64,000 bases of DNA from Minisyncoccota bacterium (GTDB taxonomy: Bacteria; Patescibacteriota; Minisyncoccia; UBA6257; UBA9933). The position numbers and the translations under genes were made by a program. The DNA lies in contig JBAZEU010000002.1 of the NCBI GenBank assembly GCA_041653755.1, forward strand, positions 16,707-80,706. The letters run 5' to 3'. The notes under the pieces were generated by a model, which was not told where the DNA came from, ran no database searches, and saw nothing but the letters and a program-made list of their open reading frames with translations. This document shows, in pieces, positions 1 through 64,000 of this stretch. Each line of letters opens with the position of its first letter. Position 1 is the first letter of the stretch.

Positions 1-1
1 A

Positions 2-526
2 TACGCAGATTTTATAAGTTTTGCTGTTTGGGATGAGATTGACCTTGATGATTTTTCAGCAATTGAAGAAGATATTGATATCTTAAACCAAAATATTCTT
101 ATTGTTGGTCTTAATATCAGTCGTGGCGTAAAAAAATTTCAAAATTTTCATGTTAGACATCGTGGCGGTAGAGATTCTTGGCTGAGGGGTGCATTCAATC
201 GCAGTTGTTTCCGTGGGGCTTACATGACTGATATTATTAAAAATGATGTGTCGCCAAAACAATCATTAGTAGATTTAAATAAAAATAATATTTTGAGAAA
301 TGTAGATGATTTTAGAAAAGAGATACATTTTATAGAGTGCAAAACTCCAGATATCATTGCGATCGGCGATAAAACAACCGAAATTTTACAACATTATTTT
401 CTTGAATATGCTGAAAGTATTTATTCTATACCGCATTATGCAAAACGTGGCATTAAGAAAGAAGAATTTTTTGAATCAGTGAAGGAATTAGAAGGAAAAT
501 TGATCAATAAAAAATTAGGCAAATAA
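2..526 (+). CDS. hypothetical protein, 5'-partial (frame open from window start; ATG at 224 is internal)
   Basis: Frame 2 has no stop from nt 2 to the TAA at 524-526; no recognisable motif. Confidence 0.4.
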   Translation, partial: YADFISFAVWDEIDLDDFSAIEEDIDILNQNILIVGLNISRGVKKFQNFHVRHRGGRDSWLRGAFNRSCFRGAYMTDIIKNDVSPKQSLVDLNKNNILRNVDDFRKEIHFIECKTPDIIAIGDKTTEILQHYFLEYAESIYSIPHYAKRGIKKEEFFESVKELEGKLINKKLGK

Positions 527-531
527 ATTTT

Positions 532-726
532 ATGAACGGACAAAATAGGGAAGACGTAAAAATCGGTTCGAAAGTGGAAATTGTGCTAAAGGCGGACCAG
601 AGAACGGGAACGCTTACTTACGGAATAGTGGCGGAAATTTTGACGAGCTCTAGTTTCCACCCTCATGGGATAAAAGTTCGCTTAGAAGACGGGCAGGTTG
701 GCCGGGTGCAAAATATTATTGAATAG
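532..726 (+). CDS. YwbE/DUF2196-like small protein
   Basis: 64 aa; KVEIVLK-DQRTG-LT-G-V-EILT-S--HPHGIKVRLEDGQVGRVQ pattern typical of DUF2196. Confidence 0.6.
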   Translation: MNGQNREDVKIGSKVEIVLKADQRTGTLTYGIVAEILTSSSFHPHGIKVRLEDGQVGRVQNIIE

Positions 727-2473
727 GGGTGTTGAGATATTTTTTAATCCCTTCTAATGCTTTTTGGGACCATTGCTTGGCTTTGGTCTTTTCTTTTTCT
801 AATTCCTCATCAGAAATTTTTGGCGATAGTTTTGTATTGGTTTGGTAGTAGATTTTTAAAAATGGTTCGGTGCCGGATGGACGAATAGTGATAGATTGAA
901 GCTTATCTGCAGACAGGTAAAAAGTTAAAGCGTTCGAATCAAGAAGATTATTTTTATCAAACCAGTCCTTTATTTTTAGAATTTTTTCGCCAGCCACTTC
1001 CTTCGGCGGATTCTTACGGAGTTTAGTCATTATTCCCCCCATTTTTGGAAAGTTTTCAGCTCCTTCAAAAGGAATTTCTAAAAGCGTTTCCCAGTAAAGG
1101 CCATATTTTTTGTAAAGTTCGTTTAGTTGGTCTATCAGGGTTTTATTTTTGCTTTTTAAAATCGAACAAAATTCAGCTAAAAGAAGCGCTGCGACAGCCG
1201 CATCTTTATCTCTAGCATAAATTCCTTTCAAGAAGCCGTTGGTGTCTTCAGCGCCGAAAGTAAATTTTCCGTTTTCATCAATCGTATGAATAATATATTT
1301 AAAACCAACTAGCAAATCGTCATTAATTTTTATATTAAATTCTTTCGCTAGATCGGATAAAAGAGAAGTAGTGATAAAAGTTTTAGAAATAAAAGAATTC
1401 TTATCCAGTCGTTTTCGGCCTCTTAATTCACTTAAAATATAAAACCCCAAGAGTGAAATGATTTGATTCCCGGTTAGAAAAACATATTTCCCATTTTTAT
1501 CGCGGCAAACTACGCCTAAACGATCAGCGTCTGGATCAGTAAAAAATCCGATATCGGCTTCAACCTCTTCGCATCTTTTGATAGTCAATTCTGCCGTTTC
1601 TTCGAATTCCGGATTAGGAATGTTGTTTTTGATTGTGGGGAATTTTCCATTTAGCTCCAGCTGTTCTTCTACTAAAAAGACATCCCTAAATCCGGCTTTT
1701 TCTATCACCGGTAAAACATTGGTTGCGCCGGTTCCGTGAAGAGGAGAAAAAACAATTTTTGCCGATCTGGCGCGAGGATTGAGAGATTCTCGAATTACGT
1801 TATATACATAAACATCATCGGTTTCTTCCTCAATAAATTTTATTTTTCCTTTTTCTTTGGCCTGTAAGAATCCCGTGGTTTTTATTTTTTCCGCTTTCTG
1901 GGCTAATTCTTTTATCTTTAATCCATCTTCCGGCATTACGGCGCCATCTTTGAAATATATTTTTATGCCGTTGTCGGTTGGGGGATTATGGCTGGCAGAA
2001 ATTACGATGCCGGCTTCGGCATTCAAGTGTCTTACGGTAAAAGACAGTTCAGGTGTTGAACGAGGGTTTTTAAAAAGATAAACCTGAAAACCATTAGCGA
2101 CAAAAATTGTGGCGACATAATTGGCAAAAACCTTTGAAGTCAGGCGAGTGTCGAAAGCGATTGCGACGCTGCCTTGATGCGTTTTTTTATTCAAAAAATC
2201 AGCTAGCCCCTGCGCTATCTCACCGATAGTAATTTTATTTATTCTGTTTGAGCCAACTCCGATTTTTCCGCGTCGGCCACTGGTACCGAAAGGAAGTATC
2301 TGGAAGAAAGCGTCATCAAGCTCTTCCCATTGATTCGATTGAATCAGTTCTTTCAAGTCTTTTTGGGAAGTTGCGTATTTCTTATCGCTAAGCCAGGCAA
2401 AAATATTTTTGTAAGCTGATGGAGAAATCTTTTTTTGTTTTAAGGCCGCATCAAGCTGCGGAAAAGAAGTCAT
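716..2473 (-). CDS. alpha-D-phosphohexomutase (phosphoglucomutase/phosphomannomutase family, PgcA-like)
   Basis: 585 aa; GTSGRRG and phosphoserine loop SASHNPPTDNGIK. Confidence 0.8.
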   Translation of the reverse strand: MTSFPQLDAALKQKKISPSAYKNIFAWLSDKKYATSQKDLKELIQSNQWEELDDAFFQILPFGTSGRRGKIGVGSNRINKITIGEIAQGLADFLNKKTHQGSVAIAFDTRLTSKVFANYVATIFVANGFQVYLFKNPRSTPELSFTVRHLNAEAGIVISASHNPPTDNGIKIYFKDGAVMPEDGLKIKELAQKAEKIKTTGFLQAKEKGKIKFIEEETDDVYVYNVIRESLNPRARSAKIVFSPLHGTGATNVLPVIEKAGFRDVFLVEEQLELNGKFPTIKNNIPNPEFEETAELTIKRCEEVEADIGFFTDPDADRLGVVCRDKNGKYVFLTGNQIISLLGFYILSELRGRKRLDKNSFISKTFITTSLLSDLAKEFNIKINDDLLVGFKYIIHTIDENGKFTFGAEDTNGFLKGIYARDKDAAVAALLLAEFCSILKSKNKTLIDQLNELYKKYGLYWETLLEIPFEGAENFPKMGGIMTKLRKNPPKEVAGEKILKIKDWFDKNNLLDSNALTFYLSADKLQSITIRPSGTEPFLKIYYQTNTKLSPKISDEELEKEKTKAKQWSQKALEGIKKYLNTPIQ

Positions 2474-2482
2474 GTGTTTTAT

Positions 2483-2833
2483 TTAATTTCTTTGGCTATT
2501 AATAAGTCCTAAAAGCATTTTTGATATAACTTCTAATTCTTTGTAAAAACCTTGAAATGTTTCTGTAGCGATTTGTTTTTCTTCGGAAATTATTTCCATC
2601 AAAGAGACGCATTCATAAACAGAGCCCCTAGCAATTGTATAAAAATTCTTTTTATCCGCTCTTGAAAATTTCCCGCTTCCCTCGGCTATATTTATTACCA
2701 TGCTAATGGAAGCTCTGCGTAGTTGATCACGGACATAAGAATCAATATGATTGTTATCTTTTAGGAATCTTAAAATCTTTTTATTCAGTTCTTTTGTCTT
2801 TTGATAAACGTTAAGATTTTCAAAATCAAACAT
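2483..2833 (-). CDS. four-helix-bundle protein (23S rRNA intervening-sequence protein family)
   Basis: 116 aa; FE-L-VYQK ... QLRRASIS--NIAEG-G ... IARGS--E pattern of the TIGR02436-type family. Confidence 0.8.
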   Translation of the reverse strand: MFDFENLNVYQKTKELNKKILRFLKDNNHIDSYVRDQLRRASISMVINIAEGSGKFSRADKKNFYTIARGSVYECVSLMEIISEEKQIATETFQGFYKELEVISKMLLGLINSQRN

Positions 2834-2937
2834 GTAATTTGTGTGAGTAACTTGTAGTTAGGGATAAATTTTTGCTATCAAATTACCAATTACTAAGTAC
2901 TAATTACTCAAATTTTGAGCATAGCGAAAAATTTATG

Positions 2938-3009
2938 TGCCCCCGATAGGAATCGAACCCATATCAACGCCTTAGAAGAGCGCTGCTCTGTCCATTGAGC
3001 TACAGGGGC
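2938..3009 (-). tRNA. tRNA-Arg (anticodon TCT)
   Basis: Reverse complement folds as a cloverleaf: acceptor GCCCCTG/CGGGGGC, T-loop GGTTCGATTCC, anticodon loop CTTCTAA. Confidence 0.65.
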
Positions 3010-3066
3010 TGACTATTAAAATCGTTATTGAAATAATATATTTTTTAGCGTAAAATTTCAATCTAA

Positions 3067-3137
3067 CGGAGAGTAGTATAATGGTAGTATTCGTGCTTTG
3101 GGAGCACGAGGCCCGGGTCCGATTCCCGGCTCTCCGA
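3067..3137 (+). tRNA. tRNA-Pro (anticodon TGG)
   Basis: Acceptor CGGAGAG/CTCTCCG, anticodon stem CGTGC/GCACG with loop TTTGGGA, T-loop GGTCCGATTCC. Confidence 0.75.
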
Positions 3138-3195
3138 CTCTTCAACGAATTCAGAGTCGTCCTGAACGAAGCCGAAGGACGACAAAAATAAAAAA

Positions 3196-3232
3196 GGCCT
3201 GATCATATAGCGATCAGGCCTTTGCGTGCTAA
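3196..3232 (-). terminator. rho-independent terminator (for the LysM gene; hairpin is symmetric)
   Basis: ggcctgatc ... gatcaggcc hairpin followed on the minus strand by a TTTTTTATTTTT run. Confidence 0.6.
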
Positions 3233-3241
3233 CCTCGAGGG

Positions 3242-3637
3242 TTAAAGATTTTTGGGATAAGAAAATTCACTATCCCATTGGTATTTTACTGCTGACGGAA
3301 TTAGTATTGGCTTATTAGCGGGGAGAGTTTGATCGATTCCGTTTTTTTGTCGAATTACTTCGATCAATAGTTGAGCATCGATTTTCTCTCCGTAAGATTT
3401 GGCGATACCCCAGAGAGTATTGCCGGGCTGAACTTGAATTTTTTGCCAACTAAGAACTTGTATATTCTTTGGTGTTGGCCAGCCCTGGTCTAATACTCCG
3501 GAGAATTTCCCCACAACCATTAAAAGAAGAAGTACCACCACAATCCAGCAAAAATTCTTATTATGCCTGCGTTCTTCCGCCTGTTGCAAGAGACTTGCGC
3601 GGTGGCTGCTTCCAATCGTTTCTCTTTTTTCTCTCAT
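3242..3637 (-). CDS. LysM domain membrane-anchored protein
   Basis: N-terminal hydrophobic segment, then LysM-like VQPGNTLWGIAKSYGEKIDAQLLIEVIRQKNGI. Confidence 0.7.
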   Translation of the reverse strand: MREKRETIGSSHRASLLQQAEERRHNKNFCWIVVVLLLLMVVGKFSGVLDQGWPTPKNIQVLSWQKIQVQPGNTLWGIAKSYGEKIDAQLLIEVIRQKNGIDQTLPANKPILIPSAVKYQWDSEFSYPKNL

Positions 3638-3807
3638 TTTTCTTCCCTCCGGTTAGCGTGAATTTGAAATTGTTAAGTTACAATTTAGAATATACATCAT
3701 AGCATAAAAGGTATTCTTTGTCAACTACCCTATCAAAGTCCTCAATGCTGACATTTAGTAAAACGGAATAATTTAGAATTTGTTTCTAACTCTAAAATTT
3801 TTTATTG

Positions 3808-3879
3808 TGCCTCGGGGCGGAATCGAACCACCGACGCCATCCTCTTCAGGGATGCGCTCTACCACTGAGCTACCGAGGC
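3808..3879 (-). tRNA. tRNA-Phe (anticodon GAA)
   Basis: Reverse complement GCCTCGGTAGCTCAGTGGTAGAGC...; anticodon stem CATCC/GGATG with loop CTGAAGA. Confidence 0.8.
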
Positions 3880-3956
3880 AATAAAATTTATTTTACAGAT
3901 TATAGATTTTAATTGCAAGAATTTTCGTTTTGTAATATATTAGACTTATTCGACAT

Positions 3957-4029
3957 GGAGACATTGGTGTAGTAGTAGCACAACAGTTTGTGGCACTGTT
4001 AGCAGGGGTGCAATCCCCCTATGTCTCCC
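3957..4029 (+). tRNA. tRNA-His (anticodon GTG) with encoded G-1
   Basis: Extra 5' G pairing with C73; anticodon stem ACAGT/ACTGT with loop TTGTGGC. Confidence 0.75.
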
Positions 4030-4044
4030 ACACTTTTTTGAAAC

Positions 4045-4072
4045 TTGACAACTTATTTTGGGTTGCTATACT
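4045..4072 (+). promoter_or_regulatory. sigma70-type promoter upstream of the 23S-5S operon
   Basis: TTGACA, 16-nt spacer, TATACT. Confidence 0.5.
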
Positions 4073-4370
4073 TAATTTGTATATGAAGATATTGTTATAC
4101 ATATTCAGCGGATGAAACACTCAGGCGTCTTATATTTTGCTTGAAGGTGTCCGCTAGATTGGCGGATTTTTTGTTGAAATGATGAACGGAAAGCTGTTTG
4201 AAAATTTAATAAAAGTTTTTATTCCGACTCGAGCGTGTGGAGTAAAAACTTTGCTAAGCATATATTTGTTATCTGTGCTTGGCACCCGAATTTGTTTCCG
4301 CCACATGCGGAGTAACAAATTCGGCAGAATAATATATTCGATATCTCGTTTCCTGAAAAATTTTAGGGAA

Positions 4371-7803
<3,433 letters not shown>

Positions 7804-7919
7804 TCCCTAAATTTTTCAGGAAACGAGAGAGCGAATATATTAAATTTTCAAACCAGAGCACAAAACAAGATTTTGTGCTCGGCCGAACACATAAAGATAT
7901 GTGCTCCGGTTTTAAAAAA

Positions 7920-8030
7920 CTTGCCAGTGATCTACTTGTGTGTGTCCCACCTCTTCCCATTCCGAACAGAGAAGTGAAAGCACATAGGGCCGATGATAGT
8001 CCTTCGGGGCGAAAGTAGGCTTTGCTGGCA
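7920..8030 (+). rRNA. rrf: 5S ribosomal RNA
   Basis: CCCACCTCTTCCCATTCCGAACAGAGAAGTGAAAG ... GCCGATGATAGT ... GAAAGTAGGCTTTGCTGGCA followed by a T7 run. Confidence 0.85.
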
Positions 8031-8058
8031 TTTTTTTGTTGTTTGAAAAAGTTGTATA
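8031..8058 (+). repeat. 28-nt direct repeat, copy 1 (tttttttgttgtttgaaaaagttgt)
   Basis: Near-identical copy at 8672-8697; the two copies flank the 8067-8630 gene. Confidence 0.6.
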
Positions 8059-8066
8059 ATTTGTTT

Positions 8067-8630
8067 ATGCCGAACTTAACGCCAGAGTTTCTATGTAGGG
8101 GTGATAACTTTTGTCTTTTTATATATTCTAAAAATTTCCAAATTCTTAGAATAGTCATTTTGTTTGTGTTGCTTTTATTGGTGATTGGGATTACTGGATT
8201 CATTATCAAGCTTTTCATAAAAAAATTAAAAACCGAATCTATAGACGATGTTACTAAACAACATATTGGCAAAAAAGGAATAAGAACAGGAATTTTAAAC
8301 TTAATATTCACTGCAATCACTTGGGTTATACTCGGCTTTCTTTACACCATTGGACCATCGGCTCAATCTTTTCTTTCTTCAGAAATGGTCATAATTTTTT
8401 TGTTTCCTGTCATAGCATCTATTCTAGAAATTCTTTTCTCTTTAAGAATGAACCAAAATTCTAAGGTTTCTAGAATAGTTCTTCTGATATGCTGGGCTAT
8501 TTCAATTTCTTTTTTCGTAGTAGCCGTATCAATCATTTTAGGTACCTTAACGGGTCCGATAGGTGTTGCCCTCGTTCTCATTATTACTTCTATAATATAT
8601 TTGGGTAACCGTAGGAAAAGAATAACTTAA
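8067..8630 (+). CDS. hypothetical integral membrane protein (4-5 TM helices)
   Basis: First ATG of the ORF; very hydrophobic with repeated TM-like segments. Confidence 0.55.
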   Translation: MPNLTPEFLCRGDNFCLFIYSKNFQILRIVILFVLLLLVIGITGFIIKLFIKKLKTESIDDVTKQHIGKKGIRTGILNLIFTAITWVILGFLYTIGPSAQSFLSSEMVIIFLFPVIASILEILFSLRMNQNSKVSRIVLLICWAISISFFVVAVSIILGTLTGPIGVALVLIITSIIYLGNRRKRIT

Positions 8631-8656
8631 GACAGAATTCAATATCGTATTAGGTC

Positions 8657-8678
8657 GCCACCGAAAAGTGGCTTTTTT
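8657..8678 (+). terminator. rho-independent terminator
   Basis: gccaccgaaaagtggc hairpin plus a T6 run. Confidence 0.6.
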
Positions 8679-8697
8679 GTTGTTTGAAAAGTTGTTG
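8672..8697 (+). repeat. 28-nt direct repeat, copy 2 (ttttttgttgtttgaaaagttgt)
   Basis: Matches 8031-8058. Confidence 0.6.
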
Positions 8698-8723
8698 ACG
8701 AGTAGAAATCTTTATTGTATATT
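8695..8723 (+). promoter_or_regulatory. sigma70-type promoter
   Basis: TTGACG, 17-nt spacer, TATATT. Confidence 0.45.
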
Positions 8724-8768
8724 AATAATAGCAACAATTTTGTATTACAAATAAATAAGGAGGATTTT

Positions 8769-8966
8769 ATGGCGAAATGGAAAGCAACGTATCGAAAAGA
8801 GGGGGTTAACCCGTTCAACCCAAACTACTGGGAGCTCGGCAATTCAATCGGCTCTATCACAACAAAAGAAGTGCCTGACGATACACCCCGCAAAGAAATA
8901 GAGAAGTTTGCGAGGAAAGTAACTCCAAAAGGGTACAGGTTCGTAAAAGTGGAAAAAGTTACGTAA
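8769..8966 (+). CDS. hypothetical small protein (65 aa)
   Basis: ATG 6 nt downstream of a strong AAGGAGG Shine-Dalgarno. Confidence 0.55.
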   Translation: MAKWKATYRKEGVNPFNPNYWELGNSIGSITTKEVPDDTPRKEIEKFARKVTPKGYRFVKVEKVT

Positions 8967-9004
8967 GAAAATATTTTTTGTATGTAATTTGGAAAGGAGG
9001 AATA

Positions 9005-9451
9005 ATGTCACAGAAACAAAAAGTTGTTTACCCCATTTTGAGCCAATCGAAACTGAGAAAACTTACTAAAGAACTGGTCGAGATGGGAGATGAAGGCGTA
9101 GTAAAAATTGATTCCCTCCGTGCGAATAAAGGTACTCTTGCTCTAAATATAAAACTGAGTCATAAAACGGGGTCGTTGAACAATGTATATATAGACGGGC
9201 TTTTGGGAATAGTCGGGTTCGAATTTAACCCCTGTAAGGAATTAGATAGGATATATGGCTCAACAGAAAAGTATTATATTTTCTCGTGGAAAAACGGGTT
9301 ATGGATTGCCCGTGGCGACAATTACTATTACGACGGTTATACTACAATATTGATTGAGTGGGCGAACAGGCTGGACAAGGAAACACGGGAAATTGTTTTA
9401 GACAATGATAGGGGAGAAAGAGTAGACGAACATGGGGATACGATAGAATAA
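9005..9451 (+). CDS. hypothetical protein (148 aa)
   Basis: ATG preceded by GGAAAGGAGG; followed by a strong terminator. Confidence 0.55.
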   Translation: MSQKQKVVYPILSQSKLRKLTKELVEMGDEGVVKIDSLRANKGTLALNIKLSHKTGSLNNVYIDGLLGIVGFEFNPCKELDRIYGSTEKYYIFSWKNGLWIARGDNYYYDGYTTILIEWANRLDKETREIVLDNDRGERVDEHGDTIE

Positions 9452-9469
9452 TGATTTACAAAGAAATCG

Positions 9470-9508
9470 AGGGCTTACTGGAAATTTCCAGTAAGCCCTG
9501 TTTTATTT
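9470..9508 (+). terminator. rho-independent terminator
   Basis: Perfect 11-bp stem gggcttactgg/ccagtaagccc followed by tgttttatttct. Confidence 0.75.
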
Positions 9509-9555
9509 CTAACAAGTTGCGGAGTGAGATTTTATGGGATAAAATGGACTTTATG

Positions 9556-9696
9556 CCCAGTAGTGAGCCGAGCGCTGCGTTTTCCGTAACGCCTCTGGGT
9601 ATACTAAGGTTTTTATTACCACATATAGAACTTGTTAATATTAAATGTCGATTAATAAAAACGATTGGGCGTTAATGCGCTCGATCTACTACTGGG
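9556..9696. repeat. 20-bp inverted repeat pair (cccagtagtgagccgagcgc / gcgctcgatctactactggg) separated by about 100 nt
   Basis: Arms complementary apart from an internal 4-nt stretch (16 of 20); the right arm ends 2 nt before the ATG at 9698. Confidence 0.5.
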
Positions 9697-9697
9697 T

Positions 9698-10447
9698 ATG
9701 AACCCACGAACCGTAAAGCAACTACTCTATTTCTTGTTATACGTAGCTATTTTGGCTGTGATTATTTTTTTGATATATCTTTGGCTTATTCAGCCGAAAT
9801 CGACTTGCTTTGATAACCGTCAGAATCAGAACGAGACCGGCATTGATTGCGGCGGGCCTTGTCAGTCATGCGAAATTAAGACACTTAAACCGTTAACGGC
9901 TCAAAAAATTAATTTTTCTCAAGCGCAGAATAAAGCTATTATCACTTTTGAAATTACTAATTCTAACCAAAATTTCGGCGCTGACAATTTTACTTATACG
10001 ATTGATTTTTATAATAAAGACGGAGCAAAAATCAATTCTTTGAGTAATAATTCGTTTATTTACGCTGCTGAGATAAAAGCAATTTTTGAAGTCGATGAAA
10101 AAGTAAATTTTTCAGAAATCAACAATGCTTCGATCAGTTTTTCTAATGTTCATTGGGTTTCAAAAGAAAATTTCAGCCAGCCGTCAATTGAATTGCAAAA
10201 TCAGAAAATTGTTAATGAAAAACCTTTAAAAATAGAAGGAACCGTTATCAATAAAAATAATTTTGGTATTAACCTTAAATTGATCGGGTTTATCTACGAT
10301 CATTATGGAATTCAAATTAGCGCGTCAAAAACAGAAATTGATAATTTAGGTGCAAAAGGGCAGATAGATTTTCAAATTGTTTTTCCGTCGGACGTTTTAT
10401 TTAACCAGAAAGACAGCAGTCAAGTTTTCATTGAGGCGAAACAATAG
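9698..10447 (+). CDS. hypothetical membrane-anchored protein with a CGGPCQSC motif
   Basis: First ATG (ORF track start at 9665 is a TTG); N-terminal TM helix then a soluble domain. Confidence 0.5.
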   Translation: MNPRTVKQLLYFLLYVAILAVIIFLIYLWLIQPKSTCFDNRQNQNETGIDCGGPCQSCEIKTLKPLTAQKINFSQAQNKAIITFEITNSNQNFGADNFTYTIDFYNKDGAKINSLSNNSFIYAAEIKAIFEVDEKVNFSEINNASISFSNVHWVSKENFSQPSIELQNQKIVNEKPLKIEGTVINKNNFGINLKLIGFIYDHYGIQISASKTEIDNLGAKGQIDFQIVFPSDVLFNQKDSSQVFIEAKQ

Positions 10448-10450
10448 ACA

Positions 10451-12589
10451 ATGAAAGAAGATTTTGATAAGCCATACGATCCAAAAAGCGCTGAAGCAAG
10501 AATTTACCAACTTTGGGAAGAGGGTGGTTTTTTTGACCCTGATAAGTTAAAAACGGATAAAAAGAAAAAGACATATTCTATTCTTCTCCCGCCGCCAAAC
10601 GTTACCGGCTCACTTCATCTTGGGCATGCTTTAAATGCCACCGTTTCCGATATTTTAATCAGATTTAATAGGATGACAGGCAAAAAAACTGTTTGGTTGC
10701 CGGGCATAGATCATGCCGGAATTGCTACTCAAAATGTTGTTGAAAAAGAATTAAGAAAGCAGGGGACAAGCAGATATGAATTAGGAAGAGAAAAATTCAT
10801 CGAAAGGGTTTGGCAGTGGAAAGAACAGTATGGATCAATAATTTTGGACCAGTTCAAACGATTGGGCGCTTCTTGCGATTGGTCTCGTCTGCGATTTACT
10901 TTGGATGAAAAATACGCCGATGAAGTTCTTAAAACATTTGTTCATTATTATGAGAAAGGGCTGATTTATCGCGGTTCTAGGGTGGTTAATTGGTGTCCAA
11001 GATGTCGGACAAGTTTGTCTGATTTGGAGGTACGCCATGAAGAAACCAAAACTAAATTATGGTACATAAAATACCCATTAGCAATTAAGAATGCAGAATT
11101 AAGAATGCAGAATTATATTGTTGTGGCGACGACTAGACCGGAAACAATGCTTGGCGATACTGCGGTAGCGGTTAATCCGTCAGATCCACGCTATAAAAAT
11201 CTAGTCGGACAAAAAGTTATTTTACCTATTCAAAATAAAAAGATTCCTATTATCGCCGATAGAAACGTGGATAAAGATTTTGGTACTGGCGCAGTGAAAG
11301 TTACACCAGCTCATAGTTTCACTGATTTTGAAATTGGAGAAAAAAATGGTTTAGAAATAGTTGAAGTTATTGGTCAAGACGGAAGAATGACAGAATTGGC
11401 AGGCATTAATTTCGCAGGATTAAAAATTGACGAGGCAAGAGAAAAAATAGTTCAAGAATTAGAAAAAGAAGGTTTGCTTGAAAAAATTGAGGACTACAAT
11501 AATTATGTTGGTCATTGCGATCGTTGCAATGCAGTTTTGGAACAGTTGATAAGCCCGCAGTGGTTTTTGAGAATGGATCATTTGAAAGATTTTGCGGTTA
11601 AAATTGTCCGCTCCGGCAAAACGAAAATCATTCCCAAAAATTTCGAAAAAACATATCTTAGTTGGCTTAATAATGTAAGGGACTGGTGCATTTCAAGGCA
11701 GATTTGGTGGGGGCACCGGCTTCCTGTCTATTTTTGCGAACAGAAGACAGAAGAATTCACAGTTTCGTTGGCGAAACCAGATAAATGTCCAATCTGCGGT
11801 AATTGTAAGATGAAGCAGTCAGAAGATGTTTTAGATACTTGGTTTTCGTCAGCACTTTGGCCGTTTGCGGCATTGTCTAAAAAGGACTTGCAGGATTTTT
11901 ATCCGAGCCAGGTTTTAATAACAGCCAGAGACATTATAAATCTTTGGGTAGCCAGAATGATTTTTTCCGGGATGGAGTTTAAGAGTGAAACGCCTTTCGA
12001 AAAAACCTTAATTCACGCCACTATTTTGACTAAGGACGGCAAGAGAATGTCGAAAAGCAAAGGGACTGGCATTGACCCGTTAATATTAATTGATAATTTC
12101 GGCGCTGACGCTTTGCGTTTCGGGATCATTTGGCAGTCGATGGGAAATCAGGATATTCGTTTTGATGAAACCGCTGTGATGGCTGGGAAAAAATTTGCCA
12201 ATAAAATCTGGAACGCTACAAGATTTGTGTTACAAAATGCGGAGTCAAAAGCAGGGGGAAAAGATTCAAAATCAAAACCTAAAACTCCGGCAGATAAAAA
12301 AGTTTTAGACAAGCTTCAGAAAGCCAAAAAATCCGTCGAGAAAGACATAAACAGTTTTAAATTTGGCCAGGCGCTTCATAAAGTATATGATTTTTTCTGG
12401 CATGATTTTTGCGATGTTTATATCGAGAAATCGAAAAAACAATCCGGTGACAAAACATTTATCTTTTTTATTCTTTTAGAATCGCTTAAGCTTATTCATC
12501 CTTTTATGCCGTTTGTTACCGAAGAAATCTATCAAAAAATTAAACCAAAAGGTTCGGCGAAAGCGCTGATGATTGAAAAATGGGATTAA
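10451..12589 (+). CDS. valS: valyl-tRNA synthetase (short form lacking the C-terminal coiled coil)
   Basis: PPPNVTGSLHLGHAL (HIGH motif), PGIDHAGIATQ, KMSKSKGT. Confidence 0.85.
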   Translation: MKEDFDKPYDPKSAEARIYQLWEEGGFFDPDKLKTDKKKKTYSILLPPPNVTGSLHLGHALNATVSDILIRFNRMTGKKTVWLPGIDHAGIATQNVVEKELRKQGTSRYELGREKFIERVWQWKEQYGSIILDQFKRLGASCDWSRLRFTLDEKYADEVLKTFVHYYEKGLIYRGSRVVNWCPRCRTSLSDLEVRHEETKTKLWYIKYPLAIKNAELRMQNYIVVATTRPETMLGDTAVAVNPSDPRYKNLVGQKVILPIQNKKIPIIADRNVDKDFGTGAVKVTPAHSFTDFEIGEKNGLEIVEVIGQDGRMTELAGINFAGLKIDEAREKIVQELEKEGLLEKIEDYNNYVGHCDRCNAVLEQLISPQWFLRMDHLKDFAVKIVRSGKTKIIPKNFEKTYLSWLNNVRDWCISRQIWWGHRLPVYFCEQKTEEFTVSLAKPDKCPICGNCKMKQSEDVLDTWFSSALWPFAALSKKDLQDFYPSQVLITARDIINLWVARMIFSGMEFKSETPFEKTLIHATILTKDGKRMSKSKGTGIDPLILIDNFGADALRFGIIWQSMGNQDIRFDETAVMAGKKFANKIWNATRFVLQNAESKAGGKDSKSKPKTPADKKVLDKLQKAKKSVEKDINSFKFGQALHKVYDFFWHDFCDVYIEKSKKQSGDKTFIFFILLESLKLIHPFMPFVTEEIYQKIKPKGSAKALMIEKWD

Positions 12590-13278
12590 TTATTTTTGCC
12601 TTAGTTTTAGGGTTGATTCCAAGCTTTGCCTGGCTCCTTTTCTTCTTAAAAGAGGATGTCCATCCCGAACCAAAGAAATTAATTGCTTCAACCTTTATCT
12701 TTGGGCTTATTGCTGCCTTGTTTGCTTTGTTTATTGAATATACTCTGGCAAAAAGCGTGAAAATTTTACAGATAGAGAATTATGGCGTTATATCTCTTTT
12801 GATAATGGCGGGCATAGAAGAGATTATCAAATTTATTTTCGTGTTTCTTTTGGTCAAAAGCAGTTTGTGTAATGAGTGCGAGGAGCCGATTGATATAATG
12901 GTTTATATGATAACTGCCGCTTTGGGCTTTGCCGCTTTTGAGAATTTAGCCGTAACCCTGAATATCGTCGCTTCACCTTTTAATGATTTAATTCTTAACC
13001 AGATGACGGGGACAATTATTTTCCGTTTTATCGGCGCTACTCTTCTTCACGCTTTAGCTTCTGGCGTCATAGGATATTGGTGGGCAACCGGAGTATTGCG
13101 TTACAGGCCTAAGATTTTTATTATTAACGGTTTGATTATCGCTGTCCTCTTGCATACATTTTTTAACTATCTTATACTTTCTTTTAAAGACACTATTGTT
13201 TACCCGACTATTTTTTTAAGCATTATTGCTTTTTTTACTTTTCTAAACTTTGATCAATTAAGAAAGAAAAATCCATGA
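12580..13278 (+). CDS. PrsW-family intramembrane protease-like protein
   Basis: Polytopic membrane protein with EExxK (EEIIK) and HxxxN (HTFFN) motifs. Confidence 0.5.
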   Translation: MGLIIFALVLGLIPSFAWLLFFLKEDVHPEPKKLIASTFIFGLIAALFALFIEYTLAKSVKILQIENYGVISLLIMAGIEEIIKFIFVFLLVKSSLCNECEEPIDIMVYMITAALGFAAFENLAVTLNIVASPFNDLILNQMTGTIIFRFIGATLLHALASGVIGYWWATGVLRYRPKIFIINGLIIAVLLHTFFNYLILSFKDTIVYPTIFLSIIAFFTFLNFDQLRKKNP

Positions 13279-13808
13279 GTGATAACGACCAAAAAGATTT
13301 TTTTGCCAAATTATTGGGCATAGAAGAAGCCGCCGAAAAGGGCCAGGTGGCTGATCGAAAAACCAGAGGAAGAAACAGGATAAAGCCCGAAGCGGAAAAA
13401 TCGTCAATCGACCAGCCGAAAATGATCATTGAAAAAGGTTCCGAAGAAACGATTGAACCGGATATTTTTGACGAATCAGAGGGACAATTGACTATAGATG
13501 TTTATCAAACGCCAACTTCTATTATCGTTGAATCAGCTTTGGCAGGAGTAAATGCTGAAGAATTAGATATCGCTATCACGGCTGAATCGGTTTCTATTAG
13601 AGGGAAAAGAGAGAAGATAGAAAAAGTTGAAGAAAAAGACTATTTATATCAAGAATGCTATTGGGGAAGATTTTCGCGTTCAATTATCCTGCCACAGGAA
13701 ATTGATCCGGACAGAGCGCAGGCATCTTTGAAAAATGGTGTTCTAAAAATTGTTTTGCCTAAGCTCAATAAACAAAAAACCAAAAAACTCAAAGTGAAAT
13801 TCGACTAA
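13275..13808 (+). CDS. Hsp20/alpha-crystallin family small heat-shock protein
   Basis: ACD-like LTIDVYQTP ... AEELDIAI ... NGVLKIVLPK. Confidence 0.75.
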   Translation: MSDNDQKDFFAKLLGIEEAAEKGQVADRKTRGRNRIKPEAEKSSIDQPKMIIEKGSEETIEPDIFDESEGQLTIDVYQTPTSIIVESALAGVNAEELDIAITAESVSIRGKREKIEKVEEKDYLYQECYWGRFSRSIILPQEIDPDRAQASLKNGVLKIVLPKLNKQKTKKLKVKFD

Positions 13809-13843
13809 AAAATCCCCCCGATGTTTATCGGGGGGATTTTTTT
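13807..13843. terminator. bidirectional rho-independent terminator
   Basis: atccccccgat/atcggggggat hairpin flanked by A- and T-runs between convergent hsp20 and ndk. Confidence 0.75.
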
Positions 13844-14360
13844 ATGCCCAGACGGTTGTTTCTTTTGATTTTACTTTTATTCTTTTTGTTTTAAAGACAG
13901 TACTTACTAATTCTTCTGGTTCAAACCACACTTTTATTTCTCGTTCCGCGCCTTCTCTAGAATCAGAAGCGTGGATTACGGTTTCAAAGACTCCTGTTTT
14001 GGTGTTTATTCTTCCGTAGCGTCCGCTTATCGTGTTTGGTTTGGCTTCTTCAGGATTGGTTGCGCCTCGTATTTTTCTGATTTTATCGATAGCATTTTTC
14101 CCTTGGTAGACCAAAGCCAATGCTCTGTCGTTAGAATGAAATTCTCCCATCAAGTATTTTATAGTTATTTCATAGATGTGGGGTTTTCTGATATGAAGAT
14201 CGTGATAATGTCTTTTGGCTAATTCACGGTCAATTTTTAAAATTTTCGCGCCGACAATTTTTAGCCGCGCTTCCGAAAGCGCGGTCAAAATATTGCCGGT
14301 TAAGCTTTTCGCAATCGCATCCGGCTTTATAATAATTAATGTTTGCTGTTCTTTTTCCAT
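13842..14360 (-). CDS. ndk: nucleoside diphosphate kinase
   Basis: TLIIIKPDA ... HASD motifs; start moved to the internal ATG at 14360 because the longer ORF would run through the tRNA at 14369-14440. Confidence 0.8.
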   Translation of the reverse strand: MEKEQQTLIIIKPDAIAKSLTGNILTALSEARLKIVGAKILKIDRELAKRHYHDLHIRKPHIYEITIKYLMGEFHSNDRALALVYQGKNAIDKIRKIRGATNPEEAKPNTISGRYGRINTKTGVFETVIHASDSREGAEREIKVWFEPEELVSTVFKTKRIKVKSKETTVWA

Positions 14361-14368
14361 AATATTTG

Positions 14369-14440
14369 TGCCCTCGAGAGGAATCGAACCCCTATTTGAA
14401 ACTCCGCAAGCTCCCGTCCTATCCATTGAACGACGAGGGC
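14369..14440 (-). tRNA. tRNA-Arg (anticodon read as GCG)
   Basis: Reverse complement GCCCTCGTCGTTCAATGGATAGGACG...; anticodon stem GGAGC/GTTTC with loop TTGCGGA; T-loop GGTTCGATTCC. Confidence 0.6.
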
Positions 14441-14444
14441 AACC

Positions 14445-14936
14445 CTAAAACCTTAATAACCTTGAAATAGAATCCATTAATCCTAACGGATATTGGTTTT
14501 CCGGTAAAATGCGGGAAACTATTTTTCTGATTTCCTCTTCTTTGTCTTTTGGAAAATAAACCTCTAAAAATGGGCTTAGAGCAGTTTTTTTCTTTAAAAC
14601 CAGCTCTTTAAAATTTCCCGAAGAATCTCTTATCCCGAAATCGACAAAATCGTTAGAAAAATTAAACTTTTTTTCGACCTGCCCTTTCTTTAAAAGAATT
14701 TCTGCTTCAGTCATTTCGACTCTCCATTCGCTAGGTTTTTTTGATCCCCATGAAATTATTATTAATTCTCCGATAACGACAAAAACCGCGAACAAAAAAT
14801 TATTTTGCCAAAGAGCCAAAAAAATCAATCCTAAAGCGATAAGAATAGTTACCCAATACCAACCTGCTGATTTCGGTTGATATTCAAAGTCGGGCGCTTT
14901 AAAAATAATTTCGCTTTTTGATTTATTTACTGGCAT
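14445..14936 (-). CDS. hypothetical membrane protein
   Basis: 163 aa ORF with two N-terminal TM segments. Confidence 0.5.
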   Translation of the reverse strand: MPVNKSKSEIIFKAPDFEYQPKSAGWYWVTILIALGLIFLALWQNNFLFAVFVVIGELIIISWGSKKPSEWRVEMTEAEILLKKGQVEKKFNFSNDFVDFGIRDSSGNFKELVLKKKTALSPFLEVYFPKDKEEEIRKIVSRILPENQYPLGLMDSISRLLRF

Positions 14937-14955
14937 AAAAATTGATTAGCTTCAA

Positions 14956-15372
14956 TTACCACCCTGACTTACAGTTATCATCAACTACTTTTTGTAAGCC
15001 CTTATCGTTGCCAAAAGTTTGATCAATGGTATCCCAATTCATGGTTCCTTTCGGAAAATAGCAATTAAGGTCTATAATGTCGTTTATTTTCCTCTGAAAA
15101 TGGCATTTTTCATTTTCTACTCCTAGAATCGTCAGCTCAATCTTTGTCGTGTTGTCCGATCCCGTCATTGCGACAGTCACGGGTAAACATCCGTTCATTC
15201 TACTTACGAAACACCCAGGATCTTCCGCTTGACCGCAATCAACCATTCCATTCTCGGTCGTAGTCCCTTGAGTTGCTTCTTTCGCATTTTTATTAATCAG
15301 AAAGAATATTCCGACACCGATAACAATTAAAGCTAAGATAATAATGATAAATAAACTTTTTTTATTTTTCAT
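14956..15372 (-). CDS. hypothetical secreted/membrane-anchored Cys-rich protein
   Basis: Signal-anchor followed by a Cys-containing soluble domain. Confidence 0.5.
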   Translation of the reverse strand: MKNKKSLFIIIILALIVIGVGIFFLINKNAKEATQGTTTENGMVDCGQAEDPGCFVSRMNGCLPVTVAMTGSDNTTKIELTILGVENEKCHFQRKINDIIDLNCYFPKGTMNWDTIDQTFGNDKGLQKVVDDNCKSGW

Positions 15373-15560
15373 ATCTTTTACATTAATTTGATTACATTAT
15401 CGACCTTTAAATTGTGTTGGTTCCCAGCTGGCGGAACATCGTGAAGGATGTTGGAAAGATACTTCAGCGACAAACCGAGTATATTTACATCCCCAATTTA
15501 AGTCCTCAAATTTAACTTTACTATATCAGATTTTACCCTACCCTGCCACTCACTATTGTT

Positions 15561-16157
15561 TTAAAACGCACTAAATAGCGTTTTTATTCCTAACAAAACT
15601 AAGATAGTGGCCAAAACCTTAAATGTAGTTTCAATAAGGTTTTTTCTTTGTAACAGAGGTCTGAATTGATAAAAAATAAAAGCTAAAGCAAACGTCATTA
15701 TTAGCCAGGCTAATTCAAAAACGGCCAAGAAAATGAATTTTCCGCCAGGAATAGAATTGTTTAATGCTAATGCCTTCGGAACACCAATCGTGATCCAAAA
15801 AATCCAATAGCCGCTATTAAAAGCGGTAAGTAAAATTATTTTGGGAAAGGTTAAAATCTTCTTAGCTTCAGTGTTTATTTCCTTTATTTTCCATACCTGT
15901 GAGCCCAACCAAAACAGAACAAGTGCTCCGCAAACCGAAATAATTTGTATTGCTAATTGATTCAAGCCGATCGCATAAAAAATGAGGAAAACCAGCAAAG
16001 CTCCAATTGTTTCGGCAATTAAAGCGTAGAAGATTACCCGAATTCCTTTTAAGAAACCAAGATTAAGTATCTCTGTAAAAGTTCCAGTCAAAATTGGGCC
16101 TGGGACAGCTCCTCCAACTAATCCCAATAAAAATGCTTCCACGAGTGAAGTGATCAT
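15561..16157 (-). CDS. LysE/RhtB-family translocator-like membrane protein
   Basis: About 6 TM helices; N-terminal GGAVPGPIL motif. Confidence 0.45.
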   Translation of the reverse strand: MITSLVEAFLLGLVGGAVPGPILTGTFTEILNLGFLKGIRVIFYALIAETIGALLVFLIFYAIGLNQLAIQIISVCGALVLFWLGSQVWKIKEINTEAKKILTFPKIILLTAFNSGYWIFWITIGVPKALALNNSIPGGKFIFLAVFELAWLIMTFALAFIFYQFRPLLQRKNLIETTFKVLATILVLLGIKTLFSAF

Positions 16158-16160
16158 AAT

Positions 16161-16487
16161 TTAAAATTCTTCTAATGGATAAATATCAAAAGCCACCTCT
16201 TCGTAAGGATGCACCTTCTTTATTGTCGCAATAACATCTTTTGCAAGGCTGCGTTCACATACAAATTCTATTCGTTCTTCCTGAACCGATTCCAGCTTTC
16301 CAACCTGACCAATAGCTGGATGTGCACCACTTTCAGGTTTGAATCTCCCAATACCCTTAGAGGAAAAGCTACAATAAGTGTAATTTCCGATTTTTCCTGC
16401 GCCAGTCTTACCTATAGCTTCTCTAACTATATCCGTATGAGTTTCGGGAACAAATACAACGATTTTAATGTTTTTTGATTCACTCAT
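16161..16487 (-). CDS. small conserved protein (PII/CutA-like fold, Nif3-insert-domain-related; COG3323-like)
   Basis: 108 aa, [29 protein letters not shown] ... [14 protein letters not shown]. Confidence 0.4.
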   Translation of the reverse strand: [108 protein letters not shown]

Positions 16488-16489
16488 AT

Positions 16490-16852
16490 TTATTCAAATT
16501 CTTCAATGTTTTTTATTGATATAACTACGGCAGCTTTTGGAGTGTAGTTTTTGTTTGTTTCCAAGCCCTTCACATAATCAAAATATTCGCCTGAGGAAAG
16601 ATATTCTGCTTCGCCAGTTATCTTAATTCCGTAGTGATAATCCTCCTCGTAGGCTAACACGAAAACTTTTTTATTGGCCAATATATTCTTCTCAGAGATA
16701 CCCATTTGATTAGAAGTAATGATAAGTTGATCCTTCTCTGCCTTATTAGCCTCGACGATAATAGCGCGAGGCTGGCAATCTTTATCCGTCGTAGCCAAAA
16801 TTACGAGATTTCTTCGACCTAATAGTTCTAATTGTTTTTGATTTAATTCCAT
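16490..16852 (-). CDS. pyridoxamine 5'-phosphate oxidase-like FMN-binding family protein
   Basis: 120 aa split-barrel-like; NLVILATTDKDCQPRAIIV pattern. Confidence 0.45.
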   Translation of the reverse strand: MELNQKQLELLGRRNLVILATTDKDCQPRAIIVEANKAEKDQLIITSNQMGISEKNILANKKVFVLAYEEDYHYGIKITGEAEYLSSGEYFDYVKGLETNKNYTPKAAVVISIKNIEEFE

Positions 16853-16865
16853 ATTATTAAGTTAA

Positions 16866-17834
16866 TTATAATCTTATTTCTTTTTCTAACCAATCTATTT
16901 TCTCATGCCTGCGCCGCCAGAATATGTCCTCCCAGATATAGTGAACTGCCAGCATCGAATAGCGACCATATTGCTTAAGAATATCCTTACGGATTGTGTT
17001 GGTTGAAACGAGTTTTTTATTATAGAAAAGCATTGAATAAATCTTCTGCTGCCAGGGAGCAATATGATCAAAAACATCGTAATGATGCAAGGCCTCAAAA
17101 AGCAATATACGTGAACTTTCAGGGCCGATTCCGTAAAGTTTAATCAGTTCATTTTTGGCATTCTCTTTATCAAGTGTCCGCAGTTGCATCTCATCCACCT
17201 TCTCTGCCGCAAAATCTTCAGAAAGACGTTTAATAAACTTCGCCCGATATCCAATCCTAAGATCGCGCAATTCCTGCTCGGTGACATCGGCCAAATCCTT
17301 GGGTAGCCAGATGGCATAAAAAGTCTTCTTATCAAACTCAACCTTAGTGCCGTATTTACTGAGCAATGCGTCTAACATTTGCTGACTACGTCGTACAGTC
17401 GCATTTTGTAAAACTACTGCGATTATAAGGAGTTCGTAGAGTGTGAACTGGCTCAGATTACGCATACCCATCCATTTCTTAAATATGGGATAGAATCGTT
17501 TATCCTTTTTAGCTAAAGCATTGAATTCTCCAAAATCTCTATCCAGCTCAAATCGCCAACTTATCTCTTTTTTAATAATCTCAAGTTCATCTTTCCCTAT
17601 ATTTCCCTTATAAAAAATTGATACTAAAAGCTCGGGCTTGGTTGCAGTGCCGCCATTTTTAATCTTCAATCCGAATAAATGCTTGCCAATCCGCAATGAT
17701 TGCCAATATACTCCTGGCTCCCAATCTTCCAATTTAAGATTATTAGGAAAATGTGATGGTTTGTGAAAAGTACCATCAAAATTAAATGGTGGCTTGGGAG
17801 AGAGAATAAAGTTTTTTGTAAGATTCAGTTTCAT
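16866..17834 (-). CDS. HhH-GPD superfamily DNA glycosylase (AlkA/Ogg-like)
   Basis: LIKLYGIGPESSRILLFEALHHYDVFDHIAPWQQ resembles the HhH-GPD LPGIG ... PDVFP-D motif; start set at an internal ATG to avoid overlap. Confidence 0.55.
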   Translation of the reverse strand: MKLNLTKNFILSPKPPFNFDGTFHKPSHFPNNLKLEDWEPGVYWQSLRIGKHLFGLKIKNGGTATKPELLVSIFYKGNIGKDELEIIKKEISWRFELDRDFGEFNALAKKDKRFYPIFKKWMGMRNLSQFTLYELLIIAVVLQNATVRRSQQMLDALLSKYGTKVEFDKKTFYAIWLPKDLADVTEQELRDLRIGYRAKFIKRLSEDFAAEKVDEMQLRTLDKENAKNELIKLYGIGPESSRILLFEALHHYDVFDHIAPWQQKIYSMLFYNKKLVSTNTIRKDILKQYGRYSMLAVHYIWEDIFWRRRHEKIDWLEKEIRL

Positions 17835-17836
17835 AC

Positions 17837-18673
17837 CTATTGAATAAACCCGCCATGCACAAAACAACGATAAATTATTTTACCCTTAAGCAAAATCTCC
17901 TCTATACCTGAAAATCTTGATAGGTCGCCGTCTACAGAAAACTTATACTCCCAATCTCCATCAACGAATTCGTTTGGGCCTCTAACGGGAACAGGGCTAT
18001 CATATTCTTGCATCAAGGCTTTTCTAAGAAAATTATAGACTTCTTTTTCTCCAATTTTTTCAGAAAGGATAAAGCCATAATAATTCGCGCCCCATGCTGG
18101 CTTTTCGTCCTGGTAGACAATCTCCTCACCGATAAAGTCTCGGCCACCAAAGTAAGTGTCGTGATAAATTAAGCCATCTTTTTCAAAATGATAATCCTCG
18201 GATTTCGGTCGACTTGATTCAACCTTTGGCGCATTCTTGTTTGCATATGTGCTCTTATTTGCTTCATTAAGAAAATGAGCAAGAACATCTTTCGGCAAGT
18301 CCTGATAATTTGGCAACTGATATTCTGGAATACCCAAAGTCAAACCATACTTTCTAACCTCGTCATATTGGGCTTTGTTATTACGATCGACATGAAAAAC
18401 CTTGTTTCTAAAAATAATGTAATGCTTCTTGTCATTCCTAAAATCTGCATACCAAGAGCTCACATGACTCATATCGATTACTTTGCTCAATTCTTGCGCT
18501 ATATCCTCGGCTTCAGATTCGGGAATCTCGACCCGATGCAAAGTCCATTGCTTTAGCCAGGGAGTTTGATGTTCGTCGATGACAGCCTCAACATTAGTCT
18601 TCAAAATCTTGAGTCGCTTGATGACCTTTGTATTATCCAAACTTTCTTCAATTATTGTGCCTTTGTAATTCAT
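17837..18673 (-). CDS. hypothetical protein
   Basis: 278 aa; 4-nt overlap with the downstream gene. Confidence 0.5.
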   Translation of the reverse strand: MNYKGTIIEESLDNTKVIKRLKILKTNVEAVIDEHQTPWLKQWTLHRVEIPESEAEDIAQELSKVIDMSHVSSWYADFRNDKKHYIIFRNKVFHVDRNNKAQYDEVRKYGLTLGIPEYQLPNYQDLPKDVLAHFLNEANKSTYANKNAPKVESSRPKSEDYHFEKDGLIYHDTYFGGRDFIGEEIVYQDEKPAWGANYYGFILSEKIGEKEVYNFLRKALMQEYDSPVPVRGPNEFVDGDWEYKFSVDGDLSRFSGIEEILLKGKIIYRCFVHGGFIQ

Positions 18674-19413
18674 TTGAAATATATATTTAAAAATTTCCCA
18701 AGCTCTGCGTTTACTTCCTCAATACTATCAGGAGAATAACGATAGTCATGAGTACTATGCAACTCTTTTATAATCTTGGGTTCGGGAGTATCCTCAAATA
18801 ACTTCCTGACGGTTTCGACTGGTGTAAATTCATCCTGATCGCCATAAATCAAAAGCTTCGATTTCTTACAATTTTTCAAGATTTCTCCCGCATTATATTG
18901 CTCGCCATCTTTCCAATAGGCGATCGGCAATTTGAATTCTTTCTGTTCCTTAGTTTCAGAAGTTCCTGGTGGCAAGTCTCTGTATGATAACTTGTAGCCT
19001 TTATTCATGGCTTCTTTGCCTGGCGCTGTGGGTTCTCCAAAGTTCGCCATGATTGGTACAATGCAGACTACGGCCGAATTCTCACTTGCGAATATCGATA
19101 CAGCAGCTCCTCGACTATGACCCAAAAGCAGAGTCGGTTTATTACCAAAATATTCAATCAGTTCGTTGACTGCTTTTATATAATTTGTGGTCGTATATAA
19201 ATCAATAGCCCCTGGACTTTCCCATGTCCCAGGTGGATCAAAGGCCACTGCATAAAAACCTTGCTTTGCGAGATAATCTGCATGGCTTGAAAAACAAGCG
19301 TAATCTTTAGTATCCAAACGGCCAGGCAAAATCAATGCTAATTTTTTAGCATTCTGATCGCCTCGCGTAAGCACCGCTAATTCAAATGATTTTGTTTTGA
19401 TAAGTTTATCCAT
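18670..19413 (-). CDS. alpha/beta-hydrolase fold esterase/lipase family protein
   Basis: GHSRG nucleophile elbow (GxSxG); start at the internal ATG to avoid a 59-nt overlap. Confidence 0.6.
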   Translation of the reverse strand: MDKLIKTKSFELAVLTRGDQNAKKLALILPGRLDTKDYACFSSHADYLAKQGFYAVAFDPPGTWESPGAIDLYTTTNYIKAVNELIEYFGNKPTLLLGHSRGAAVSIFASENSAVVCIVPIMANFGEPTAPGKEAMNKGYKLSYRDLPPGTSETKEQKEFKLPIAYWKDGEQYNAGEILKNCKKSKLLIYGDQDEFTPVETVRKLFEDTPEPKIIKELHSTHDYRYSPDSIEEVNAELGKFLNIYFK

Positions 19414-19417
19414 ATTA

Positions 19418-19864
19418 TTATTGTCCCCAGTCAATAAGTTCTGTAAATCGCAGATAGAATCCAAATGGATCTTCAACTCTGAAATCTCGCCAGAACGTTT
19501 CGCCGTCCTTTTTGCCCGTCACTGGTTGCTTGATGTTATCTTTTATCTTCGGCGCTATCTCATTATAAAAATCATCCACATGAGCGACGGGAATTGTTAA
19601 TTCGGTGGCGTACCCACGTTTTGTGTCTGTAGGAAAGTTCTTAAAATAAGCCTGGTTGTAGACTCTATCGTTACCGCCGTAAAAATTAAGGATCGTGTCA
19701 CCCTCATTATCATGTCGCCTGAGAACAAGATATCCAGGCTCCGTCGCAGTGGCCTTATTCTCCATAATCGGCTCGAAGCCAAGAAGGCCATAAAATTCCT
19801 TGGCAATGTTAAAATCTGGAACGTGTAATTCGATAATCAAATTGTTGCGTATAGGTAATTTCAT
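19418..19864 (-). CDS. VOC/glyoxalase-bleomycin resistance family protein
   Basis: 148 aa with two beta-alpha-beta-beta-beta modules (ELHVPDFNIAKEFY ...). Confidence 0.5.
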   Translation of the reverse strand: MKLPIRNNLIIELHVPDFNIAKEFYGLLGFEPIMENKATATEPGYLVLRRHDNEGDTILNFYGGNDRVYNQAYFKNFPTDTKRGYATELTIPVAHVDDFYNEIAPKIKDNIKQPVTGKKDGETFWRDFRVEDPFGFYLRFTELIDWGQ

Positions 19865-20463
19865 AATTTTTTATCTAATATCAAATATTTTATGAATTCT
19901 TTTCCAAACTCAGTTACTTTCACAAAAGGAGCAGCGATAGGGCCAACTCTGGATGAGTAATCTGACATCAATATTCCAGCAGTGACTAAATCATAAACAA
20001 GTTCATTTTTATTTTTAGTCTGTTCATAAATTTGATGGAAATCAGTCTTAGAAGTATCTACATCTCTCAAGACTACAAAATCATCAGCATTCAGAATACT
20101 TAAGATATGATACATCCTTTCCAACTCAAATCTATTCTGGTTATCAGATTGAGCAAAGCCCAGAAAAATAGCTCGCATCATTTTTCTTTTTTCTTCGTTT
20201 TTTTCACGAATATATCTCTCCAGAGCATACACAAATCCATCTTGAAATTTCGCATCTCTAAGAATGATCTCGGTGAAAGCTGACGGATTATCCTTAACCA
20301 TCTCAACCCATTCAAGCGCTCTCTGCTCACGAAGTTTCAAGCCCGCACCATATAAAGCCTTACTTAGACCCCAGGCTATATTCAGCCCAGGCAACGCCGA
20401 AGCGATTTGATCAGCGATGACTAATGCGGAGTCTTTTATAATTTGTTTATCTTTTTCGTTCAT
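19861..20463 (-). CDS. hypothetical protein, partner of the Mrr-domain fusion protein
   Basis: 200 aa; start overlaps the upstream gene's stop by 4 nt; no recognisable domain. Confidence 0.55.
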   Translation of the reverse strand: MNEKDKQIIKDSALVIADQIASALPGLNIAWGLSKALYGAGLKLREQRALEWVEMVKDNPSAFTEIILRDAKFQDGFVYALERYIREKNEEKRKMMRAIFLGFAQSDNQNRFELERMYHILSILNADDFVVLRDVDTSKTDFHQIYEQTKNKNELVYDLVTAGILMSDYSSRVGPIAAPFVKVTEFGKEFIKYLILDKKL

Positions 20464-21968
20464 GACTTTTTATTTTTAGATTTCTCTCTTTCAATAACAA
20501 AATCGTAGGTTTTCTTAAACTCATAAACATTCAGGGTTGCCTTTTTATCTGCTTCTTGTCCGATCTGCCGTTCTATCATCCATTGTTCTTCAGGATTTTT
20601 CTTAAGATAGTCTCCTAATTTTTCGCTTTCTGCATGTGTAATTTGGAGATAATATTTTGTGCTGCCTTCAGCGTCTTTATTAAGAATTAAGACTACATCT
20701 TTTGGTTTTAAGAAATTATACCGACCATCACATTCATAAAGGGTATTAAATGATTCATTGCCATGTTTAAGCATGTTAAAATCTGGATCATTTAGGGTTA
20801 TTCCTTTTTCTTCATGAATCGTTCCGATGGTGGGACTTGGAAAAGATTCTGTAAATTTTTTTACACGCTTATAGCCATCCAGAGATTGCTGTCTTTTTTT
20901 AACCTCCAAATATTCATAAGTGCCAGCAATTGGGCCAGTCTTAAAATCAAAATCAACAAATATGTGCGGGAAGTTATGCCATCCATCACCCTTATCGTCT
21001 ATAACCAGCATCTCATCATATCGAATTAACCCGTTACTAAAAAATGTTGCCTGGTGGCGATGGGGCAAATGTTCCCAAAAATCTTCAACCTTATCACGGA
21101 TTTCCTGTTGTTTAGTTCTTTCTTCATGGGAGTCACTATCTCGAAAAACAAGATCGGCGACTCCCGTAAAATCAAACTCTTTCTTTTCTATATCGATATA
21201 AGCAAAATGCTTACGTAAATTTACTATGATTCCAAGAGGATGATATTGAATAAACCTGTATTCGCGCCATCGGGGATGTTCGCCAAAATCTTTATACCCA
21301 TTCTTGTAAGGATATTTCGAATCCTTTGAATCTCGAAGCAAAATTGATTTATAAAAGTCGTTACCCTCGCCGAATGTTCTGTATAACTTATTTTTGCATG
21401 CTACAACCTGCCTTATTTCCGTGGCCCGTGACCGTCTTTTACTAACTAACGAAATTCCAAAAAAGGTAAAAAGAATGCGATCATTTTTTGGGAGATAGAG
21501 CATATCCTCAAGCTCCGCCTTTCCCCAAAGATAAAATTCCATTACGCCTTTGTTCCGCAGCTCTTCTCGAAACGCATCATAAGAATCTTTGGAAAAATTT
21601 GAAGAAGCGGCCAGAATGTATCCGTATGGAGGATTTTTAGAATCAACATCAGAAAGAATTTCTTTTACTCGTTTCGGGCCTATTTCTTTCTCTCTTTTTC
21701 CTTGAATCATCCAAAGATTACCTTCCATAGGGTGTTTTTCTTCTGCCTCGTCACTTACCTCATCGTTTTCAGGCTGGGAATTTTTATAAACTTTTTCATG
21801 GGCGCGGATGTCAAAACCTTCGTCATTTCCGCTCCTGCCAGTTGCTTCGATAGTTTGCCAATCTTTGTAGTCGTAAATAAGCTCTCGAATTAAATCTTCG
21901 AATCGATGAGGGTCTAAATCTTCAAAATGTATTGGCCCGTATGTTCTTGTGACTCTTGATTTCGCCAT
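20460..21968 (-). CDS. Mrr-type restriction-endonuclease (PD-(D/E)xK) N-terminal domain fused to a large unknown C-terminal domain
   Basis: FEDLIRELIY ... TGRSGNDEGFDIRA ... LWMIQGKRE ... GYILAASSNFS matches the Mrr_cat core (D ... QxK); roughly 330 aa C-terminal region unrecognised; start at internal ATG MAKSRV. Confidence 0.65.
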   Translation of the reverse strand: MAKSRVTRTYGPIHFEDLDPHRFEDLIRELIYDYKDWQTIEATGRSGNDEGFDIRAHEKVYKNSQPENDEVSDEAEEKHPMEGNLWMIQGKREKEIGPKRVKEILSDVDSKNPPYGYILAASSNFSKDSYDAFREELRNKGVMEFYLWGKAELEDMLYLPKNDRILFTFFGISLVSKRRSRATEIRQVVACKNKLYRTFGEGNDFYKSILLRDSKDSKYPYKNGYKDFGEHPRWREYRFIQYHPLGIIVNLRKHFAYIDIEKKEFDFTGVADLVFRDSDSHEERTKQQEIRDKVEDFWEHLPHRHQATFFSNGLIRYDEMLVIDDKGDGWHNFPHIFVDFDFKTGPIAGTYEYLEVKKRQQSLDGYKRVKKFTESFPSPTIGTIHEEKGITLNDPDFNMLKHGNESFNTLYECDGRYNFLKPKDVVLILNKDAEGSTKYYLQITHAESEKLGDYLKKNPEEQWMIERQIGQEADKKATLNVYEFKKTYDFVIEREKSKNKKS

Positions 21969-21978
21969 ATTAAACTTG

Positions 21979-22167
21979 CTATTTGTTTTTCTTATTACTT
22001 GTCTTCTCCAAAAAAGCGTGCAAATCTGATTCCTTGATTCTCCAAACCCCAATCTTAGATGCCTTTAACTTTCCAGATTCAATATACCGAGTTACCGATC
22101 GACCACTGACTCTCAGGATTTTTGCTACTTCGGGAATCGTGAGAAGTTTTTCCATTTTGGAATTCAT
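21979..22167 (-). CDS. excisionase/AlpA-type helix-turn-helix DNA-binding protein
   Basis: 62 aa; LLTIPEVAKILRVSGRSVTRYIESGKL ... IGVWRIKESDL is a classic Xis-family HTH. Confidence 0.7.
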   Translation of the reverse strand: MNSKMEKLLTIPEVAKILRVSGRSVTRYIESGKLKASKIGVWRIKESDLHAFLEKTSNKKNK

Positions 22168-22199
22168 AAAATTTATTGACTATTGATACGTCCATTGTA

Positions 22200-22258
22200 G
22201 CTCTACAAATCTTTGTTGTCAAAGTTGGCATTTTTTGTCATAATGGAAATAAATTACA
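22200..22258 (+). promoter_or_regulatory. divergent promoter region (TTGTCA, 17 nt, CATAAT for the plus gene; TTGACT on the facing strand)
   Basis: Hexamers seen in the 97-nt divergent intergenic region. Confidence 0.35.
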
Positions 22259-22264
22259 ATTACT

Positions 22265-22897
22265 ATGAGCCTACCAAAAACAATTTCAGATATCATCAGG
22301 GCTATCCACGCCAAATTAGAGATTGCTCCAGAAAAAGATAGAATTATCGCTATTTCTCTGTGGGATTTCCAAGACCAAAGCGGAGACACCATACCCAAGG
22401 GTGACATGAAAAGTGGACTAAAAAAATTAGCAGAAGATGAAAAACTCTTTCAATTAAAAGACATCCGATGCCTTGATAAATTGGGAAGATTTTCTGGCGA
22501 AGAAATAAAGATCGAAATAGATCGTGAGCGATTTGTAAAATTCTACAAAAAACACCTCCAAGAACAAAAAGCTCCGATCGGTAATATTGAATTCTTAGAC
22601 GATGAGGCATTGTTAAAACTGGGGGATAAAAAATGTCCCTTACCGCCATATAAAAACGAGCACTTTTTCTGCCAAGCCGCTTTCGAGCATCCAATCAATG
22701 AGCCGATTGACTGGTCGATTATTTACGAAAAAATGACGGGCTATTATGAGAAACACTTTGGCAAAACAAAGGATACGAGAGAAAACTGGCATCAGGTATA
22801 CGACACGATGGAAGCAATCAATAAACGAGCGGAAGAATTATTGAATATAGAAAAGTTATTTGTTTGGCGGGAAAAATCGATAAAAAGAACCCGATAA
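22265..22897 (+). CDS. hypothetical protein
   Basis: 210 aa ORF; 9-bp inverted-repeat hairpin and a terminator downstream. Confidence 0.5.
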   Translation: MSLPKTISDIIRAIHAKLEIAPEKDRIIAISLWDFQDQSGDTIPKGDMKSGLKKLAEDEKLFQLKDIRCLDKLGRFSGEEIKIEIDRERFVKFYKKHLQEQKAPIGNIEFLDDEALLKLGDKKCPLPPYKNEHFFCQAAFEHPINEPIDWSIIYEKMTGYYEKHFGKTKDTRENWHQVYDTMEAINKRAEELLNIEKLFVWREKSIKRTR

Positions 22898-22956
22898 GCC
22901 AACAAAATCAATTGAGTCAACAAATTCTCAGTTGACTCACCCAGTGATTTTATAAA

Positions 22957-22989
22957 GTCAAAGCAGGATACGCTTTGGCTTTTTTAATT
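22957..22989 (+). terminator. rho-independent terminator
   Basis: caaagc/gctttg stem followed by gctttttt. Confidence 0.45.
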
Positions 22990-23011
22990 CGCCAGAGCTC
23001 CCACAAATTAT

Positions 23012-23296
23012 ATGTCCAAAAAATTATCCAAAAATGGGGAGCAAGAATACACGCCCGAAGACTACACAAAATATTTATCCACGTTTGATCTGGGAGCAGC
23101 CGCCTCACTGGTGTCGGCTGGTTTTGAGCTTGTCTCGCTGGATAAAACCAACCCCAGAAAAGTGCAGTTCATCTTTCGCCGAGTCATCGGCATTGAAAAG
23201 GTCGTTGATGATTACTGGTCAGATAAGCTCGAAGTTAAGGCACGATCATTCTTTGACAATGTGAAGATGCTAAAAAACCGAATCTATTCGGAATAG
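23012..23296 (+). CDS. DUF5659-like small protein (common in phage/plasmid/CPR mobile-element contexts)
   Basis: 94 aa; DLGAAASLVSAGFELVSL ... KVQFIF resembles the DUF5659 pattern. Confidence 0.45.
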   Translation: MSKKLSKNGEQEYTPEDYTKYLSTFDLGAAASLVSAGFELVSLDKTNPRKVQFIFRRVIGIEKVVDDYWSDKLEVKARSFFDNVKMLKNRIYSE

Positions 23297-23300
23297 GCCT

Positions 23301-23498
23301 ATGCTGTCGGACGAGCAAATTAAAAAATACCAGATGCTTCATAAGAATCGCTATGGCACAGAGATCAGCAGAGAAGAAGCATACACGAGAGGCGCACAGC
23401 TCCTCCGACTCATTGAACTTATTTACAAACCGATGACCGAAGAAGAATTCCAAAAACTTCAGGAGCGACGCAAGGAAACTGGCGACCTAAAAACCTAA
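23301..23498 (+). CDS. hypothetical small protein
   Basis: 65 aa, charged, helical. Confidence 0.4.
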   Translation: MLSDEQIKKYQMLHKNRYGTEISREEAYTRGAQLLRLIELIYKPMTEEEFQKLQERRKETGDLKT

Positions 23499-23509
23499 GT
23501 AAAAACATT

Positions 23510-25687
23510 ATGCAAGAATTACAAACAATTACCATTAAAGAATATTTATCCCGCAAAGGCGTTGCTTTTCGGGAGAGTGGCAATGAGCTCGTCGTTAAGT
23601 GCCTTTTTAATAACTGCGATAAAGATAGCCAATCAAACGAAGCTCACCTGTATTTTGATATTGCCACTGGCCAATACGAATGCAAGAAATGCGGCGAGAA
23701 AGGTAACCTCATAACGCTCGCAAAATATCTGGGGGATGATATAAGCGAGATCGCAATAAATCAGCGAGATTCAGCGATTAAGCCACGTCTCGCAAAATTT
23801 GGAGCTGTGTCGGCAGATGCCTGCCACTTGGCACTTACTCCCGATATCAGAAAGTATTTGAACGCCAGGGGCATTTCTGACCCCGTTGTGGACGCTTTCA
23901 AACTGGGCTGGGGAAAGTTCTACGGAAAATACTGGATTACCATACCCATAAAGAACATCTATGGGTCTTTTCAGTTTTTGAAATTACGCCAAGACCCGAA
24001 CGCTGGGAACGACAAAATGACTTATCCAAAAGGAATCGAGGCTCAGATTTACGGCTGGGAGATGCTGACGGAAAATCATGATCGGATAATAATCTGCGAA
24101 GGCGAGCTGGACAGGCTGGCTTTGCTCTCAAAAAATATTCCTGCCGTCACCTCAACGCATGGCGCACTGACCTTCAAAAAAGAATGGATAGAGAAAATCG
24201 GAAAAGGCAAAAAAATTTATATCTGCTACGACAACGACGAGGCTGGCAGAAAAGGATCGGAGCGGGTGGCAAAGTTGCTGGAAAATTCTGGCAATGAAAT
24301 CTTTATCGTTACGCTTCCAAACGAAGTCGGCGAAGGCGGAGACATTACTGACTACCTGGTAAAACTCAACGGCGATCCCGAAGATTTATTCAACAGATAC
24401 GCCAAACCCTATCCAGAGAAAATCGATGCCTCACAATTCAAACCATTAACCGCAAAAGAAATCGTTGAAACACTGGGATTGACTATAAAAAAAGATGAGG
24501 AAAATAAGCTGATAACATTTCTATGCGAGCTCTCGGCCTACACAGAAAACTCCCAGCTCAACATTTCTTTTAACGCCCCGTCATCAACAGGCAAGTCATA
24601 CATCCCAACTGAGATTGCCAGACTCTTTCCAGAAGACGATGTTATTGAAGTCGGTTACTGCAGCCCCACAGCATTTTTTCATGACGTGGGAGAATATGAC
24701 AAAGAAAGAAATGGCTACTTGGTAGACTTGAGTCGCAGGATTTTAATCTTTTTGGATCAGCCACACACCCTACTCCTTCAACACTTGAGGCCGCTACTTT
24801 CTCACGATAAAAAAGAAATTAGATTAAAAATCACTGATAAGTCTCAAAGAGCAGGCCTGAAAACCAAAAACATATTTCTCAGAGGATTCCCTGCGGTGAT
24901 TTTCTGCACGGCAGGACTGACGGCCGATGAACAGGAAGCAACTCGATTTATGCTCCTCTCTCCAGAAACCAATCAGGAAAAAATCAGGCAGGCAATCTAC
25001 GAAAAAATAAAGAAAGAAACCGATAGTCAGAAATACGAAAACCTACTGGAAGGGAACAAAGAAAGAAAATCCCTTAAAGAAAGAATACGAGCCATCAAAC
25101 TGGAAAACGTCAAGGGAATAAAAATAGGTTCACCAGAAGAATTAGAGAAGACGTTTTTCAGACAGAATAAAATGCTTAAACCAAGACACCAGCGAGACAT
25201 CGGCCGCATCATTTCTCTTGTCAAAGCATTTGCGCTATTGAATTTATGGTTTAGGGAAAGAGACGGGTCAATCATTGTTGCGAACGAAGATGATATCAAA
25301 GAAGCGTTCAACGTCTGGGATACGATTTCCGAGAGCCAAGAGCTCAATCTTCCGCCATATGTTTACAAGCTTTTTCAGGAAATAATAATCCCAGCATGGA
25401 ATGAAAAAAATCAAAGCCGAGACGAGTTTGAAAAAATCACGGGCCAGCTGGGATTAACCAGGCGAGAGATTCAGCGAAAACATGTTCAGGTTTATGGGAG
25501 AACGCTGGCCGACTGGTTTCTGCGCCAGCAAATTATTCCATTGCTTGAAAGCGCAGGATTGATCTGCCAAGAACCTGATCCGAATGATAAACGGAAAATG
25601 TTAATTTACCCCACCGCTCCACTCGGTAATTCAATAAGCCAAAACAATAGTGAGCCCAATGGTGGGGTAGAAAAATTAAGCCTATGA
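23510..25687 (+). CDS. primase-helicase: CHC2 zinc finger + DnaG-type TOPRIM + P-loop NTPase
   Basis: C-x5-C ... H ... C-x2-C zinc finger (KCLFNNCDKD ... HLYFD ... ECKKCGEKG); TOPRIM IIICEGELD and YICYDNDEAGRKG; Walker A FNAPSSTGKS and Walker B-like ILIFLDQPH. Confidence 0.8.
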   Translation: MQELQTITIKEYLSRKGVAFRESGNELVVKCLFNNCDKDSQSNEAHLYFDIATGQYECKKCGEKGNLITLAKYLGDDISEIAINQRDSAIKPRLAKFGAVSADACHLALTPDIRKYLNARGISDPVVDAFKLGWGKFYGKYWITIPIKNIYGSFQFLKLRQDPNAGNDKMTYPKGIEAQIYGWEMLTENHDRIIICEGELDRLALLSKNIPAVTSTHGALTFKKEWIEKIGKGKKIYICYDNDEAGRKGSERVAKLLENSGNEIFIVTLPNEVGEGGDITDYLVKLNGDPEDLFNRYAKPYPEKIDASQFKPLTAKEIVETLGLTIKKDEENKLITFLCELSAYTENSQLNISFNAPSSTGKSYIPTEIARLFPEDDVIEVGYCSPTAFFHDVGEYDKERNGYLVDLSRRILIFLDQPHTLLLQHLRPLLSHDKKEIRLKITDKSQRAGLKTKNIFLRGFPAVIFCTAGLTADEQEATRFMLLSPETNQEKIRQAIYEKIKKETDSQKYENLLEGNKERKSLKERIRAIKLENVKGIKIGSPEELEKTFFRQNKMLKPRHQRDIGRIISLVKAFALLNLWFRERDGSIIVANEDDIKEAFNVWDTISESQELNLPPYVYKLFQEIIIPAWNEKNQSRDEFEKITGQLGLTRREIQRKHVQVYGRTLADWFLRQQIIPLLESAGLICQEPDPNDKRKMLIYPTAPLGNSISQNNSEPNGGVEKLSL

Positions 25688-26376
25688 CGAGAGAAATAAT
25701 ACCAATTAAAAATAATAGCTTGAACCTCGACAACCCAGAGGATAGATTAATTTTTTACAAAGAAACCCTAAGCAAGATTACGAGCGTATTTTTTGACCCG
25801 CAAAAAATGGACGAAATCTATAAAGGGTTTGAAGAAATAGCAGAGCTTAGACGCAAGGCAAAAACAGAAAAAGAAGAAAAAGCACTAAACCAGAGATCGC
25901 TTAAACTAAGCCAGCAGGCCGCTCACATAAAATTGTATCCCTGGGAGAACCTGCTCCCGCTTGCCCTTAGCGGCAAAGAAGATATAACACCCGTCTCAGA
26001 AATGCGCAGCTCGCTCATTGACGAATACTGCCCGAAGACTCCAACCGAATTGGCCTTGATAGAAACCATCGCCATTGCCCATTATAACTTCATAAGAAAT
26101 ACGGGGGTTTTGAATACGCACCTGATGACCAAAGACGAAACTTCGAGAACGCTCCATTTTGACTCACTACAGATGAAAGCAGCAAAAGAAGCTGCAAAAG
26201 CCGTTGATCTTGCTTACAGGCAATTCACCAATTCAATTATGCTCCTGAAAGAACTGAGACAACCGAAATTAAATATCCATGTCAAAACCGAGAACGCTTA
26301 TCTTGCCAAAAATCAGCAGGTAATCAATGTCAAAAAATCAAACAGAAAAAAGGAGAAAATCATTAATGCCAAATGA
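25684..26376 (+). CDS. hypothetical protein
   Basis: 230 aa ORF translationally coupled to the primase. Confidence 0.5.
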   Translation: MTREIIPIKNNSLNLDNPEDRLIFYKETLSKITSVFFDPQKMDEIYKGFEEIAELRRKAKTEKEEKALNQRSLKLSQQAAHIKLYPWENLLPLALSGKEDITPVSEMRSSLIDEYCPKTPTELALIETIAIAHYNFIRNTGVLNTHLMTKDETSRTLHFDSLQMKAAKEAAKAVDLAYRQFTNSIMLLKELRQPKLNIHVKTENAYLAKNQQVINVKKSNRKKEKIINAK

Positions 26377-26707
26377 TTTCGGAAAAAAATATATGAGAAC
26401 CCTCATCGAACAATGCCAAAAAATCAATATCGACAGCCTGCTAAAAGACATAAAGGCCGAGATCAAGGAGTTGCGCCTGAAGATAAAGCTGAAGGAATTC
26501 GGACAGAAGATTGAAATAACTTCAACGCCTTGCTACTTCGGCGAAGAAAGATATTGGTTTATCTGCCCGAAATGCAGGAAACGAGCAGGAACTCTGTATA
26601 AGCCACCGACTCAAGACATCTTCCTTTGCCGAAAATGCCACGACTTAAAATACATGAGTTCCAGTCATCATCGAATGTTCGAAGAAAAATTAACCAAAGG
26701 CTTATAG
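26366..26707 (+). CDS. zinc-ribbon protein (C-x2-C ... C-x2-C)
   Basis: ATG after AAAAGGAG; CPKCRKR ... CRKCHD. Confidence 0.5.
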   Translation: MPNDFGKKYMRTLIEQCQKINIDSLLKDIKAEIKELRLKIKLKEFGQKIEITSTPCYFGEERYWFICPKCRKRAGTLYKPPTQDIFLCRKCHDLKYMSSSHHRMFEEKLTKGL

Positions 26708-26712
26708 CACAT

Positions 26713-26741
26713 TGAGAAATCAGACAAAATGAGGTAAAATA
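26713..26741 (+). promoter_or_regulatory. sigma70-type promoter
   Basis: TTGAGA, 17-nt spacer, TAAAAT. Confidence 0.5.
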
Positions 26742-26747
26742 TAATTG

Positions 26748-26896
26748 CGTCCTACAAGTTTGAATATCTGCACAGGGTGATTGCTTCTTTTGAAGCCCAA
26801 TTGCGGGCTGAAAGGGGCGACTATCCTCCACAATTGGTTGCCTTGTGCAATTCAATCTTGTGGGACGCAGGCTCTGGTCGTCCCTTTTTGTTTTAT
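26748..26896 (+). ncRNA. candidate small RNA or cis-regulatory leader (about 145 nt) with its own promoter and intrinsic terminator
   Basis: Promoter at 26713-26741; internal hairpins such as gcccaattgcgggc; terminator gggacg ... cgtccc plus tttttgttttattt at 26862-26896; no plausible ORF. Confidence 0.4.
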
Positions 26897-26961
26897 TTGA
26901 CTTCCTTAAACCTTTGGCCCATGTATGTGTGTAGAGCAATACAATTAAAAGTTTACATAAT

Positions 26962-27996
26962 ATGACAAGACCATTAAACACAAAAATATTAATATTAAGC
27001 ATTAGCGGAATAGTCCTGCTGACTTTGACGGCAATCGGGCTATTCGCATACTTCTCACTCTTTGGCGCACCGCAAACAAAAGCTGAGCCAGAAAGATTCA
27101 TCGTCTCAATGAATCAATCAAAACAAGACCTAATCGCAAAACTCCACGAGCAAGGATTTATCAAAAGCGAGTGGGGTTTTAATTATGCGCTTGAAGGAAA
27201 CGACATCCAGCCAGGCGGATACAAAATCTCAAAAAGCATGACGGCCTGGGAGATGGCGAAAGCACTTAAAGAACCTTACATGAAATGGGTCGTAATTCCC
27301 GAAGGATTAAGAAAAGAACAGATCGGAGAACTTATCGGTGATGCGCTTAGTTGGAACGAACAGCAAAAGAAAGACTGGGCCGTGAAGTATACAGCAATGG
27401 CTTACGACCAGCTGGAAGGCATTTACTTTCCTGACACATATCTCCTTCCGAAGGACGAAACAGTGCTCCAGATTTCTGATCGGCTGAGAGCTAAATTCAA
27501 TGAAAAATTTAAGCCTTATGCCAACAAATTTGTGACAGCTAATATCCAATGGACAACGGCATTAAAGCTTGCCTCAATCGTCCAAAGAGAAGCAGCTGGC
27601 AAGAGCGATATGCCACTCGTGGCAGGAATTCTCTGGAACAGATTATTAAAAGGAATGAAGCTCGAAGCTGACGACACAATCCAATACATCCGAGACGACG
27701 TGATCCATTACGGCGAAGCCAGATTTGATGCACAGCCAAAAAATTATACCAGCAAGGGAGATTGGTGGAAGCCAATAAAATTGGCCGATAAACAGATCGA
27801 GTCGCCTTATAACACATACAGAAATAAAGGACTTCCACCTCATCCAATCTGCAACCCAGGCCTGGATGCAATCGATGCGGTGTTAAACTCGGCCGACACT
27901 GAATGTCTTTATTATCTGCACGATTCAAGTGGACAAATTCACTGCGCCAAAACCTACGAGGAACACAAGGCCAACATTGAAAAATATTTGAAATAA
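26962..27996 (+). CDS. mltG: MltG/YceG-family endolytic transglycosylase (island copy)
   Basis: N-terminal TM, YceG-like domain; C-terminal YNTYRNKGLPPHPICNPG shared with the paralog at 40100. Confidence 0.75.
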   Translation: MTRPLNTKILILSISGIVLLTLTAIGLFAYFSLFGAPQTKAEPERFIVSMNQSKQDLIAKLHEQGFIKSEWGFNYALEGNDIQPGGYKISKSMTAWEMAKALKEPYMKWVVIPEGLRKEQIGELIGDALSWNEQQKKDWAVKYTAMAYDQLEGIYFPDTYLLPKDETVLQISDRLRAKFNEKFKPYANKFVTANIQWTTALKLASIVQREAAGKSDMPLVAGILWNRLLKGMKLEADDTIQYIRDDVIHYGEARFDAQPKNYTSKGDWWKPIKLADKQIESPYNTYRNKGLPPHPICNPGLDAIDAVLNSADTECLYYLHDSSGQIHCAKTYEEHKANIEKYLK

Positions 27997-27998
27997 CT

Positions 27999-29723
27999 AT
28001 GGAAAAGCCAGCTCAAAAAATTAAATACTTCCTCTACGCAAGAAAATCATCGGAGAGCGAGGATCGGCAGGTTCAATCCATTGATGACCAGATCGACCGC
28101 CTAAAAGAACTTGCCAGAGATTTGAGCTTGGATATCAAGAAAATATATAAGGAGTCGAAATCAGCAAAAAAGCCAGACAACAGGCCATTGTTTGACGAAA
28201 TGATTCAACGTATTGAAGAAGGTGAGGCTGACGGCATTTTATGCTGGCAAATTAATCGACTCTCAAGAAATCCTATTGATAGCGGAAAGCTAAGCTGGCT
28301 TTTGCAGCAGGGCACGCTTAAATCAATTCAGACCATAGATCGGCAATATCTTCCAGACGATAACGTTATTCTCTTCAGCGTTGAAAGCGGAACGGCCAAT
28401 CAATATATTCTTGATTTAAGAAAGAATGTAAAACGAGGCCAGGCATCAAAACTGGCCAGAGGTTGGATGCCCGCATGCGCTCCCCAGGGTTACTTAAACA
28501 GCAAGACAAAGGAAAAGGGAGATAACGATATTTTTAAAGACCCAGAACGCTTTCCGATGATACGGAGAATGTGGGATTTAATGCTGACAGGAAATTACAC
28601 ACCCCCTCAAATCGCAAAGATCGCGAACGAGCAATGGGGCTACACAACCAGAAAGACGAAACGATCTGGCGGTAATCCTCTATCAAAAAGTGGAATTTAC
28701 AGAATTCTCACAAACATTTTCTATACAGGAATTATTGATTACGGCGGCCAACAATACGAAGGCAAGCATGAACCGATAATCACACTTGAAGAATACGATC
28801 ACGTGCAGAAGCTTCTTGGGAGAAAAGGCAGACCCAGGGCAAAGAGTCATACCTTCGCCTTTACTGGCTCATTCCGCTGTGCTGAATGCGGTTGCCTTTA
28901 TACAGCCGAAGAAAAACAAAAGCTCATCAAGAAAACTGGCAAAATAAAGGAATACACCTATTATCACTGCACCCGACGCAGAGAAGATTATGATTGTTCG
29001 CAAAAGAAAAGCATCACGCTTGATGATTTGGAATTGAAGATTGAAAAAGAAATCGAGAAATACACGATTCTGCCAGAGTTTCTGCAGTGGGCACTGGAAG
29101 GCTTAAGCAAAAAGAACGACACAGAGATCGAGGACAGAACAAAGATTTACGAAATGCAACACAAAACACTCGTCCAAACTCAGAAAGAACTGGACGAGCT
29201 GACTAAAATGAGGTACCGCCAGCTCATTGATGACGAAACATTTGTCAAAGACAAAAACGAACTATCAACCAAAATCGCCCAATTGAAAAATAAGCTCAGG
29301 GAAACTGAGGCCAGGGCTGAACGCTGGCTTGAATTAACCGAAAATACTTTCAGCTTCGCTACTTACGCACGATCAGCATTTATTAAGGCCAGTGAAATAG
29401 GCAAGGCAGGGTTAGAACTGAAGAAAGAAATACTTCTGGCATTGGGCCAAAGCCCTAAAATTAAAGACGGAGAGCTCGTGATCGAGCCCAATGAATGGTT
29501 TGTGCCAATACAAAAAGGCTATCCTGCACTTGAAAAGAAATACTTAGCGTTAGAACCGACGAAATTGCCACTAAATAAAGCAAAAACAGAGGCTTTGGCC
29601 TCTGTTCGTGCACACTGGCGGAGAGGGAGGGATTCGAACCCTCGGGGCCCTTTCGAACCCAACATCTTAGCAGGATGCTGCTTTAAGCCACTCAGCCACC
29701 TCTCCTTGTTATATCTCGGTTAG
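27999..29723 (+). CDS. large serine recombinase (resolvase N-domain + recombinase domain + zinc ribbon); ORF reads into the tRNA-Ser 3' end
   Basis: YARKSSESEDRQVQSIDDQ with catalytic Ser; CWQINRLSRN (DRLSR-type); zinc ribbon CAECG ... HCTRRREDYDC; the last ~35 codons overlap the tRNA at 29616-29705. Confidence 0.8.
   Translation: MEKPAQKIKYFLYARKSSESEDRQVQSIDDQIDRLKELARDLSLDIKKIYKESKSAKKPDNRPLFDEMIQRIEEGEADGILCWQINRLSRNPIDSGKLSWLLQQGTLKSIQTIDRQYLPDDNVILFSVESGTANQYILDLRKNVKRGQASKLARGWMPACAPQGYLNSKTKEKGDNDIFKDPERFPMIRRMWDLMLTGNYTPPQIAKIANEQWGYTTRKTKRSGGNPLSKSGIYRILTNIFYTGIIDYGGQQYEGKHEPIITLEEYDHVQKLLGRKGRPRAKSHTFAFTGSFRCAECGCLYTAEEKQKLIKKTGKIKEYTYYHCTRRREDYDCSQKKSITLDDLELKIEKEIEKYTILPEFLQWALEGLSKKNDTEIEDRTKIYEMQHKTLVQTQKELDELTKMRYRQLIDDETFVKDKNELSTKIAQLKNKLRETEARAERWLELTENTFSFATYARSAFIKASEIGKAGLELKKEILLALGQSPKIKDGELVIEPNEWFVPIQKGYPALEKKYLALEPTKLPLNKAKTEALASVRAHWRRGRDSNPRGPFEPNILAGCCFKPLSHLSLLYLG
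29616..29705 (-). tRNA. tRNA-Ser (anticodon GCT), type II, CCA encoded
   Basis: Reverse complement GGAGAGGTGGCTGAGTGG ...; anticodon stem CATC/GATG with loop CTGCTAA; long variable arm; GGTTCGAATCC; ends CCA. Confidence 0.8.
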
Positions 29724-29954
29724 TAGATATTTGATTCTTTCTTTGCCCTTGCCAGATTTTAAAAACAATTCTTCGCGTCTGGCATCTTTTTTAGAAAGAA
29801 ACGCTTCATAGTAAATCAATTTCCATGGCCCATTATTTTTTGTGTAAACTGATTTACCTGTATTATGTTCGATCATTCTTCTTTTTAAATCGTTCGTAAG
29901 GCCTTTATATAGTTTATCATTCTTACAGCTTTTCAAAAGATATACATAATACAT
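29709..29954 (-). CDS. GIY-YIG nuclease-domain small protein
   Basis: YYVYLLKS ... LYKGLTNDLKRRMIEHN is the GIY-YIG signature. Confidence 0.7.
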   Translation of the reverse strand: MYYVYLLKSCKNDKLYKGLTNDLKRRMIEHNTGKSVYTKNNGPWKLIYYEAFLSKKDARREELFLKSGKGKERIKYLLTEI

Positions 29955-30082
29955 GTCTTTTATCGGTTTTATACTCAGCCCCAGCCTAAGGCTGGTCCGC
30001 CTCGGGCGGAACCTCTCCTTGTTAAAGCCGACGCTTATTTTTCCTTGTAATTATCTACAATTTCTGCTAATTTTACAAGATA

Positions 30083-31546
30083 ATGAAGAAAAAACAAGCT
30101 GAAAAATTATCGCCTCGACCGCCGATTGTAGTCATCTTGGGACATGTTGATCACGGTAAAACCACTCTTTTGGACTATATCCGAAAAACCAACGTTGCTG
30201 CCAAAGAAGCGGGCGGTATCACTCAATCAATCGGTGCTTACGAAATAGAACATACTGGCAAAAAAATAACTTTTGTTGATACGCCTGGTCATGAGGCCTT
30301 TAATAAAATGAGAGAACGCGGCGCTAATGTTGCTGACCTAGCTATTTTAGTGGTAGCGGCCGAAGAAGGGTTGAAACCTCAAACCAAAGAATCAATAGAT
30401 ATTTTAAACAAAACTAAAACGCCTTTTGTTGTCGCGATAAATAAAATTGATAAGCCAGCCGCTAATATCGATAAGGTTATTAATGATTTATTAGAGGCGG
30501 GTGTTTTATTAGAAAAATATGGCGGTCATATTCCGTGGCAAGGGATTTCCGCTAAGACCGGTGAAGGCGTGAACGAACTTTTAGATCTTATTCTTCTGGT
30601 TGGTGAAATGGAAAGTTTGACATATTCTTTCGATGTTCAAGCTAAAGGAATAATCATTGAATCAAAACTTGACCCGAAAAGGGGAGCTACAGCGGCTATT
30701 GTTTTGAAGGATGGAACTTTGAAAATCGGTGATCAAATCGCCACACAAACAGCTTTTGGCAAAATAAAAACATTGGAGAACTTTTTAGGAAAAAGAGTAG
30801 ATGAAATTTTGCCTTCAAGTCCGGTTTTAATCTTGGGTTTTGAAACAATGCCGCAGATTGGCGAAGAGTTCTGGGCCGGCGGAATAAACATCGTTGAGAT
30901 TAAAACGCCGCCCCTCGAGGCGCCGCCCGAAAGAATAGCGGTTCAAGAAGAAGGGCTAAAAGAAAATTATATCAATCTGATTATAAAAGCGGATAGTGCC
31001 GGATCATTAGAAGCCTTGAGAAGCATAATTGAGGCGATTCCGTTGAAAGACCAAAAAATGAAATTTTTGGAAGCGTCAGTCGGAGATATAACCGATGGCG
31101 ATATCGGCTTGGCTCAAGCCAGCAAAGCGGTAATTATTGGTTTCAAGGTGAAAGTTCAGAAAGCCGCTCAAGAGTTTGCTAGGATCCACAACGTAAAAAT
31201 CGTTACGTCAGACATCATCTATGAGATTGTTAAAATTTTGGAAGAGGGCTCGATCGCTAAAATGCCTCCGACTATATTAGGCGAATTGGAAGTTTTGGCT
31301 GTTTTTAACCAAAAAACAAAAAAACAAATTATTGGCGGGAAAGTAATTTCTGGCGTCATCAAGGCCAATAGTCGGCTCAAGGTAAAAAGAGGCGATGGAG
31401 ATCTCGGTACCGGGAAAATTTTAAATCTTCAACAACAAAAACAGGATGCCAAAGAAATTAAAGCTGACAATGAATGTGGTATGCTTTTTGAATCAGACAC
31501 GAAGATTAATGTTGGCGACCACTTAGTCCATGAATCACAGAATTGA
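30083..31546 (+). CDS. infB: translation initiation factor IF-2 (short form)
   Basis: G-domain VVILGHVDHGKTTLLD, DTPGHEAF, NKID; domain order as in the C-terminal two-thirds of IF-2. Confidence 0.85.
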   Translation: MKKKQAEKLSPRPPIVVILGHVDHGKTTLLDYIRKTNVAAKEAGGITQSIGAYEIEHTGKKITFVDTPGHEAFNKMRERGANVADLAILVVAAEEGLKPQTKESIDILNKTKTPFVVAINKIDKPAANIDKVINDLLEAGVLLEKYGGHIPWQGISAKTGEGVNELLDLILLVGEMESLTYSFDVQAKGIIIESKLDPKRGATAAIVLKDGTLKIGDQIATQTAFGKIKTLENFLGKRVDEILPSSPVLILGFETMPQIGEEFWAGGINIVEIKTPPLEAPPERIAVQEEGLKENYINLIIKADSAGSLEALRSIIEAIPLKDQKMKFLEASVGDITDGDIGLAQASKAVIIGFKVKVQKAAQEFARIHNVKIVTSDIIYEIVKILEEGSIAKMPPTILGELEVLAVFNQKTKKQIIGGKVISGVIKANSRLKVKRGDGDLGTGKILNLQQQKQDAKEIKADNECGMLFESDTKINVGDHLVHESQN

Positions 31547-31865
31547 ACGTTTAAACGAACTGGTTAAAGAAGAGCTGGGAAAAATGTTTTTGAAAGAACT
31601 GGATTTTGAAAATGTTTTGGTTACTATCATGACAGTGGAAATTTCTGATGACTTGGTGGACGCAAGGATAAAGGTGAATGTTATGCCGTTGACGAAATTC
31701 AACGAAGTGGCGGAAATTTTAAGACAGAATCGTAATCATTTGAGATTTCTTTTAATGAAACGAATTAAGATTAGACAAATTCCCCAATTAAATTTTGAGA
31801 TTAACGAACAGCCGGAAAAAGCATCAGAGGTTGAAAAAATCTTTTCAAACGATAAAATAGAATAA
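31530..31865 (+). CDS. rbfA: ribosome-binding factor A
   Basis: RIERLNELVKEEL ... VTIMTVEISDDL pattern; downstream of infB. Confidence 0.8.
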   Translation: MNHRIERLNELVKEELGKMFLKELDFENVLVTIMTVEISDDLVDARIKVNVMPLTKFNEVAEILRQNRNHLRFLLMKRIKIRQIPQLNFEINEQPEKASEVEKIFSNDKIE

Positions 31866-31872
31866 TATTTTA

Positions 31873-31944
31873 GGCCAGGTAGCCAAGTGGTAAGGCAAGG
31901 GTCTGCAAAACCCTTATACGCGGGTTCGATTCCCACCCTGGCCT
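31873..31944 (+). tRNA. tRNA-Cys (anticodon GCA)
   Basis: Acceptor GGCCAGG/CCTGGCC; anticodon stem AGGGT/ACCCT with loop CTGCAAA. Confidence 0.75.
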
Positions 31945-31954
31945 CTCGAATTAT

Positions 31955-32038
31955 GCCCGGGTGGCGGAATTGGTATACGCAAAGGACTTAAAATCCTTCA
32001 CTCGCAAGGGTTTGTGGGTTCGAGTCCCACCCCGGGCA
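31955..32038 (+). tRNA. tRNA-Leu (anticodon TAA), type II
   Basis: Acceptor GCCCGGG/CCCGGGC; anticodon stem AAGGA/TCCTT with loop CTTAAAA; long variable arm. Confidence 0.75.
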
Positions 32039-32055
32039 CAAGTTTACATAGGACG

Positions 32056-33426
32056 TTAATCTCCTCTTCTGAAAAACGGTCTGAATAATAGTTGAAGATA
32101 ATGATAAGGTAATTTCACTCCTTTGACGGGACGGACTTCGTTTACTTTTCTGCCAAAAATTAGAATACTTATTAATCTTAAAATCCCAGAAATCAAAAAT
32201 ATAAACAGAAAGATATTCATAAAACCTATTGGCATTTTAGCTAAAAATCCTCCTAGCCCAGCGCCGATGAAAACTCCGAATCCGGCTAAAACGCTGAAAT
32301 AAGCAAAACACAAACTTCTTCTTTTCGGAGTGACATTATCAAAAATAAAATTAGCAGTGGCTAAGTTGAGACCGGCCCAAGCGATACCGTTAAGAATCAT
32401 CGGGACTAATAAAATATAGTAAAAGTTTTGAGAAAAAATCCACAATATAGGATAGATTGAAGCTAAGAGACCACTGGCCTTTAATGTTTCGACGTTGCCG
32501 TATTTATCGGAAAATTTTCCCCAAAATGGGAATAAGATAACTTGGATAACTGTTGGGACGATAATTAAAGCAATCGTATATTGAACATAGCTGAACCCCA
32601 GTTCTCTTAAAACAAAAACGCCATAAAAGGGAGCGGCAATATTTACGGCTAAAGCGAATATTGATCGATGAAGGACAAATTTGCCGAAATTATTATTTTT
32701 CATCCGCTTAATAAAACTCCAAAAACTGAAATAGTAACCTTCTTCGAGGGTTAATTTCGGCTCGTATTTTTGTTTGGTGTAATAAAGCGCAAAAAACCTG
32801 AAAATAGCGCTTGCGCCGAAAAGGGCGATAAAGCAATAAAAAAGATTATTTCTTTGTTTGCCGTAATCCAGGAAGAATGAAGAGGCGATTACCCCAATAA
32901 GAGAAATAATGCTTCCAGTGGAATTGAGGAAAGCAAAATATCTTCCTCTTTTTATTTCGGGAACCAAATCGCCAATCCATGAGTTTCCGGCTGGCGCTGA
33001 CAAGTTCCCGACTAAAGCGTAAACAGTCCACAAAACAATAATTAGGAAAGAGATATTCTTTAACCCATTCAAGTACAACAAAACAGAAGCAATTATCGGT
33101 AACCAGATTAAGGCCTGAAGAATCGCTAGCCGAAATACAATTTTTTTCCTTCCAAATTTTTCTATTAATCTTGAGGTGAAAAGCTGGGCCAAAGGAGCGA
33201 CTAAGCTGGTGATAGAAGTAAAGGCTGCGATTTCTGAAAGGGTGGCCTTAACGGCGATTAAATACGGCGTGATATAAGTATCGCCGATTGAACCAGCTGC
33301 GGAACCTAAAGCATTTTCTTTAACGGTAATTCTTAAACTTTTATCTTTGAGGTCTTCTTCCTCGCTTATGCCCGGTTCTTCGGTAGAGGTCATTTTTCTA
33401 TAATAGTTGGTGAACTTTTTAAACAT
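32056..33426 (-). CDS. major facilitator superfamily transporter
   Basis: 456 aa, about 12 TM helices. Confidence 0.65.
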   Translation of the reverse strand: MFKKFTNYYRKMTSTEEPGISEEEDLKDKSLRITVKENALGSAAGSIGDTYITPYLIAVKATLSEIAAFTSITSLVAPLAQLFTSRLIEKFGRKKIVFRLAILQALIWLPIIASVLLYLNGLKNISFLIIVLWTVYALVGNLSAPAGNSWIGDLVPEIKRGRYFAFLNSTGSIISLIGVIASSFFLDYGKQRNNLFYCFIALFGASAIFRFFALYYTKQKYEPKLTLEEGYYFSFWSFIKRMKNNNFGKFVLHRSIFALAVNIAAPFYGVFVLRELGFSYVQYTIALIIVPTVIQVILFPFWGKFSDKYGNVETLKASGLLASIYPILWIFSQNFYYILLVPMILNGIAWAGLNLATANFIFDNVTPKRRSLCFAYFSVLAGFGVFIGAGLGGFLAKMPIGFMNIFLFIFLISGILRLISILIFGRKVNEVRPVKGVKLPYHYLQLLFRPFFRRGD

Positions 33427-33526
33427 TTTTAAAACAGATTGATGTTTATAATAGATATATCAGAATTAATTCTGATATATCAAACCTTGATTTGATATAT
33501 CGAGCAAGCTCGCTATACTCATTCTA

Positions 33527-35662
33527 ATGGTTACACTCAATAATTCAATCACCGAAGTAAAAGGCATCGGTCCGAAATTCGCCGTTAAACTAAAAAAGCT
33601 TGGTATCGAAACTGTCAAAGATTTACTTTGGCATTTTCCGTTTCGCTATGAAGATTTTGCCGAAGTTAAGAAAATTGCTGATTTGAAAGTTAACGAACCG
33701 GCCACTATTTCTGGCGTGATACAACAAGTAAGAGTGCAGCGAACATGGAAAAGAAAAATGTTCATTGTTGAAATTGTGGTGGTTGATGACACCGGGAGTA
33801 TCTCAGCTGTTTGGTTCAATCAGCGACACTTAGCGGCGATCTTAAAAAAAGGGAAAACCATAAATTTAGCCGGGAAAGTTGTCTCCAAGAAAAATAGAAT
33901 ATATTTATCAAGCCCGGTTTATGAATTCGTAAACTATGAGGAGCAAGACACTAAACATACGGCTCGGTTAGTTCCTATTTATCCTGAAACGCGAGGATTA
34001 ACATCAAAGGCATTAAGATATTTAATAAAGCCGGTTTTGGACGACTTGGAAAAGTTAGATGATTTTTTACCTGAGACGGTTTTAGGGAAGTTTAATTTCC
34101 CAGAAATAAATTCTGCGCTAAATCAAATTCATTTTCCTGATAAACCCGAAGAAAGTAAGTTTGCCAAAAGACGTTTTGCTTTTGAAGATTTATTTTTACT
34201 TCAGCTTATTAATTTGAGACAGCGGTTGAAATTAGCCAAGCAAAAATCTTTTTCTTTTGAAGCAACTGATGAATATATAGAAAAACTTTTTAAAAACCTG
34301 CCCTTTGAATTAACTGAATCACAGAAAAAGTCATTTTTTGAAGTGATTAACGACCTGAAAAAATCTAGGCCGATGAACAGATTGCTCCAGGGTGATGTTG
34401 GCTCTGGGAAAACAATTGTCGCTGCTTTAGTCGCTATTATCGTTAGTAAGCCCTTCGGTGCTACTCAGGGTAAACAAAGCGTTTTTATGGCTCCTACTGA
34501 AGTTTTAGCCCGTCAGCATTATGAAACATTTAAGAAATTCTTTCCTGAATTTGAAAAAGGTTTAGGGCTTTTTATATCAAGTGAAGTAAAAGTTTTTTAT
34601 GGCGATGGTTTGGAACAGACCATACCGAAAGCTGATTTTTTGAAAAAAATTTCTTCTGGTGAATTAAAAATAATTATTGGGACTCACGCTCTTATCCAGA
34701 AAGGCGTGAAATTTAAAGATTTAGCTTTTGTGGTAATTGACGAACAGCACAGGTTCGGCGTTTCCCAACGTGCCCAGCTTGTTAAAGGATCAAAAACTGT
34801 TCCGCATTTTTTGAGTATGTCAGCCACCCCGATTCCACGAACGCTTACTTTAACTATTTTTGGCGACTTGGATTTATCGATTATTGACGAGCTTCCGAAA
34901 GATCGAAAACCAGTTATTACCAAAATTGTCGCGCCTGAAAATCGCGACAAGGCCTATGCTTTTATTCGTGGCCAAGTTAAAAAAGGAAGACAAGTTTTTG
35001 TTATTTGCCCTAGAATTGAAAAGGACACTACTATTTTGCCCGAAGGAATTGGTTACCAATTTGATTGGCGTATTGAATTAAAAGCAGTTGAAGAGGAATA
35101 CGAAAAGCTTTCAAAAAATGTTTTCCCGGATTTGAAAGTTGGTATGCTTCACGGAAAGTTGAAAGCCAAAGAAAAAGCAAGAATAATGAAAGAATTCAAA
35201 AATAAAGAGATAGATATTTTGGTTGCCACTTCGGTTGTGGAAGTTGGCGTTGATGTGCCAAACGCCACCATTATGATGATTGAAGGAGCGGAAAGATTTG
35301 GCTTGGCCCAGCTTTATCAGTTTCGCGGTAGAGTCGGCAGAGGAGAACATCAATCATTTTGTTTTTTATTCACTGAATCGTTTAGCTCGACCACGAGAGA
35401 GCGTTTAGAATCTTTACTTGAAGCAAAAAACGGATTTGAATTGGCTGAAAAGGATTTGGCGATTCGCGGCCCGGGAGAAATTTTAGGCGAAAGCCAAACC
35501 GGTTTGCCTGATTTAGCAATGAAAGCAATTCAAAATCCGGATTTAGTAAAAGCCAGCCGCGAAATGGCTGAGGAAACATTAAAAGAAGACCCGAAACTAG
35601 AAAATCATCTCGCCTTAAAAAATCGTTTAGATTTATTTCAGAAAGAAGTTCACCTAGAGTAG
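33527..35662 (+). CDS. recG: ATP-dependent DNA helicase RecG
   Basis: N-terminal wedge/OB domain; helicase motifs GDVGSGKT, DEQHRFG, QLYQFRGRVGRG. Confidence 0.85.
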   Translation: MVTLNNSITEVKGIGPKFAVKLKKLGIETVKDLLWHFPFRYEDFAEVKKIADLKVNEPATISGVIQQVRVQRTWKRKMFIVEIVVVDDTGSISAVWFNQRHLAAILKKGKTINLAGKVVSKKNRIYLSSPVYEFVNYEEQDTKHTARLVPIYPETRGLTSKALRYLIKPVLDDLEKLDDFLPETVLGKFNFPEINSALNQIHFPDKPEESKFAKRRFAFEDLFLLQLINLRQRLKLAKQKSFSFEATDEYIEKLFKNLPFELTESQKKSFFEVINDLKKSRPMNRLLQGDVGSGKTIVAALVAIIVSKPFGATQGKQSVFMAPTEVLARQHYETFKKFFPEFEKGLGLFISSEVKVFYGDGLEQTIPKADFLKKISSGELKIIIGTHALIQKGVKFKDLAFVVIDEQHRFGVSQRAQLVKGSKTVPHFLSMSATPIPRTLTLTIFGDLDLSIIDELPKDRKPVITKIVAPENRDKAYAFIRGQVKKGRQVFVICPRIEKDTTILPEGIGYQFDWRIELKAVEEEYEKLSKNVFPDLKVGMLHGKLKAKEKARIMKEFKNKEIDILVATSVVEVGVDVPNATIMMIEGAERFGLAQLYQFRGRVGRGEHQSFCFLFTESFSSTTRERLESLLEAKNGFELAEKDLAIRGPGEILGESQTGLPDLAMKAIQNPDLVKASREMAEETLKEDPKLENHLALKNRLDLFQKEVHLE

Positions 35663-37183
35663 TTAGGGATTTTCTATTATTCGTCTTTTCGGTGTAACCC
35701 AAAAATCAAGCCGGTGTTTTCCGCTTAACATAAGCCGGGTTTGAGCATCGAGAGCTGGTATTGATCCGAAAAATATTAAATTTATAGGCATCAAAAACCA
35801 TTGCAAAATATAGAGTGAGTAATGCCATTTTTTAAACCATTTTGGTTTATCTGGGAGCGTTAGAATATTAAAAATCACTGTTGATATTATTCCAATGGAA
35901 GCGAACGTCATTAAAAACGAGGTAATTTTCGGCAGGTTATAAGATAGAATCGATATATTGAATCTGTCTCCGCCCAGTTGGATTGGCAACCATCCGAGAA
36001 GAAAAATCAAAAGCGCATTTGTTGACCAGCCGAAAGAACCGGATATTAAGTCGAGAGACCATTTAATTTTTTCTTTAAGAAGAATTTTTTTATTTTTTGC
36101 AAAGCCAGCTACTAAGTAAGCAATATTCTCGGCCCCCCAAGCCCATCGTCTTTGTTGTTTATAAAGATTAGAAATAGTTTCTTTCATGGTCGGACCGACA
36201 TTGGCATCCATCGAAACAGGATAGAAAAGGGGAATGACTCGCCAGTCACCATTGTAATGCAGAAAACATTGAAAAAAGATATTCGAATCCTCAGAAACTA
36301 TATTGGTATTCCAAAAACCAATTTCAGCCAGCGCTTTGAATGGGATAGATTGAGAGGAAAAAGTTGTTAATTTTTCTGGTCTGCTTTGCTGCATCAATTG
36401 CCAGGAACTGCAGGTGAAAGAAACAACTCGGGCTAATGCCGGCGCTTGGTAAATATTATTGTTGAAAAAAGGAATCGGCTGATAGCTTGAACGAAGGGGA
36501 TTCTTGGCGGTTAAAAAATTATAAGTTAAAACTCCGAAATAATCTTTCATAATTTGAGTGTCGACATCAAAAATTGAAACTAAAATATTTTCGTAAGGAA
36601 TTTTTAAAGGATCGATAATCGTTTTTTTAACTTCTTTGCCCGCCCATGCTTCATTTGATCCTTTCCCGGCTATTTCACCCGGTAAGTTTTTCGGATGGAC
36701 AGTTATTAAAAATTTAAAAAATTTATCGCCGAAATCTTGTTTTATCCTTTTGGCTGTTTCCTGAGCTTCTGGGCTTGCTCTTTCTTCTGTGGCCAAGACC
36801 ACGATTATTTTATCTGCTGGATAGTTAGCATTGGCTATTGTTTCAAAGCTTTCTTTTACAACGTTATATGGTTCTTTATACATTGGAAGGATTACAACGT
36901 GATAAATATCTTCCCAGCGAATTTGCATAAAGCAGGAATTAAGCGGTAGGATTTTGAGTTTTTCGAGCCAATTAGTTTTTAAATTTTGGTCAGCTTTTGA
37001 GAATCCGAGATGAAGATGAATTGCTAAGTAAAGAGTTTTTAAAAGCCAATATAAATCAAAAACAATAATAAAAACAGCTACCCAAACAGGCTGAAACCAA
37101 GAAAAGAAAATAGCCAAGGCCAAAGCAGTCCAAGCTAATGCGCCAGGCAAAATTTCAAAAAACCGATAAAGTTTTGATGACAT
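35663..37183 (-). CDS. family 2 glycosyltransferase, membrane-embedded processive type
   Basis: DVDTQ and QQRRWAWG (QxxRW) motifs with multiple TM helices. Confidence 0.7.
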   Translation of the reverse strand: MSSKLYRFFEILPGALAWTALALAIFFSWFQPVWVAVFIIVFDLYWLLKTLYLAIHLHLGFSKADQNLKTNWLEKLKILPLNSCFMQIRWEDIYHVVILPMYKEPYNVVKESFETIANANYPADKIIVVLATEERASPEAQETAKRIKQDFGDKFFKFLITVHPKNLPGEIAGKGSNEAWAGKEVKKTIIDPLKIPYENILVSIFDVDTQIMKDYFGVLTYNFLTAKNPLRSSYQPIPFFNNNIYQAPALARVVSFTCSSWQLMQQSRPEKLTTFSSQSIPFKALAEIGFWNTNIVSEDSNIFFQCFLHYNGDWRVIPLFYPVSMDANVGPTMKETISNLYKQQRRWAWGAENIAYLVAGFAKNKKILLKEKIKWSLDLISGSFGWSTNALLIFLLGWLPIQLGGDRFNISILSYNLPKITSFLMTFASIGIISTVIFNILTLPDKPKWFKKWHYSLYILQWFLMPINLIFFGSIPALDAQTRLMLSGKHRLDFWVTPKRRIIENP

Positions 37184-37187
37184 AACG

Positions 37188-37262
37188 CAGCCCCGACGGG
37201 ATTCGAACCCGTGTTACCAGGATGAAAACCTGGCGTCCTGGACCAGGCTAGACGACAGGGCC
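37188..37262 (-). tRNA. tRNA-Glu (anticodon TTC)
   Basis: Reverse complement GGCCCTGTCGTCTAGCCTGGTCCAGGAC ...; anticodon stem CCAGG/CCTGG with loop TTTTCAT; GGTTCGAATCC; acceptor has two G-U pairs. Confidence 0.7.
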
Positions 37263-37397
37263 CTAATAAAGCATCTTATCAAAAACATTCTCTTTCTTCA
37301 ACCGAAAAAATTTATTGACATGAAATTGAATAGATGATAATATTTTAACTTCAAGGATTTGTTGTTTTACATTTTTTATATTCTATGGAGGGAAGGC

Positions 37398-37571
37398 ATG
37401 AGCGGAACCTTTAATGAACTTCGGAGAGGAATTGCTAAAGAGCAATTCGGTTGTCAGTTTAGGCGTTTAAGTCCAGATCAACGAAAACAAGTGAAAGATC
37501 TAGCACGTAGAACGGTGGTTGAACGAGACCTTGCAATACGAAGCGTAAAAGACGGAGATAGAAAAAAATAA
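37398..37571 (+). CDS. hypothetical small protein (57 aa)
   Basis: ATG after GGAGGGAAGGC; basic helical peptide. Confidence 0.4.
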   Translation: MSGTFNELRRGIAKEQFGCQFRRLSPDQRKQVKDLARRTVVERDLAIRSVKDGDRKK

Positions 37572-37595
37572 AAACTTTGTCACTTTTAATATTTT

Positions 37596-37696
37596 GGGGC
37601 CTTAGCTCAGTGCTAGAGCGCCATGTTAAACCGTGATAAGAAGGATCACGGTTTGATTTATCGCGGAGGTCGTAGGTTGGATTCCTACAGGCTCCA
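37596..37696 (+). tRNA. atypical 101-nt tRNA-Ala-like gene with a 27-nt perfect hairpin inserted in the anticodon-arm region
   Basis: Acceptor GGGGCCT/AGGCTCC with G3-U70, D-arm GCTCAGTGCTAGAGC, GGAGGTC before T-arm GTAGG-TTGGATT-CCTAC (all Ala-like), but no canonical anticodon arm; 10-bp stem AAACCGTGAT/ATCACGGTTT with loop AAGAAGG at 37634-37660. Confidence 0.45.
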
Positions 37697-37700
37697 CTTC

Positions 37701-37773
37701 GCGGCCCTAACTCAACGGAAGAGTGCTCCTGACCAGGGAGAAGTTGCGGGTTCGAATCCCGTGGGCCCGACCA
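37701..37773 (+). tRNA. degenerate tRNA-like element with canonical T-arm and encoded CCA (identity undetermined; possible pseudogene)
   Basis: GCGGG-TTCGAAT-CCCGT T-arm, 3' GGGCCCG-A-CCA, D-arm ACTC-AACGGAA-GAGT, but acceptor positions 1-2 unpaired and no clean anticodon stem. Confidence 0.35.
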
Positions 37774-37785
37774 AGCCTCACATCA

Positions 37786-37812
37786 AAATATCGATGTGGG
37801 GCTTTTTACTTT
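37786..37812 (+). terminator. rho-independent terminator
   Basis: cctcacatc/gatgtgggg hairpin followed by ctttttactttttt. Confidence 0.6.
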
Positions 37813-37846
37813 TTACAGCCAACAATTTTTAATATAGAATCCTTTT

Positions 37847-38989
37847 ATGCTTAGTGACAAGAAATCCGCCAGCCGGCGGATGAAAATTCTAGCGATTGAA
37901 ACGTCTTGTGATGAAACAGCGGTCGCCCTGCTTGAGGCGAGCGGCGGAATAAATCCTTCGGTAAGCTCAGGACCGAAATTTAAAATTTTAGAAAATTTAG
38001 TTGCGTCTCAAATTAAAATTCATCAACCATTTGGAGGAGTAGTTCCTAATTTAGCAAAACGAGAACACCTCAAGAATTTGCCGATTTTATATCGACAAAT
38101 TCTTGCAAATTCTAAATCCGAAATTCTAAATTCTAAACAAATTAAAAATAAGATAAATCATAAATCAAAATTCGAAATTAAAAATTGTGACCTTATCGCC
38201 GTCACTGTCGGCCCCGGGCTTGAACCATGTTTGTGGACCGGAATAAATTTTGCGCAAGAACTCCATAAAAAATTCCTGCCTACCGGCAGGCAGGCAAAAT
38301 TAAAAACAAAAATTGTTGGAGCATCTCATCTTGAGGGACATTTATATTCATCTTTACTAAATCCGAAAAAGAAAATTCAATTCCCCGCGGTGGCTCTAAT
38401 CGTCAGCGGTGGCCATACGAGCTTGATATTTATGAAAGATCTAACGCATCTTAAAAAACTTGGCGAAACCCGCGATGACGCAGCTGGAGAATCATTTGAT
38501 AAAGTGGCGCGATTATTAAAACTTCCTTATCCCGGCGGCCCGGAAATCGAAAAAATAGCGAAGAAAGGGGATTCGAACGCAATTAATTTTCCCCGACCGA
38601 TGCTTAACCAAAAAAATTATGATTTCAGCTTCTCCGGCCTTAAAACATCGGTTTTATATTATTTGAGAGATAATAAAGCGTTAATTAGTAATGTGGCAGC
38701 TTCGTTTCAAGAGGCTGCTTTTGACGTTTTAATCAAAAAAACCTTGAGAGCAGTTAGGGAGTTTGGCGCTAAAACAATTGTAGTCACCGGCGGCGTGGCA
38801 GCCAATAAAACCTTAGGGCAGATGTTTAAAAAAGCCGTCAAAAAGAATAAAATGAAAATAGGCTTAGTCATACCTGAAATAAAATTCTGCACTGATAATG
38901 CTGCTATGATTGCCGTCAGTGCGTATATTAATTATTTACGAAATAAAAAGTACAAATTGATTGCTAATTCGAATATAAACATTTCTTAA
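37847..38989 (+). CDS. tsaD: tRNA N6-adenosine threonylcarbamoyltransferase TsaD (with a lineage-specific insertion)
   Basis: ILAIETSCDETAVAL N-terminus; Kae1/YgjD-type motifs SGGV, GPGLEPCLWTG, FSGLKT. Confidence 0.8.
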   Translation: MLSDKKSASRRMKILAIETSCDETAVALLEASGGINPSVSSGPKFKILENLVASQIKIHQPFGGVVPNLAKREHLKNLPILYRQILANSKSEILNSKQIKNKINHKSKFEIKNCDLIAVTVGPGLEPCLWTGINFAQELHKKFLPTGRQAKLKTKIVGASHLEGHLYSSLLNPKKKIQFPAVALIVSGGHTSLIFMKDLTHLKKLGETRDDAAGESFDKVARLLKLPYPGGPEIEKIAKKGDSNAINFPRPMLNQKNYDFSFSGLKTSVLYYLRDNKALISNVAASFQEAAFDVLIKKTLRAVREFGAKTIVVTGGVAANKTLGQMFKKAVKKNKMKIGLVIPEIKFCTDNAAMIAVSAYINYLRNKKYKLIANSNINIS

Positions 38990-40065
38990 TGCCTTCTATT
39001 CTCAAAAAACTTGATTGGCCGTTGATGAGCTCAATGTTTTTTATAATGCTGGTTAGCTCTATTTCTCTTTTGTCTTCGTCGCCGGCCAAATTACGGCAGC
39101 AACTCGTTTGGTATTTGATAGGCGCTATAATCTTCTTTTTGATTCTAAAAATTAACTGGAAACCAATCACTAACTATTGGGGAGTGATAGTCGGAATTTA
39201 TTTTTTCGTGATTTTGCTTTTAGTCGTAACTTATTTTTTCGCGCCGTCAATTCGGGGAACTAGAAGTTGGTTGCAGATTGGAGGTTTCCAATTTCAACCG
39301 TCGGAATTAGCCAAGCTGGCTTTGATTCTCCTTTTCGCCAAATTTTTTTCCCGCAAACATATCAGTATCGCGCGCGTCTCTAATCTTTTATCTTCATTTA
39401 TTTATCTTGTAATCCCTCTGGCGTTAGTTGCGATTCAGCCGGACTTCGGCTCGGGCTTGATTTTATTTTTTATCTGGTTTGGCTTTCTTCTGGTATCAGG
39501 GATAAAGTGGCGGCATTTGGTTATCGCTCTGATTATTTTTTTGATTTTTGGCGCAGTTCTCTGGGTAAAAGTTTTAAAAGATTATCAGAAAGAAAGAATC
39601 ATGGTGTTTTTGTTTCCGAACAGAGACCCTTTGGGAATTAATTATTCGACCATTCAGGCGAAAATCGCCATTGGTTCAGCCGGTCTTTTTGGTCAAGGGT
39701 TCAAACAAGGAACACAAGTTCAGTTAGGGTTTTTGCCAGAGGTCCAAACGGACTTTATTTTAGCGGCTTTTATTGAGGAATGGGGGATTTTGCTTGGGGT
39801 TTTATTAATCTCCGTATTTTTCATAATGGTGACACGAATCATTAAAATCGGCCTTGAAGTAGAGAATAATTTTGACCGTCTTTTTTGTCTGGGAACGGCA
39901 ATTTTGTTTGTTGTCCAGTTTGCTTTTAATGCTGGGTCAAATCTGGGGCTAATGCCGGTTATTGGAGTCACTTTCCCGTTTTTAAGCTATGGCGGTTCAT
40001 CTCTGTTGACTGACTTTATTTTAGTTGGTATGGTAGAGAGTATAGCGGCTCAACGAGCCTTTTGA
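38989..40065 (+). CDS. SEDS-family peptidoglycan polymerase (FtsW/RodA/SpoVE)
   Basis: 10-TM protein with PDFGS and LPEVQTDFIL SEDS motifs. Confidence 0.8.
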   Translation: MPSILKKLDWPLMSSMFFIMLVSSISLLSSSPAKLRQQLVWYLIGAIIFFLILKINWKPITNYWGVIVGIYFFVILLLVVTYFFAPSIRGTRSWLQIGGFQFQPSELAKLALILLFAKFFSRKHISIARVSNLLSSFIYLVIPLALVAIQPDFGSGLILFFIWFGFLLVSGIKWRHLVIALIIFLIFGAVLWVKVLKDYQKERIMVFLFPNRDPLGINYSTIQAKIAIGSAGLFGQGFKQGTQVQLGFLPEVQTDFILAAFIEEWGILLGVLLISVFFIMVTRIIKIGLEVENNFDRLFCLGTAILFVVQFAFNAGSNLGLMPVIGVTFPFLSYGGSSLLTDFILVGMVESIAAQRAF

Positions 40066-40099
40066 GGATTCTTTTTAAGAATATTAAGAATCGGAATCA

Positions 40100-41128
40100 A
40101 TGTTCCAATTGAGAAATTTTTTGTTGCTTTTTTTACTTTTTATCCTAATCGTTGGTGGGACGATTTTTTTTGCATTAAATTTAAGACCAGTTTCAACAGA
40201 TAAAACGCAAAGTATTTTAGAAATTTCTCAGGGAATGTCTTTCAATCAGATTGTCAATCAGCTTCACGATAAAGGATTAATCCGGTCATCAAAAATTTTT
40301 AAAGCTTTCGCTTTATTAAGCGGGCAAGCTCATCAGTTTAAACCGGGTGAATATTTTTTAAGTCCTAATTTATCATCGAAAGAGATTATCAATTATTTAA
40401 CGAATGGGCCAAAAGAAATTTCAATTACTATAATTCCCGGCAGGACATTAAAAGAGATAGACGATCTTTTATCCAGTAGCGGCGTTATAAAAAAGGGAGA
40501 TTTAATCGGGTTAAGCGTAAACGAAGTTTTTTCAGTTGACCAAGACAAATATTTTTTCTTGAAAGATAAAAAAACACTCGAAGGATTTCTTTTGCCGGAT
40601 ACTTATCGATTTTTACCGGGAGAAACCGCCAAAACAGTGGCCTTAAAGATACTGGATAACTTCGAGGCCAAGGCCTTGCAAAGTTTTAAGAAGGGTGCTA
40701 GTATAAACGTGAAAGAGGATTTTGATTACAAAACCCTCATTTTGGCATCTCTCTTAGAGAAAGAAATTCCTGTCTACGAAGATCAGAGAATTGCCGCTGG
40801 TATTTTTCAAAAACGACTTAAAATAGGAATGCCGTTGCAGATTGATGCTTGTATTTTATACGCGAAATGCGATGGACGATTTATAAATTGTTCAACGCTT
40901 CAGAAAGAAGATTTTAAAATTGATTCGCCGTATAACACATATTTAAACAAGGGATTAGTGCCTACACCGATTTCCAATCCTTCAAGCTCTACTATTGAGG
41001 CAGCTGCGAACCCGATACCGTCTGATTATTTATATTATTTAGCAAAACCTAAAACAAACCAAACAATTTTTTCTAAAACATTTGAAGAACATAACCGCAA
41101 TCGGTATCAATATTTATTAAATAATTAG
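40100..41128 (+). CDS. mltG: MltG/YceG-family endolytic transglycosylase (core copy)
   Basis: N-terminal TM; YceG-like domain; YNTYLNKGLVPTPISNP. Confidence 0.75.
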   Translation: MFQLRNFLLLFLLFILIVGGTIFFALNLRPVSTDKTQSILEISQGMSFNQIVNQLHDKGLIRSSKIFKAFALLSGQAHQFKPGEYFLSPNLSSKEIINYLTNGPKEISITIIPGRTLKEIDDLLSSSGVIKKGDLIGLSVNEVFSVDQDKYFFLKDKKTLEGFLLPDTYRFLPGETAKTVALKILDNFEAKALQSFKKGASINVKEDFDYKTLILASLLEKEIPVYEDQRIAAGIFQKRLKIGMPLQIDACILYAKCDGRFINCSTLQKEDFKIDSPYNTYLNKGLVPTPISNPSSSTIEAAANPIPSDYLYYLAKPKTNQTIFSKTFEEHNRNRYQYLLNN

Positions 41129-41175
41129 GAGTTTTCGCTCTGCGTTTTAGCGGAGGATTTTGTTTTGTTTTTGAG

Positions 41176-44100
41176 ATGAATAAATTACCCACCAAAAATT
41201 TTTCTTCTCGGCCATCAATTCCTGTTGAACAGCCAAAATTGATTGAGATTCAAACCGCCTCTTGGCGTTGGTTTGTTGAAAAAGGAATAAAAGAGCTCTT
41301 TGAAGAAATTTCTCCGATTAAAGATTATTCCGGAAAAGAAATGGATTTGTATTTGATGGATTATTACTTTGATGAACCAAAGCACGACGAGGAAACCGCT
41401 CGCAGCAAAGAACTCACTTACGAAGCTGCGCTCCGAGCCAAGGCAAAACTGGTCAATCATAGATTAAAACAGACAAAAGAGCAGGAAATTTATTTGGGCG
41501 ATTTTCCGGTCATGACTTCCCGCGGCACTTTTATCATTAATGGCGTGGAGAGAGTTGTTGTATCCCAGCTGATTCGTTCAGCTGGGCTTTATTTTACGGC
41601 GGACGTTGTTAAAGGCAGAAAACTTTTTGGCGCAAAAATTATTCCTAATCGTGGCAGCTGGATTGAGTTCACAACCGAGCCGGATGGATTTTTAAGCGTT
41701 AAAATTGACAGGCATCGTCGTGTGGCGGTAACAGACCTTCTTAGAATTTTTTCTCTCCCGAATTCCGAAAAAAGTTTTAAGAGTAACGAAGAAATTCTAA
41801 AAGCTTTTTCGAGCATCGATAACGGCCAGATAAAGTTTATCAAAAAAACTCTTGATAAAGATTCGGCCAAGACAGCTTCGGAGTCATATATCGAAATTTA
41901 TAAACGGTTAAGACCGGGTGATTTGGCGACTCCAGAAAATGCTCAAAGCTTGATTGATGCGATGTTCAAGCGTTTAGATCGTTATAGCTTGTCAGCCGTT
42001 GGAAGATATAAATTGAATCAACGTCTTGAATTAAAAAACAAGATAAGTCACCTTGTTGATTTGGAAGATTTAGTGGCAATCACTAAAGAAATTATCCGAT
42101 TGAATAATGATCCTTTGGCTGAACCGGACGACATTGATCATTTGTCAAATCGTCGAATAAAAGCGGTTGGTGAACTTCTTCAAACCCGTTTAAGAATTGG
42201 TTTCCAAAGAACGAGAAGGACGGTGCAAGACAGAATGTCCACTTTGGATTTGGCAACGCTTTTGCCGGCCCAACTTATAAATTCTCGACTATTAGTTTCG
42301 GTGGTAAGAGAATTCTTAACAACTTCGCAGTTATCCCAATTTATGGATCAACACAATCCGTTGGCGGAGTTGGAGCACAAGAGACGGCTTTCTTCGCTGG
42401 GGCCAGGCGGTTTAACCCGGGAAAGAGCAAAATTCGAAGTTCGAGATGTTCACCCTTCTTATTACGGCCGAATTTGTCCTATTCAAACTCCGGAAGGCCA
42501 GAATATCGGTTTGATAAACCATTTGGCTAATTATAGCCGGCTCAATGAATTTGGATTTCTGACGACTCCTTATCTGAAAGTCAAAAAGGGCGTTATTACC
42601 AATGAAGTAATTTGGCTTGAGGCCAACGAAGAACAAAAATATAAAATTGCTCAAGGTAATACCAATGTTGATGAGAAAGGAAGAATCTTGGAAGAAATCT
42701 TAGAGGCAAGAATTAACGGTGAACCATCAACCTGCAAAAAAGAAGAAGTTGATTTAATTGACGCTTCACCGCAACAGGTAGTAAGCGTGGCAACATCTTT
42801 AATTCCTTTCTTGGAGCACAACGATGCCAACCGGGCGTTGATGGGTTCAAACATGCAAAGACAGGCTGTGCCTTTGGTCAAACCCAGCGCGCCATTAGTT
42901 TCAACCGGCATAGAAGATAAAGCGGCTTACGATTCGGGGTATGTGGTTATCAGCGGTTTTGACGGAGTGGTTCAAGAGGTGGACGCTTCAAAAGTTGTTA
43001 TCAAAACAAAAGAGGGAAAAACAAAAACTTATCATCTTTATAAATTTAGGCGTTCAAACCAATATACCTGCATTTCTCAAAAACCTTTAGTCAAAAAAGG
43101 ACAGAAAATAAAGAAGGGGGATATTTTAGCTGATGGTCCTTCGATGGACAACGGCACTTTGGCTCTTGGTCAGAATCTTTTAGTAGCTTTTATGCCTTTC
43201 GAAGGCGCTAATTTTGAAGACGCAATTATTCTTTCTGAACGCGTGGTGAGAGACGATTTATTCAGTTCTATTCATATTGAAGATTTTTATTGCGATATTA
43301 GAGAAACAAAACTGGGTCCGGAAATTACCACTTGTGATATTCCGAATGTTTCTGAAGAAAAATTAAGAAATCTTGACGAAGAAGGAATTATTCGGATTGG
43401 CGCTGAAGTTAAGGCCGGAGATATTTTAGTCGGAAAAATTTCCCCAAAGGGTGAGGTGGAATTAACGCCTGAAGAAAAATTGCTTCAGGCGATTTTTGGC
43501 GAACAAGCCAGAGATATCAAAGATACTTCTTTAGTTTTGCCGCACGGTAAAAGCGGACGAGTAATAAGAGTAAAAATCTTTTCACGGGATCAAGGCGATA
43601 AGCTTGAGCCGGGAGTGATAAAAAGAATTCAGGTTGAAGTCGCTAAATTAAGAAATCTTAGGGCGGGTGACAAGCTTTCCGGCCGCCACGGAAACAAAGG
43701 GGTGGTCTCGCAGGTTAGAGTAATGGAAGACATGCCTTATCTTGAAGACGGTACGCCTGTTGACGTCATTCTCAATCCTTTAGGCGTCGGTAAAAGAATG
43801 AACTTGGGCCAGATTTTGGAAACTCATCTTGGAATGGCTGCCAAGAAATTAAATTATCGAGCCATAACACCTATTTTTATCGGCGCTACTGAAAAACAAA
43901 TTAAAGAGGAGTTAAAGAAAGCCGGCGTTGCGGAAGACGGGAAAATGACCTTATACGATGGAAGAACCGGTCAGTCATTTCCGAAACCAGTAACTGTCGG
44001 TTGTATTTATATAATGAAGCTTCTTCATTTGGTTGAAGATAAAATCCATATGCGCGCTATCGGTCCTTATTCATTGATTACTCAGCAGCCGCTTGGCGGA

Positions 44101-44373
44101 AAAGCTCAGTTCGGCGGACAGAGATTTGGAGAGATGGAGGTCTGGGCTTTAGAAGGTTACGGTGCCGCCCATACGTTACAGGAAATGTTGACTATCAAAT
44201 CAGACGATGTTTTGGGGCGTTCAGCCGCTTTTGAATCAATTATTCGCGGTGAAAAAATTAAAAAACCAAACATTCCTTCGGTATTCAACGTAATGATAAG
44301 CGAATTAAAAGCGTTGGGTTTGAATATTGACCAGATGAACGAAGACGAAACAAAAAATAAAAACAATGGATAA
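41176..44373 (+). CDS. rpoB: DNA-directed RNA polymerase subunit beta
   Basis: 1065 aa with conserved RpoB blocks (SQLSQFMDQ-NPL, GRHGNKGV). Confidence 0.95.
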   Translation: MNKLPTKNFSSRPSIPVEQPKLIEIQTASWRWFVEKGIKELFEEISPIKDYSGKEMDLYLMDYYFDEPKHDEETARSKELTYEAALRAKAKLVNHRLKQTKEQEIYLGDFPVMTSRGTFIINGVERVVVSQLIRSAGLYFTADVVKGRKLFGAKIIPNRGSWIEFTTEPDGFLSVKIDRHRRVAVTDLLRIFSLPNSEKSFKSNEEILKAFSSIDNGQIKFIKKTLDKDSAKTASESYIEIYKRLRPGDLATPENAQSLIDAMFKRLDRYSLSAVGRYKLNQRLELKNKISHLVDLEDLVAITKEIIRLNNDPLAEPDDIDHLSNRRIKAVGELLQTRLRIGFQRTRRTVQDRMSTLDLATLLPAQLINSRLLVSVVREFLTTSQLSQFMDQHNPLAELEHKRRLSSLGPGGLTRERAKFEVRDVHPSYYGRICPIQTPEGQNIGLINHLANYSRLNEFGFLTTPYLKVKKGVITNEVIWLEANEEQKYKIAQGNTNVDEKGRILEEILEARINGEPSTCKKEEVDLIDASPQQVVSVATSLIPFLEHNDANRALMGSNMQRQAVPLVKPSAPLVSTGIEDKAAYDSGYVVISGFDGVVQEVDASKVVIKTKEGKTKTYHLYKFRRSNQYTCISQKPLVKKGQKIKKGDILADGPSMDNGTLALGQNLLVAFMPFEGANFEDAIILSERVVRDDLFSSIHIEDFYCDIRETKLGPEITTCDIPNVSEEKLRNLDEEGIIRIGAEVKAGDILVGKISPKGEVELTPEEKLLQAIFGEQARDIKDTSLVLPHGKSGRVIRVKIFSRDQGDKLEPGVIKRIQVEVAKLRNLRAGDKLSGRHGNKGVVSQVRVMEDMPYLEDGTPVDVILNPLGVGKRMNLGQILETHLGMAAKKLNYRAITPIFIGATEKQIKEELKKAGVAEDGKMTLYDGRTGQSFPKPVTVGCIYIMKLLHLVEDKIHMRAIGPYSLITQQPLGGKAQFGGQRFGEMEVWALEGYGAAHTLQEMLTIKSDDVLGRSAAFESIIRGEKIKKPNIPSVFNVMISELKALGLNIDQMNEDETKNKNNG

Positions 44374-47300
44374 TTTATTTGCTCTAAAAATTAAAATTGC
44401 CTCGCCGGAAGATATTCTCTCTTGGTCAAAGGGTGAAGTTACAAAACCGGAAACGATAAATTATCGAACTCAGCGTCCGGAAAAAGACGGGCTTTTCTCG
44501 GAAAAGATTTTCGGTCCGGCTCGGGACTACGAATGTTACTGCGGGAAATACAGAGGCGTGCGTTACAAAAATACTGTTTGCGAACGTTGCGGCGTTGAAG
44601 TGACTAATTCTATCGTCAGGCGCGAAAGAATGGGCCATATCACCTTGGCAACGCCGGTTACGCATATTTGGTTTTTAAAGAGCTTGCCGTCAAAAGTAGG
44701 TTTGTTTTTGGATATTCCTCTATCAAAACTGGAAAAAGTTATTTATTACGCTAATTATGTTGTTACAAACGTTAATGAAGATGAGAAAAAGAAATCTCTT
44801 TCAGAAATTGAAAAAGAATATAATTCAAGAAAGAAAACTTTAAAAGGGCAGGATCTTAAAGAATTTCAAACGGCAACTCTTACGGCCAAGCAAGAGCTTA
44901 CCGCGCTTAAACCGGGGAAAGTTTTAGCCGAAGCCGAATATTTTAATTTGGCCAGCAGATTCCCGAATGTTTTTGAGGCCTCAAGCGGAGCCGAAGCGGT
45001 CAGAAAGATTTTAGAAAAAATTGATTTGAAGAAATTAGCTTCTAAAACAAAAGAAGAAATCGAGAAGACCAAAGAAAAAATTCAATCTCAAAAATTATTT
45101 TATCGTCTTCAATTGATTCGTTCTTTCTTAAAAAACAACATGCGTCCTGAATGGATGATTTTGACGGTTTTGCCGGTTTTGCCGCCTGATTTAAGACCGA
45201 TGGTTGCCCTTGATGGCGGACGTTATGCCACTTCTGATCTTAACGATCTTTATCGCAGAGTTATCAATCGTAACAACCGATTGAAAAAATTATTGGAATT
45301 GAAAGCGCCGGAAGTTATCATTATCAACGAAAAAAGAATGCTTCAGGAAGCTGTCGACGCGTTGATTGATAATTCAGCCCGGCTTGGCACTCAAGGCCAG
45401 CAGTCGCAAGCCAGTCAGCAACCGACAAGATCTCTCGCTGACATTATCAAAGGCAAACAAGGAAGATTCCGTCAGAATCTTTTAGGCAAGAGAGTTGATT
45501 ATTCTGGTAGGTCAGTAATCGTGGTTGGCCCTCAACTGGAGCTTAACCAGTGCGGATTGCCTAAGAAAATGGCTTTGGAACTTTTCCGACCTTTCGTGAT
45601 CAGTAAAATTATTGAGAGCGGAGCGGCTTATAACGTTAAAAACTCCAATCGTTTAATCGAGCAAGCCGGCCCGGAAATTTGGGCGATTCTTGAAGAGGTG
45701 ATCAAAAACAAAGTTATTCTTTTAAACCGCGCTCCGACGCTTCACCGTTTGGGTATTCAGGCGTTCAGACCGTTATTGACCGAAGATCTTTGTATTAAAA
45801 TTCCGCCAATGGTTTGTACGGCGTTTAACGCTGATTTTGACGGCGATCAGATGCCGGTGCATTTGCCGTTGACTGATGAAGCGCAGAAAGAATCAATTGA
45901 TAGAATGATTGCTTCCAATAATCTATTAAAGCCTGCTACCGGTGAACCGATAGTCACACCGACTAACGATATTGTTTTAGGATGTTACTTCTTAACTAAG
46001 ATTAACGAGAAAGCCAAAGGGAGTGGCAAGATTTTCCTTGGCCCAGAGGACGTTTTAACATCTTTCCAGTTTGGAGAAATAGATATCAATGCGTTGATAA
46101 AGGTTAAGTATATTGAAAAAGGCGGAAAGTTTAAGGACTTAGAAACAAGCTGCGGCAGAATTATTTTCAACAATGCTTTGCCGGAAGATTTTACGTTCGT
46201 AAATAAATTATTGGTTAATAAATCGCTTCAAGAAATTGTTTCGTTATTAATCGAGAATTACGGAATTAAAAAAGTTGGCGCCATTTTAGATGGTATAAAG
46301 GAGCTAGGGTTTATGTACGCGACTATTTCCGGCACCACATGGGGTATGGATGATTTGCCTGTCTTCAAAGAAAAAGGCGCGATTATGGCACAGGCCGAAA
46401 AAGCGGTTGATTTGGTAAAACAGCAATATGAGCAAGGCCTTTTAACTGATTTCGAACGCAAAGCAAGAATTATAGAAATTTGGGAAGGAGTGAAAGATAC
46501 TATCCAAAAAGTTCTTCCTAGCGCTTTTGATCCGCATGGCTCGGTTTATTCTATTATTGATTCAAGAGCCAGAGGCAGTTGGATGCAGCCGTTGCAAATG
46601 GTGGGTATGAAAGGGTTAGTGCAAAATCCGAAAGGTGAAACCATCGAGTTGCCGATTAAATCTTGCTACAAGGATGGTCTTTCTGTTTTGGAATACTTTA
46701 TTTCTACCCATGGCGCCAGAAAAGGTTTGACCGATACAGCGTTGAAAACCGCTTCGGCCGGATATTTGACCAGAAGAATGGTAGACGTCAATCAAGACGT
46801 GGTGATTCGCGAGAAAGATTGCGGCACCCAAGAAGGTATCGATATATATAGGAAAGAAGGCGAAGGGTTTGGTTACAATTTTGGACCGCGAGTATTCTCC
46901 CGCACTGCCGCTGAAGATATTAAGATTGGCAATAAAATTTTAGTAAAGAAAGGACAAATTATCGACAGAAAAGCAGTGGAGTTAATCGAAAAATCAAAAA
47001 TTGAAAAAGTAAAAATTTATTCTCCTATAACTTGCAAAACTCTTTATGGCCTTTGCTCAAAATGTTATGGGTTTGATTTAGCCACTTTGAAACCAGTTGA
47101 AGTCGGTGAAGCAGTTGGTATCATCGCCGCTCAATCGATCGGTGAGCCGGGAACACAGTTGACTTTAAGAACATTCCACACTGGTGGTGTTGCTGGTGTT
47201 GACATTACTCATGGTTTGCCCCGCGTTGAAGAACTTTTGGAAAATAGGTTGCCTAAAGGTTATGCTCCTTTGGCGCCGGCTGACGGCGTGGTAGACGATA

Positions 47301-47944
47301 TTGAAATTCGCGGTCAATTAAAAGTTGTGAAAATTAAAGTTGCCGGAAAAACAAAGAAAACCAAAACAATAGAATATTTAGTGCCAAGAACCGCGGAAGT
47401 GTTTATGAAACCTGGCCAGAAGATTAAAAAAGGCGAACAACTTTTCGAAGGTAACTTGAGCTTGCGAGAATTGATGAATTTGCGCGGACGTCGGGATGCC
47501 GAAAGATATGTCATCAACGAAATCCAAAGAATCTATGTTTCTGAGGGAAGTAATATTAACGACAAGCATATTGAAATTCTGGTAAGGCAAATGTTCTCTC
47601 GAATGAGGATAAAAGAATCTGGCGATAGCAGTTTTGTTTCTGGCGAAATAATGGAGAAATCAAAACTAACGGAAGCTAACAAAATTTTGAAGAAATCAAA
47701 CAAGGCTTCTGCGGTTGGTGAACAATTATTGATGGGTATCTCTCGGGTTGCTATTTCTTCCGATAGTTTCTTGTCAGCCGCTTCTTTCCAGGAAACAGTC
47801 AGAGTTCTAACTACTGCCGCTTGTGAGGGAAAAGTTGATAAGCTTCTTGGTCTTAAAGAAAATGTTATTATCGGTCGATTAATTCCAGCTGGAACAGGTC
47901 TTGAAAAAGAGGTAGGTCTTGAGAAAAAAGAAGAAATCATTTAA
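44366..47944 (+). CDS. rpoC: DNA-directed RNA polymerase subunit beta'
   Basis: 1192 aa; zinc-binding CYCGKY ... CERCG and NADFDGDQM catalytic motif. Confidence 0.95.
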   Translation: MDNLFALKIKIASPEDILSWSKGEVTKPETINYRTQRPEKDGLFSEKIFGPARDYECYCGKYRGVRYKNTVCERCGVEVTNSIVRRERMGHITLATPVTHIWFLKSLPSKVGLFLDIPLSKLEKVIYYANYVVTNVNEDEKKKSLSEIEKEYNSRKKTLKGQDLKEFQTATLTAKQELTALKPGKVLAEAEYFNLASRFPNVFEASSGAEAVRKILEKIDLKKLASKTKEEIEKTKEKIQSQKLFYRLQLIRSFLKNNMRPEWMILTVLPVLPPDLRPMVALDGGRYATSDLNDLYRRVINRNNRLKKLLELKAPEVIIINEKRMLQEAVDALIDNSARLGTQGQQSQASQQPTRSLADIIKGKQGRFRQNLLGKRVDYSGRSVIVVGPQLELNQCGLPKKMALELFRPFVISKIIESGAAYNVKNSNRLIEQAGPEIWAILEEVIKNKVILLNRAPTLHRLGIQAFRPLLTEDLCIKIPPMVCTAFNADFDGDQMPVHLPLTDEAQKESIDRMIASNNLLKPATGEPIVTPTNDIVLGCYFLTKINEKAKGSGKIFLGPEDVLTSFQFGEIDINALIKVKYIEKGGKFKDLETSCGRIIFNNALPEDFTFVNKLLVNKSLQEIVSLLIENYGIKKVGAILDGIKELGFMYATISGTTWGMDDLPVFKEKGAIMAQAEKAVDLVKQQYEQGLLTDFERKARIIEIWEGVKDTIQKVLPSAFDPHGSVYSIIDSRARGSWMQPLQMVGMKGLVQNPKGETIELPIKSCYKDGLSVLEYFISTHGARKGLTDTALKTASAGYLTRRMVDVNQDVVIREKDCGTQEGIDIYRKEGEGFGYNFGPRVFSRTAAEDIKIGNKILVKKGQIIDRKAVELIEKSKIEKVKIYSPITCKTLYGLCSKCYGFDLATLKPVEVGEAVGIIAAQSIGEPGTQLTLRTFHTGGVAGVDITHGLPRVEELLENRLPKGYAPLAPADGVVDDIEIRGQLKVVKIKVAGKTKKTKTIEYLVPRTAEVFMKPGQKIKKGEQLFEGNLSLRELMNLRGRRDAERYVINEIQRIYVSEGSNINDKHIEILVRQMFSRMRIKESGDSSFVSGEIMEKSKLTEANKILKKSNKASAVGEQLLMGISRVAISSDSFLSAASFQETVRVLTTAACEGKVDKLLGLKENVIIGRLIPAGTGLEKEVGLEKKEEII

Positions 47945-47953
47945 TATCTTCAA

Positions 47954-48370
47954 ATGAACGAACAGCAAAAATTTTACGAAATTGGTTTTGTCTCTGGCGT
48001 AGAAGAAGGCAAGGCGCAGGTAGAAAAGACGATAAAGGACCTGCAGGGAGAAATAACCAGAGAGGGAGAGAACTTAAAGTTGAGGTTATCTTATCCGATT
48101 AATAAGCAGACAAATGGCTTTTTTTCTTATGTTCAGTTCATGTTAGACCCGAAGGACATAGACGTTTTAAAAAAGACGTTAAAGCTTAATTCTTCGATAT
48201 TAAGATTTCTTGTTATAAAGCCAACTGAAGAAAAAGAGAGGACCCAGCCGGAAAAAGAAATAAAAAGAGAAAGAGTTGTTTCAGCTCCGGTTGAATTGCC
48301 AAGCCGAAAATCTACGGATACTTTAAGCAACGAAGAATTAGAAAAAAAGATAGAGGAAATATTGCAATAA
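47954..48370 (+). CDS. rpsF: 30S ribosomal protein S6
   Basis: YEIGFV ... N-terminal bS6 pattern; conserved rpsF-ssb-rpsR order. Confidence 0.8.
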   Translation: MNEQQKFYEIGFVSGVEEGKAQVEKTIKDLQGEITREGENLKLRLSYPINKQTNGFFSYVQFMLDPKDIDVLKKTLKLNSSILRFLVIKPTEEKERTQPEKEIKRERVVSAPVELPSRKSTDTLSNEELEKKIEEILQ

Positions 48371-48371
48371 T

Positions 48372-48824
48372 ATGAATTTAAATAAAGTTTTTATCATAGG
48401 ACGATTGACTGATGACCCGCAATTGCGGGCTACTCAGACCGGTACGCCAGTCGGCAGTTTTTCGCTTGCCACTAATCGTGTTTGGACCGACAAAAGCGGA
48501 ATGAAGCAGGAAGAAGCTGAATATCACAATATCGTAGTTTGGGGAAGACAAGCGGAAATTGCCAATCAATTCTTGAAAAAAGGAAGCGAGGCCTTAATCG
48601 AAGGAAGATTAAGGACAAGAACATGGCAGGATAAACAGGGGCAAAATCGAAGAACCACTGAAATAATTTGCGAAAGATTACAGCTTGGACAAAGACCGAT
48701 GGGGCAAGCTAGCGGTTCTAATTTTTCTCCTAAACCAGAGGTTGGAGCTCCAGCCCCGGTTCAAGACCTTCCGGAAATCAATATCGACGAAGAAGGAATT
48801 AAAGCAGAGGATTTGCCATTTTAA
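48372..48824 (+). CDS. ssb: single-stranded DNA-binding protein
   Basis: OB-fold NKVFIIGRLTDDP ... HNIVVWGRQAE and acidic DLPF C-terminal tail. Confidence 0.9.
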   Translation: MNLNKVFIIGRLTDDPQLRATQTGTPVGSFSLATNRVWTDKSGMKQEEAEYHNIVVWGRQAEIANQFLKKGSEALIEGRLRTRTWQDKQGQNRRTTEIICERLQLGQRPMGQASGSNFSPKPEVGAPAPVQDLPEINIDEEGIKAEDLPF

Positions 48825-48827
48825 AAT

Positions 48828-49025
48828 ATGCAGTGCTTTTTTTGTTCACAAAATTTAAAAGAAGTTGACTATAAAGATATTGAGCTTTTGAAGCGTTTTG
48901 TTTCCGGCCAGGCAAAAGTCATCGACCCTGTTCATACCGGCACTTGCGCCAAGCATCAAAGAAAATTAGCGCAGGCCATCAAACGCGCGCGTTATTTGGC
49001 GTTACTCCCGTTTGTGAGGAGATAA
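48828..49025 (+). CDS. rpsR: 30S ribosomal protein S18
   Basis: CFFC ... YKD ... LLKRFVS ... G ... TGTCAKHQRKLAQAIKRARYLALLP. Confidence 0.9.
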   Translation: MQCFFCSQNLKEVDYKDIELLKRFVSGQAKVIDPVHTGTCAKHQRKLAQAIKRARYLALLPFVRR

Positions 49026-49027
49026 AA

Positions 49028-49546
49028 ATGCTTTTCGACACAACAATCTTTAATTTCATCTTTGGCTTAGCCAGAAAGAGCAAGTTGCTCGATAGTTTAG
49101 GAATCTTTTTGGCAAAATATTTGCCGTATATTTTAGTTATCTTAGCGATTGTTTTAATCTTAAAAGAAAAAAACTGGAAAAATCAGGTTTATATTTTTTC
49201 TTTGATGGCGCTTTCAGTAATTTTAAGCAGGGGAATAATAACAGAAATAATTAAATTTTTTTGGCATAGAGAAAGACCTTTTGTGGCTATGAATTTTCAG
49301 CCGTTGGCGACGCCTTGGACTAATTGGTCTTTCCCTTCGGCTCACGCTGTGGCATTTTTTGCTCTAGCTTTCGCGATATTTTTAATAAGCAAGCATTTAG
49401 GGGTTTGGTTTATTGTTGGTGCGTGTTTAATAGGCCTAGCCAGAATTTTTATAGGCGTCCATTGGCCAACAGATATTTTAGGAGGGATTTTAGTTGCATT
49501 TATTAGTGTTTTGATTGTAAAAAAATTATTGCCGGGAGTAAGTTAA
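49028..49546 (+). CDS. PAP2-family phosphatase (undecaprenyl-diphosphatase-like)
   Basis: KxxxxxxRP (WHRERPF), PSGH-like PSAH, SRxxxxxHxxxD-like GVHWPTD; start at internal ATG after the rpsR stop. Confidence 0.7.
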   Translation: MLFDTTIFNFIFGLARKSKLLDSLGIFLAKYLPYILVILAIVLILKEKNWKNQVYIFSLMALSVILSRGIITEIIKFFWHRERPFVAMNFQPLATPWTNWSFPSAHAVAFFALAFAIFLISKHLGVWFIVGACLIGLARIFIGVHWPTDILGGILVAFISVLIVKKLLPGVS

Positions 49547-49568
49547 AAGCAATAGAAAATCTATTAAA

Positions 49569-49593
49569 AAACATCCATTATGGATGTTTTTTT
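49569..49593. terminator. bidirectional rho-independent terminator
   Basis: aacatcca-tta-tggatgtt hairpin flanked by A6 and T7 runs. Confidence 0.7.
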
Positions 49594-49594
49594 G

Positions 49595-49678
49595 TGCCCG
49601 GGGAGAGGGTCGAACTCTCACAATCTTGCGATTACAGGATTTTGAGTCCTGCGCGTCTGCCAGTTCCGCCACCCGGGC
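49595..49678 (-). tRNA. tRNA-Leu (anticodon CAA), type II
   Basis: Reverse complement GCCCGGGTGGCGGAACTGG ...; anticodon stem CAGGA/TCCTG with loop CTCAAAA; GAGTTCGACCC. Confidence 0.75.
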
Positions 49679-49731
49679 GAACTACTTATTTTTACCAAAA
49701 AATTCGCTTATAGTAAACAACTTTCGGTATT

Positions 49732-51741
49732 TTATTCTTCAATTTTTTGTCCTTCGGTTTCTGTTCCTGGTTTTTTCCAGCTTATGAAATCGCATTTTGG
49801 CCATATTGAACAGCCGTAAAACATCCTTCTTTTTTTAGTTCGTCTCATTACAACTTTTCCCTCCTTACATTTTGGGCACGGGCCTAAATCAATGGAATCG
49901 GAATATGACTTGGTGTTTTTGCATTCCGGAAAGCCGGAACAGGCCAAGAATTTTCCAAAACGGCCATATTTTACTATCATTGGTTTTCCGCATAGGTCGC
50001 AAGCTTTATCTATTTTTTCTTCAGTGAGCTCAACTTTTTCTACGATATTTATTTTCGCTTCAAGGTTTTTTATGAACGGCTCATAAAATTCTCTGATAAC
50101 CTTTTTCCACTCGATTTTTCCTTCCGCGATTTCATCTAACTCTTCTTCCATTTTCGCGGTGAAACTAATATCAACAATTTCAGGGAAGTGAGCAACTAAA
50201 AGCTTATTTACTGCTTCGCCGATTTCAGTCGGCACAAACTGCCTACTTTCGTTTTTAATAACGTAATTTCGGTCTTGGATAACGGATATTGTCGGTGCGT
50301 AAGTCGATGGCCGTCCAATACCATATTTTTCCAATATTTTGATAAGAGAAGCTTCATTATATCGGGCTGGGGGCTCGGTGAAGTGTTGATCTGGTTTAAC
50401 TTCAACTAGGTCTAATTTCTCGTTTTCAGAAAGCTCCGGCAATGATTTTTCTTCAAATTTAGTTTGCCAAACCTTTAAAAATCCATCGAAACGAAGCATG
50501 CTTCCATTAGTCTGCAGCTTATATGAATTTTTGTTTTTTGCTTCGATTTCTATTTTTGTTGAATCAAAGATTGCCTGCGGCAGCTGTGAAGCGATAAATC
50601 TTCTCCAGATTAAATCATAGAGTTTTGTTTCTTGTTTGCTTTCAGATTTAAAATCTTGCCCTGTTAAATCAGGACGAGTTGGTCTTATTGCTTCGTGCGC
50701 TTCTTGGGCAGTTTTTGATTTTGTCTTGAAAAATCTCGGCGCTTGGCTGGCATATTTTTCACCGAAGTTTTTTTCAATCCAGTTTTTTGTGGCAAGAACT
50801 GAATCTTTTGATAAGTTTAAAGAATCAGTTCTCATATAAGTAATTAGACCTTTTTCATAAAGGCCTTGGGCTAATCGCATCGTTTGTTTTGCGGAATATC
50901 CTAATCGGTTGGCTGATGCTTGTTGCAAGGACGAAGTTGTAAACGGCGTTGGCGGATTTTTAAAAATTTCTTTCTTTTCTATCGTTAAAATTTTTAAGTC
51001 GCATTTTTCTAAATCTTTCGCAATTTTTTCCGCTTCGTCTTTTGTCTTTATCCCTAATTTAGGAATTGGCTTATCGTTGATTTCCGATAGGTTTGCTAAA
51101 AATTGAGTTTTTTTATTTTTCGGCTGAAGCAATGTTTCAATTGTCCAGTATTCATCGGGCTTGAAATTTCTGATTTCATCTTCCCTTTCAACGATTAAGC
51201 GCAAGGCAACCGATTGAACCCGGCCGGCGGAAAGCCGTTTCATTATTTTTGCCCACAGGAAAGGGGAGAGCTTATAGCCAACTAAGCGATCAAGCACTCT
51301 TCTGCCTTGTTGGGCGTTTACCATGTTTAAATCAATGCTTCGCGGGGTTTTTAGCGCTTCTTCGATAGCTGGTTTGGTGATTTCGTGGAAAACAATACGT
51401 TCAACCTTTATTGGTTCTGAATTCTTAATTCTTAGTTCTTCATTCTCAAGCCCCAAGGCTTGAGTTAGGTGCCAAGCAATGGCTTCGCCTTCCCGGTCTT
51501 CGTCAGTGGCAAGAATGATTTTATCGGCTTTTTGAGATTCTTTTTTAAGAAAAGTAACCCGCTTTTTTGATTTAGTGGGTATGATATATTGGGGCTCAAA
51601 ATCTTTTTCAAGATCAACGCCTAATTTGCTTTTCGGCAAATCTCTGATGTGACCATAAGAGGATTCAACTTTATAGTCAGACCCAAGAAATTTTGAGATG
51701 GTTGTTGCTTTTGTCGGCGACTCTACGATTACTAATTTCAT
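49732..51741 (-). CDS. topA: DNA topoisomerase I
   Basis: TOPRIM KLVIVESPTKA ... E; type IA core; C-terminal C4 zinc ribbons. Confidence 0.9.
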   Translation of the reverse strand: MKLVIVESPTKATTISKFLGSDYKVESSYGHIRDLPKSKLGVDLEKDFEPQYIIPTKSKKRVTFLKKESQKADKIILATDEDREGEAIAWHLTQALGLENEELRIKNSEPIKVERIVFHEITKPAIEEALKTPRSIDLNMVNAQQGRRVLDRLVGYKLSPFLWAKIMKRLSAGRVQSVALRLIVEREDEIRNFKPDEYWTIETLLQPKNKKTQFLANLSEINDKPIPKLGIKTKDEAEKIAKDLEKCDLKILTIEKKEIFKNPPTPFTTSSLQQASANRLGYSAKQTMRLAQGLYEKGLITYMRTDSLNLSKDSVLATKNWIEKNFGEKYASQAPRFFKTKSKTAQEAHEAIRPTRPDLTGQDFKSESKQETKLYDLIWRRFIASQLPQAIFDSTKIEIEAKNKNSYKLQTNGSMLRFDGFLKVWQTKFEEKSLPELSENEKLDLVEVKPDQHFTEPPARYNEASLIKILEKYGIGRPSTYAPTISVIQDRNYVIKNESRQFVPTEIGEAVNKLLVAHFPEIVDISFTAKMEEELDEIAEGKIEWKKVIREFYEPFIKNLEAKINIVEKVELTEEKIDKACDLCGKPMIVKYGRFGKFLACSGFPECKNTKSYSDSIDLGPCPKCKEGKVVMRRTKKRRMFYGCSIWPKCDFISWKKPGTETEGQKIEE

Positions 51742-52799
51742 ATTATGAAACCTTTTTCTGTTTCTTTCACAATGCCTTCAATAATTAAGAAAGAAATTGC
51801 CTGGTTTGCGGCTTGCGGTTCCAGTTTAGCCAGAAAACTTATTTTGTCAATAGTTAGAGGTGTCCCAGATTCTTCTAATGCTTTCAGAATAGTGATTTGA
51901 TTTTTATCGCTAATACCATCAATAATTGATTTTTGTTTTTCCTTTTTCGCCTGCCTGCTGGTAGGCAAGGTTTTTGTTTCTATCCCCAAATCTTCTAAAA
52001 CATCTTTAGCCGAAGTAATTAGCCTTGCTCCCTCCCGGAGTAATTTTAACGAGCCGTCGTAATTTTTATTGTTTAACGGTCCAGGCACGACAAAAATTTC
52101 TCGATTTTGCTCAATTGCATACCGTGCGGTATTTAATGAACCGGATTCAAAAGGCGCTTCGATAATAATTATAGCGGTGGATAAGCCGCTAATTATTCTG
52201 TTCCTCGCAAGAAAATTATCGCGATACGTTGGAGAACCCAGCGGATATTCAGAAATGATGCAGCCGCCGGTTTCTAAAATTTGCTTGGCCAATCGGTGGT
52301 TTTGTCTCGGATAAAAACTTCCAATTTCATTTCCTAAAACTGCGATAGTTTTTGCTTTTGCCTTTAACGCGCCTAAATGGCTGGCGGAATCAATGCCTAG
52401 CGCCAATCCGCTGACAATCGTTAGCCCATTTTCTCCCAATTCTTTTGCAAAACATTCGGCAATGTCCCGACCGACAGTCGTTGCTTTTCTTGTGCCCACG
52501 ATAGCAATTCGTGTTTCGTTATTTTCGGGCAATTCGCCTTTAACGTAAATTCCTAAAGGCGGGAAGGGGATTTCTTTAAGCAGGGCAGGATATTCCTGAT
52601 CATCGGTTAGAATAAGGCGAATGTTTTGCCTTATAAGCTTTTGCCACTCATTATCAATATCAATTTTCCCGATTTTTCCCTCAAATGAGTTAAAAGCTTT
52701 CTCGTAAGACGTAAATTCGAGCTTTAATTTGCTTATAGTCTTATAATTGGCTTTCAGGATTAGGTTTAGCGCGTTAAAATATTTACTTTCTTTTTTCAT
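51738..52799 (-). CDS. dprA: DNA processing protein DprA
   Basis: Rossmann-like DprA core (TIVSGLALGIDSASHLGAL). Confidence 0.8.
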   Translation of the reverse strand: MKKESKYFNALNLILKANYKTISKLKLEFTSYEKAFNSFEGKIGKIDIDNEWQKLIRQNIRLILTDDQEYPALLKEIPFPPLGIYVKGELPENNETRIAIVGTRKATTVGRDIAECFAKELGENGLTIVSGLALGIDSASHLGALKAKAKTIAVLGNEIGSFYPRQNHRLAKQILETGGCIISEYPLGSPTYRDNFLARNRIISGLSTAIIIIEAPFESGSLNTARYAIEQNREIFVVPGPLNNKNYDGSLKLLREGARLITSAKDVLEDLGIETKTLPTSRQAKKEKQKSIIDGISDKNQITILKALEESGTPLTIDKISFLAKLEPQAANQAISFLIIEGIVKETEKGFII

Positions 52800-52838
52800 T
52801 TGCTTGCTGTTTTCATTATGGATATAATTAAAAGGTAG

Positions 52839-53363
52839 ATGGCTAGCTTCAATAAATCCCTTACAAAATCTTTTATGATAACATTGGTTATCGTTTTGAT
52901 TTTGATTGCAGGAATTTGGTACGTTTCAAAAGATATTAACAAAAGAGTAGCTTCAATTCAAAGCTTACAGAATCAAATAGCCGTAACTTTGGGAGAATCT
53001 TATTCTTTAGCCACTCTCCGGCCCGCTTCGATTAAAGCCAATGAAGTAATCCCGATTTTAGACACTTATTTAATAGATAAGGACGACGTGGTGGTTAATT
53101 TCAAATCAGCCATTGAAGCATTAGCTAAAGAAAACAAAATTACTTCCCTAAATTTTTCTTTTACCGGTGAAGGAATTTTAACCAGTGAAGGGTTCACAAG
53201 AACTAGTTTTAGCCTTAATTTCATCAGCGCTTACGATGATCTGATTAATTTTCTGAAATCAGCCGGAGATAGCCATTTTGTGATTAAATTTATTAATCCT
53301 GATATTTCGCAACAGGATGCAAGATATAATACTTCAATCTTCGGCCAAGTATTTTCTTTTTAA
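52839..53363 (+). CDS. hypothetical membrane-anchored protein
   Basis: N-terminal TM then soluble domain. Confidence 0.45.
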   Translation: MASFNKSLTKSFMITLVIVLILIAGIWYVSKDINKRVASIQSLQNQIAVTLGESYSLATLRPASIKANEVIPILDTYLIDKDDVVVNFKSAIEALAKENKITSLNFSFTGEGILTSEGFTRTSFSLNFISAYDDLINFLKSAGDSHFVIKFINPDISQQDARYNTSIFGQVFSF

Positions 53364-53369
53364 TCTTAT

Positions 53370-53663
53370 ATGCTTACCCAAGACAAAAAATTAATTACCT
53401 TTACAGTCATTACTCTTCTAATCATTTTAATAATGGTTGGCTGTGTGGCGTGGATGATCAGATATTTAACCGAAGGATTAAATCTGGCTTTGACCTATAG
53501 GGGTTCTGGCGATGGGAAAATTCAGGGATTTAATTTTGAGGGATTAAAAAACATTGGGATAAAAGAAATCAATGATATTCTAAATGCTACTTCAATGTCT
53601 ACTTCAACCACTCCAACGTCAACAAATTCGACCTCGACTTCGGCCACTTCAACCGATCATTAA
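53370..53663 (+). CDS. hypothetical membrane-anchored protein with Ser/Thr-rich C-terminus
   Basis: N-terminal TM; C-terminal STSTTPTSTNSTSTSATSTD low-complexity tail. Confidence 0.45.
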   Translation: MLTQDKKLITFTVITLLIILIMVGCVAWMIRYLTEGLNLALTYRGSGDGKIQGFNFEGLKNIGIKEINDILNATSMSTSTTPTSTNSTSTSATSTDH

Positions 53664-53717
53664 GTAAAAAGGTATTGCTGTTTTTTACCCTTTTTGGTAA
53701 GGTGGTAATTGTTTTTT

Positions 53718-53792
53718 GGGTGCGTAGTTCAGTGGTAGAACGCTGTCCTGATAAGACAGAGGTCGAAGGTCCGATTCCTTCCGCACCCACCA
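53718..53792 (+). tRNA. tRNA-Ile (anticodon GAT), CCA encoded
   Basis: Acceptor GGGTGCG/CGCACCC; anticodon stem CTGTC/GACAG with loop CTGATAA. Confidence 0.8.
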
Positions 53793-53793
53793 A

Positions 53794-53865
53794 GGGCGTT
53801 TAGCTCAGTGGTAGAGCGTTTCATTGACATTGAAAAGGTCAGAGGTCCGATCCCTCTAACGCCCA
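53794..53865 (+). tRNA. tRNA-Val (anticodon GAC)
   Basis: Acceptor GGGCGTT/AACGCCC; anticodon stem TTTCA/TGAAA with loop TTGACAT. Confidence 0.75.
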
Positions 53866-53893
53866 CAAAATCCCGATGTAGCGGGATTTTTTG
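53866..53893 (+). terminator. rho-independent terminator
   Basis: atcccg-atgtag-cgggat hairpin plus a T6 run. Confidence 0.65.
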
Positions 53894-53906
53894 ATACAAT
53901 ATAAAA

Positions 53907-54629
53907 ATGGAACCAAAGATTATTTACGAAGATGAAAATTTTATCGCGGTTAACAAGCCAGCGGGGATGCTGGTACATCCCATTAACGGCAGAGAGAAGG
54001 AACCAACCTTGGTAAGTTTTATTACTGAAAAATATCCTGAAATAAAAGATGTTGGTGATCAGCCCGAAACAAGGCCAGGCATTGTTCATCGTTTAGACAG
54101 AGATACTTCCGGAGTGATTTTAGTGGCGCGTAATCAAAGATATTTTGAATATCTAAAAAATCTTTTTCAAACCCGTCAGATTAAAAAAACTTATTTGGCT
54201 TTAGTGCTAGGGAAATTAGAACCGAAACAGGGGATTATTGAAAAGCCGATCAGCTTGAAAACAGGAAGCGTTAAAAGAACAGTTTGGGAAGGAAAAGATG
54301 CAAAACCGGCTGTTACAGAATATAAGGTTAAAAAATATTTCAGTTTTGACGGGCAAGATTATTCTTTAGTTGAAGCGTTTCCGAAAACCGGCCGAACCCA
54401 TCAAATTAGAATTCATTTTTCATCTACTGGCCATCCGATAATTGGCGATAAGCTTTACGGTTCTAAAAAATCGAATCCGCCAGCTGGCGAACCGTTCAAT
54501 TTGAACCGGCAATTCCTTCATGCCCAGTCATTAGAGTTTATTACCGAAGACGGCAAACGAATAAAAATAGAAGCTGATTTACCGGAGGAATTAAAGGAAA
54601 TTATTGACAGTTTAAGTAATAACCGATAA
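53907..54629 (+). CDS. RluA-family pseudouridine synthase
   Basis: HRLDRDTSGV catalytic-Asp motif. Confidence 0.8.
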   Translation: MEPKIIYEDENFIAVNKPAGMLVHPINGREKEPTLVSFITEKYPEIKDVGDQPETRPGIVHRLDRDTSGVILVARNQRYFEYLKNLFQTRQIKKTYLALVLGKLEPKQGIIEKPISLKTGSVKRTVWEGKDAKPAVTEYKVKKYFSFDGQDYSLVEAFPKTGRTHQIRIHFSSTGHPIIGDKLYGSKKSNPPAGEPFNLNRQFLHAQSLEFITEDGKRIKIEADLPEELKEIIDSLSNNR

Positions 54630-54642
54630 ACTGTAACCTGTC

Positions 54643-54942
54643 ATGGATGAAGCAATCTTAACCAAAATTAAATCAGGCGCTACAGTCAGGGTTCACGAGA
54701 AAAATGGCGGGACCTTTCAAGGGATTGTAATAGCGAGAAAGCACGGCAGCGAAATCGGCGCCACCTTTACGGTTAGGGCTGTTTTGGCTGGTGTTGGCGT
54801 TGAAAAAGTTTACCCAATTCATTCGCCTAATATAAAAGTAGATATTGTAAACTCTCCTAAAAAAGTTCATCGTTCAAAGCTCTATTTTGTTCGGGATCTT
54901 TCCAAGAAAAAATCTCGTCAGAAAATCGGCGTCGCGGCTTAA
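54643..54942 (+). CDS. rplS: 50S ribosomal protein L19
   Basis: GATVRVH ... GIVIARKH ... TFTVR bL19 pattern. Confidence 0.85.
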   Translation: MDEAILTKIKSGATVRVHEKNGGTFQGIVIARKHGSEIGATFTVRAVLAGVGVEKVYPIHSPNIKVDIVNSPKKVHRSKLYFVRDLSKKKSRQKIGVAA

Positions 54943-54945
54943 AAC

Positions 54946-55029
54946 GCGCGGGTGGCGAAACTGGCAGACGCACTACCTTGAGGTGGTAGCGCCCGCAAGG
55001 GCTTGGAGGTTCGAGTCCTCTCCCGCGCA
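54946..55029 (+). tRNA. tRNA-Leu (anticodon GAG), type II
   Basis: Acceptor GCGCGGG/CCCGCGC; anticodon stem CTACC/GGTAG with loop TTGAGGT; long variable arm. Confidence 0.75.
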
Positions 55030-55045
55030 CTTATACTTAAAAAAA

Positions 55046-55082
55046 GAAAACCCTAATTGCCAGAGGGCAATTAGGGTTTTTT
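55046..55082. terminator. bidirectional rho-independent terminator
   Basis: ccctaattgcc-aga-gggcaattaggg hairpin flanked by A- and T-runs. Confidence 0.7.
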
Positions 55083-55553
55083 GATACCAAGTATTTCTTG
55101 GGTCTTAACTACTTTCAAAACAAGCTCTTTTATCTCGATGCTTGAAAAATCAAGGAATGGGTTTTGGCCGTTGGTAATGTGTAATGCCGAGTTAAGTACC
55201 AGCGTTGATCCTTGAGGCGCGTTTGTCACTTTGGGTATAGTTTTAGTTTCTGACGTTTCTTGCAGCAGCTCTTCTTTGATAGATAAGCTCTTGGTTTGCG
55301 GTTCGTATGTCACTGCGATTAACTTTCCATTGTTGGTTATCTTTACAAAAAAATCTGCAATTTTGATGTTGGGAGCGTGGAAGATTGTCTCGGGGCCATT
55401 GAAGATGCGCAAGTTCGTCGGGTTAACTACTAATGTTGATCCTTGAGGCGCGGTGATTGTTTTTGCTGTGCTTGGCGTTTGTTGAATTGTCTCTTCTTTC
55501 ACGAGCAAGGATTTTGTTTCCTGGCTATATGTTACCGTGGCTATCATATCCAT
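55071..55553 (-). CDS. hypothetical protein built from two tandem copies of a roughly 70-aa domain
   Basis: Internal repeat: TITAPQGSTLVVNPTNLRIFNGPETI ... versus TIPKVTNAPQGSTLVLNSALHITNGQNPF ... Confidence 0.5.
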   Translation of the reverse strand: MDMIATVTYSQETKSLLVKEETIQQTPSTAKTITAPQGSTLVVNPTNLRIFNGPETIFHAPNIKIADFFVKITNNGKLIAVTYEPQTKSLSIKEELLQETSETKTIPKVTNAPQGSTLVLNSALHITNGQNPFLDFSSIEIKELVLKVVKTQEILGIKKP

Positions 55554-55683
55554 AATGTTCCTCCTGTTTTAAAAGAACGATATTTCTATCATTATGTAAG
55601 GGTAGATATTTTTTGTCAAGTACGGCTCTGGGTATACAAAAAGCCGAAAATTTATTAAACTGAAAACACTTATTCGACTAATT

Positions 55684-58089
55684 ATGAATTACAATCATCA
55701 AAAAATCGAGAAGAAATGGCAGGCCTATTGGGAAAAGAATAATTTTAATCGAGCCGAAGATTTTTCCAAAAAACCAAAATATTATTGTTTGGTTGAATTT
55801 CCTTATCCTTCCGGCGACGGGCTTCACATGGGACATTTGAGGAGTTATACGGCGATGGACATTGTTGCCAGAAAAAGAAGGATGGAGGGCTTTAATGTTT
55901 TATTCCCAATCGGCTGGGATGCTTTTGGTTTACCAACAGAGAATTACGCCATCAAAACTGGAATTCATCCCAAGATTGTTACTAAAAAAAACACGGATAC
56001 TTTTAGGAAACAATTAAAGTCATTGGGTTTTTCTTTCGATTGGGATAGAGAGATAGACACAACCGACCCGCAATACTATAAATGGACGCAGTGGATATTT
56101 TTACAGCTTTACAAAAAGGGATTAGCGTATAAAAAGAAAACTACGATAAATTGGTGTCCTTCTTGTAAAATTGGGTTAGCAAACGAAGAAGCTGTTGGTG
56201 GAAAATGCGAAAGATGCGGGACGCCAGTTGAGAAAAAAGAAAAAGAGCAGTGGATTTTAAAAATCACTGAATACGCAGAAAAATTATTAAAGGATTTGAA
56301 TTTAGTTGATTATTGGGAAAAGATAAAAATTCAGCAAGCAAATTGGATTGGAAAGTCAGAAGGTGCATCAATAGATTTTAAGATTCAAGGTTCAAGTTTT
56401 AAGATTCAAGTATTCACGACTCGTCCTGATACTTTATACGGCTGTACATATATGGTTTTGTCGCCGGAACATGAACTGGTTCAAAATCTTAAATCCGAAA
56501 TTTCAAATTTCTCCGAAGTTGAAAAATACATAAATGAAGCAAAAAATAAGTCTGATTTGCAGAGAACGGAAGAGAAGGAAAAAACGGGTGTTGAGTTGAA
56601 GGGGATAAAAGCGATTAATCCTGTTAACGGAAAAGAAATTCCGATTTTTGCGGCTGATTATGTTCTATCGTCTTATGGCACAGGAGCGATTATGGCTGTG
56701 CCGGCTCACGACCAGCGGGATTTTGATTTCGCAAGAAAATTTGGTTTAGAAATTATTCAGGTTATAGCTTCGAAATCTGGCGAAAAAGCTGATATCTCGA
56801 AAAAAGCTTTTGAAGAAGAAGGCACAACGATGAATTCGGAAGAATTTGACGGGATGGATAATAGAAAAGCAGGGGAGTTAATAGTTGGGAAAATCGGTGC
56901 TAAAAAAACCGTAAATTATAAACTTCGTGATTGGATTTTTTCCAGACAGCATTATTGGGGAGAACCAATACCAATTGTGTTTTGCGAGAAATGTGGAGAA
57001 GTTCCGGTCGACGAAAAAGATTTACCAGTAAAGCTTCCGGAAGTGAAAAAATATGAACCAACTGATACCGGTGAATCACCGCTAGCTGCTATCAAAGAAT
57101 GGGTAAATACGAAATGTCCGAAGTGCGGCGGACCGGCAAAAAGGGAAACTGATACAATGCCGAATTGGGCAGGTTCGTCTTGGTATTTTTTAAGATACAT
57201 TGATCCGAAAAACGATAAGTCATTTGCGGATTTCAAAAAATTAGAATATTGGACGCCTGTTGATTGGTACAATGGCGGGATGGAACATACCACTCTTCAT
57301 TTATTATATTCCCGTTTTTGGAATAAATTTTTATATGATATCGGCGTAGTTCCAACCACAGAGCCTTATAAAAAGAGGACTTCTCAGGGAATGATATTGG
57401 GAGAGGGCGGAGAAAAAATGTCTAAATCCAGAGGCAATGTTGTGAACCCCGACGATCTAGTAAAAGAATTCGGAACTGACGCGACAAGAGTATATGAGAT
57501 GTTTATCGGGCCCTTTGATCAAGCCATCGCTTGGGATCCGCACGGCATAGAAGGAGCATCAAGGTTTTTAAATAAGGTTTGGAATATCAGCCAAGAGAAG
57601 AAAATCAGCGAAGATGTAAACAATGAAGAAATCGAAAAAGAGATAAACAAAGCTATCAAGAAAGTAGGGGAAGATATCGAAATGATGAGATTCAATACGG
57701 CGGTGTCAACGTTGATGATATTTATAAATAAATGTTACGAGTTAGAAGAAATTCCGCTTTCCGTCTGGAAAAAGTTTTTGATAATCTTAGCTCCATTTGC
57801 GCCGCACATCAGCGAAGAATTATGGCAAATTATTGGCGACGAAAAGGAATCAGTTTCAAAGCAAAATTGGCCGAAATATGATGAAAAACTTATAAAAGAA
57901 GATAATTTCGACCTTATTATTCAGGTTAATGGCAAACTACGCCACAAAATCACGACTTCTAAGAACATTTCTCAAAAAGAAGCGGAAGAATTGGCGTTAG
58001 CGGAAGAAAAAATAAAAAATCTCGTCAGAGGCCAATCAATCAAAAAGATAATTTTCGTTAAAGATAAACTTATAAACATTGTTTTATAG
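55684..58089 (+). CDS. leuS: leucyl-tRNA synthetase
   Basis: HMGH (HIGH) and KMSKSRGN motifs; CP1 editing domain; 801 aa. Confidence 0.9.
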   Translation: MNYNHQKIEKKWQAYWEKNNFNRAEDFSKKPKYYCLVEFPYPSGDGLHMGHLRSYTAMDIVARKRRMEGFNVLFPIGWDAFGLPTENYAIKTGIHPKIVTKKNTDTFRKQLKSLGFSFDWDREIDTTDPQYYKWTQWIFLQLYKKGLAYKKKTTINWCPSCKIGLANEEAVGGKCERCGTPVEKKEKEQWILKITEYAEKLLKDLNLVDYWEKIKIQQANWIGKSEGASIDFKIQGSSFKIQVFTTRPDTLYGCTYMVLSPEHELVQNLKSEISNFSEVEKYINEAKNKSDLQRTEEKEKTGVELKGIKAINPVNGKEIPIFAADYVLSSYGTGAIMAVPAHDQRDFDFARKFGLEIIQVIASKSGEKADISKKAFEEEGTTMNSEEFDGMDNRKAGELIVGKIGAKKTVNYKLRDWIFSRQHYWGEPIPIVFCEKCGEVPVDEKDLPVKLPEVKKYEPTDTGESPLAAIKEWVNTKCPKCGGPAKRETDTMPNWAGSSWYFLRYIDPKNDKSFADFKKLEYWTPVDWYNGGMEHTTLHLLYSRFWNKFLYDIGVVPTTEPYKKRTSQGMILGEGGEKMSKSRGNVVNPDDLVKEFGTDATRVYEMFIGPFDQAIAWDPHGIEGASRFLNKVWNISQEKKISEDVNNEEIEKEINKAIKKVGEDIEMMRFNTAVSTLMIFINKCYELEEIPLSVWKKFLIILAPFAPHISEELWQIIGDEKESVSKQNWPKYDEKLIKEDNFDLIIQVNGKLRHKITTSKNISQKEAEELALAEEKIKNLVRGQSIKKIIFVKDKLINIVL

Positions 58090-58137
58090 ATATTTCTTTA
58101 TGATTTTGTTCAGGGTCTAGGTCTATTAGACATAAAG

Positions 58138-58169
58138 TTGCTATTTCTCGCGGCCGCGAGAAATAGCAA
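58138..58169. repeat. 32-bp perfect palindrome (contains GCGGCCGC) between convergent leuS and the htrA-like gene
   Basis: ttgctatttctcgcggccgcgagaaatagcaa is exactly self-complementary; weak flanking T-runs. Confidence 0.6.
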
Positions 58170-58194
58170 TAAGAAAAAACGAAAGATAAATCCT

Positions 58195-59067
58195 CTAATT
58201 TTTTTCTTTTACCGTTAAAGAGAACTCAAGAACTTCGTCGTTCCTTAAAACCGTAAATTTTACGGTTTCTCCGACATTAAGTTCGTTTAAGCAATCTTCT
58301 AGTTGAAGATTTTCTCCGATTTTTTTCCCATTACATTCTAGGACAACATCCTTTTCTTTTAATTCGTTCTGGCATAATTCATCCACGTCTACGATGAGCG
58401 CTCCTTCTTCTTGGTCAATATAATTAAATCCTAAAAACGGGTATCTTACTCTTCCATATTTTTTAATATCTTCCAAGTCCTCTTTGGCTTCATTTATTGG
58501 AATGGCAAAACCGATATTTTCCGCATCAGTAACCATAATTGAATTTATGCCGATTGCCTCACCGTTATTATTTATTAGCGGACCGCCGGAATTACCGGGG
58601 TTTATTGCGGCATCCGTCTGAATCAAATTTCTCATTGTTTCGACTTTTCTGGTGAGCCCGGAAATAATTCCTTGAGAAACCGTGTCCTCAAATCCTAGGG
58701 CATCGCCGATAGCGAAAACTTCTTGACCAAGCTCCAAGCTGGAAGAATCGCCGAGCGGAATAAAAGGAAAAGGAATTTGATTCTCAATTTTTAAAATGGC
58801 TATATCGTTTTCTTTGTTTCTTGATAGAATTCTTGCTTCATATTTTCCTCCGTCATTTGTGATAACGGTGTATTGCTGGGTTTTCTCCATGACAACATGA
58901 AGATTGGTTAAAATAGTGCCGGTATCGTCGATGATAAAACCGGAGCCGCCCTCGATTTTCTTGGTTCGCAAAGGATTTCGTTTTTTCCCTTCTGGCATAA
59001 TTGAAACTACCGCTGGCACAGCCTTTTTGAGAATATTTACGATGTTTGATTGGGTACCTTCAGGCAT
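58195..59067 (-). CDS. HtrA/DegP-family trypsin-like serine protease with PDZ domain
   Basis: Catalytic triad context TNLHV ... DIAIL ... GNSGGPL; C-terminal PDZ. Confidence 0.8.
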   Translation of the reverse strand: MPEGTQSNIVNILKKAVPAVVSIMPEGKKRNPLRTKKIEGGSGFIIDDTGTILTNLHVVMEKTQQYTVITNDGGKYEARILSRNKENDIAILKIENQIPFPFIPLGDSSSLELGQEVFAIGDALGFEDTVSQGIISGLTRKVETMRNLIQTDAAINPGNSGGPLINNNGEAIGINSIMVTDAENIGFAIPINEAKEDLEDIKKYGRVRYPFLGFNYIDQEEGALIVDVDELCQNELKEKDVVLECNGKKIGENLQLEDCLNELNVGETVKFTVLRNDEVLEFSLTVKEKN

Positions 59068-59193
59068 TAAATGAATTGTAACAAATCTTGCCTTGCTATA
59101 TCAAAACCCTGATATATAATTAGAAGATAAGAGCTTCGGTCGTTAGAATGTTTTGATTACAATTAAAATATATTATTAAATAATTAAAATTAT

Positions 59194-59613
59194 ATGGACA
59201 AGCAAAAAAATTTAGTTTTAATCGTGGACGACGAAGAAGATTATCGCAAAATTGTAAAAGCGCAGTTGGAAGCAGCCAGCTTTAAGGTTGTTGAAGCTAA
59301 AGACGGTGTAGATGCCTTGAAGATTTTAGATGCAACGCCAGAACCGATAGCGGTAGTGGTGATGGATGTGGCAATGCCCAATATGAATGGTATAGAAACA
59401 CTATTTAAGATTAAAGAAAATAATAAAACAAGAAACATTAGAGTCATTATGTTGACGGGGAAAGGCGATCCTCGGGAAGAAATAACAAAAATGAATAAAA
59501 AGTTCGCCCAAGAATCAGGCGCGTTTGACTATATAAGAAAAGAGTCAGATATAAATGTTTTGATAGACCGAGTTAATAAGATTATGACGGAGAACGGAGA
59601 GAACGCAACATAA
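59194..59613 (+). CDS. stand-alone response-regulator receiver (CheY-like)
   Basis: LVLIVDDEE ... VVMDVAMPNMNG ... IMLTGKGD. Confidence 0.75.
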   Translation: MDKQKNLVLIVDDEEDYRKIVKAQLEAASFKVVEAKDGVDALKILDATPEPIAVVVMDVAMPNMNGIETLFKIKENNKTRNIRVIMLTGKGDPREEITKMNKKFAQESGAFDYIRKESDINVLIDRVNKIMTENGENAT

Positions 59614-59617
59614 ATCT

Positions 59618-61708
59618 ATGTTTGTTTATTCTGTCGTCGTTACATCGCTTGGCGGGTTGACTGCGCTTGTTTTAGGTTGGTTAGTATTCCTAAAAAATAA
59701 AAAAAATCCGGTTAACCGGACATTCTTTTTGATGAACATGGCCGGCGTCGTCTGGACGTCTGCAAATGTAATTTGGCTTTTTCAAAAAACCGAGACCTCT
59801 CTTTTATTCTGGGCGCATATTTTTTATTTAGGATCTATATTGTTTCCAATCTTTTTTCTTCATTGGGTATTGGCCCTGCTTGATAAAGTAAAAGAAAATA
59901 AGAAGATACTTGTTGTTGCGTATACGATTAGCTTTTGTTTCTTTCTGTTGAGTTTTTCTCCATGGTTTATTTCCGGATTACGACAGATTCTACCTTATCA
60001 GCCTCCAGGTCCACAAGCAGGGCCATTGTTCACCGCTAATATGATTTACAGTTGGGGCATTTTAACGGGCTTTGCTTTTTTTCAGCTTGTTAAAAGTTTC
60101 AAAAAAGCTGCCGGCTATAAACGAGCGCAAATAAAATATGTTATTTTGGGTATCGCTCTTGGCGTTGTTGCGGGTATGTCGAATTTCCCTTTGTCCTTTG
60201 GTATTCGTGTGGACCCGTGGGGATTGCCCTTAATTTCCATCTATACTTTCATATATGCCTACGCAATCATCAAGTATCGTTTGATGGATATTAGGTTAAT
60301 CATCAAACGAACGATTATCTTCTCGGTCGTAGTGATCTTAGTGTCTGTCATATATGTCTTAGCGACTTTCTTTTTTAGTTCCTTAATCTTCGGCAAATAT
60401 ATTGGGCCAGACGGCATCAAACCTATGATATTATCTGGTTTGTTGGTGAGTCTATTGGTGGCTTTCGGTATCAAACCTTTGTACGCTTTTTTGGAAAATT
60501 CAACTGATAAGATCTTTTTTAAGGGAGAGTATCGTTCCCAAGAACTTATCAAAACAATCTTTGAAAAACTCATTACATCTTTGGAAACGATTAAAATTCA
60601 TCAAACCTTGAGCGAAGAGATTGTCAAAGCGATGAAGCTGGAAGGAGCCACCTTTTTCGACCTTTCTATTTCTATTAATAAATTGCCTATTGATAATTTG
60701 ATTAAGTATTTAAGCGAGAATAAAGAAACTCTGGTTGTTCAGGAAATGAAATTGGAATATCAGGACGGTTTGAAGCGTGACCAGAGATATTTGGCTTTTA
60801 AGGATTTGGAGCAGACGCCGGCCGCGGTAGTTTTGCCAATCTACAAAAAATCCGAACTTGGAGAAGATAAAACAGCTGGGCATGGCAGATTATCGACTCT
60901 TCTGATTTTGCAAGATAAGAAATCGGGTGATACCTTTACCAGCCAGGACATCCAGACGCTGGAATTAATCGCTTCTCAAGCATCCATCGCTTTGGATAAC
61001 GCCAAGATGTACGAAGAGATTAAACAATTACTTGAAGCTAAAACCCGCCTTGTGTCAATTGTTTCTCATCAAATTAAAAATCCTTTAGCCATTATCAAGG
61101 GCTACGCTTCTTTAATAGATACCGGCGCTTACAGCAAGAAAGATCAGGTTAAAGAAGTGGCTGTGAAGATTAAGCAAACCAGCGATCGTCTTTTCTTGAT
61201 GGTTAATAATATCTTGGATACTCAACGAGTGGAAAGCGGTACCTTAGAATATGAATTCAAGAAAATTGATCTGAAAAAGATGGTTGAGGAAGCGGCCGAG
61301 AGAATTCAAGTTTTGACCAAAGAAAAAGGTTTGAATTTTGAGCTTGATTTGGAGCCTAAAGAGGTTTTTGTCATGGCTGATGAAATTAAGCTCTATCAAT
61401 GTGTTATCAATCTTTTGGATAACGCGGTAAAATTTACCGACTCGGGTTTTATAAAAGCAAAACTTTCCATCGATAACGATTGGGCCATTTTTGAGGTCTT
61501 AGACAGCGGCAGGGGAATCGAAAGAGATATTCTACCTAAACTGTTTAATAAATTTGAAAGAGGCGGAGAAGAAGTTTTGTCCGGTTTCGGTTTGGGTCTT
61601 TATGTCGTAAAACTTTTTGTTGACGCTCATCACGGAGAGATTGGAGCAGAGTCGGACGGCAAGGATAAAGGTTCAAAATTCTTTATCAAGCTGAGGTTGG
61701 CTAAGTAA
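59618..61708 (+). CDS. sensor histidine kinase with multi-TM N-terminal domain
   Basis: About 7 N-terminal TM helices; H-box SHQIKNPLAI; HATPase N/G boxes (LDNAVKFT, GRGIERD, GFGLGL). Confidence 0.8.
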   Translation: MFVYSVVVTSLGGLTALVLGWLVFLKNKKNPVNRTFFLMNMAGVVWTSANVIWLFQKTETSLLFWAHIFYLGSILFPIFFLHWVLALLDKVKENKKILVVAYTISFCFFLLSFSPWFISGLRQILPYQPPGPQAGPLFTANMIYSWGILTGFAFFQLVKSFKKAAGYKRAQIKYVILGIALGVVAGMSNFPLSFGIRVDPWGLPLISIYTFIYAYAIIKYRLMDIRLIIKRTIIFSVVVILVSVIYVLATFFFSSLIFGKYIGPDGIKPMILSGLLVSLLVAFGIKPLYAFLENSTDKIFFKGEYRSQELIKTIFEKLITSLETIKIHQTLSEEIVKAMKLEGATFFDLSISINKLPIDNLIKYLSENKETLVVQEMKLEYQDGLKRDQRYLAFKDLEQTPAAVVLPIYKKSELGEDKTAGHGRLSTLLILQDKKSGDTFTSQDIQTLELIASQASIALDNAKMYEEIKQLLEAKTRLVSIVSHQIKNPLAIIKGYASLIDTGAYSKKDQVKEVAVKIKQTSDRLFLMVNNILDTQRVESGTLEYEFKKIDLKKMVEEAAERIQVLTKEKGLNFELDLEPKEVFVMADEIKLYQCVINLLDNAVKFTDSGFIKAKLSIDNDWAIFEVLDSGRGIERDILPKLFNKFERGGEEVLSGFGLGLYVVKLFVDAHHGEIGAESDGKDKGSKFFIKLRLAK

Positions 61709-61745
61709 AAAAAGTTTGATATATTAACTCCTAGTTTTTGAGTTT

Positions 61746-61816
61746 GGGCCCATAGTTAAGTGGTAGAACACCTCATTTGCAATGAGGAGACGGCAGTCCG
61801 ATTCTGCCTGGGTCCA
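61746..61816 (+). tRNA. tRNA-Ala (anticodon TGC)
   Basis: Acceptor GGGCCCA/TGGGTCC with G3-U70; anticodon stem CCTCA/TGAGG with loop TTTGCAA. Confidence 0.75.
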
Positions 61817-61821
61817 CATCG

Positions 61822-61911
61822 GGAGGCGTGCCAGAGTGGTTGAATGGGACGGTCTTGAAAACCGTTATACCAGAAATGGTATCAGAGGTTCGAATCCTCT
61901 CGCCTCCGCCA
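61822..61911 (+). tRNA. tRNA-Ser (anticodon TGA), type II, CCA encoded
   Basis: Acceptor GGAGGCG/CGCCTCC; anticodon stem ACGGT/ACCGT with loop CTTGAAA; long variable arm. Confidence 0.75.
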
Positions 61912-61961
61912 GGAGGATAGCGAAAGCTCTCGGTGTTTCGGTTGATGAGCTCTTGATGTAA
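61912..61961 (+). pseudogene. 3' fragment of an HTH-XRE-family gene (... IAKALGVSVDELLM-stop) abutting tRNA-Ser
   Basis: In-frame translation IAKALGVSVDELLM then TAA at 61959-61961 matches the typical end of XRE HTH domains; no upstream start (reads into the tRNA). Confidence 0.35.
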
Positions 61962-62084
61962 TTATGAGCCAAAAAGGATTTATAAGCGTGAGGAAGTTAA
62001 AATCTGTTTTTGTACATAATGTTTAAAATGATATAATAAAGTGGTCTAAATATTAGCATAGTAATTAAAAAATAAGTTTAAAAA

Positions 62085-62672
62085 ATGAAATTTAAATTAC
62101 GGGTCTTCATTCCGCTGCTGTTCATTATTATTTTTTCGGTCGGGGCATTCTATTTTCAATCACAGCGCTCCCAGAATCCGGCAAGTAATAATGTCGGAAA
62201 TTCAAATGTTCAAGGAGGGGAGGAAAGCGTAAGTATAACTTCAACGGAGTGTAACATTCTTAGTTTGATTCCTAATATTGCTCCTTCTCCCCCTACTCAA
62301 GGATTTATCAATATGGCAGCAGCAGGAACCGTCAGCGCACACGTTGGTTACGAATTAGATTTGATTTTAGTTGTTGATACTTCCGGAAACAATATAGATC
62401 CTAATATTAAATTAGATTGCGGGGTATGGACAAAAGGCAATGTCAAATATGCTCATACGTGCGTGCGCGAGGAAGGAGATCCTGATAGCACAACGTGGAG
62501 CATTGAGGCTAATAATATTAAAGCCGACTTAAAAAGTCTGACTGACTGGGAAAATAACACGATAGATCGGGATTTATTGACACACGTACGAGCAACGATT
62601 GTTATTACATCACAGGCAAAAGAATTTCCCCAGCTCCCTCCCCCTGTCGATCAACTATTCTATTGCAAATAA
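62085..62672 (+). CDS. hypothetical secreted/membrane-anchored protein
   Basis: N-terminal signal-anchor; 195 aa. Confidence 0.45.
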   Translation: MKFKLRVFIPLLFIIIFSVGAFYFQSQRSQNPASNNVGNSNVQGGEESVSITSTECNILSLIPNIAPSPPTQGFINMAAAGTVSAHVGYELDLILVVDTSGNNIDPNIKLDCGVWTKGNVKYAHTCVREEGDPDSTTWSIEANNIKADLKSLTDWENNTIDRDLLTHVRATIVITSQAKEFPQLPPPVDQLFYCK

Positions 62673-62760
62673 ATAAAGCCGTAATTCCTGTATACTTTTA
62701 TCAATAACCTCGAACTTAAGCCACCTTTTTGGTTCAAAGTTCCGGCAATCGTGCCCGCCA

Positions 62761-63885
62761 ATGAAAAAAACAATTCTTTCTTTTGCGACTTTTGCCAGCA
62801 CGATGATAGGTGTTGGATTTTTTTCTTTGCCTTATCTTGCTTCAAGGTTGGGTTTTTGGACGATGGTCGTTTATCTTTTCGCGATGGCCGCGATAGCCAT
62901 TATAATTCATCTAATTTTTAGCAGGTTAGTTTTGAAAGCGCCGGATTATTCGAGATTTCCCGGGTTCGTTGGTTTTTATTTAGGGAAAAACTGGAAGAAA
63001 ATTGGTTTTTTAACATCTACCATAGGGATGCTTGGAGCGATGCTGGCTTATTTGATTATCGGTGGAGAATTTTTAGCCAATATTTTTTCTCCAGTTTTTG
63101 GCGGCAGCTACACAATTTATATTCTTATTTATTTTTTCATTGGAGCAGCGCTGATTTTTTCAGGCATCAGAATAGTAGAGAAAATTGAATTATGGGGTTT
63201 GGTTTTATTTATTGTTGCTCTAGTCTTTATTTTTATAAAAGGCCTGCCGGTTTTTGATGTGAGCAATCTATTTATGGTTCATAGCCAATCATTTAATGTT
63301 CATAATTTATTTTTGGCTTTTGGCCCGATTCTTTTTTCTTTTTGGGGAATATCGGTTGTTCCGGAAATGGAAGAACAACTTAAAGACAATAAACAGCAAT
63401 TGAAAAAAGTCATTCCAGCTGGAATTTTAACGGCGTTGGTCGTTTATTTGGTTTTTATTATTGTTGTTTACGGTATCTGTGGGAGATATGTCACGCCAGA
63501 CGCTTTGAGCGGACTTAAAATGTTTTTGACCAGAGACGCTTTGATCGTCGGATTTTTGTTCGGAATTATAGCCACATTTACTTCTTTCATTTCAATCGGG
63601 CTTACTTTGAAAAAGATTTTTAAATACGATTTGAAAATTCCGGAGATTCTTTCATGGTTTATCGCTTGCTTTGTTCCTTTAGCTTTTTTCTTTATCGGAT
63701 TTAAAAATTTTATTCAAGTCATCGGTTTTGTCGGAGGCATTGTGCTTTCATTAGACGGAATTTTGATTTGTTTAATGTATCAGAGGCTTAGAAGAACAAA
63801 AAAAGCCAAAACCTTAACATCAATTCTGGCCTTAGTTTTCATCTTGGCGATTATCTGCGAAATAAAATATTTTTTAATTAAATAA
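62761..63885 (+). CDS. polytopic membrane transporter, amino-acid permease-like
   Basis: 374 aa, about 11 TM helices; N-terminal FATFASTMIGVGFFSLPY resembles amino-acid transporter families. Confidence 0.4.
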   Translation: MKKTILSFATFASTMIGVGFFSLPYLASRLGFWTMVVYLFAMAAIAIIIHLIFSRLVLKAPDYSRFPGFVGFYLGKNWKKIGFLTSTIGMLGAMLAYLIIGGEFLANIFSPVFGGSYTIYILIYFFIGAALIFSGIRIVEKIELWGLVLFIVALVFIFIKGLPVFDVSNLFMVHSQSFNVHNLFLAFGPILFSFWGISVVPEMEEQLKDNKQQLKKVIPAGILTALVVYLVFIIVVYGICGRYVTPDALSGLKMFLTRDALIVGFLFGIIATFTSFISIGLTLKKIFKYDLKIPEILSWFIACFVPLAFFFIGFKNFIQVIGFVGGIVLSLDGILICLMYQRLRRTKKAKTLTSILALVFILAIICEIKYFLIK

Positions 63886-63890
63886 ATTCT

Positions 63891-64000
63891 ATGCTATCGA
63901 AAGTAATTTCAGAACTAAAACCGAGAGAAGATTGGAATAAGTATTTTAAAAAGAACACTGGTTTGATAATAGATTTGGGCTGTGGCCACGGAGCTGACAG
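63891..64000 (+). CDS. SAM-dependent methyltransferase-like protein, 3'-partial
   Basis: MLSKVISELKP ... GLIIDLGCGHGAD contains a glycine-rich motif I. Confidence 0.4.
   Translation, partial: MLSKVISELKPREDWNKYFKKNTGLIIDLGCGHGAD

Follow-up and report, generated by a model that had tools for sequence, protein, structure and literature searches.

Positions 15,428 to 29,622 of the 64,000-nucleotide stretch of DNA analyzed here (the window) very probably form a 14.2-kb integrative element that its own large serine recombinase (LSR) inserted into the 3′ end of a tRNA-Ser(GCT) gene, with attP lying inside the LSR open reading frame; we put the probability of this reading at about 0.88. The sequence evidence that carries it consists of both junctions, their core, recurrence of the arrangement across a family of relatives, a free circular family member, covariation in a terminator stem, and protein-level selection on a C-terminal tail. 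Catalysis, the exact cleavage position, and the effect of exchanging that tail are predictions. The features at the two ends of the element are as follows.

27999–29723, plus strand: LSR in its integrated form (574 aa, ATG start; Pfam domains)
29616–29705, minus strand: tRNA-Ser(GCT), the integration target (ARAGORN; Rfam RF00005, 57.7 bits; perfect acceptor stem)
29574–29607, minus strand: intrinsic-terminator-like hairpin and T-tract for the tRNA, antisense within LSR codons ...NKAKTEALASV
29615–29622, no strand assigned: attR core CTGGCGGA, an exact 8-bp match to the attL core
15428–15435, no strand assigned: attL core CTGGCGGA, an exact 8-bp direct repeat of 29615–29622
15429–15515, plus strand: displaced LSR 3′ end, namely the attP P′ arm and the native tail (W, then RNIVKDVGKILQRQTEYIYIPNLSPQI and a stop; found by tblastn)

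A sequence-only reading of this DNA had proposed a 574-aa LSR frame that reads into an intact tRNA-Ser(GCT), and Pfam, ARAGORN, and the Rfam score all bear this out. The protein has a resolvase catalytic domain (PF00239, 2.2e-18, residues 11–155), a Recombinase domain (PF07508, 3.9e-12), and a zinc ribbon (Zn_ribbon_recom, PF13408, 5.1e-09) with an inserted coiled coil, which is the domain composition of an LSR, and the Ser nucleophile motif YARKSSESEDRQ of the catalytic domain is invariant in 36 homologues. This enzyme would be the catalyst of attP × attB recombination. It aligns with SprA and A118 Int over residues 13–450, the similarity to solved LSRs reaching only E ~1e-7, and a search of the solved LSRs found no counterpart of residues 450–540 or of the native tail. 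An AlphaFold model of a homologue with the native tail (P0094) predicts long helices at residues 354–401 and 407–462 with moderate pLDDT; with a mean pLDDT of 63 and 39–54 in the tail, the model is too poor to place tail contacts. The LSR frame runs antisense through the whole tRNA gene. The Trp codon TGG at 29616–29618 encodes residue 540 and is the antisense of the tRNA CCA, so residues 1–540 are encoded by the element and residues 541–574 are tRNA-antisense read-through. The earlier estimate that roughly the last 35 residues derive from the tRNA was right in kind, as homologue tails vary with the identity of the adjoining tRNA, and the exact figure is 34. The LSR has more than 4,600 homologues. 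Among the 120 closest, 106 are in this tRNA-junction state, with a conserved ...VRA[RH]W followed in frame by tRNA antisense; a further 11 have other, non-tRNA tails, mostly of native type. This recurrence of the same in-frame arrangement argues that the overlap of LSR and tRNA is not due to chance.

The left junction was located by a peptide-level search with the tail that un-integrated homologues carry and that is displaced here. The tail of homologue P0099 matches 15429–15509 by tblastn on the same strand as the LSR (70% identity over 27 aa, E=1.7e-9), and the frame from the attL core stays open until a stop at 15513–15515. The similarity begins exactly at the core, and the DNA upstream holds no recombinase-like sequence. 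The sequence-only reading had suspected an integration junction at the tRNA, which the second junction with its exact 8-bp core and displaced tail upholds; it had also taken the left boundary to be unidentifiable by eye and had offered 14.4 or 22.2 kb as candidate ends, and these suggestions give way to 15428–15435, since neither a core nor a tail-coding segment is present at either position. A search for a repeated piece of the tRNA found none, the 8-bp core being too short for it. The two cores delimit the element at ~15.43–29.62 kb. An integrative genetic element has been defined by an attL, an attR, and an integrase gene contained between them (PMC7192596), and all three were identified in the window.

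Where the crossover falls can be predicted from symmetry. Across 11 attP sites, dyad symmetry has a single peak at +4/+5 from the T of TGG (88 versus ~30–60 elsewhere), an imperfect dyad about a 2-bp centre, and the cores of five attL/attR pairs are 4–8 bp long. Together these place the crossover, by inference, at tRNA positions 71–72. The predicted crossover dinucleotide is GG, at 15433–15434 in attL and at 29620–29621 in attR, the latter being tRNA positions 72–71. The predicted attP junction reads ...GTTCGTGCACACTGGCGGAACATCGTGAAGGATG... and the predicted empty attB junction ...GTTGGTTCCCAGCTGGCGGAGAGGGAGGGATTCG... In the proposed mechanism, the P arm would be the last ~25 nt of conserved coding sequence, up to and including the Trp codon; the 2 bp of the crossover would be bases 2 and 3 of the next codon; and the P′ arm with ~20 more codons would encode a conserved 27-aa tail. 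Integration would shift these last 27 LSR codons 14 kb away to attL, would join the LSR to tRNA-antisense codons (34 junk residues here), and would endow the tRNA gene with N73 and CCA from the element and, beyond them, an antisense-encoded intrinsic terminator. Excision would restore a 567-aa enzyme. With attP within its frame, the LSR would differ at its C-terminus between the free and integrated states. The tRNA gene is intact and its CCA is encoded, with N73 and CCA on the element side of the predicted crossover. The idea that the element restores the tRNA 3′ end therefore stands as far as these four bases and the terminator are concerned; it does not extend to a long tRNA segment.

Relatives repeat this organization at other tRNA genes. 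In 31 related loci, a tRNA called by ARAGORN adjoins the TGG (Ser with four anticodons, Asn, Gln with two, His, Trp, Asp, and Ala), and the base after TGG follows the tRNA discriminator. The layout with two junctions is also present at tRNA-Gln (L005 and L018), tRNA-His (L013), and tRNA-Asp (L061), in elements of 10–11 kb with cores of 4–8 bp, and the displaced tail segment is present in L043 as well. Bases 2 and 3 of the codon that follows Trp are part of all five cores and form the exact end of four. The attL of L005 and of L061 reads TTG, not TGG, which implies that the native tRNA genes lack an encoded CCA and that the element provides it. The same element as in the window is found in different flanks at locus L001, where the recombinase adjoins only a ~25-nt tRNA-like fragment; Rfam found neither a tRNA nor an intron downstream of that LSR. 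A possible recognition motif lies farther out in the half-sites: TT.GAA occurs at +22 in 13 of 15 P′ arms and at +17 in 23 of 36 B′ arms. This 5-bp offset agrees with the shift of the zinc-ribbon-domain (ZD) motif between attP and attB of LI integrase (PMC3783163). The tRNA T-loop (antisense TTCGAAC) may be the ZD motif of the B′ half-site, with the matching TTAGAAC sitting 5 bp further out in P′. A mirrored TTAGAAC was not found in the P and B arms, so the argument for a ZD motif is drawn from P′ and B′. Use of the T-loop as the B′ motif would account for movement of the family among at least seven tRNA isotypes.

The DNA just inside attR appears to do additional work. A terminator scan found a 10-bp stem with a 4-nt loop and a T-rich tail that begins 9 nt past the tRNA CCA, the T-run being present on the tRNA strand only. 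Across 42 loci, 85% of cells in this stem are paired, versus 31–54% when the pairing is slid, and double-sided changes number 47 versus 12.3±3.3 in shuffles (0 of 500 shuffles reach the observed count). There are 67 G·U pairs on the tRNA strand versus 11 on the sense strand. This covariation supports the view that the tRNA receives a putative intrinsic terminator from the element, encoded on the strand opposite to the LSR codons. A single 40-nt stretch would then serve as protein codons, a recombination half-site, the tRNA CCA end, and an antisense transcription terminator.

Evidence for mobility comes from the free form of relatives. All six metagenome contigs with an intact attP are 2.9–10.6 kb in size. 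The ends of contig L072 repeat each other over 88 nt, and closing it there gives a circle of 10,383 bp that joins both LSR halves exactly as predicted and encodes a complete 563-aa LSR with the native tail; a contig from another sample (L071) reads across this closure at 99.9% identity. L067 and L068 have no terminal overlap, and L072 is the only one that is demonstrably circular. Three other loci (L017, L019, and L020) also have an intact attP and native tail, but their contigs are long (594, 64, and 636 kb) and no tRNA lies within 10 kb, so the native-tail form is not always a free circle. An uninterrupted attB was not found for this host, the exact-match contigs recovered with host flank proteins from three samples all being integrated. 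The free circle of a family member stands in as evidence of mobility. Separately, one exact-match contig of the host flank ends inside the core, an observation that is suggestive and proves nothing.

Between the junctions, the element carries the following features.

15561–22052, minus strand: cargo block (Pfam)
21979–22167, minus strand: small DNA-binding protein of the HTH_17 excisionase family (Pfam HTH_17, 1.8e-16; PHROG excisionase families, 1.4e-11)
22265–26707, plus strand: conserved core and replication module (Pfam)
26746–26870, plus strand: structured noncoding RNA candidate, a long hairpin (MFE −77.7 kcal/mol, z=−5.4)
26962–27996, plus strand: element-borne YceG/MltG paralogue directly upstream of the LSR (Pfam YceG, 8.8e-69)

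The cargo block encodes LysE-like, P-II-like (a weak match), PNPOx-like, HhH-GPD-like, DUF5680, and alpha/beta hydrolase proteins, along with ORFs of 148 and 200 aa that have no assigned family and a 530-aa Mrr_cat-fusion protein, and PADLOC matched neither the Mrr-like protein nor the adjoining cargo to a known defence system. The replication module comprises a 210-aa ORF, DUF5659 (23012–23296), a 65-aa ORF, a Toprim primase-helicase (23510–25687; PHROG DNA primase/primase-helicase, 2.5e-28), a 230-aa ORF, and a 126-aa Zn-ribbon protein, in an order that is the same in L067, L068, and L074. L067, L068, and L071/L072 conserve the HTH_17 gene in the corresponding place, and its product is a candidate recombination directionality factor or regulator. 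The island had been expected to extend leftward from the tRNA through the mltG paralogue, the small RNA, and the primase module, possibly as far as the Mrr-like operon. The first three are indeed shared with L001 at 80–84% nucleotide identity, and the operon does lie inside the element between 15428 and 29622; yet the Mrr cassette (19.9–22.0 kb) is missing from L001, which shares 16681–19874 at 80% nucleotide identity. The RNA candidate, for which no Rfam match was found, is 97% identical in L001 versus ~83% for the flanking genes, and the L001 counterpart of the YceG/MltG paralogue occupies the same position with 88% amino-acid identity. A weaker host copy of YceG/MltG is found near 40.6–41.0 kb. 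The GC content is host-like at 15–22 kb and raised only at 23–30 kb. Neither capsid, tail, terminase, nor lysis genes were found by Pfam in any element ORF or by PHROGs in ten ORFs, where matches were limited to primase and excisionase types; Pfam domains of a relaxase, coupling protein, T4SS, or oriT were likewise absent from the ORFs at 15.4–29.7 kb. These Pfam and PHROG results do not support identity as a prophage or as an ICE/IME. A scan of viral contigs with single-sequence peptide patterns found no relatives.

Placing attP inside the LSR frame, together with a conserved alternative C-terminus at attL and the occurrence of both across the family, goes beyond the sequence-only reading. 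That reading had taken the read-through to be probably nonfunctional, and in line with this the C-terminus that is genuinely conserved among homologues is a different sequence, displaced here at attL. In seven loci its (E/G)YIYIPDL motif is kept across synonymous third-position changes (TAT/TAC, ATT/ATC/ATA, CCN, GAT/GAC, and TTA/CTA/TTG), a codon pattern that shows selection on the 27-aa native tail at the protein level. What the tail is for bears on how the integration model is refined and does not compete with it. One possible, if doubtful, reading is that exchanging the tail switches the enzyme between two states: the tail would be needed for integration, would make the enzyme integration-only, or would act as a stability tag, and its loss would leave an excision-competent or differently regulated form. 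As a best guess, the native tail would serve integration or its control and would act solely while the element is excised, whereas the tail-less integrated enzyme would perform excision together with the HTH_17 protein. Selection that reaches beyond the 25-bp half-site favors such a role, as do integrated-state tails that are unconstrained (2 to ~60 aa of read-through in relatives, dictated by the tRNA sequence), elements that are still mobile (many tRNAs and hosts at 70–86% protein identity, and the free circle), a precedent for an attP in a coding sequence that alters a C-terminus (PMC3694055), and the singularity of residues 450–540 and the tail among solved LSRs. The poorly modelled tail counts against it, as does the existence of at least two unrelated tail classes: roughly one in three tails of native type falls into another sequence class (..FRTFDW..), which leaves no single motif common to all tails. 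The conserved excisionase-like HTH_17 gene could also give conventional directionality control by itself. It is equally possible, and equally doubtful, that the overlap has no regulatory meaning and reflects genome compaction and the need for a CCA and terminator beside the tRNA, the tail being a tolerated appendix kept by overlapping DNA signals such as the P′ arm or a cargo promoter. The first ~8 tail codons do overlap the P′ arm with its conserved TTAGAAC, the terminator hairpin shapes the P-arm codons, where amino acids vary so that the stem persists, and subfamilies differ in tail class. However, the distal (E/G)YIYIPDL lies outside the 25-bp half-site, and its synonymous third-position changes are a protein-level pattern. 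Most improbable is a resident host recombinase that merely overlaps a convergent tRNA, with the 15.4-kb segment as the remnant of a decayed copy: the missing empty site and host-like GC content at 15–22 kb fit it, but similarity that starts exactly at the core, the two-junction layout in four more loci at different tRNAs, the different flanks of the L001 element, the L072 circle that unites the halves as predicted, and the uniformly element-sized metagenome contigs with intact attP all speak against it. A decayed second recombinase copy as the source of that segment was rejected on the same evidence.

Taken whole, the state switch belongs to a broader proposal that we regard as conjectural: a large and so far undescribed LSR lineage would carry attP in its own last codons and thereby toggle its tail as a self-contained directionality or state switch, would use the T-loop as a DNA-recognition motif and a Trp codon that doubles as CCA, and would in this way retarget among tRNA genes across Patescibacteria. 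Serine integrases are the main tools for large-DNA insertion, and the target of this family is the 25-bp stretch that is most conserved in tRNA genes, which would make the family a source of enzymes whose landing pads occur in every genome. Its members appear to have adapted to seven or more isotypes through changes in attP that are confined to the discriminator and the first acceptor bases, and they thus illustrate how retargeting occurs in nature. The mobilome of Patescibacteria is, to our knowledge, poorly known, and the family offers a defined, abundant class of mobile element that carries putative defence genes, DNA-repair genes, and a cell-wall gene (mltG) between hosts.

Several known systems share parts of this design. 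For archaeal integrases of the SSV1 type, too, attP lies within the gene for the enzyme, whose ORF is split when the DNA inserts into a tRNA gene; these are tyrosine recombinases of archaeal viruses, and the split falls in the gene body and inactivates the gene. Islands with tyrosine integrases restore a long tRNA segment. Serine integrases have been regarded as not using tRNA genes (PMC7192596). The LSR described here shares its Resolvase, Recombinase, and Zn-ribbon domains and long coiled-coil helices with A118/LI Int (PDB 4kis), SPbeta SprA/YokA (9dxh), Bxb1, and phiC31. As in the LSRs of phages and ICEs, the att sites are short, with an imperfect dyad about a 2-bp centre. A candidate distal motif lies 5 bp farther from the centre in P′ than in B′, in keeping with the attP/attB shift of LI integrase (PMC3783163), and is not seen in the P and B arms. 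Unlike those LSRs, the family has tRNA 3′ ends of several isotypes as attB and an attP within the LSR frame with a state-dependent C-terminus, and unlike the solved LSRs the protein has an extra C-terminal region of ~90 residues. The filamentous Ralstonia phages phiRSM1 and phiRSM3 likewise have a serine recombinase at a tRNA-Ser 3′ end, in reverse orientation to the recombinase, and their core TGGCGGAGAGGGT nearly equals the sequence here, TGGCGGAGAGGGA (PMC3816273). The phiRSM recombinase, however, is small and resolvase-like, with neither Recombinase nor Zn-ribbon domains; its identity core is 13 nt versus 4–8 bp here, its attP is intergenic (ORF14/ORF15) rather than in an ORF, and the element is an inovirus (PMC3816273). 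In the literature covered, which takes in subscription journals thinly enough that absence is not proof, neither a tRNA-targeting LSR family nor an attP inside an LSR ORF is described. In organization only, the element resembles the tycheposons of Prochlorococcus, which are likewise small integrative elements at tRNA genes with a site-specific integrase, a primase/helicase module, and variable cargo and without capsid or conjugation genes (10.1101/2020.12.28.424599); the counterparts here are the LSR at a tRNA, the Toprim primase-helicase, and the cargo. Tycheposons belong to a different host phylum and are overwhelmingly tyrosine-recombinase elements (27 of 937 use an LSR), and the text covered reports no attP in the recombinase ORF. 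A parallel to a C-terminus that depends on state is the integration-dependent immunity of mycobacteriophages BPs and Brujita (Broussard and Hatfull), where attP also lies in a coding sequence and the viral and integrated C-termini differ (PMC3694055). In those phages attP divides the repressor gene, integration is carried out by a tyrosine recombinase, and the lost tail is a proteolysis tag whose role has been demonstrated (PMC3694055), whereas the gene split here is the recombinase itself, so that the C-terminus of the enzyme would report the state of the element, free or integrated. Should that C-terminus govern direction or stability, this would amount to a novel, highly compact form of control over serine-integrase directionality.

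27999-29723, plus strand: open reading frame of 574 aa with Resolvase, Recombinase and Zn_ribbon_recom domains
29616-29705, minus strand: intact tRNA-Ser(GCT) (ARAGORN; Rfam, 57.7 bits)
29607-29584, minus (tRNA) strand: terminator-like hairpin (terminator scan)

The three domains identify the 574-aa frame as a large serine recombinase (LSR), and it traverses the 3′ half of the tRNA gene on the opposite strand. Residue 540 is a Trp codon, TGG (29616-29618), antisense to the tRNA's encoded CCA, and residues 541-574 are encoded by the tRNA antisense. The ORF call, the domains, ARAGORN and Rfam thus bear out the sequence-only reading, which had the frame running into tRNA-Ser(GCT). Next to it, a host GIY-YIG gene (29709-29954, minus strand) shares 15 nt with the recombinase read-through and adjoins an IF-2 gene (30083-31546, plus strand) of only 487 aa, typical of reduced genomes.

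This overlap recurs across the recombinase family. A protein search at E<=1e-10 gave >4,600 matches, and the C-termini of the best 120 (69-86% identity, mostly from Patescibacteria MAGs) all extend to ...TEALASVRA[RH]W and diverge beyond it. Among these 120, 79 continue into ..(D/E)SN.., which is GAT TCG AAC, the T-loop antisense, while 27 stop within 4 codons and 11 have other tails. ARAGORN placed an opposite-strand tRNA abutting the invariant TGG in 31/66 genomic loci: Ser (GCT, GGA, TGA, CGA), Asn, Gln (CTG, TTG), His, Trp, Asp and Ala. The base 3′ of TGG is the discriminator complement (C for G73 tRNAs, G for His, T for Ala). At one further locus, L007, a group I intron (11654-11895, minus strand; Rfam, 97.5 bits) interrupts the target tRNA-Asn, which explains why ARAGORN missed this tRNA and accounts for the ending ...PIGYTYPLIS of many homologue tails; this is consistent with the tRNA introns reported in Patescibacteria (PMC13011429). 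Two recombinases of this family lie on different contigs (L049 and L062) of the Berkelbacteria MAG JBAXAF01, so multiple elements per genome occur.

If crossover takes place at TGG, we reasoned, the minority non-tRNA tail is the un-integrated C-terminus and is coded at the element's far end. A tblastn search with the non-tRNA homologue tails as queries found a single strong match in the window, the tail of homologue P0099 at 15429-15509 on the plus strand (70% identity, 27 aa, E=1.7e-9). The DNA reads ...cccagCTGGCGGAacatcgtg... at the 15428 junction (attL) and ...cacacCTGGCGGAgaggga... at the recombinase end (attR), with an exact 8-bp direct repeat at 15428-15435 and 29615-29622, and the element is therefore 14.2 kb. 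The displaced tail and the repeat support the integration junction that had been proposed at the tRNA, and the biology behind it is richer than that of a routine island junction. Excision would rebuild a 567-aa recombinase with the C-terminus ...SVRAHW-RNIVKDVGKILQRQTEYIYIPNLSPQI.

The same layout is found at L005 (tRNA-Gln), L013 (His), L018 (Gln) and L061 (Asp), with the tail-coding segment on the same strand 10-11 kb upstream; L043 likewise has a displaced tail segment; junctions were reconstructed for the other four. The in-frame shared cores of the four are GCTG, GATGGGGT, TGGCTG and GCGC. Bases 2 and 3 of the post-Trp codon lie inside every shared core, and attL/attR identity stops exactly at these bases in four of five pairs, the window counted. 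L005 and L061 have TTG in attL versus TGG in attR, so their tRNA genes had no encoded CCA before integration, and the CCA now encoded comes from the element. Only 4/16 tRNA genes in the window encode CCA (Ser-GCT, Ser-TGA, Ile and an odd Gly(ACC) call). The window's tRNA-Ser(TGA) (61822-61911, plus strand) ends ...TCCGCCAg, has the 8-bp core of attL/attR and the T-loop spacing of the occupied site, and is a potential second, unoccupied attB (tRNA target); Ser(TGA), Ser(CGA) and Ser(GGA) are in use as targets among relatives. No empty attB for the window host was found in exact-match contigs from three samples.

A degenerate pattern that matches only intact attP, the free-element site, found it in six metagenome contigs, all 2.9-10.6 kb. 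One, L072, begins and ends with an 88-nt direct repeat, which closes it into a 10,383-bp circle, the closure being spanned by a complete 563-aa LSR with native tail; L071, from a different sample, reads through the closure point at 99.9% identity. The circle has the window's core genes (HTH_17, large ORF, DUF5659, ~65-aa ORF, replication protein and LSR). Intact attP and native tail also occur in three long contigs, L017, L019 and L020 (594, 64 and 636 kb; recombinase end at ~11.6 kb in each), and tRNA genes are absent within 10 kb. The three may have inserted into other mobile elements; their flanks hold many defence and methylase genes, and the L017 primase is fragmented.

Eleven attP sequences (6 intact, 5 reconstructed) show a single sharp dyad-symmetry peak at the central dinucleotide +4/+5 from the T of TGG (sum 88 versus about 30-60 at every other offset), in agreement with the minimal cores. 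This position puts attP within the recombinase ORF. The crossover dinucleotide predicted for the window is GG, 29620-29621, or tRNA positions 72-71, so that in the integrated tRNA gene both N73 and CCA lie on the element side. TT.GAA starts at +22 in 13/15 P′ arms of attP and at +17, in the T-loop, in 23/36 tRNA arms. Counted from the crossover, the motif ends at half-site positions 24 (attP) and 19 (attB), exactly those of the zinc-ribbon-domain motif of LI integrase (PMC3783163). These positions suggest the universal T-loop as one of the recognition elements, a role that would account for the family's use of many different tRNAs; the half-site reading is only suggestive because the motif was not seen in P and B arms.

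The recombinase codons for ...NKAKTEALASV also fold into a hairpin with an A-run ahead of it, so that the tRNA strand reads CCA, 9 nt, a 10-bp stem with 4-nt loop, and a T-tract; this is the hairpin that the terminator scan called at 29607-29584. Across 42 loci, 85% of stem cells are paired versus 31-54% with slid partners, double-sided changes number 47 versus 12.3+/-3.3 in shuffles (0/500), and 7/10 stem pairs have compensatory changes. G.U pairs (67 on the tRNA strand versus 11 on the sense strand) and the T-run, which follows the stem on the tRNA strand only (5.1/8 bases versus 1.6), indicate that the structure works at the RNA level, on the tRNA strand. Recombinase amino acids change in ways that preserve the hairpin.

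The native tail is probably a real protein segment. Displaced tails from seven loci keep the distal motif (E/G)YIYIPDL, outside a 25-bp half-site, despite many synonymous changes, and in every one the frame stays open as far as a stop at a comparable position. Other subfamilies have a second tail class, ..FRTFDW... The AlphaFold model is too poor in the tail region for interpretation. The tail swap is potentially a new regulatory feature, a function we infer.

Minus-strand block of the element: LysE-like, PNPOx-like, HhH-GPD-like, DUF5680, alpha/beta hydrolase, two unknowns, Mrr_cat fusion, HTH_17 excisionase-like
Plus-strand block: 210-aa ORF, DUF5659, 65-aa ORF, Toprim primase-helicase, two ORFs, structured RNA candidate, YceG/MltG paralogue, LSR

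No capsid, terminase, relaxase or T4SS genes were found in the 14.2-kb element. In its closest relative, L001, the LSR is 88% identical and the element is present at 80-84% nucleotide identity; similarity ends 25 nt into the tRNA, so it is the element that is conserved and not the locus. There the recombinase reads into only ~25 nt of tRNA-like sequence (11600-11680; acceptor strand and T-arm), and an intact tRNA-Ser(GCT) lies 8 kb off on the other strand (19688-19774); the junction could be a pseudo-attB or a rearrangement. The otherwise collinear L001 element lacks the cassette of a 530-aa Mrr_cat-fusion protein and a 200-aa ORF (window 19861-22052, minus strand). At the corresponding position, other family members have MmeI-like RM or SLFN/AlbA genes, which looks like a variable defence slot; PADLOC found no known defence system at the cassette. 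Between a 126-aa ORF and YceG lies the RNA candidate, a long hairpin (26746-26870, plus strand; MFE -77.7 kcal/mol, z=-5.4) with promoter-like sequence upstream and a T-tract downstream. L001 has it at 97% identity and L002 at 88%, with flanking genes at about 83%, and it matches no Rfam family. A related element, at L012, contains LOOT RNA (4542-4662, minus strand; RF03000, 83.8 bits), an orphan sRNA motif, which hints that LOOT travels on mobile elements of this family; no LOOT match occurs in the window's own element.

Its domains and site architecture make the window enzyme an LSR, with similarity to solved LSRs that is weak and ends at residue 450. Serine integrases have been stated as not known for tRNA targets (PMC7192596), and the literature searched held no description of a family like this one or of attP inside an LSR ORF. 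The closest precedent comes from phiRSM. The core of its small serine recombinase, TGGCGGAGAGGGT, is this same tRNA-Ser end, although its attP is intergenic (PMC3816273) and that of the window lies inside the LSR ORF. In mycobacteriophages with tyrosine integrases, attP within an ORF changes the C-terminus of the repressor (PMC3694055). In overall organisation, as distinct from gene homology, the window element is similar to tycheposons.

Follow-up and report, generated by a model that had tools for sequence, protein, structure and literature searches.

Tandem tRNA-like genes with non-canonical anticodon loops upstream of tsaD in a Patescibacteria bacterium

Two systems described in other bacteria provide the background for the locus presented here. 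tRNAOther of Bacillus cereus is a pseudo-tRNA, or tRNA-like small RNA, that acts outside translation (PMC3399842). Like the pair of genes discussed below it is a tRNA-derived chromosomal gene without conserved tRNA features, and the cell can do without it; the ribosome makes no use of it, and its own role lies elsewhere than in translation. In Staphylococcus aureus, non-proteogenic tRNAGly isoacceptors donate glycine to FmhB, FemA and FemB (PMC7826273). These are additional tRNAs for a small amino acid. Their D and T regions are altered, and they are led away from EF-Tu and the ribosome; in these respects they resemble the role that we propose for one gene of the pair.

The locus lies in a stretch of 64,000 nucleotides (hereafter the window, whose coordinates are used throughout) from a Patescibacteria (CPR) bacterium near Wolfebacteria/Paceibacterota, MAGs of those groups giving the best TsaD matches (60-67% identity). 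Two tRNA-like genes stand there head-to-tail on the plus strand, 4 nt apart, exactly where the initial annotation had placed them: element 1 at 37596-37696 and element 2 at 37701-37773. The identical sequence is present in an independent JGI contig (L051/L066), and an assembly artefact can therefore be excluded. The features of the locus are as follows.

37187-37262, minus strand: ordinary tRNA-Glu(UUC), the conserved left neighbour, which adjoins tsaD directly in the closest relatives
37315-37343, plus strand: promoter-like site (TTGACA, 17 nt, TG-extended TAATAT), a 10/12 match in a consensus scan
37398-37571, plus strand: orphan 57-aa ORF with a GGAGGG Shine-Dalgarno sequence, encoding a basic protein predicted to form a two-helix hairpin
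37596-37696, plus strand: element 1, an alanine-identity tRNA-like gene with no encoded CCA (Rfam tRNA score 45.6 bits; stem table)
37613, plus strand: C19 in the D-loop AGUGCUA of element 1, its partner being G56 (37679) in the T-loop UUGGAUU
37625-37657, plus strand: 13-bp hairpin with G.U pairs and a 7-nt purine loop, AAGAAGG, found by folding
37701-37773, plus strand: element 2, a degenerate tRNA-like gene with an encoded CCA (Rfam tRNA score 34.0 bits; stem table)
37773-37814, plus strand: intrinsic terminator (stem 37773-37804, 11-12 bp, then a T-run; z-score -6.9), which closes the unit
37880-38989, plus strand: tsaD (t6A37 synthase subunit; Pfam TsaD 1e-79), the conserved right neighbour

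The flanking genes have core functions (recG, a GT2 glycosyltransferase, tRNA-Glu, tsaD, ftsW/rodA, mltG and rpoB). Judging by its homologues, tsaD probably starts at the ATG at 37880 and not at the annotated 37847, since the latter adds 11 residues that are missing from all homologues, which align from query residue 12. The 5' extension (37847-37881) contains the palindrome ATCCGCCAGCCGGCGGAT, which scores as a minus-strand terminator. A 69-aa ORF (37623-37832, plus strand) that crosses both tRNA-like genes and the terminator is almost certainly spurious, but an annotation could list it as a gene. Elsewhere in the window, a mobile-element-like island (20463-29723) carries an Mrr-type nuclease, a Toprim/primase-like protein, a second YceG/MltG copy and a large serine recombinase, the 3' end of which overlaps tRNA-Ser(GCU) (29616-29705). 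This serine recombinase/Toprim/Mrr island lies 8-15 kb upstream of the tRNA-like pair and does not adjoin it.

The score of element 1 against the Rfam tRNA model (E 1.7e-6 for the whole window) compares with a gathering score of 29 bits and with 52-73 bits for the window's 16 ordinary tRNAs. An explicit stem parse finds 20/21 of its stem pairs intact. The acceptor is perfect (GGGGCCU/AGGCUCC), with G3 (37598) opposite U70 (37693) and with A73, and is accompanied by a D arm, GCUC-AGUGCUA-GAGC, a variable loop, AGGUC, and a T arm, GUAGG-UUGGAUU-CCUAC. The 7-bp acceptor, 4-bp D and 5-bp T stems and the 7-nt T-loop are those of a canonical tRNA, and direct reading shows all of the core nucleotides to be present (U8, A14, G15:C48, G18, A21, U54:A58 and G53:C61). 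The parse thus bears out the earlier description of nearly complete tRNA-Ala features, including the acceptor with G3-U70, the D arm and the 5-bp T arm.

The anticodon arm is a different matter. Between G26 and A44, where positions 27-43 usually take up 17 nt, element 1 has 46 nt, that is, 29 extra. The long insertion had been recognized before, although the figure of about 52 nt then given included position 26 and the variable loop. A weak anticodon stem (CCAUG/CGCGG), in which one position is an A.C mismatch, closes around 36 nt, and in place of a 7-nt loop with U33 and a 3-nt anticodon this 'loop' forms the 13-bp hairpin listed above. The perfect 10-bp core of the hairpin (37628-37654) had been identified correctly, and G.U pairs extend it to the full 13 bp. 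Stacked on the residual anticodon stem, the hairpin makes an irregular helix of ~17 bp that ends in a purine-rich 7-nt loop without U33. The cloverleaf with this long arm folds at -39.6 kcal/mol, as against an MFE of -42.8 kcal/mol, and the z-score of the fold is -4.8. A repeated or mobile hairpin as the source of the insert was rejected, as the 27-mer of the core occurs only once in the window; none of the loci compared has a homologue of the hairpin that could be used for a covariation test. ARAGORN leaves element 1 uncalled in its default mode. Its intron mode, which the initial annotation had named as a check, returned no ordinary call either, only a forced and arbitrary 'tRNA-Asn(att)' with a 29-nt intron at 33/34. 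The earlier statement that deletion of the hairpin does not restore an alanine anticodon also stands, and it holds for any removal of the insert.

The elbow of element 1 is altered as well. The 19:56 pair forms the exposed face of the elbow and stabilises the tRNA L-shape (PMC4810234). In element 1 the universal G19:C56 is replaced by C19:G56, a swap in which pairing is compensated, and among 47 distinct tRNA or tRNA-like genes of the window and related loci C19 and G56 are found only here; element 2, in contrast, has the canonical G18 G19 and C56. Among the ordinary genes of the window, tRNA-His(GUG) (3958-4029, plus strand) has the D-loop AGUAGUA and the T-loop UGCAAUC, so that A18/G55 replaces the conserved G18/U55 tertiary pair. 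In addition, four ordinary tRNAs (Pro, Ile, Val and Ala; 3067-3138, 53718-53792, 53794-53866 and 61746-61817) share the T-loop UCCGAUY, in which position 55 is C and not the near-universal U (pseudouridine-55). The last position is that of the normal tRNA-Ala(UGC), whose reported presence at 61746 we can confirm.

The determinants recognized by bacterial AlaRS are A73, G2-C71, G3.U70 and G4-C69, none of them in the anticodon (PMC9976931). Element 1 has all four and, going by these nucleotides, is probably alanine-accepting. Its CCA is not encoded, which is also the case for 13/16 of the ordinary tRNA genes in the window, and its sequence is closer to the general bacterial tRNA-Ala consensus than to the host's own tRNA-Ala. 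Element 2, with G3-C70, does not carry the full set.

In element 2, the D arm, T arm and core are canonical (A15:U48, G18 G19, UUCGAAU), and 19/21 stem pairs are intact. The perfect T-arm, the D-arm and the frayed acceptor noted earlier are all there, but the supposed lack of a clean anticodon stem is not: a clean 5-bp stem (C-G, U-A, C-G, C-G, U.G) closes a loop, GACCA, that has 5 nt and not 7, and it is this loop that is defective. An alternative parse has a 4-bp anticodon stem and a 7-nt loop with G33, which is not a canonical anticodon arm. In the acceptor, the mismatches G1.G72 and C2.C71 leave 5/7 pairs, followed by A73 and an encoded CCA; when two upstream nucleotides are included, folding allows an 8-bp acceptor with C2 bulged. 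ARAGORN calls element 2 as 'tRNA-Gly(acc)', only by way of a shifted acceptor register. Because of G3:C70 and the broken acceptor top, element 2 lacks alanine identity, and it is improbable that any synthetase uses it well; its sequence suggests that it is probably uncharged.

The terminator that had been seen to follow the pair is indeed present (37773-37804 and the T-run). The promoter-like site at 37315-37343, a consensus match only, is the one good candidate promoter for the orphan ORF and the two elements, and the ORF is possibly co-transcribed with the pair. The 57-aa product has a sole match among 5.8 billion proteins, namely itself, and belongs to no Pfam or PHROG family. Its AlphaFold model consists of 2 helices (pLDDT 79), and a structure search returned no fold match with E<1.

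We surveyed synteny at 50 tsaD loci from GTDB genomes and 13 contigs reached via close TsaD homologues, and found a related element in one of them only (L001; TsaD 66% identity), where a tRNA-like gene lies upstream of tsaD in the same position and orientation as the window module. This L001 element has the acceptor GCGGCCU/AGGCUGC (G3:U70, A73), an 11-nt D-loop, C55, a promoter-like site of its own, ACCA and a terminator. It scores 52.0 bits with the Rfam tRNA model and has 21/21 stem pairs. With regard to AlaRS it has G3.U70, A73 and G4-C69, but C2-G71. Its 5-bp anticodon stem carries a 6-nt loop, UUACAA, which is real, since the element is identical base-for-base in 6 independent assemblies. 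All three members thus have non-canonical anticodon loops (36 nt in element 1, 5 nt in element 2 and 6 nt in the L001 element), with 60/63 stem pairs intact across the set.

Element 2 and its terminator align with the L001 element and its terminator, while the flanking intergenic DNA is unalignable. On this alignment, element 2 and the L001 element are homologous, terminators included. They differ by four double compensatory changes (7:66, 10:25, 28:42 and 29:41) and by further single changes that preserve pairing, and the terminator stem likewise shows compensatory C-G/U-A changes. In simulations of random substitution, the pairing retained by the L001 element had P = 3e-4 in the comparison with element 2 and P = 1.5e-4 in that with element 1. 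At the level of sequence, this shows selection for tRNA shape during the divergence; it says nothing about the timing of anticodon-loop loss. By stem-table count, the L001 element is ~74% and ~67% identical to elements 1 and 2, respectively, and these are 59% identical to each other. The L001 element is thus intermediate between the two, which would fit a tandem duplication in the lineage of the window.

In the three closest relatives (TsaD 79, 74 and 72% identity), tRNA-Glu(-) directly adjoins tsaD, and the ~580-nt module made up of the orphan ORF, elements 1 and 2 and the terminator is missing, which makes the module lineage-specific. It is also missing from ~58/60 related tsaD loci, and these absences together mark it as dispensable. 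In the comparison of orthologous loci proposed in the initial annotation, the module is missing in the closest relatives and element 2 has a homologue in L001. Other relatives have tRNA-Glu(+), tRNA-Ala(CGC) or tRNA-Val at the same site, and the ordinary tRNA-Ala(CGC) or tRNA-Glu genes among these indicate that tRNA genes turn over upstream of tsaD. The Rfam tRNA model revealed no further cryptic tRNA-like genes in 37 loci, the calls that ARAGORN made in its intron and relaxed modes in the window and 60 loci were all arbitrary or false, without another tRNA that bears a hairpin, and no intact orthologue of this type of tRNA-like sequence was found in ~60 loci.

Partial tRNA-like segments were seen upstream of tsaD at two other loci. 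In L006 (700-815), two repeated units lie between a normal tRNA-Ala(CGC) and tsaD, each consisting of TCTAACGGGGCAAGTTG and then a T-arm and acceptor 3' half (…GGTTCGATTCCCGGTGAGTCCA); these may be att-type duplications of a tRNA 3' half. In L014 (3910-3980), an extra T-arm, acceptor 3' strand and ACCA (CTCGGGTTCGAATCCCGATGGGAGCACCA) without a proper 5' half follow tRNA-Glu, and this segment is a partial tRNA-Glu-like duplicate.

A metagenome scan for the C19 D-arm returned the organism's own sequence and one CRISPR spacer, and nothing more. The spacer, TTGGGGCTTAGCTCAGTGCTAGAGCGCCGGATTAA (about 2938-2972), belongs to an array of ~39 repeats, GTTTCAATGCACTTCGTGCTTTCAGGTCTGTGATCAC, in an unrelated metagenome contig (L052; Ga0247727_10088498). 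It matches the 5' half of an element-1-type tRNA-Ala-like gene, and the match covers both the rare AGTGCTA (C19) D-loop and the UUAA after the anticodon-stem strand. This sequence match hints that element-1-type genes occur elsewhere, possibly on mobile DNA. In IMG/VR, four element-1 patterns had no match; a fifth hit a tRNA-Gly(UCC)-like phage gene, which is unrelated and has only the 5' 16-mer in common with the L001 element. Such a gene, with the non-canonical T-loop AUCGGUA and uncalled by ARAGORN, lies in a phage tRNA cluster at 770-842 of L068 and 651-723 of L069. Blastn against a phage collection gave generic tRNA T-arm matches only, and a literature search found no CPR tRNA introns or tRNA-like RNAs.

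Our preferred reading, to which we would give not quite an even chance, is that elements 1 and 2 are tRNA-derived RNAs unable to decode and that element 1 probably accepts alanine. Neither RNA could decode because the anticodon loop has been lost while the tRNA L-shape is kept. Of the three possibilities offered in the initial annotation, a tRNA-derived structured RNA is the best supported. Based on our analysis we can present a rough proposal. A small lineage-specific transcription unit would run from the promoter-like site through the 57-aa ORF, element 1, the 4-nt spacer and element 2 with its CCA to the terminator; the promoter-like site and the strong terminator that bracket the unit are in line with such RNAs being made from it. 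Element 1 would be cut out by RNase P and a 3' nuclease, would receive its CCA from the CCA-adding enzyme and would be alanylated by AlaRS, which ignores the anticodon. Once charged, it would be kept out of productive decoding and could give its alanine to a non-ribosomal reaction, or act on tRNA-binding factors as their decoy or regulator. Element 2 may assist in structure or processing by contributing the 3' end and the terminator, or it may be a more decayed paralogue. A Pfam search found no aminoacyl-tRNA-dependent transferase of the Fem/MurM or MprF type among 23 window proteins scanned. Several observations stand against this proposal. The three members have three different anticodon-loop lesions and no shared new feature, as relaxed constraint would give; the compensatory changes could predate the loss of ordinary tRNA status; and the acceptor top of element 2 is broken and the module dispensable.

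The main alternative, which we regard as a real possibility even though our judgement leans against it, is that the elements are young, decaying pseudogenes: a redundant tRNA gene, or two such genes in tandem, in front of tsaD would have been inactivated by anticodon-loop lesions, with the cloverleaf otherwise intact. The cell could do without a gene of this kind, since tRNA-Ala(UGC) reads every GCN codon. Such decay would fit the lack of the module in the nearest relatives, the ordinary tRNA-Ala(CGC) or tRNA-Glu at the same position elsewhere, the two acceptor mismatches and near-threshold 34 bits of element 2, the separate loop defect in each copy and the orphan status of the adjoining ORF. 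However, it would require three independent lesions confined to the anticodon loop while 60/63 stem pairs and all core tertiary nucleotides stayed intact, and the double change to C19:G56 restores pairing. Moreover, an anticodon-defective homologue persists in L001 across 66% TsaD identity, a distance at which neutral intergenic DNA no longer aligns, and ~60 loci have yielded no intact orthologue of the sequence type. Small CPR genomes are expected to purge non-functional DNA fast, which we also count against decay. The initial annotation had suggested pseudogenes left at an old integration site, and this is half right at most: the lineage-specific distribution of the module agrees with it, but the lack of att-like direct repeats flanking the module, the core-gene neighbours and the compensatory changes in the stems do not. 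We rejected an att site or integration remnant as such, there being no flanking direct repeats and no adjoining integrase, with the recombinase 8 kb away. A chimera formed by inversion with tRNA-Glu was also rejected: the only T-arm repeat, 19 nt long and inverted, corresponds to the common tRNA-Glu T-arm, and a recombinant would not have these acceptor strands.

Import of the ORF and tRNA-like module as cargo or remnant of a mobile element or phage, with the RNAs serving that element, for example as decoys against tRNA-targeting defences, is improbable in our view. The module is an indel relative to close relatives and comes with an orphan ORF, a CRISPR spacer matches the 5' half of an element-1-type gene, and element 1 is nearer the general tRNA-Ala consensus than the host's tRNA-Ala; but no integrase or mobile gene adjoins the module, the island described above lying 8-15 kb off, direct repeats do not flank it, and IMG/VR and the phage collection returned no match to the four element-1 patterns and generic tRNA sequence, respectively. 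CRISPR spacers may, besides, also target symbiont chromosomes, and the shared chromosomal position and orientation of the L001 homologue favours vertical descent. That element 1 might instead be a true decoding tRNA with a short intron or intervening sequence, excised like the insertions in CPR rRNAs, we consider barely credible. The genome does have a 23S rRNA with large insertions (4362-7813; 3452 nt vs a 2925-nt model; no 16S gene lies ahead of it in the window) and encodes a protein of the 23S-IVS type (a 116-aa ORF near the 23S gene, 2483-2833, minus strand; PF05635, the 23S rRNA intervening-sequence protein, in the identical contig L067), and ARAGORN can be made to call a 29-nt 'intron'. 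Like intron-containing tRNAs, whether archaeal with a bulge-helix-bulge or bacterial with a group I intron, element 1 has extra sequence inside the anticodon loop. Unlike them it has no bulge-helix-bulge, a motif ruled out because both bulges are on the 3' strand, and no group I fold, the 29-nt insert being far below group I intron size; nor does any excision leave a functional loop, restoring an alanine anticodon, U33 or a sensible 7-nt loop. The forced ARAGORN solution would place the anticodon AUU on a tRNA of alanine identity, which would mistranslate. Rfam at E<=10 returned tRNA and nothing else for the region, with no ribozyme or intron family, no such insert occurs in other tRNAs of the window or ~60 loci, and removal of an IVS in the manner of RNase III leaves fragments and not a religated loop. 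The intron-containing tRNA suggested at the outset is hence not borne out: there is no intron family, no bulge-helix-bulge and no excision that yields an alanine anticodon.

If elements 1 and 2 are indeed tRNA-derived RNAs barred from decoding, a broader suggestion can be made, which we put forward tentatively and think rather unlikely as it stands. Patescibacteria may keep a small family of tRNA-shaped RNAs of alanine identity (G3:U70) that do not decode and are dedicated to a role away from decoding. Its members would be element 1, the L001 element and the source of the CRISPR protospacer, and the same doubt covers this membership together with the family itself. In such RNAs the anticodon loop would be gone or a long helix would stand in its place, and the elbow pair that faces the ribosome would, in element 1, be inverted. 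The role could again be that of a non-ribosomal alanine donor, or of a decoy or regulator for tRNA-binding enzymes.

Were the pair functional, it would provide a natural bacterial RNA that is fit for tRNA maturation and alanine charging yet structurally barred from decoding, and the compensated inversion of G19:C56 would offer a natural test of the purpose for which the elbow pair is read. The long-arm design would also point to an unrecognised tRNA-dependent process in CPR, the cell-wall and quality-control biology of which is poorly known. If the genes are pseudogenes, the locus is a mere snapshot of tRNA gene turnover upstream of tsaD. For annotation, default tRNA finders either overlook element 1 or give the pair wrong names, tRNA-Gly(acc) or tRNA-Asn(att). 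The initial annotation had itself missed the C19:G56 swap, the clean anticodon stem of element 2, the L001 homologue and the fact that the nearest relatives do not have the module.

Compared with known systems, element 1 shares with the tRNA-like domain of tmRNA the G3:U70 alanine identity, the T-arm and a long helix in the place of the anticodon arm, and that domain is charged by AlaRS without an anticodon, as predicted for element 1. However, tmRNA is ~350 nt long and contains pseudoknots and a tag reading frame, and its D region is reduced, whereas element 1 has 101 nt, a full D-arm, no tag ORF and no Rfam tmRNA match. We rejected a tmRNA, since neither Rfam nor ARAGORN calls one in the region; the tmRNAs of relatives (L025, L035 and L038) are readily detected with the same tools. 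The S. aureus tRNAGly isoacceptors have a normal anticodon arm with a Gly anticodon, and the Fem transferases that they serve are known, unlike the situation here, where the anticodon is unusable and 23 window proteins scanned include no enzyme of the Fem type. tRNAOther has a normal anticodon loop with the Trp anticodon CCA, acts via a T-box and borders a genomic island, and its charging with Lys is poor. The pair described here differs in that the anticodon loop is abolished or replaced, the identity is that of alanine, and neither a T-box nor an island adjoins it. By analogy, tRNAOther and the S. aureus tRNAGly are the closest counterparts of these genes, and both retain normal anticodon arms.
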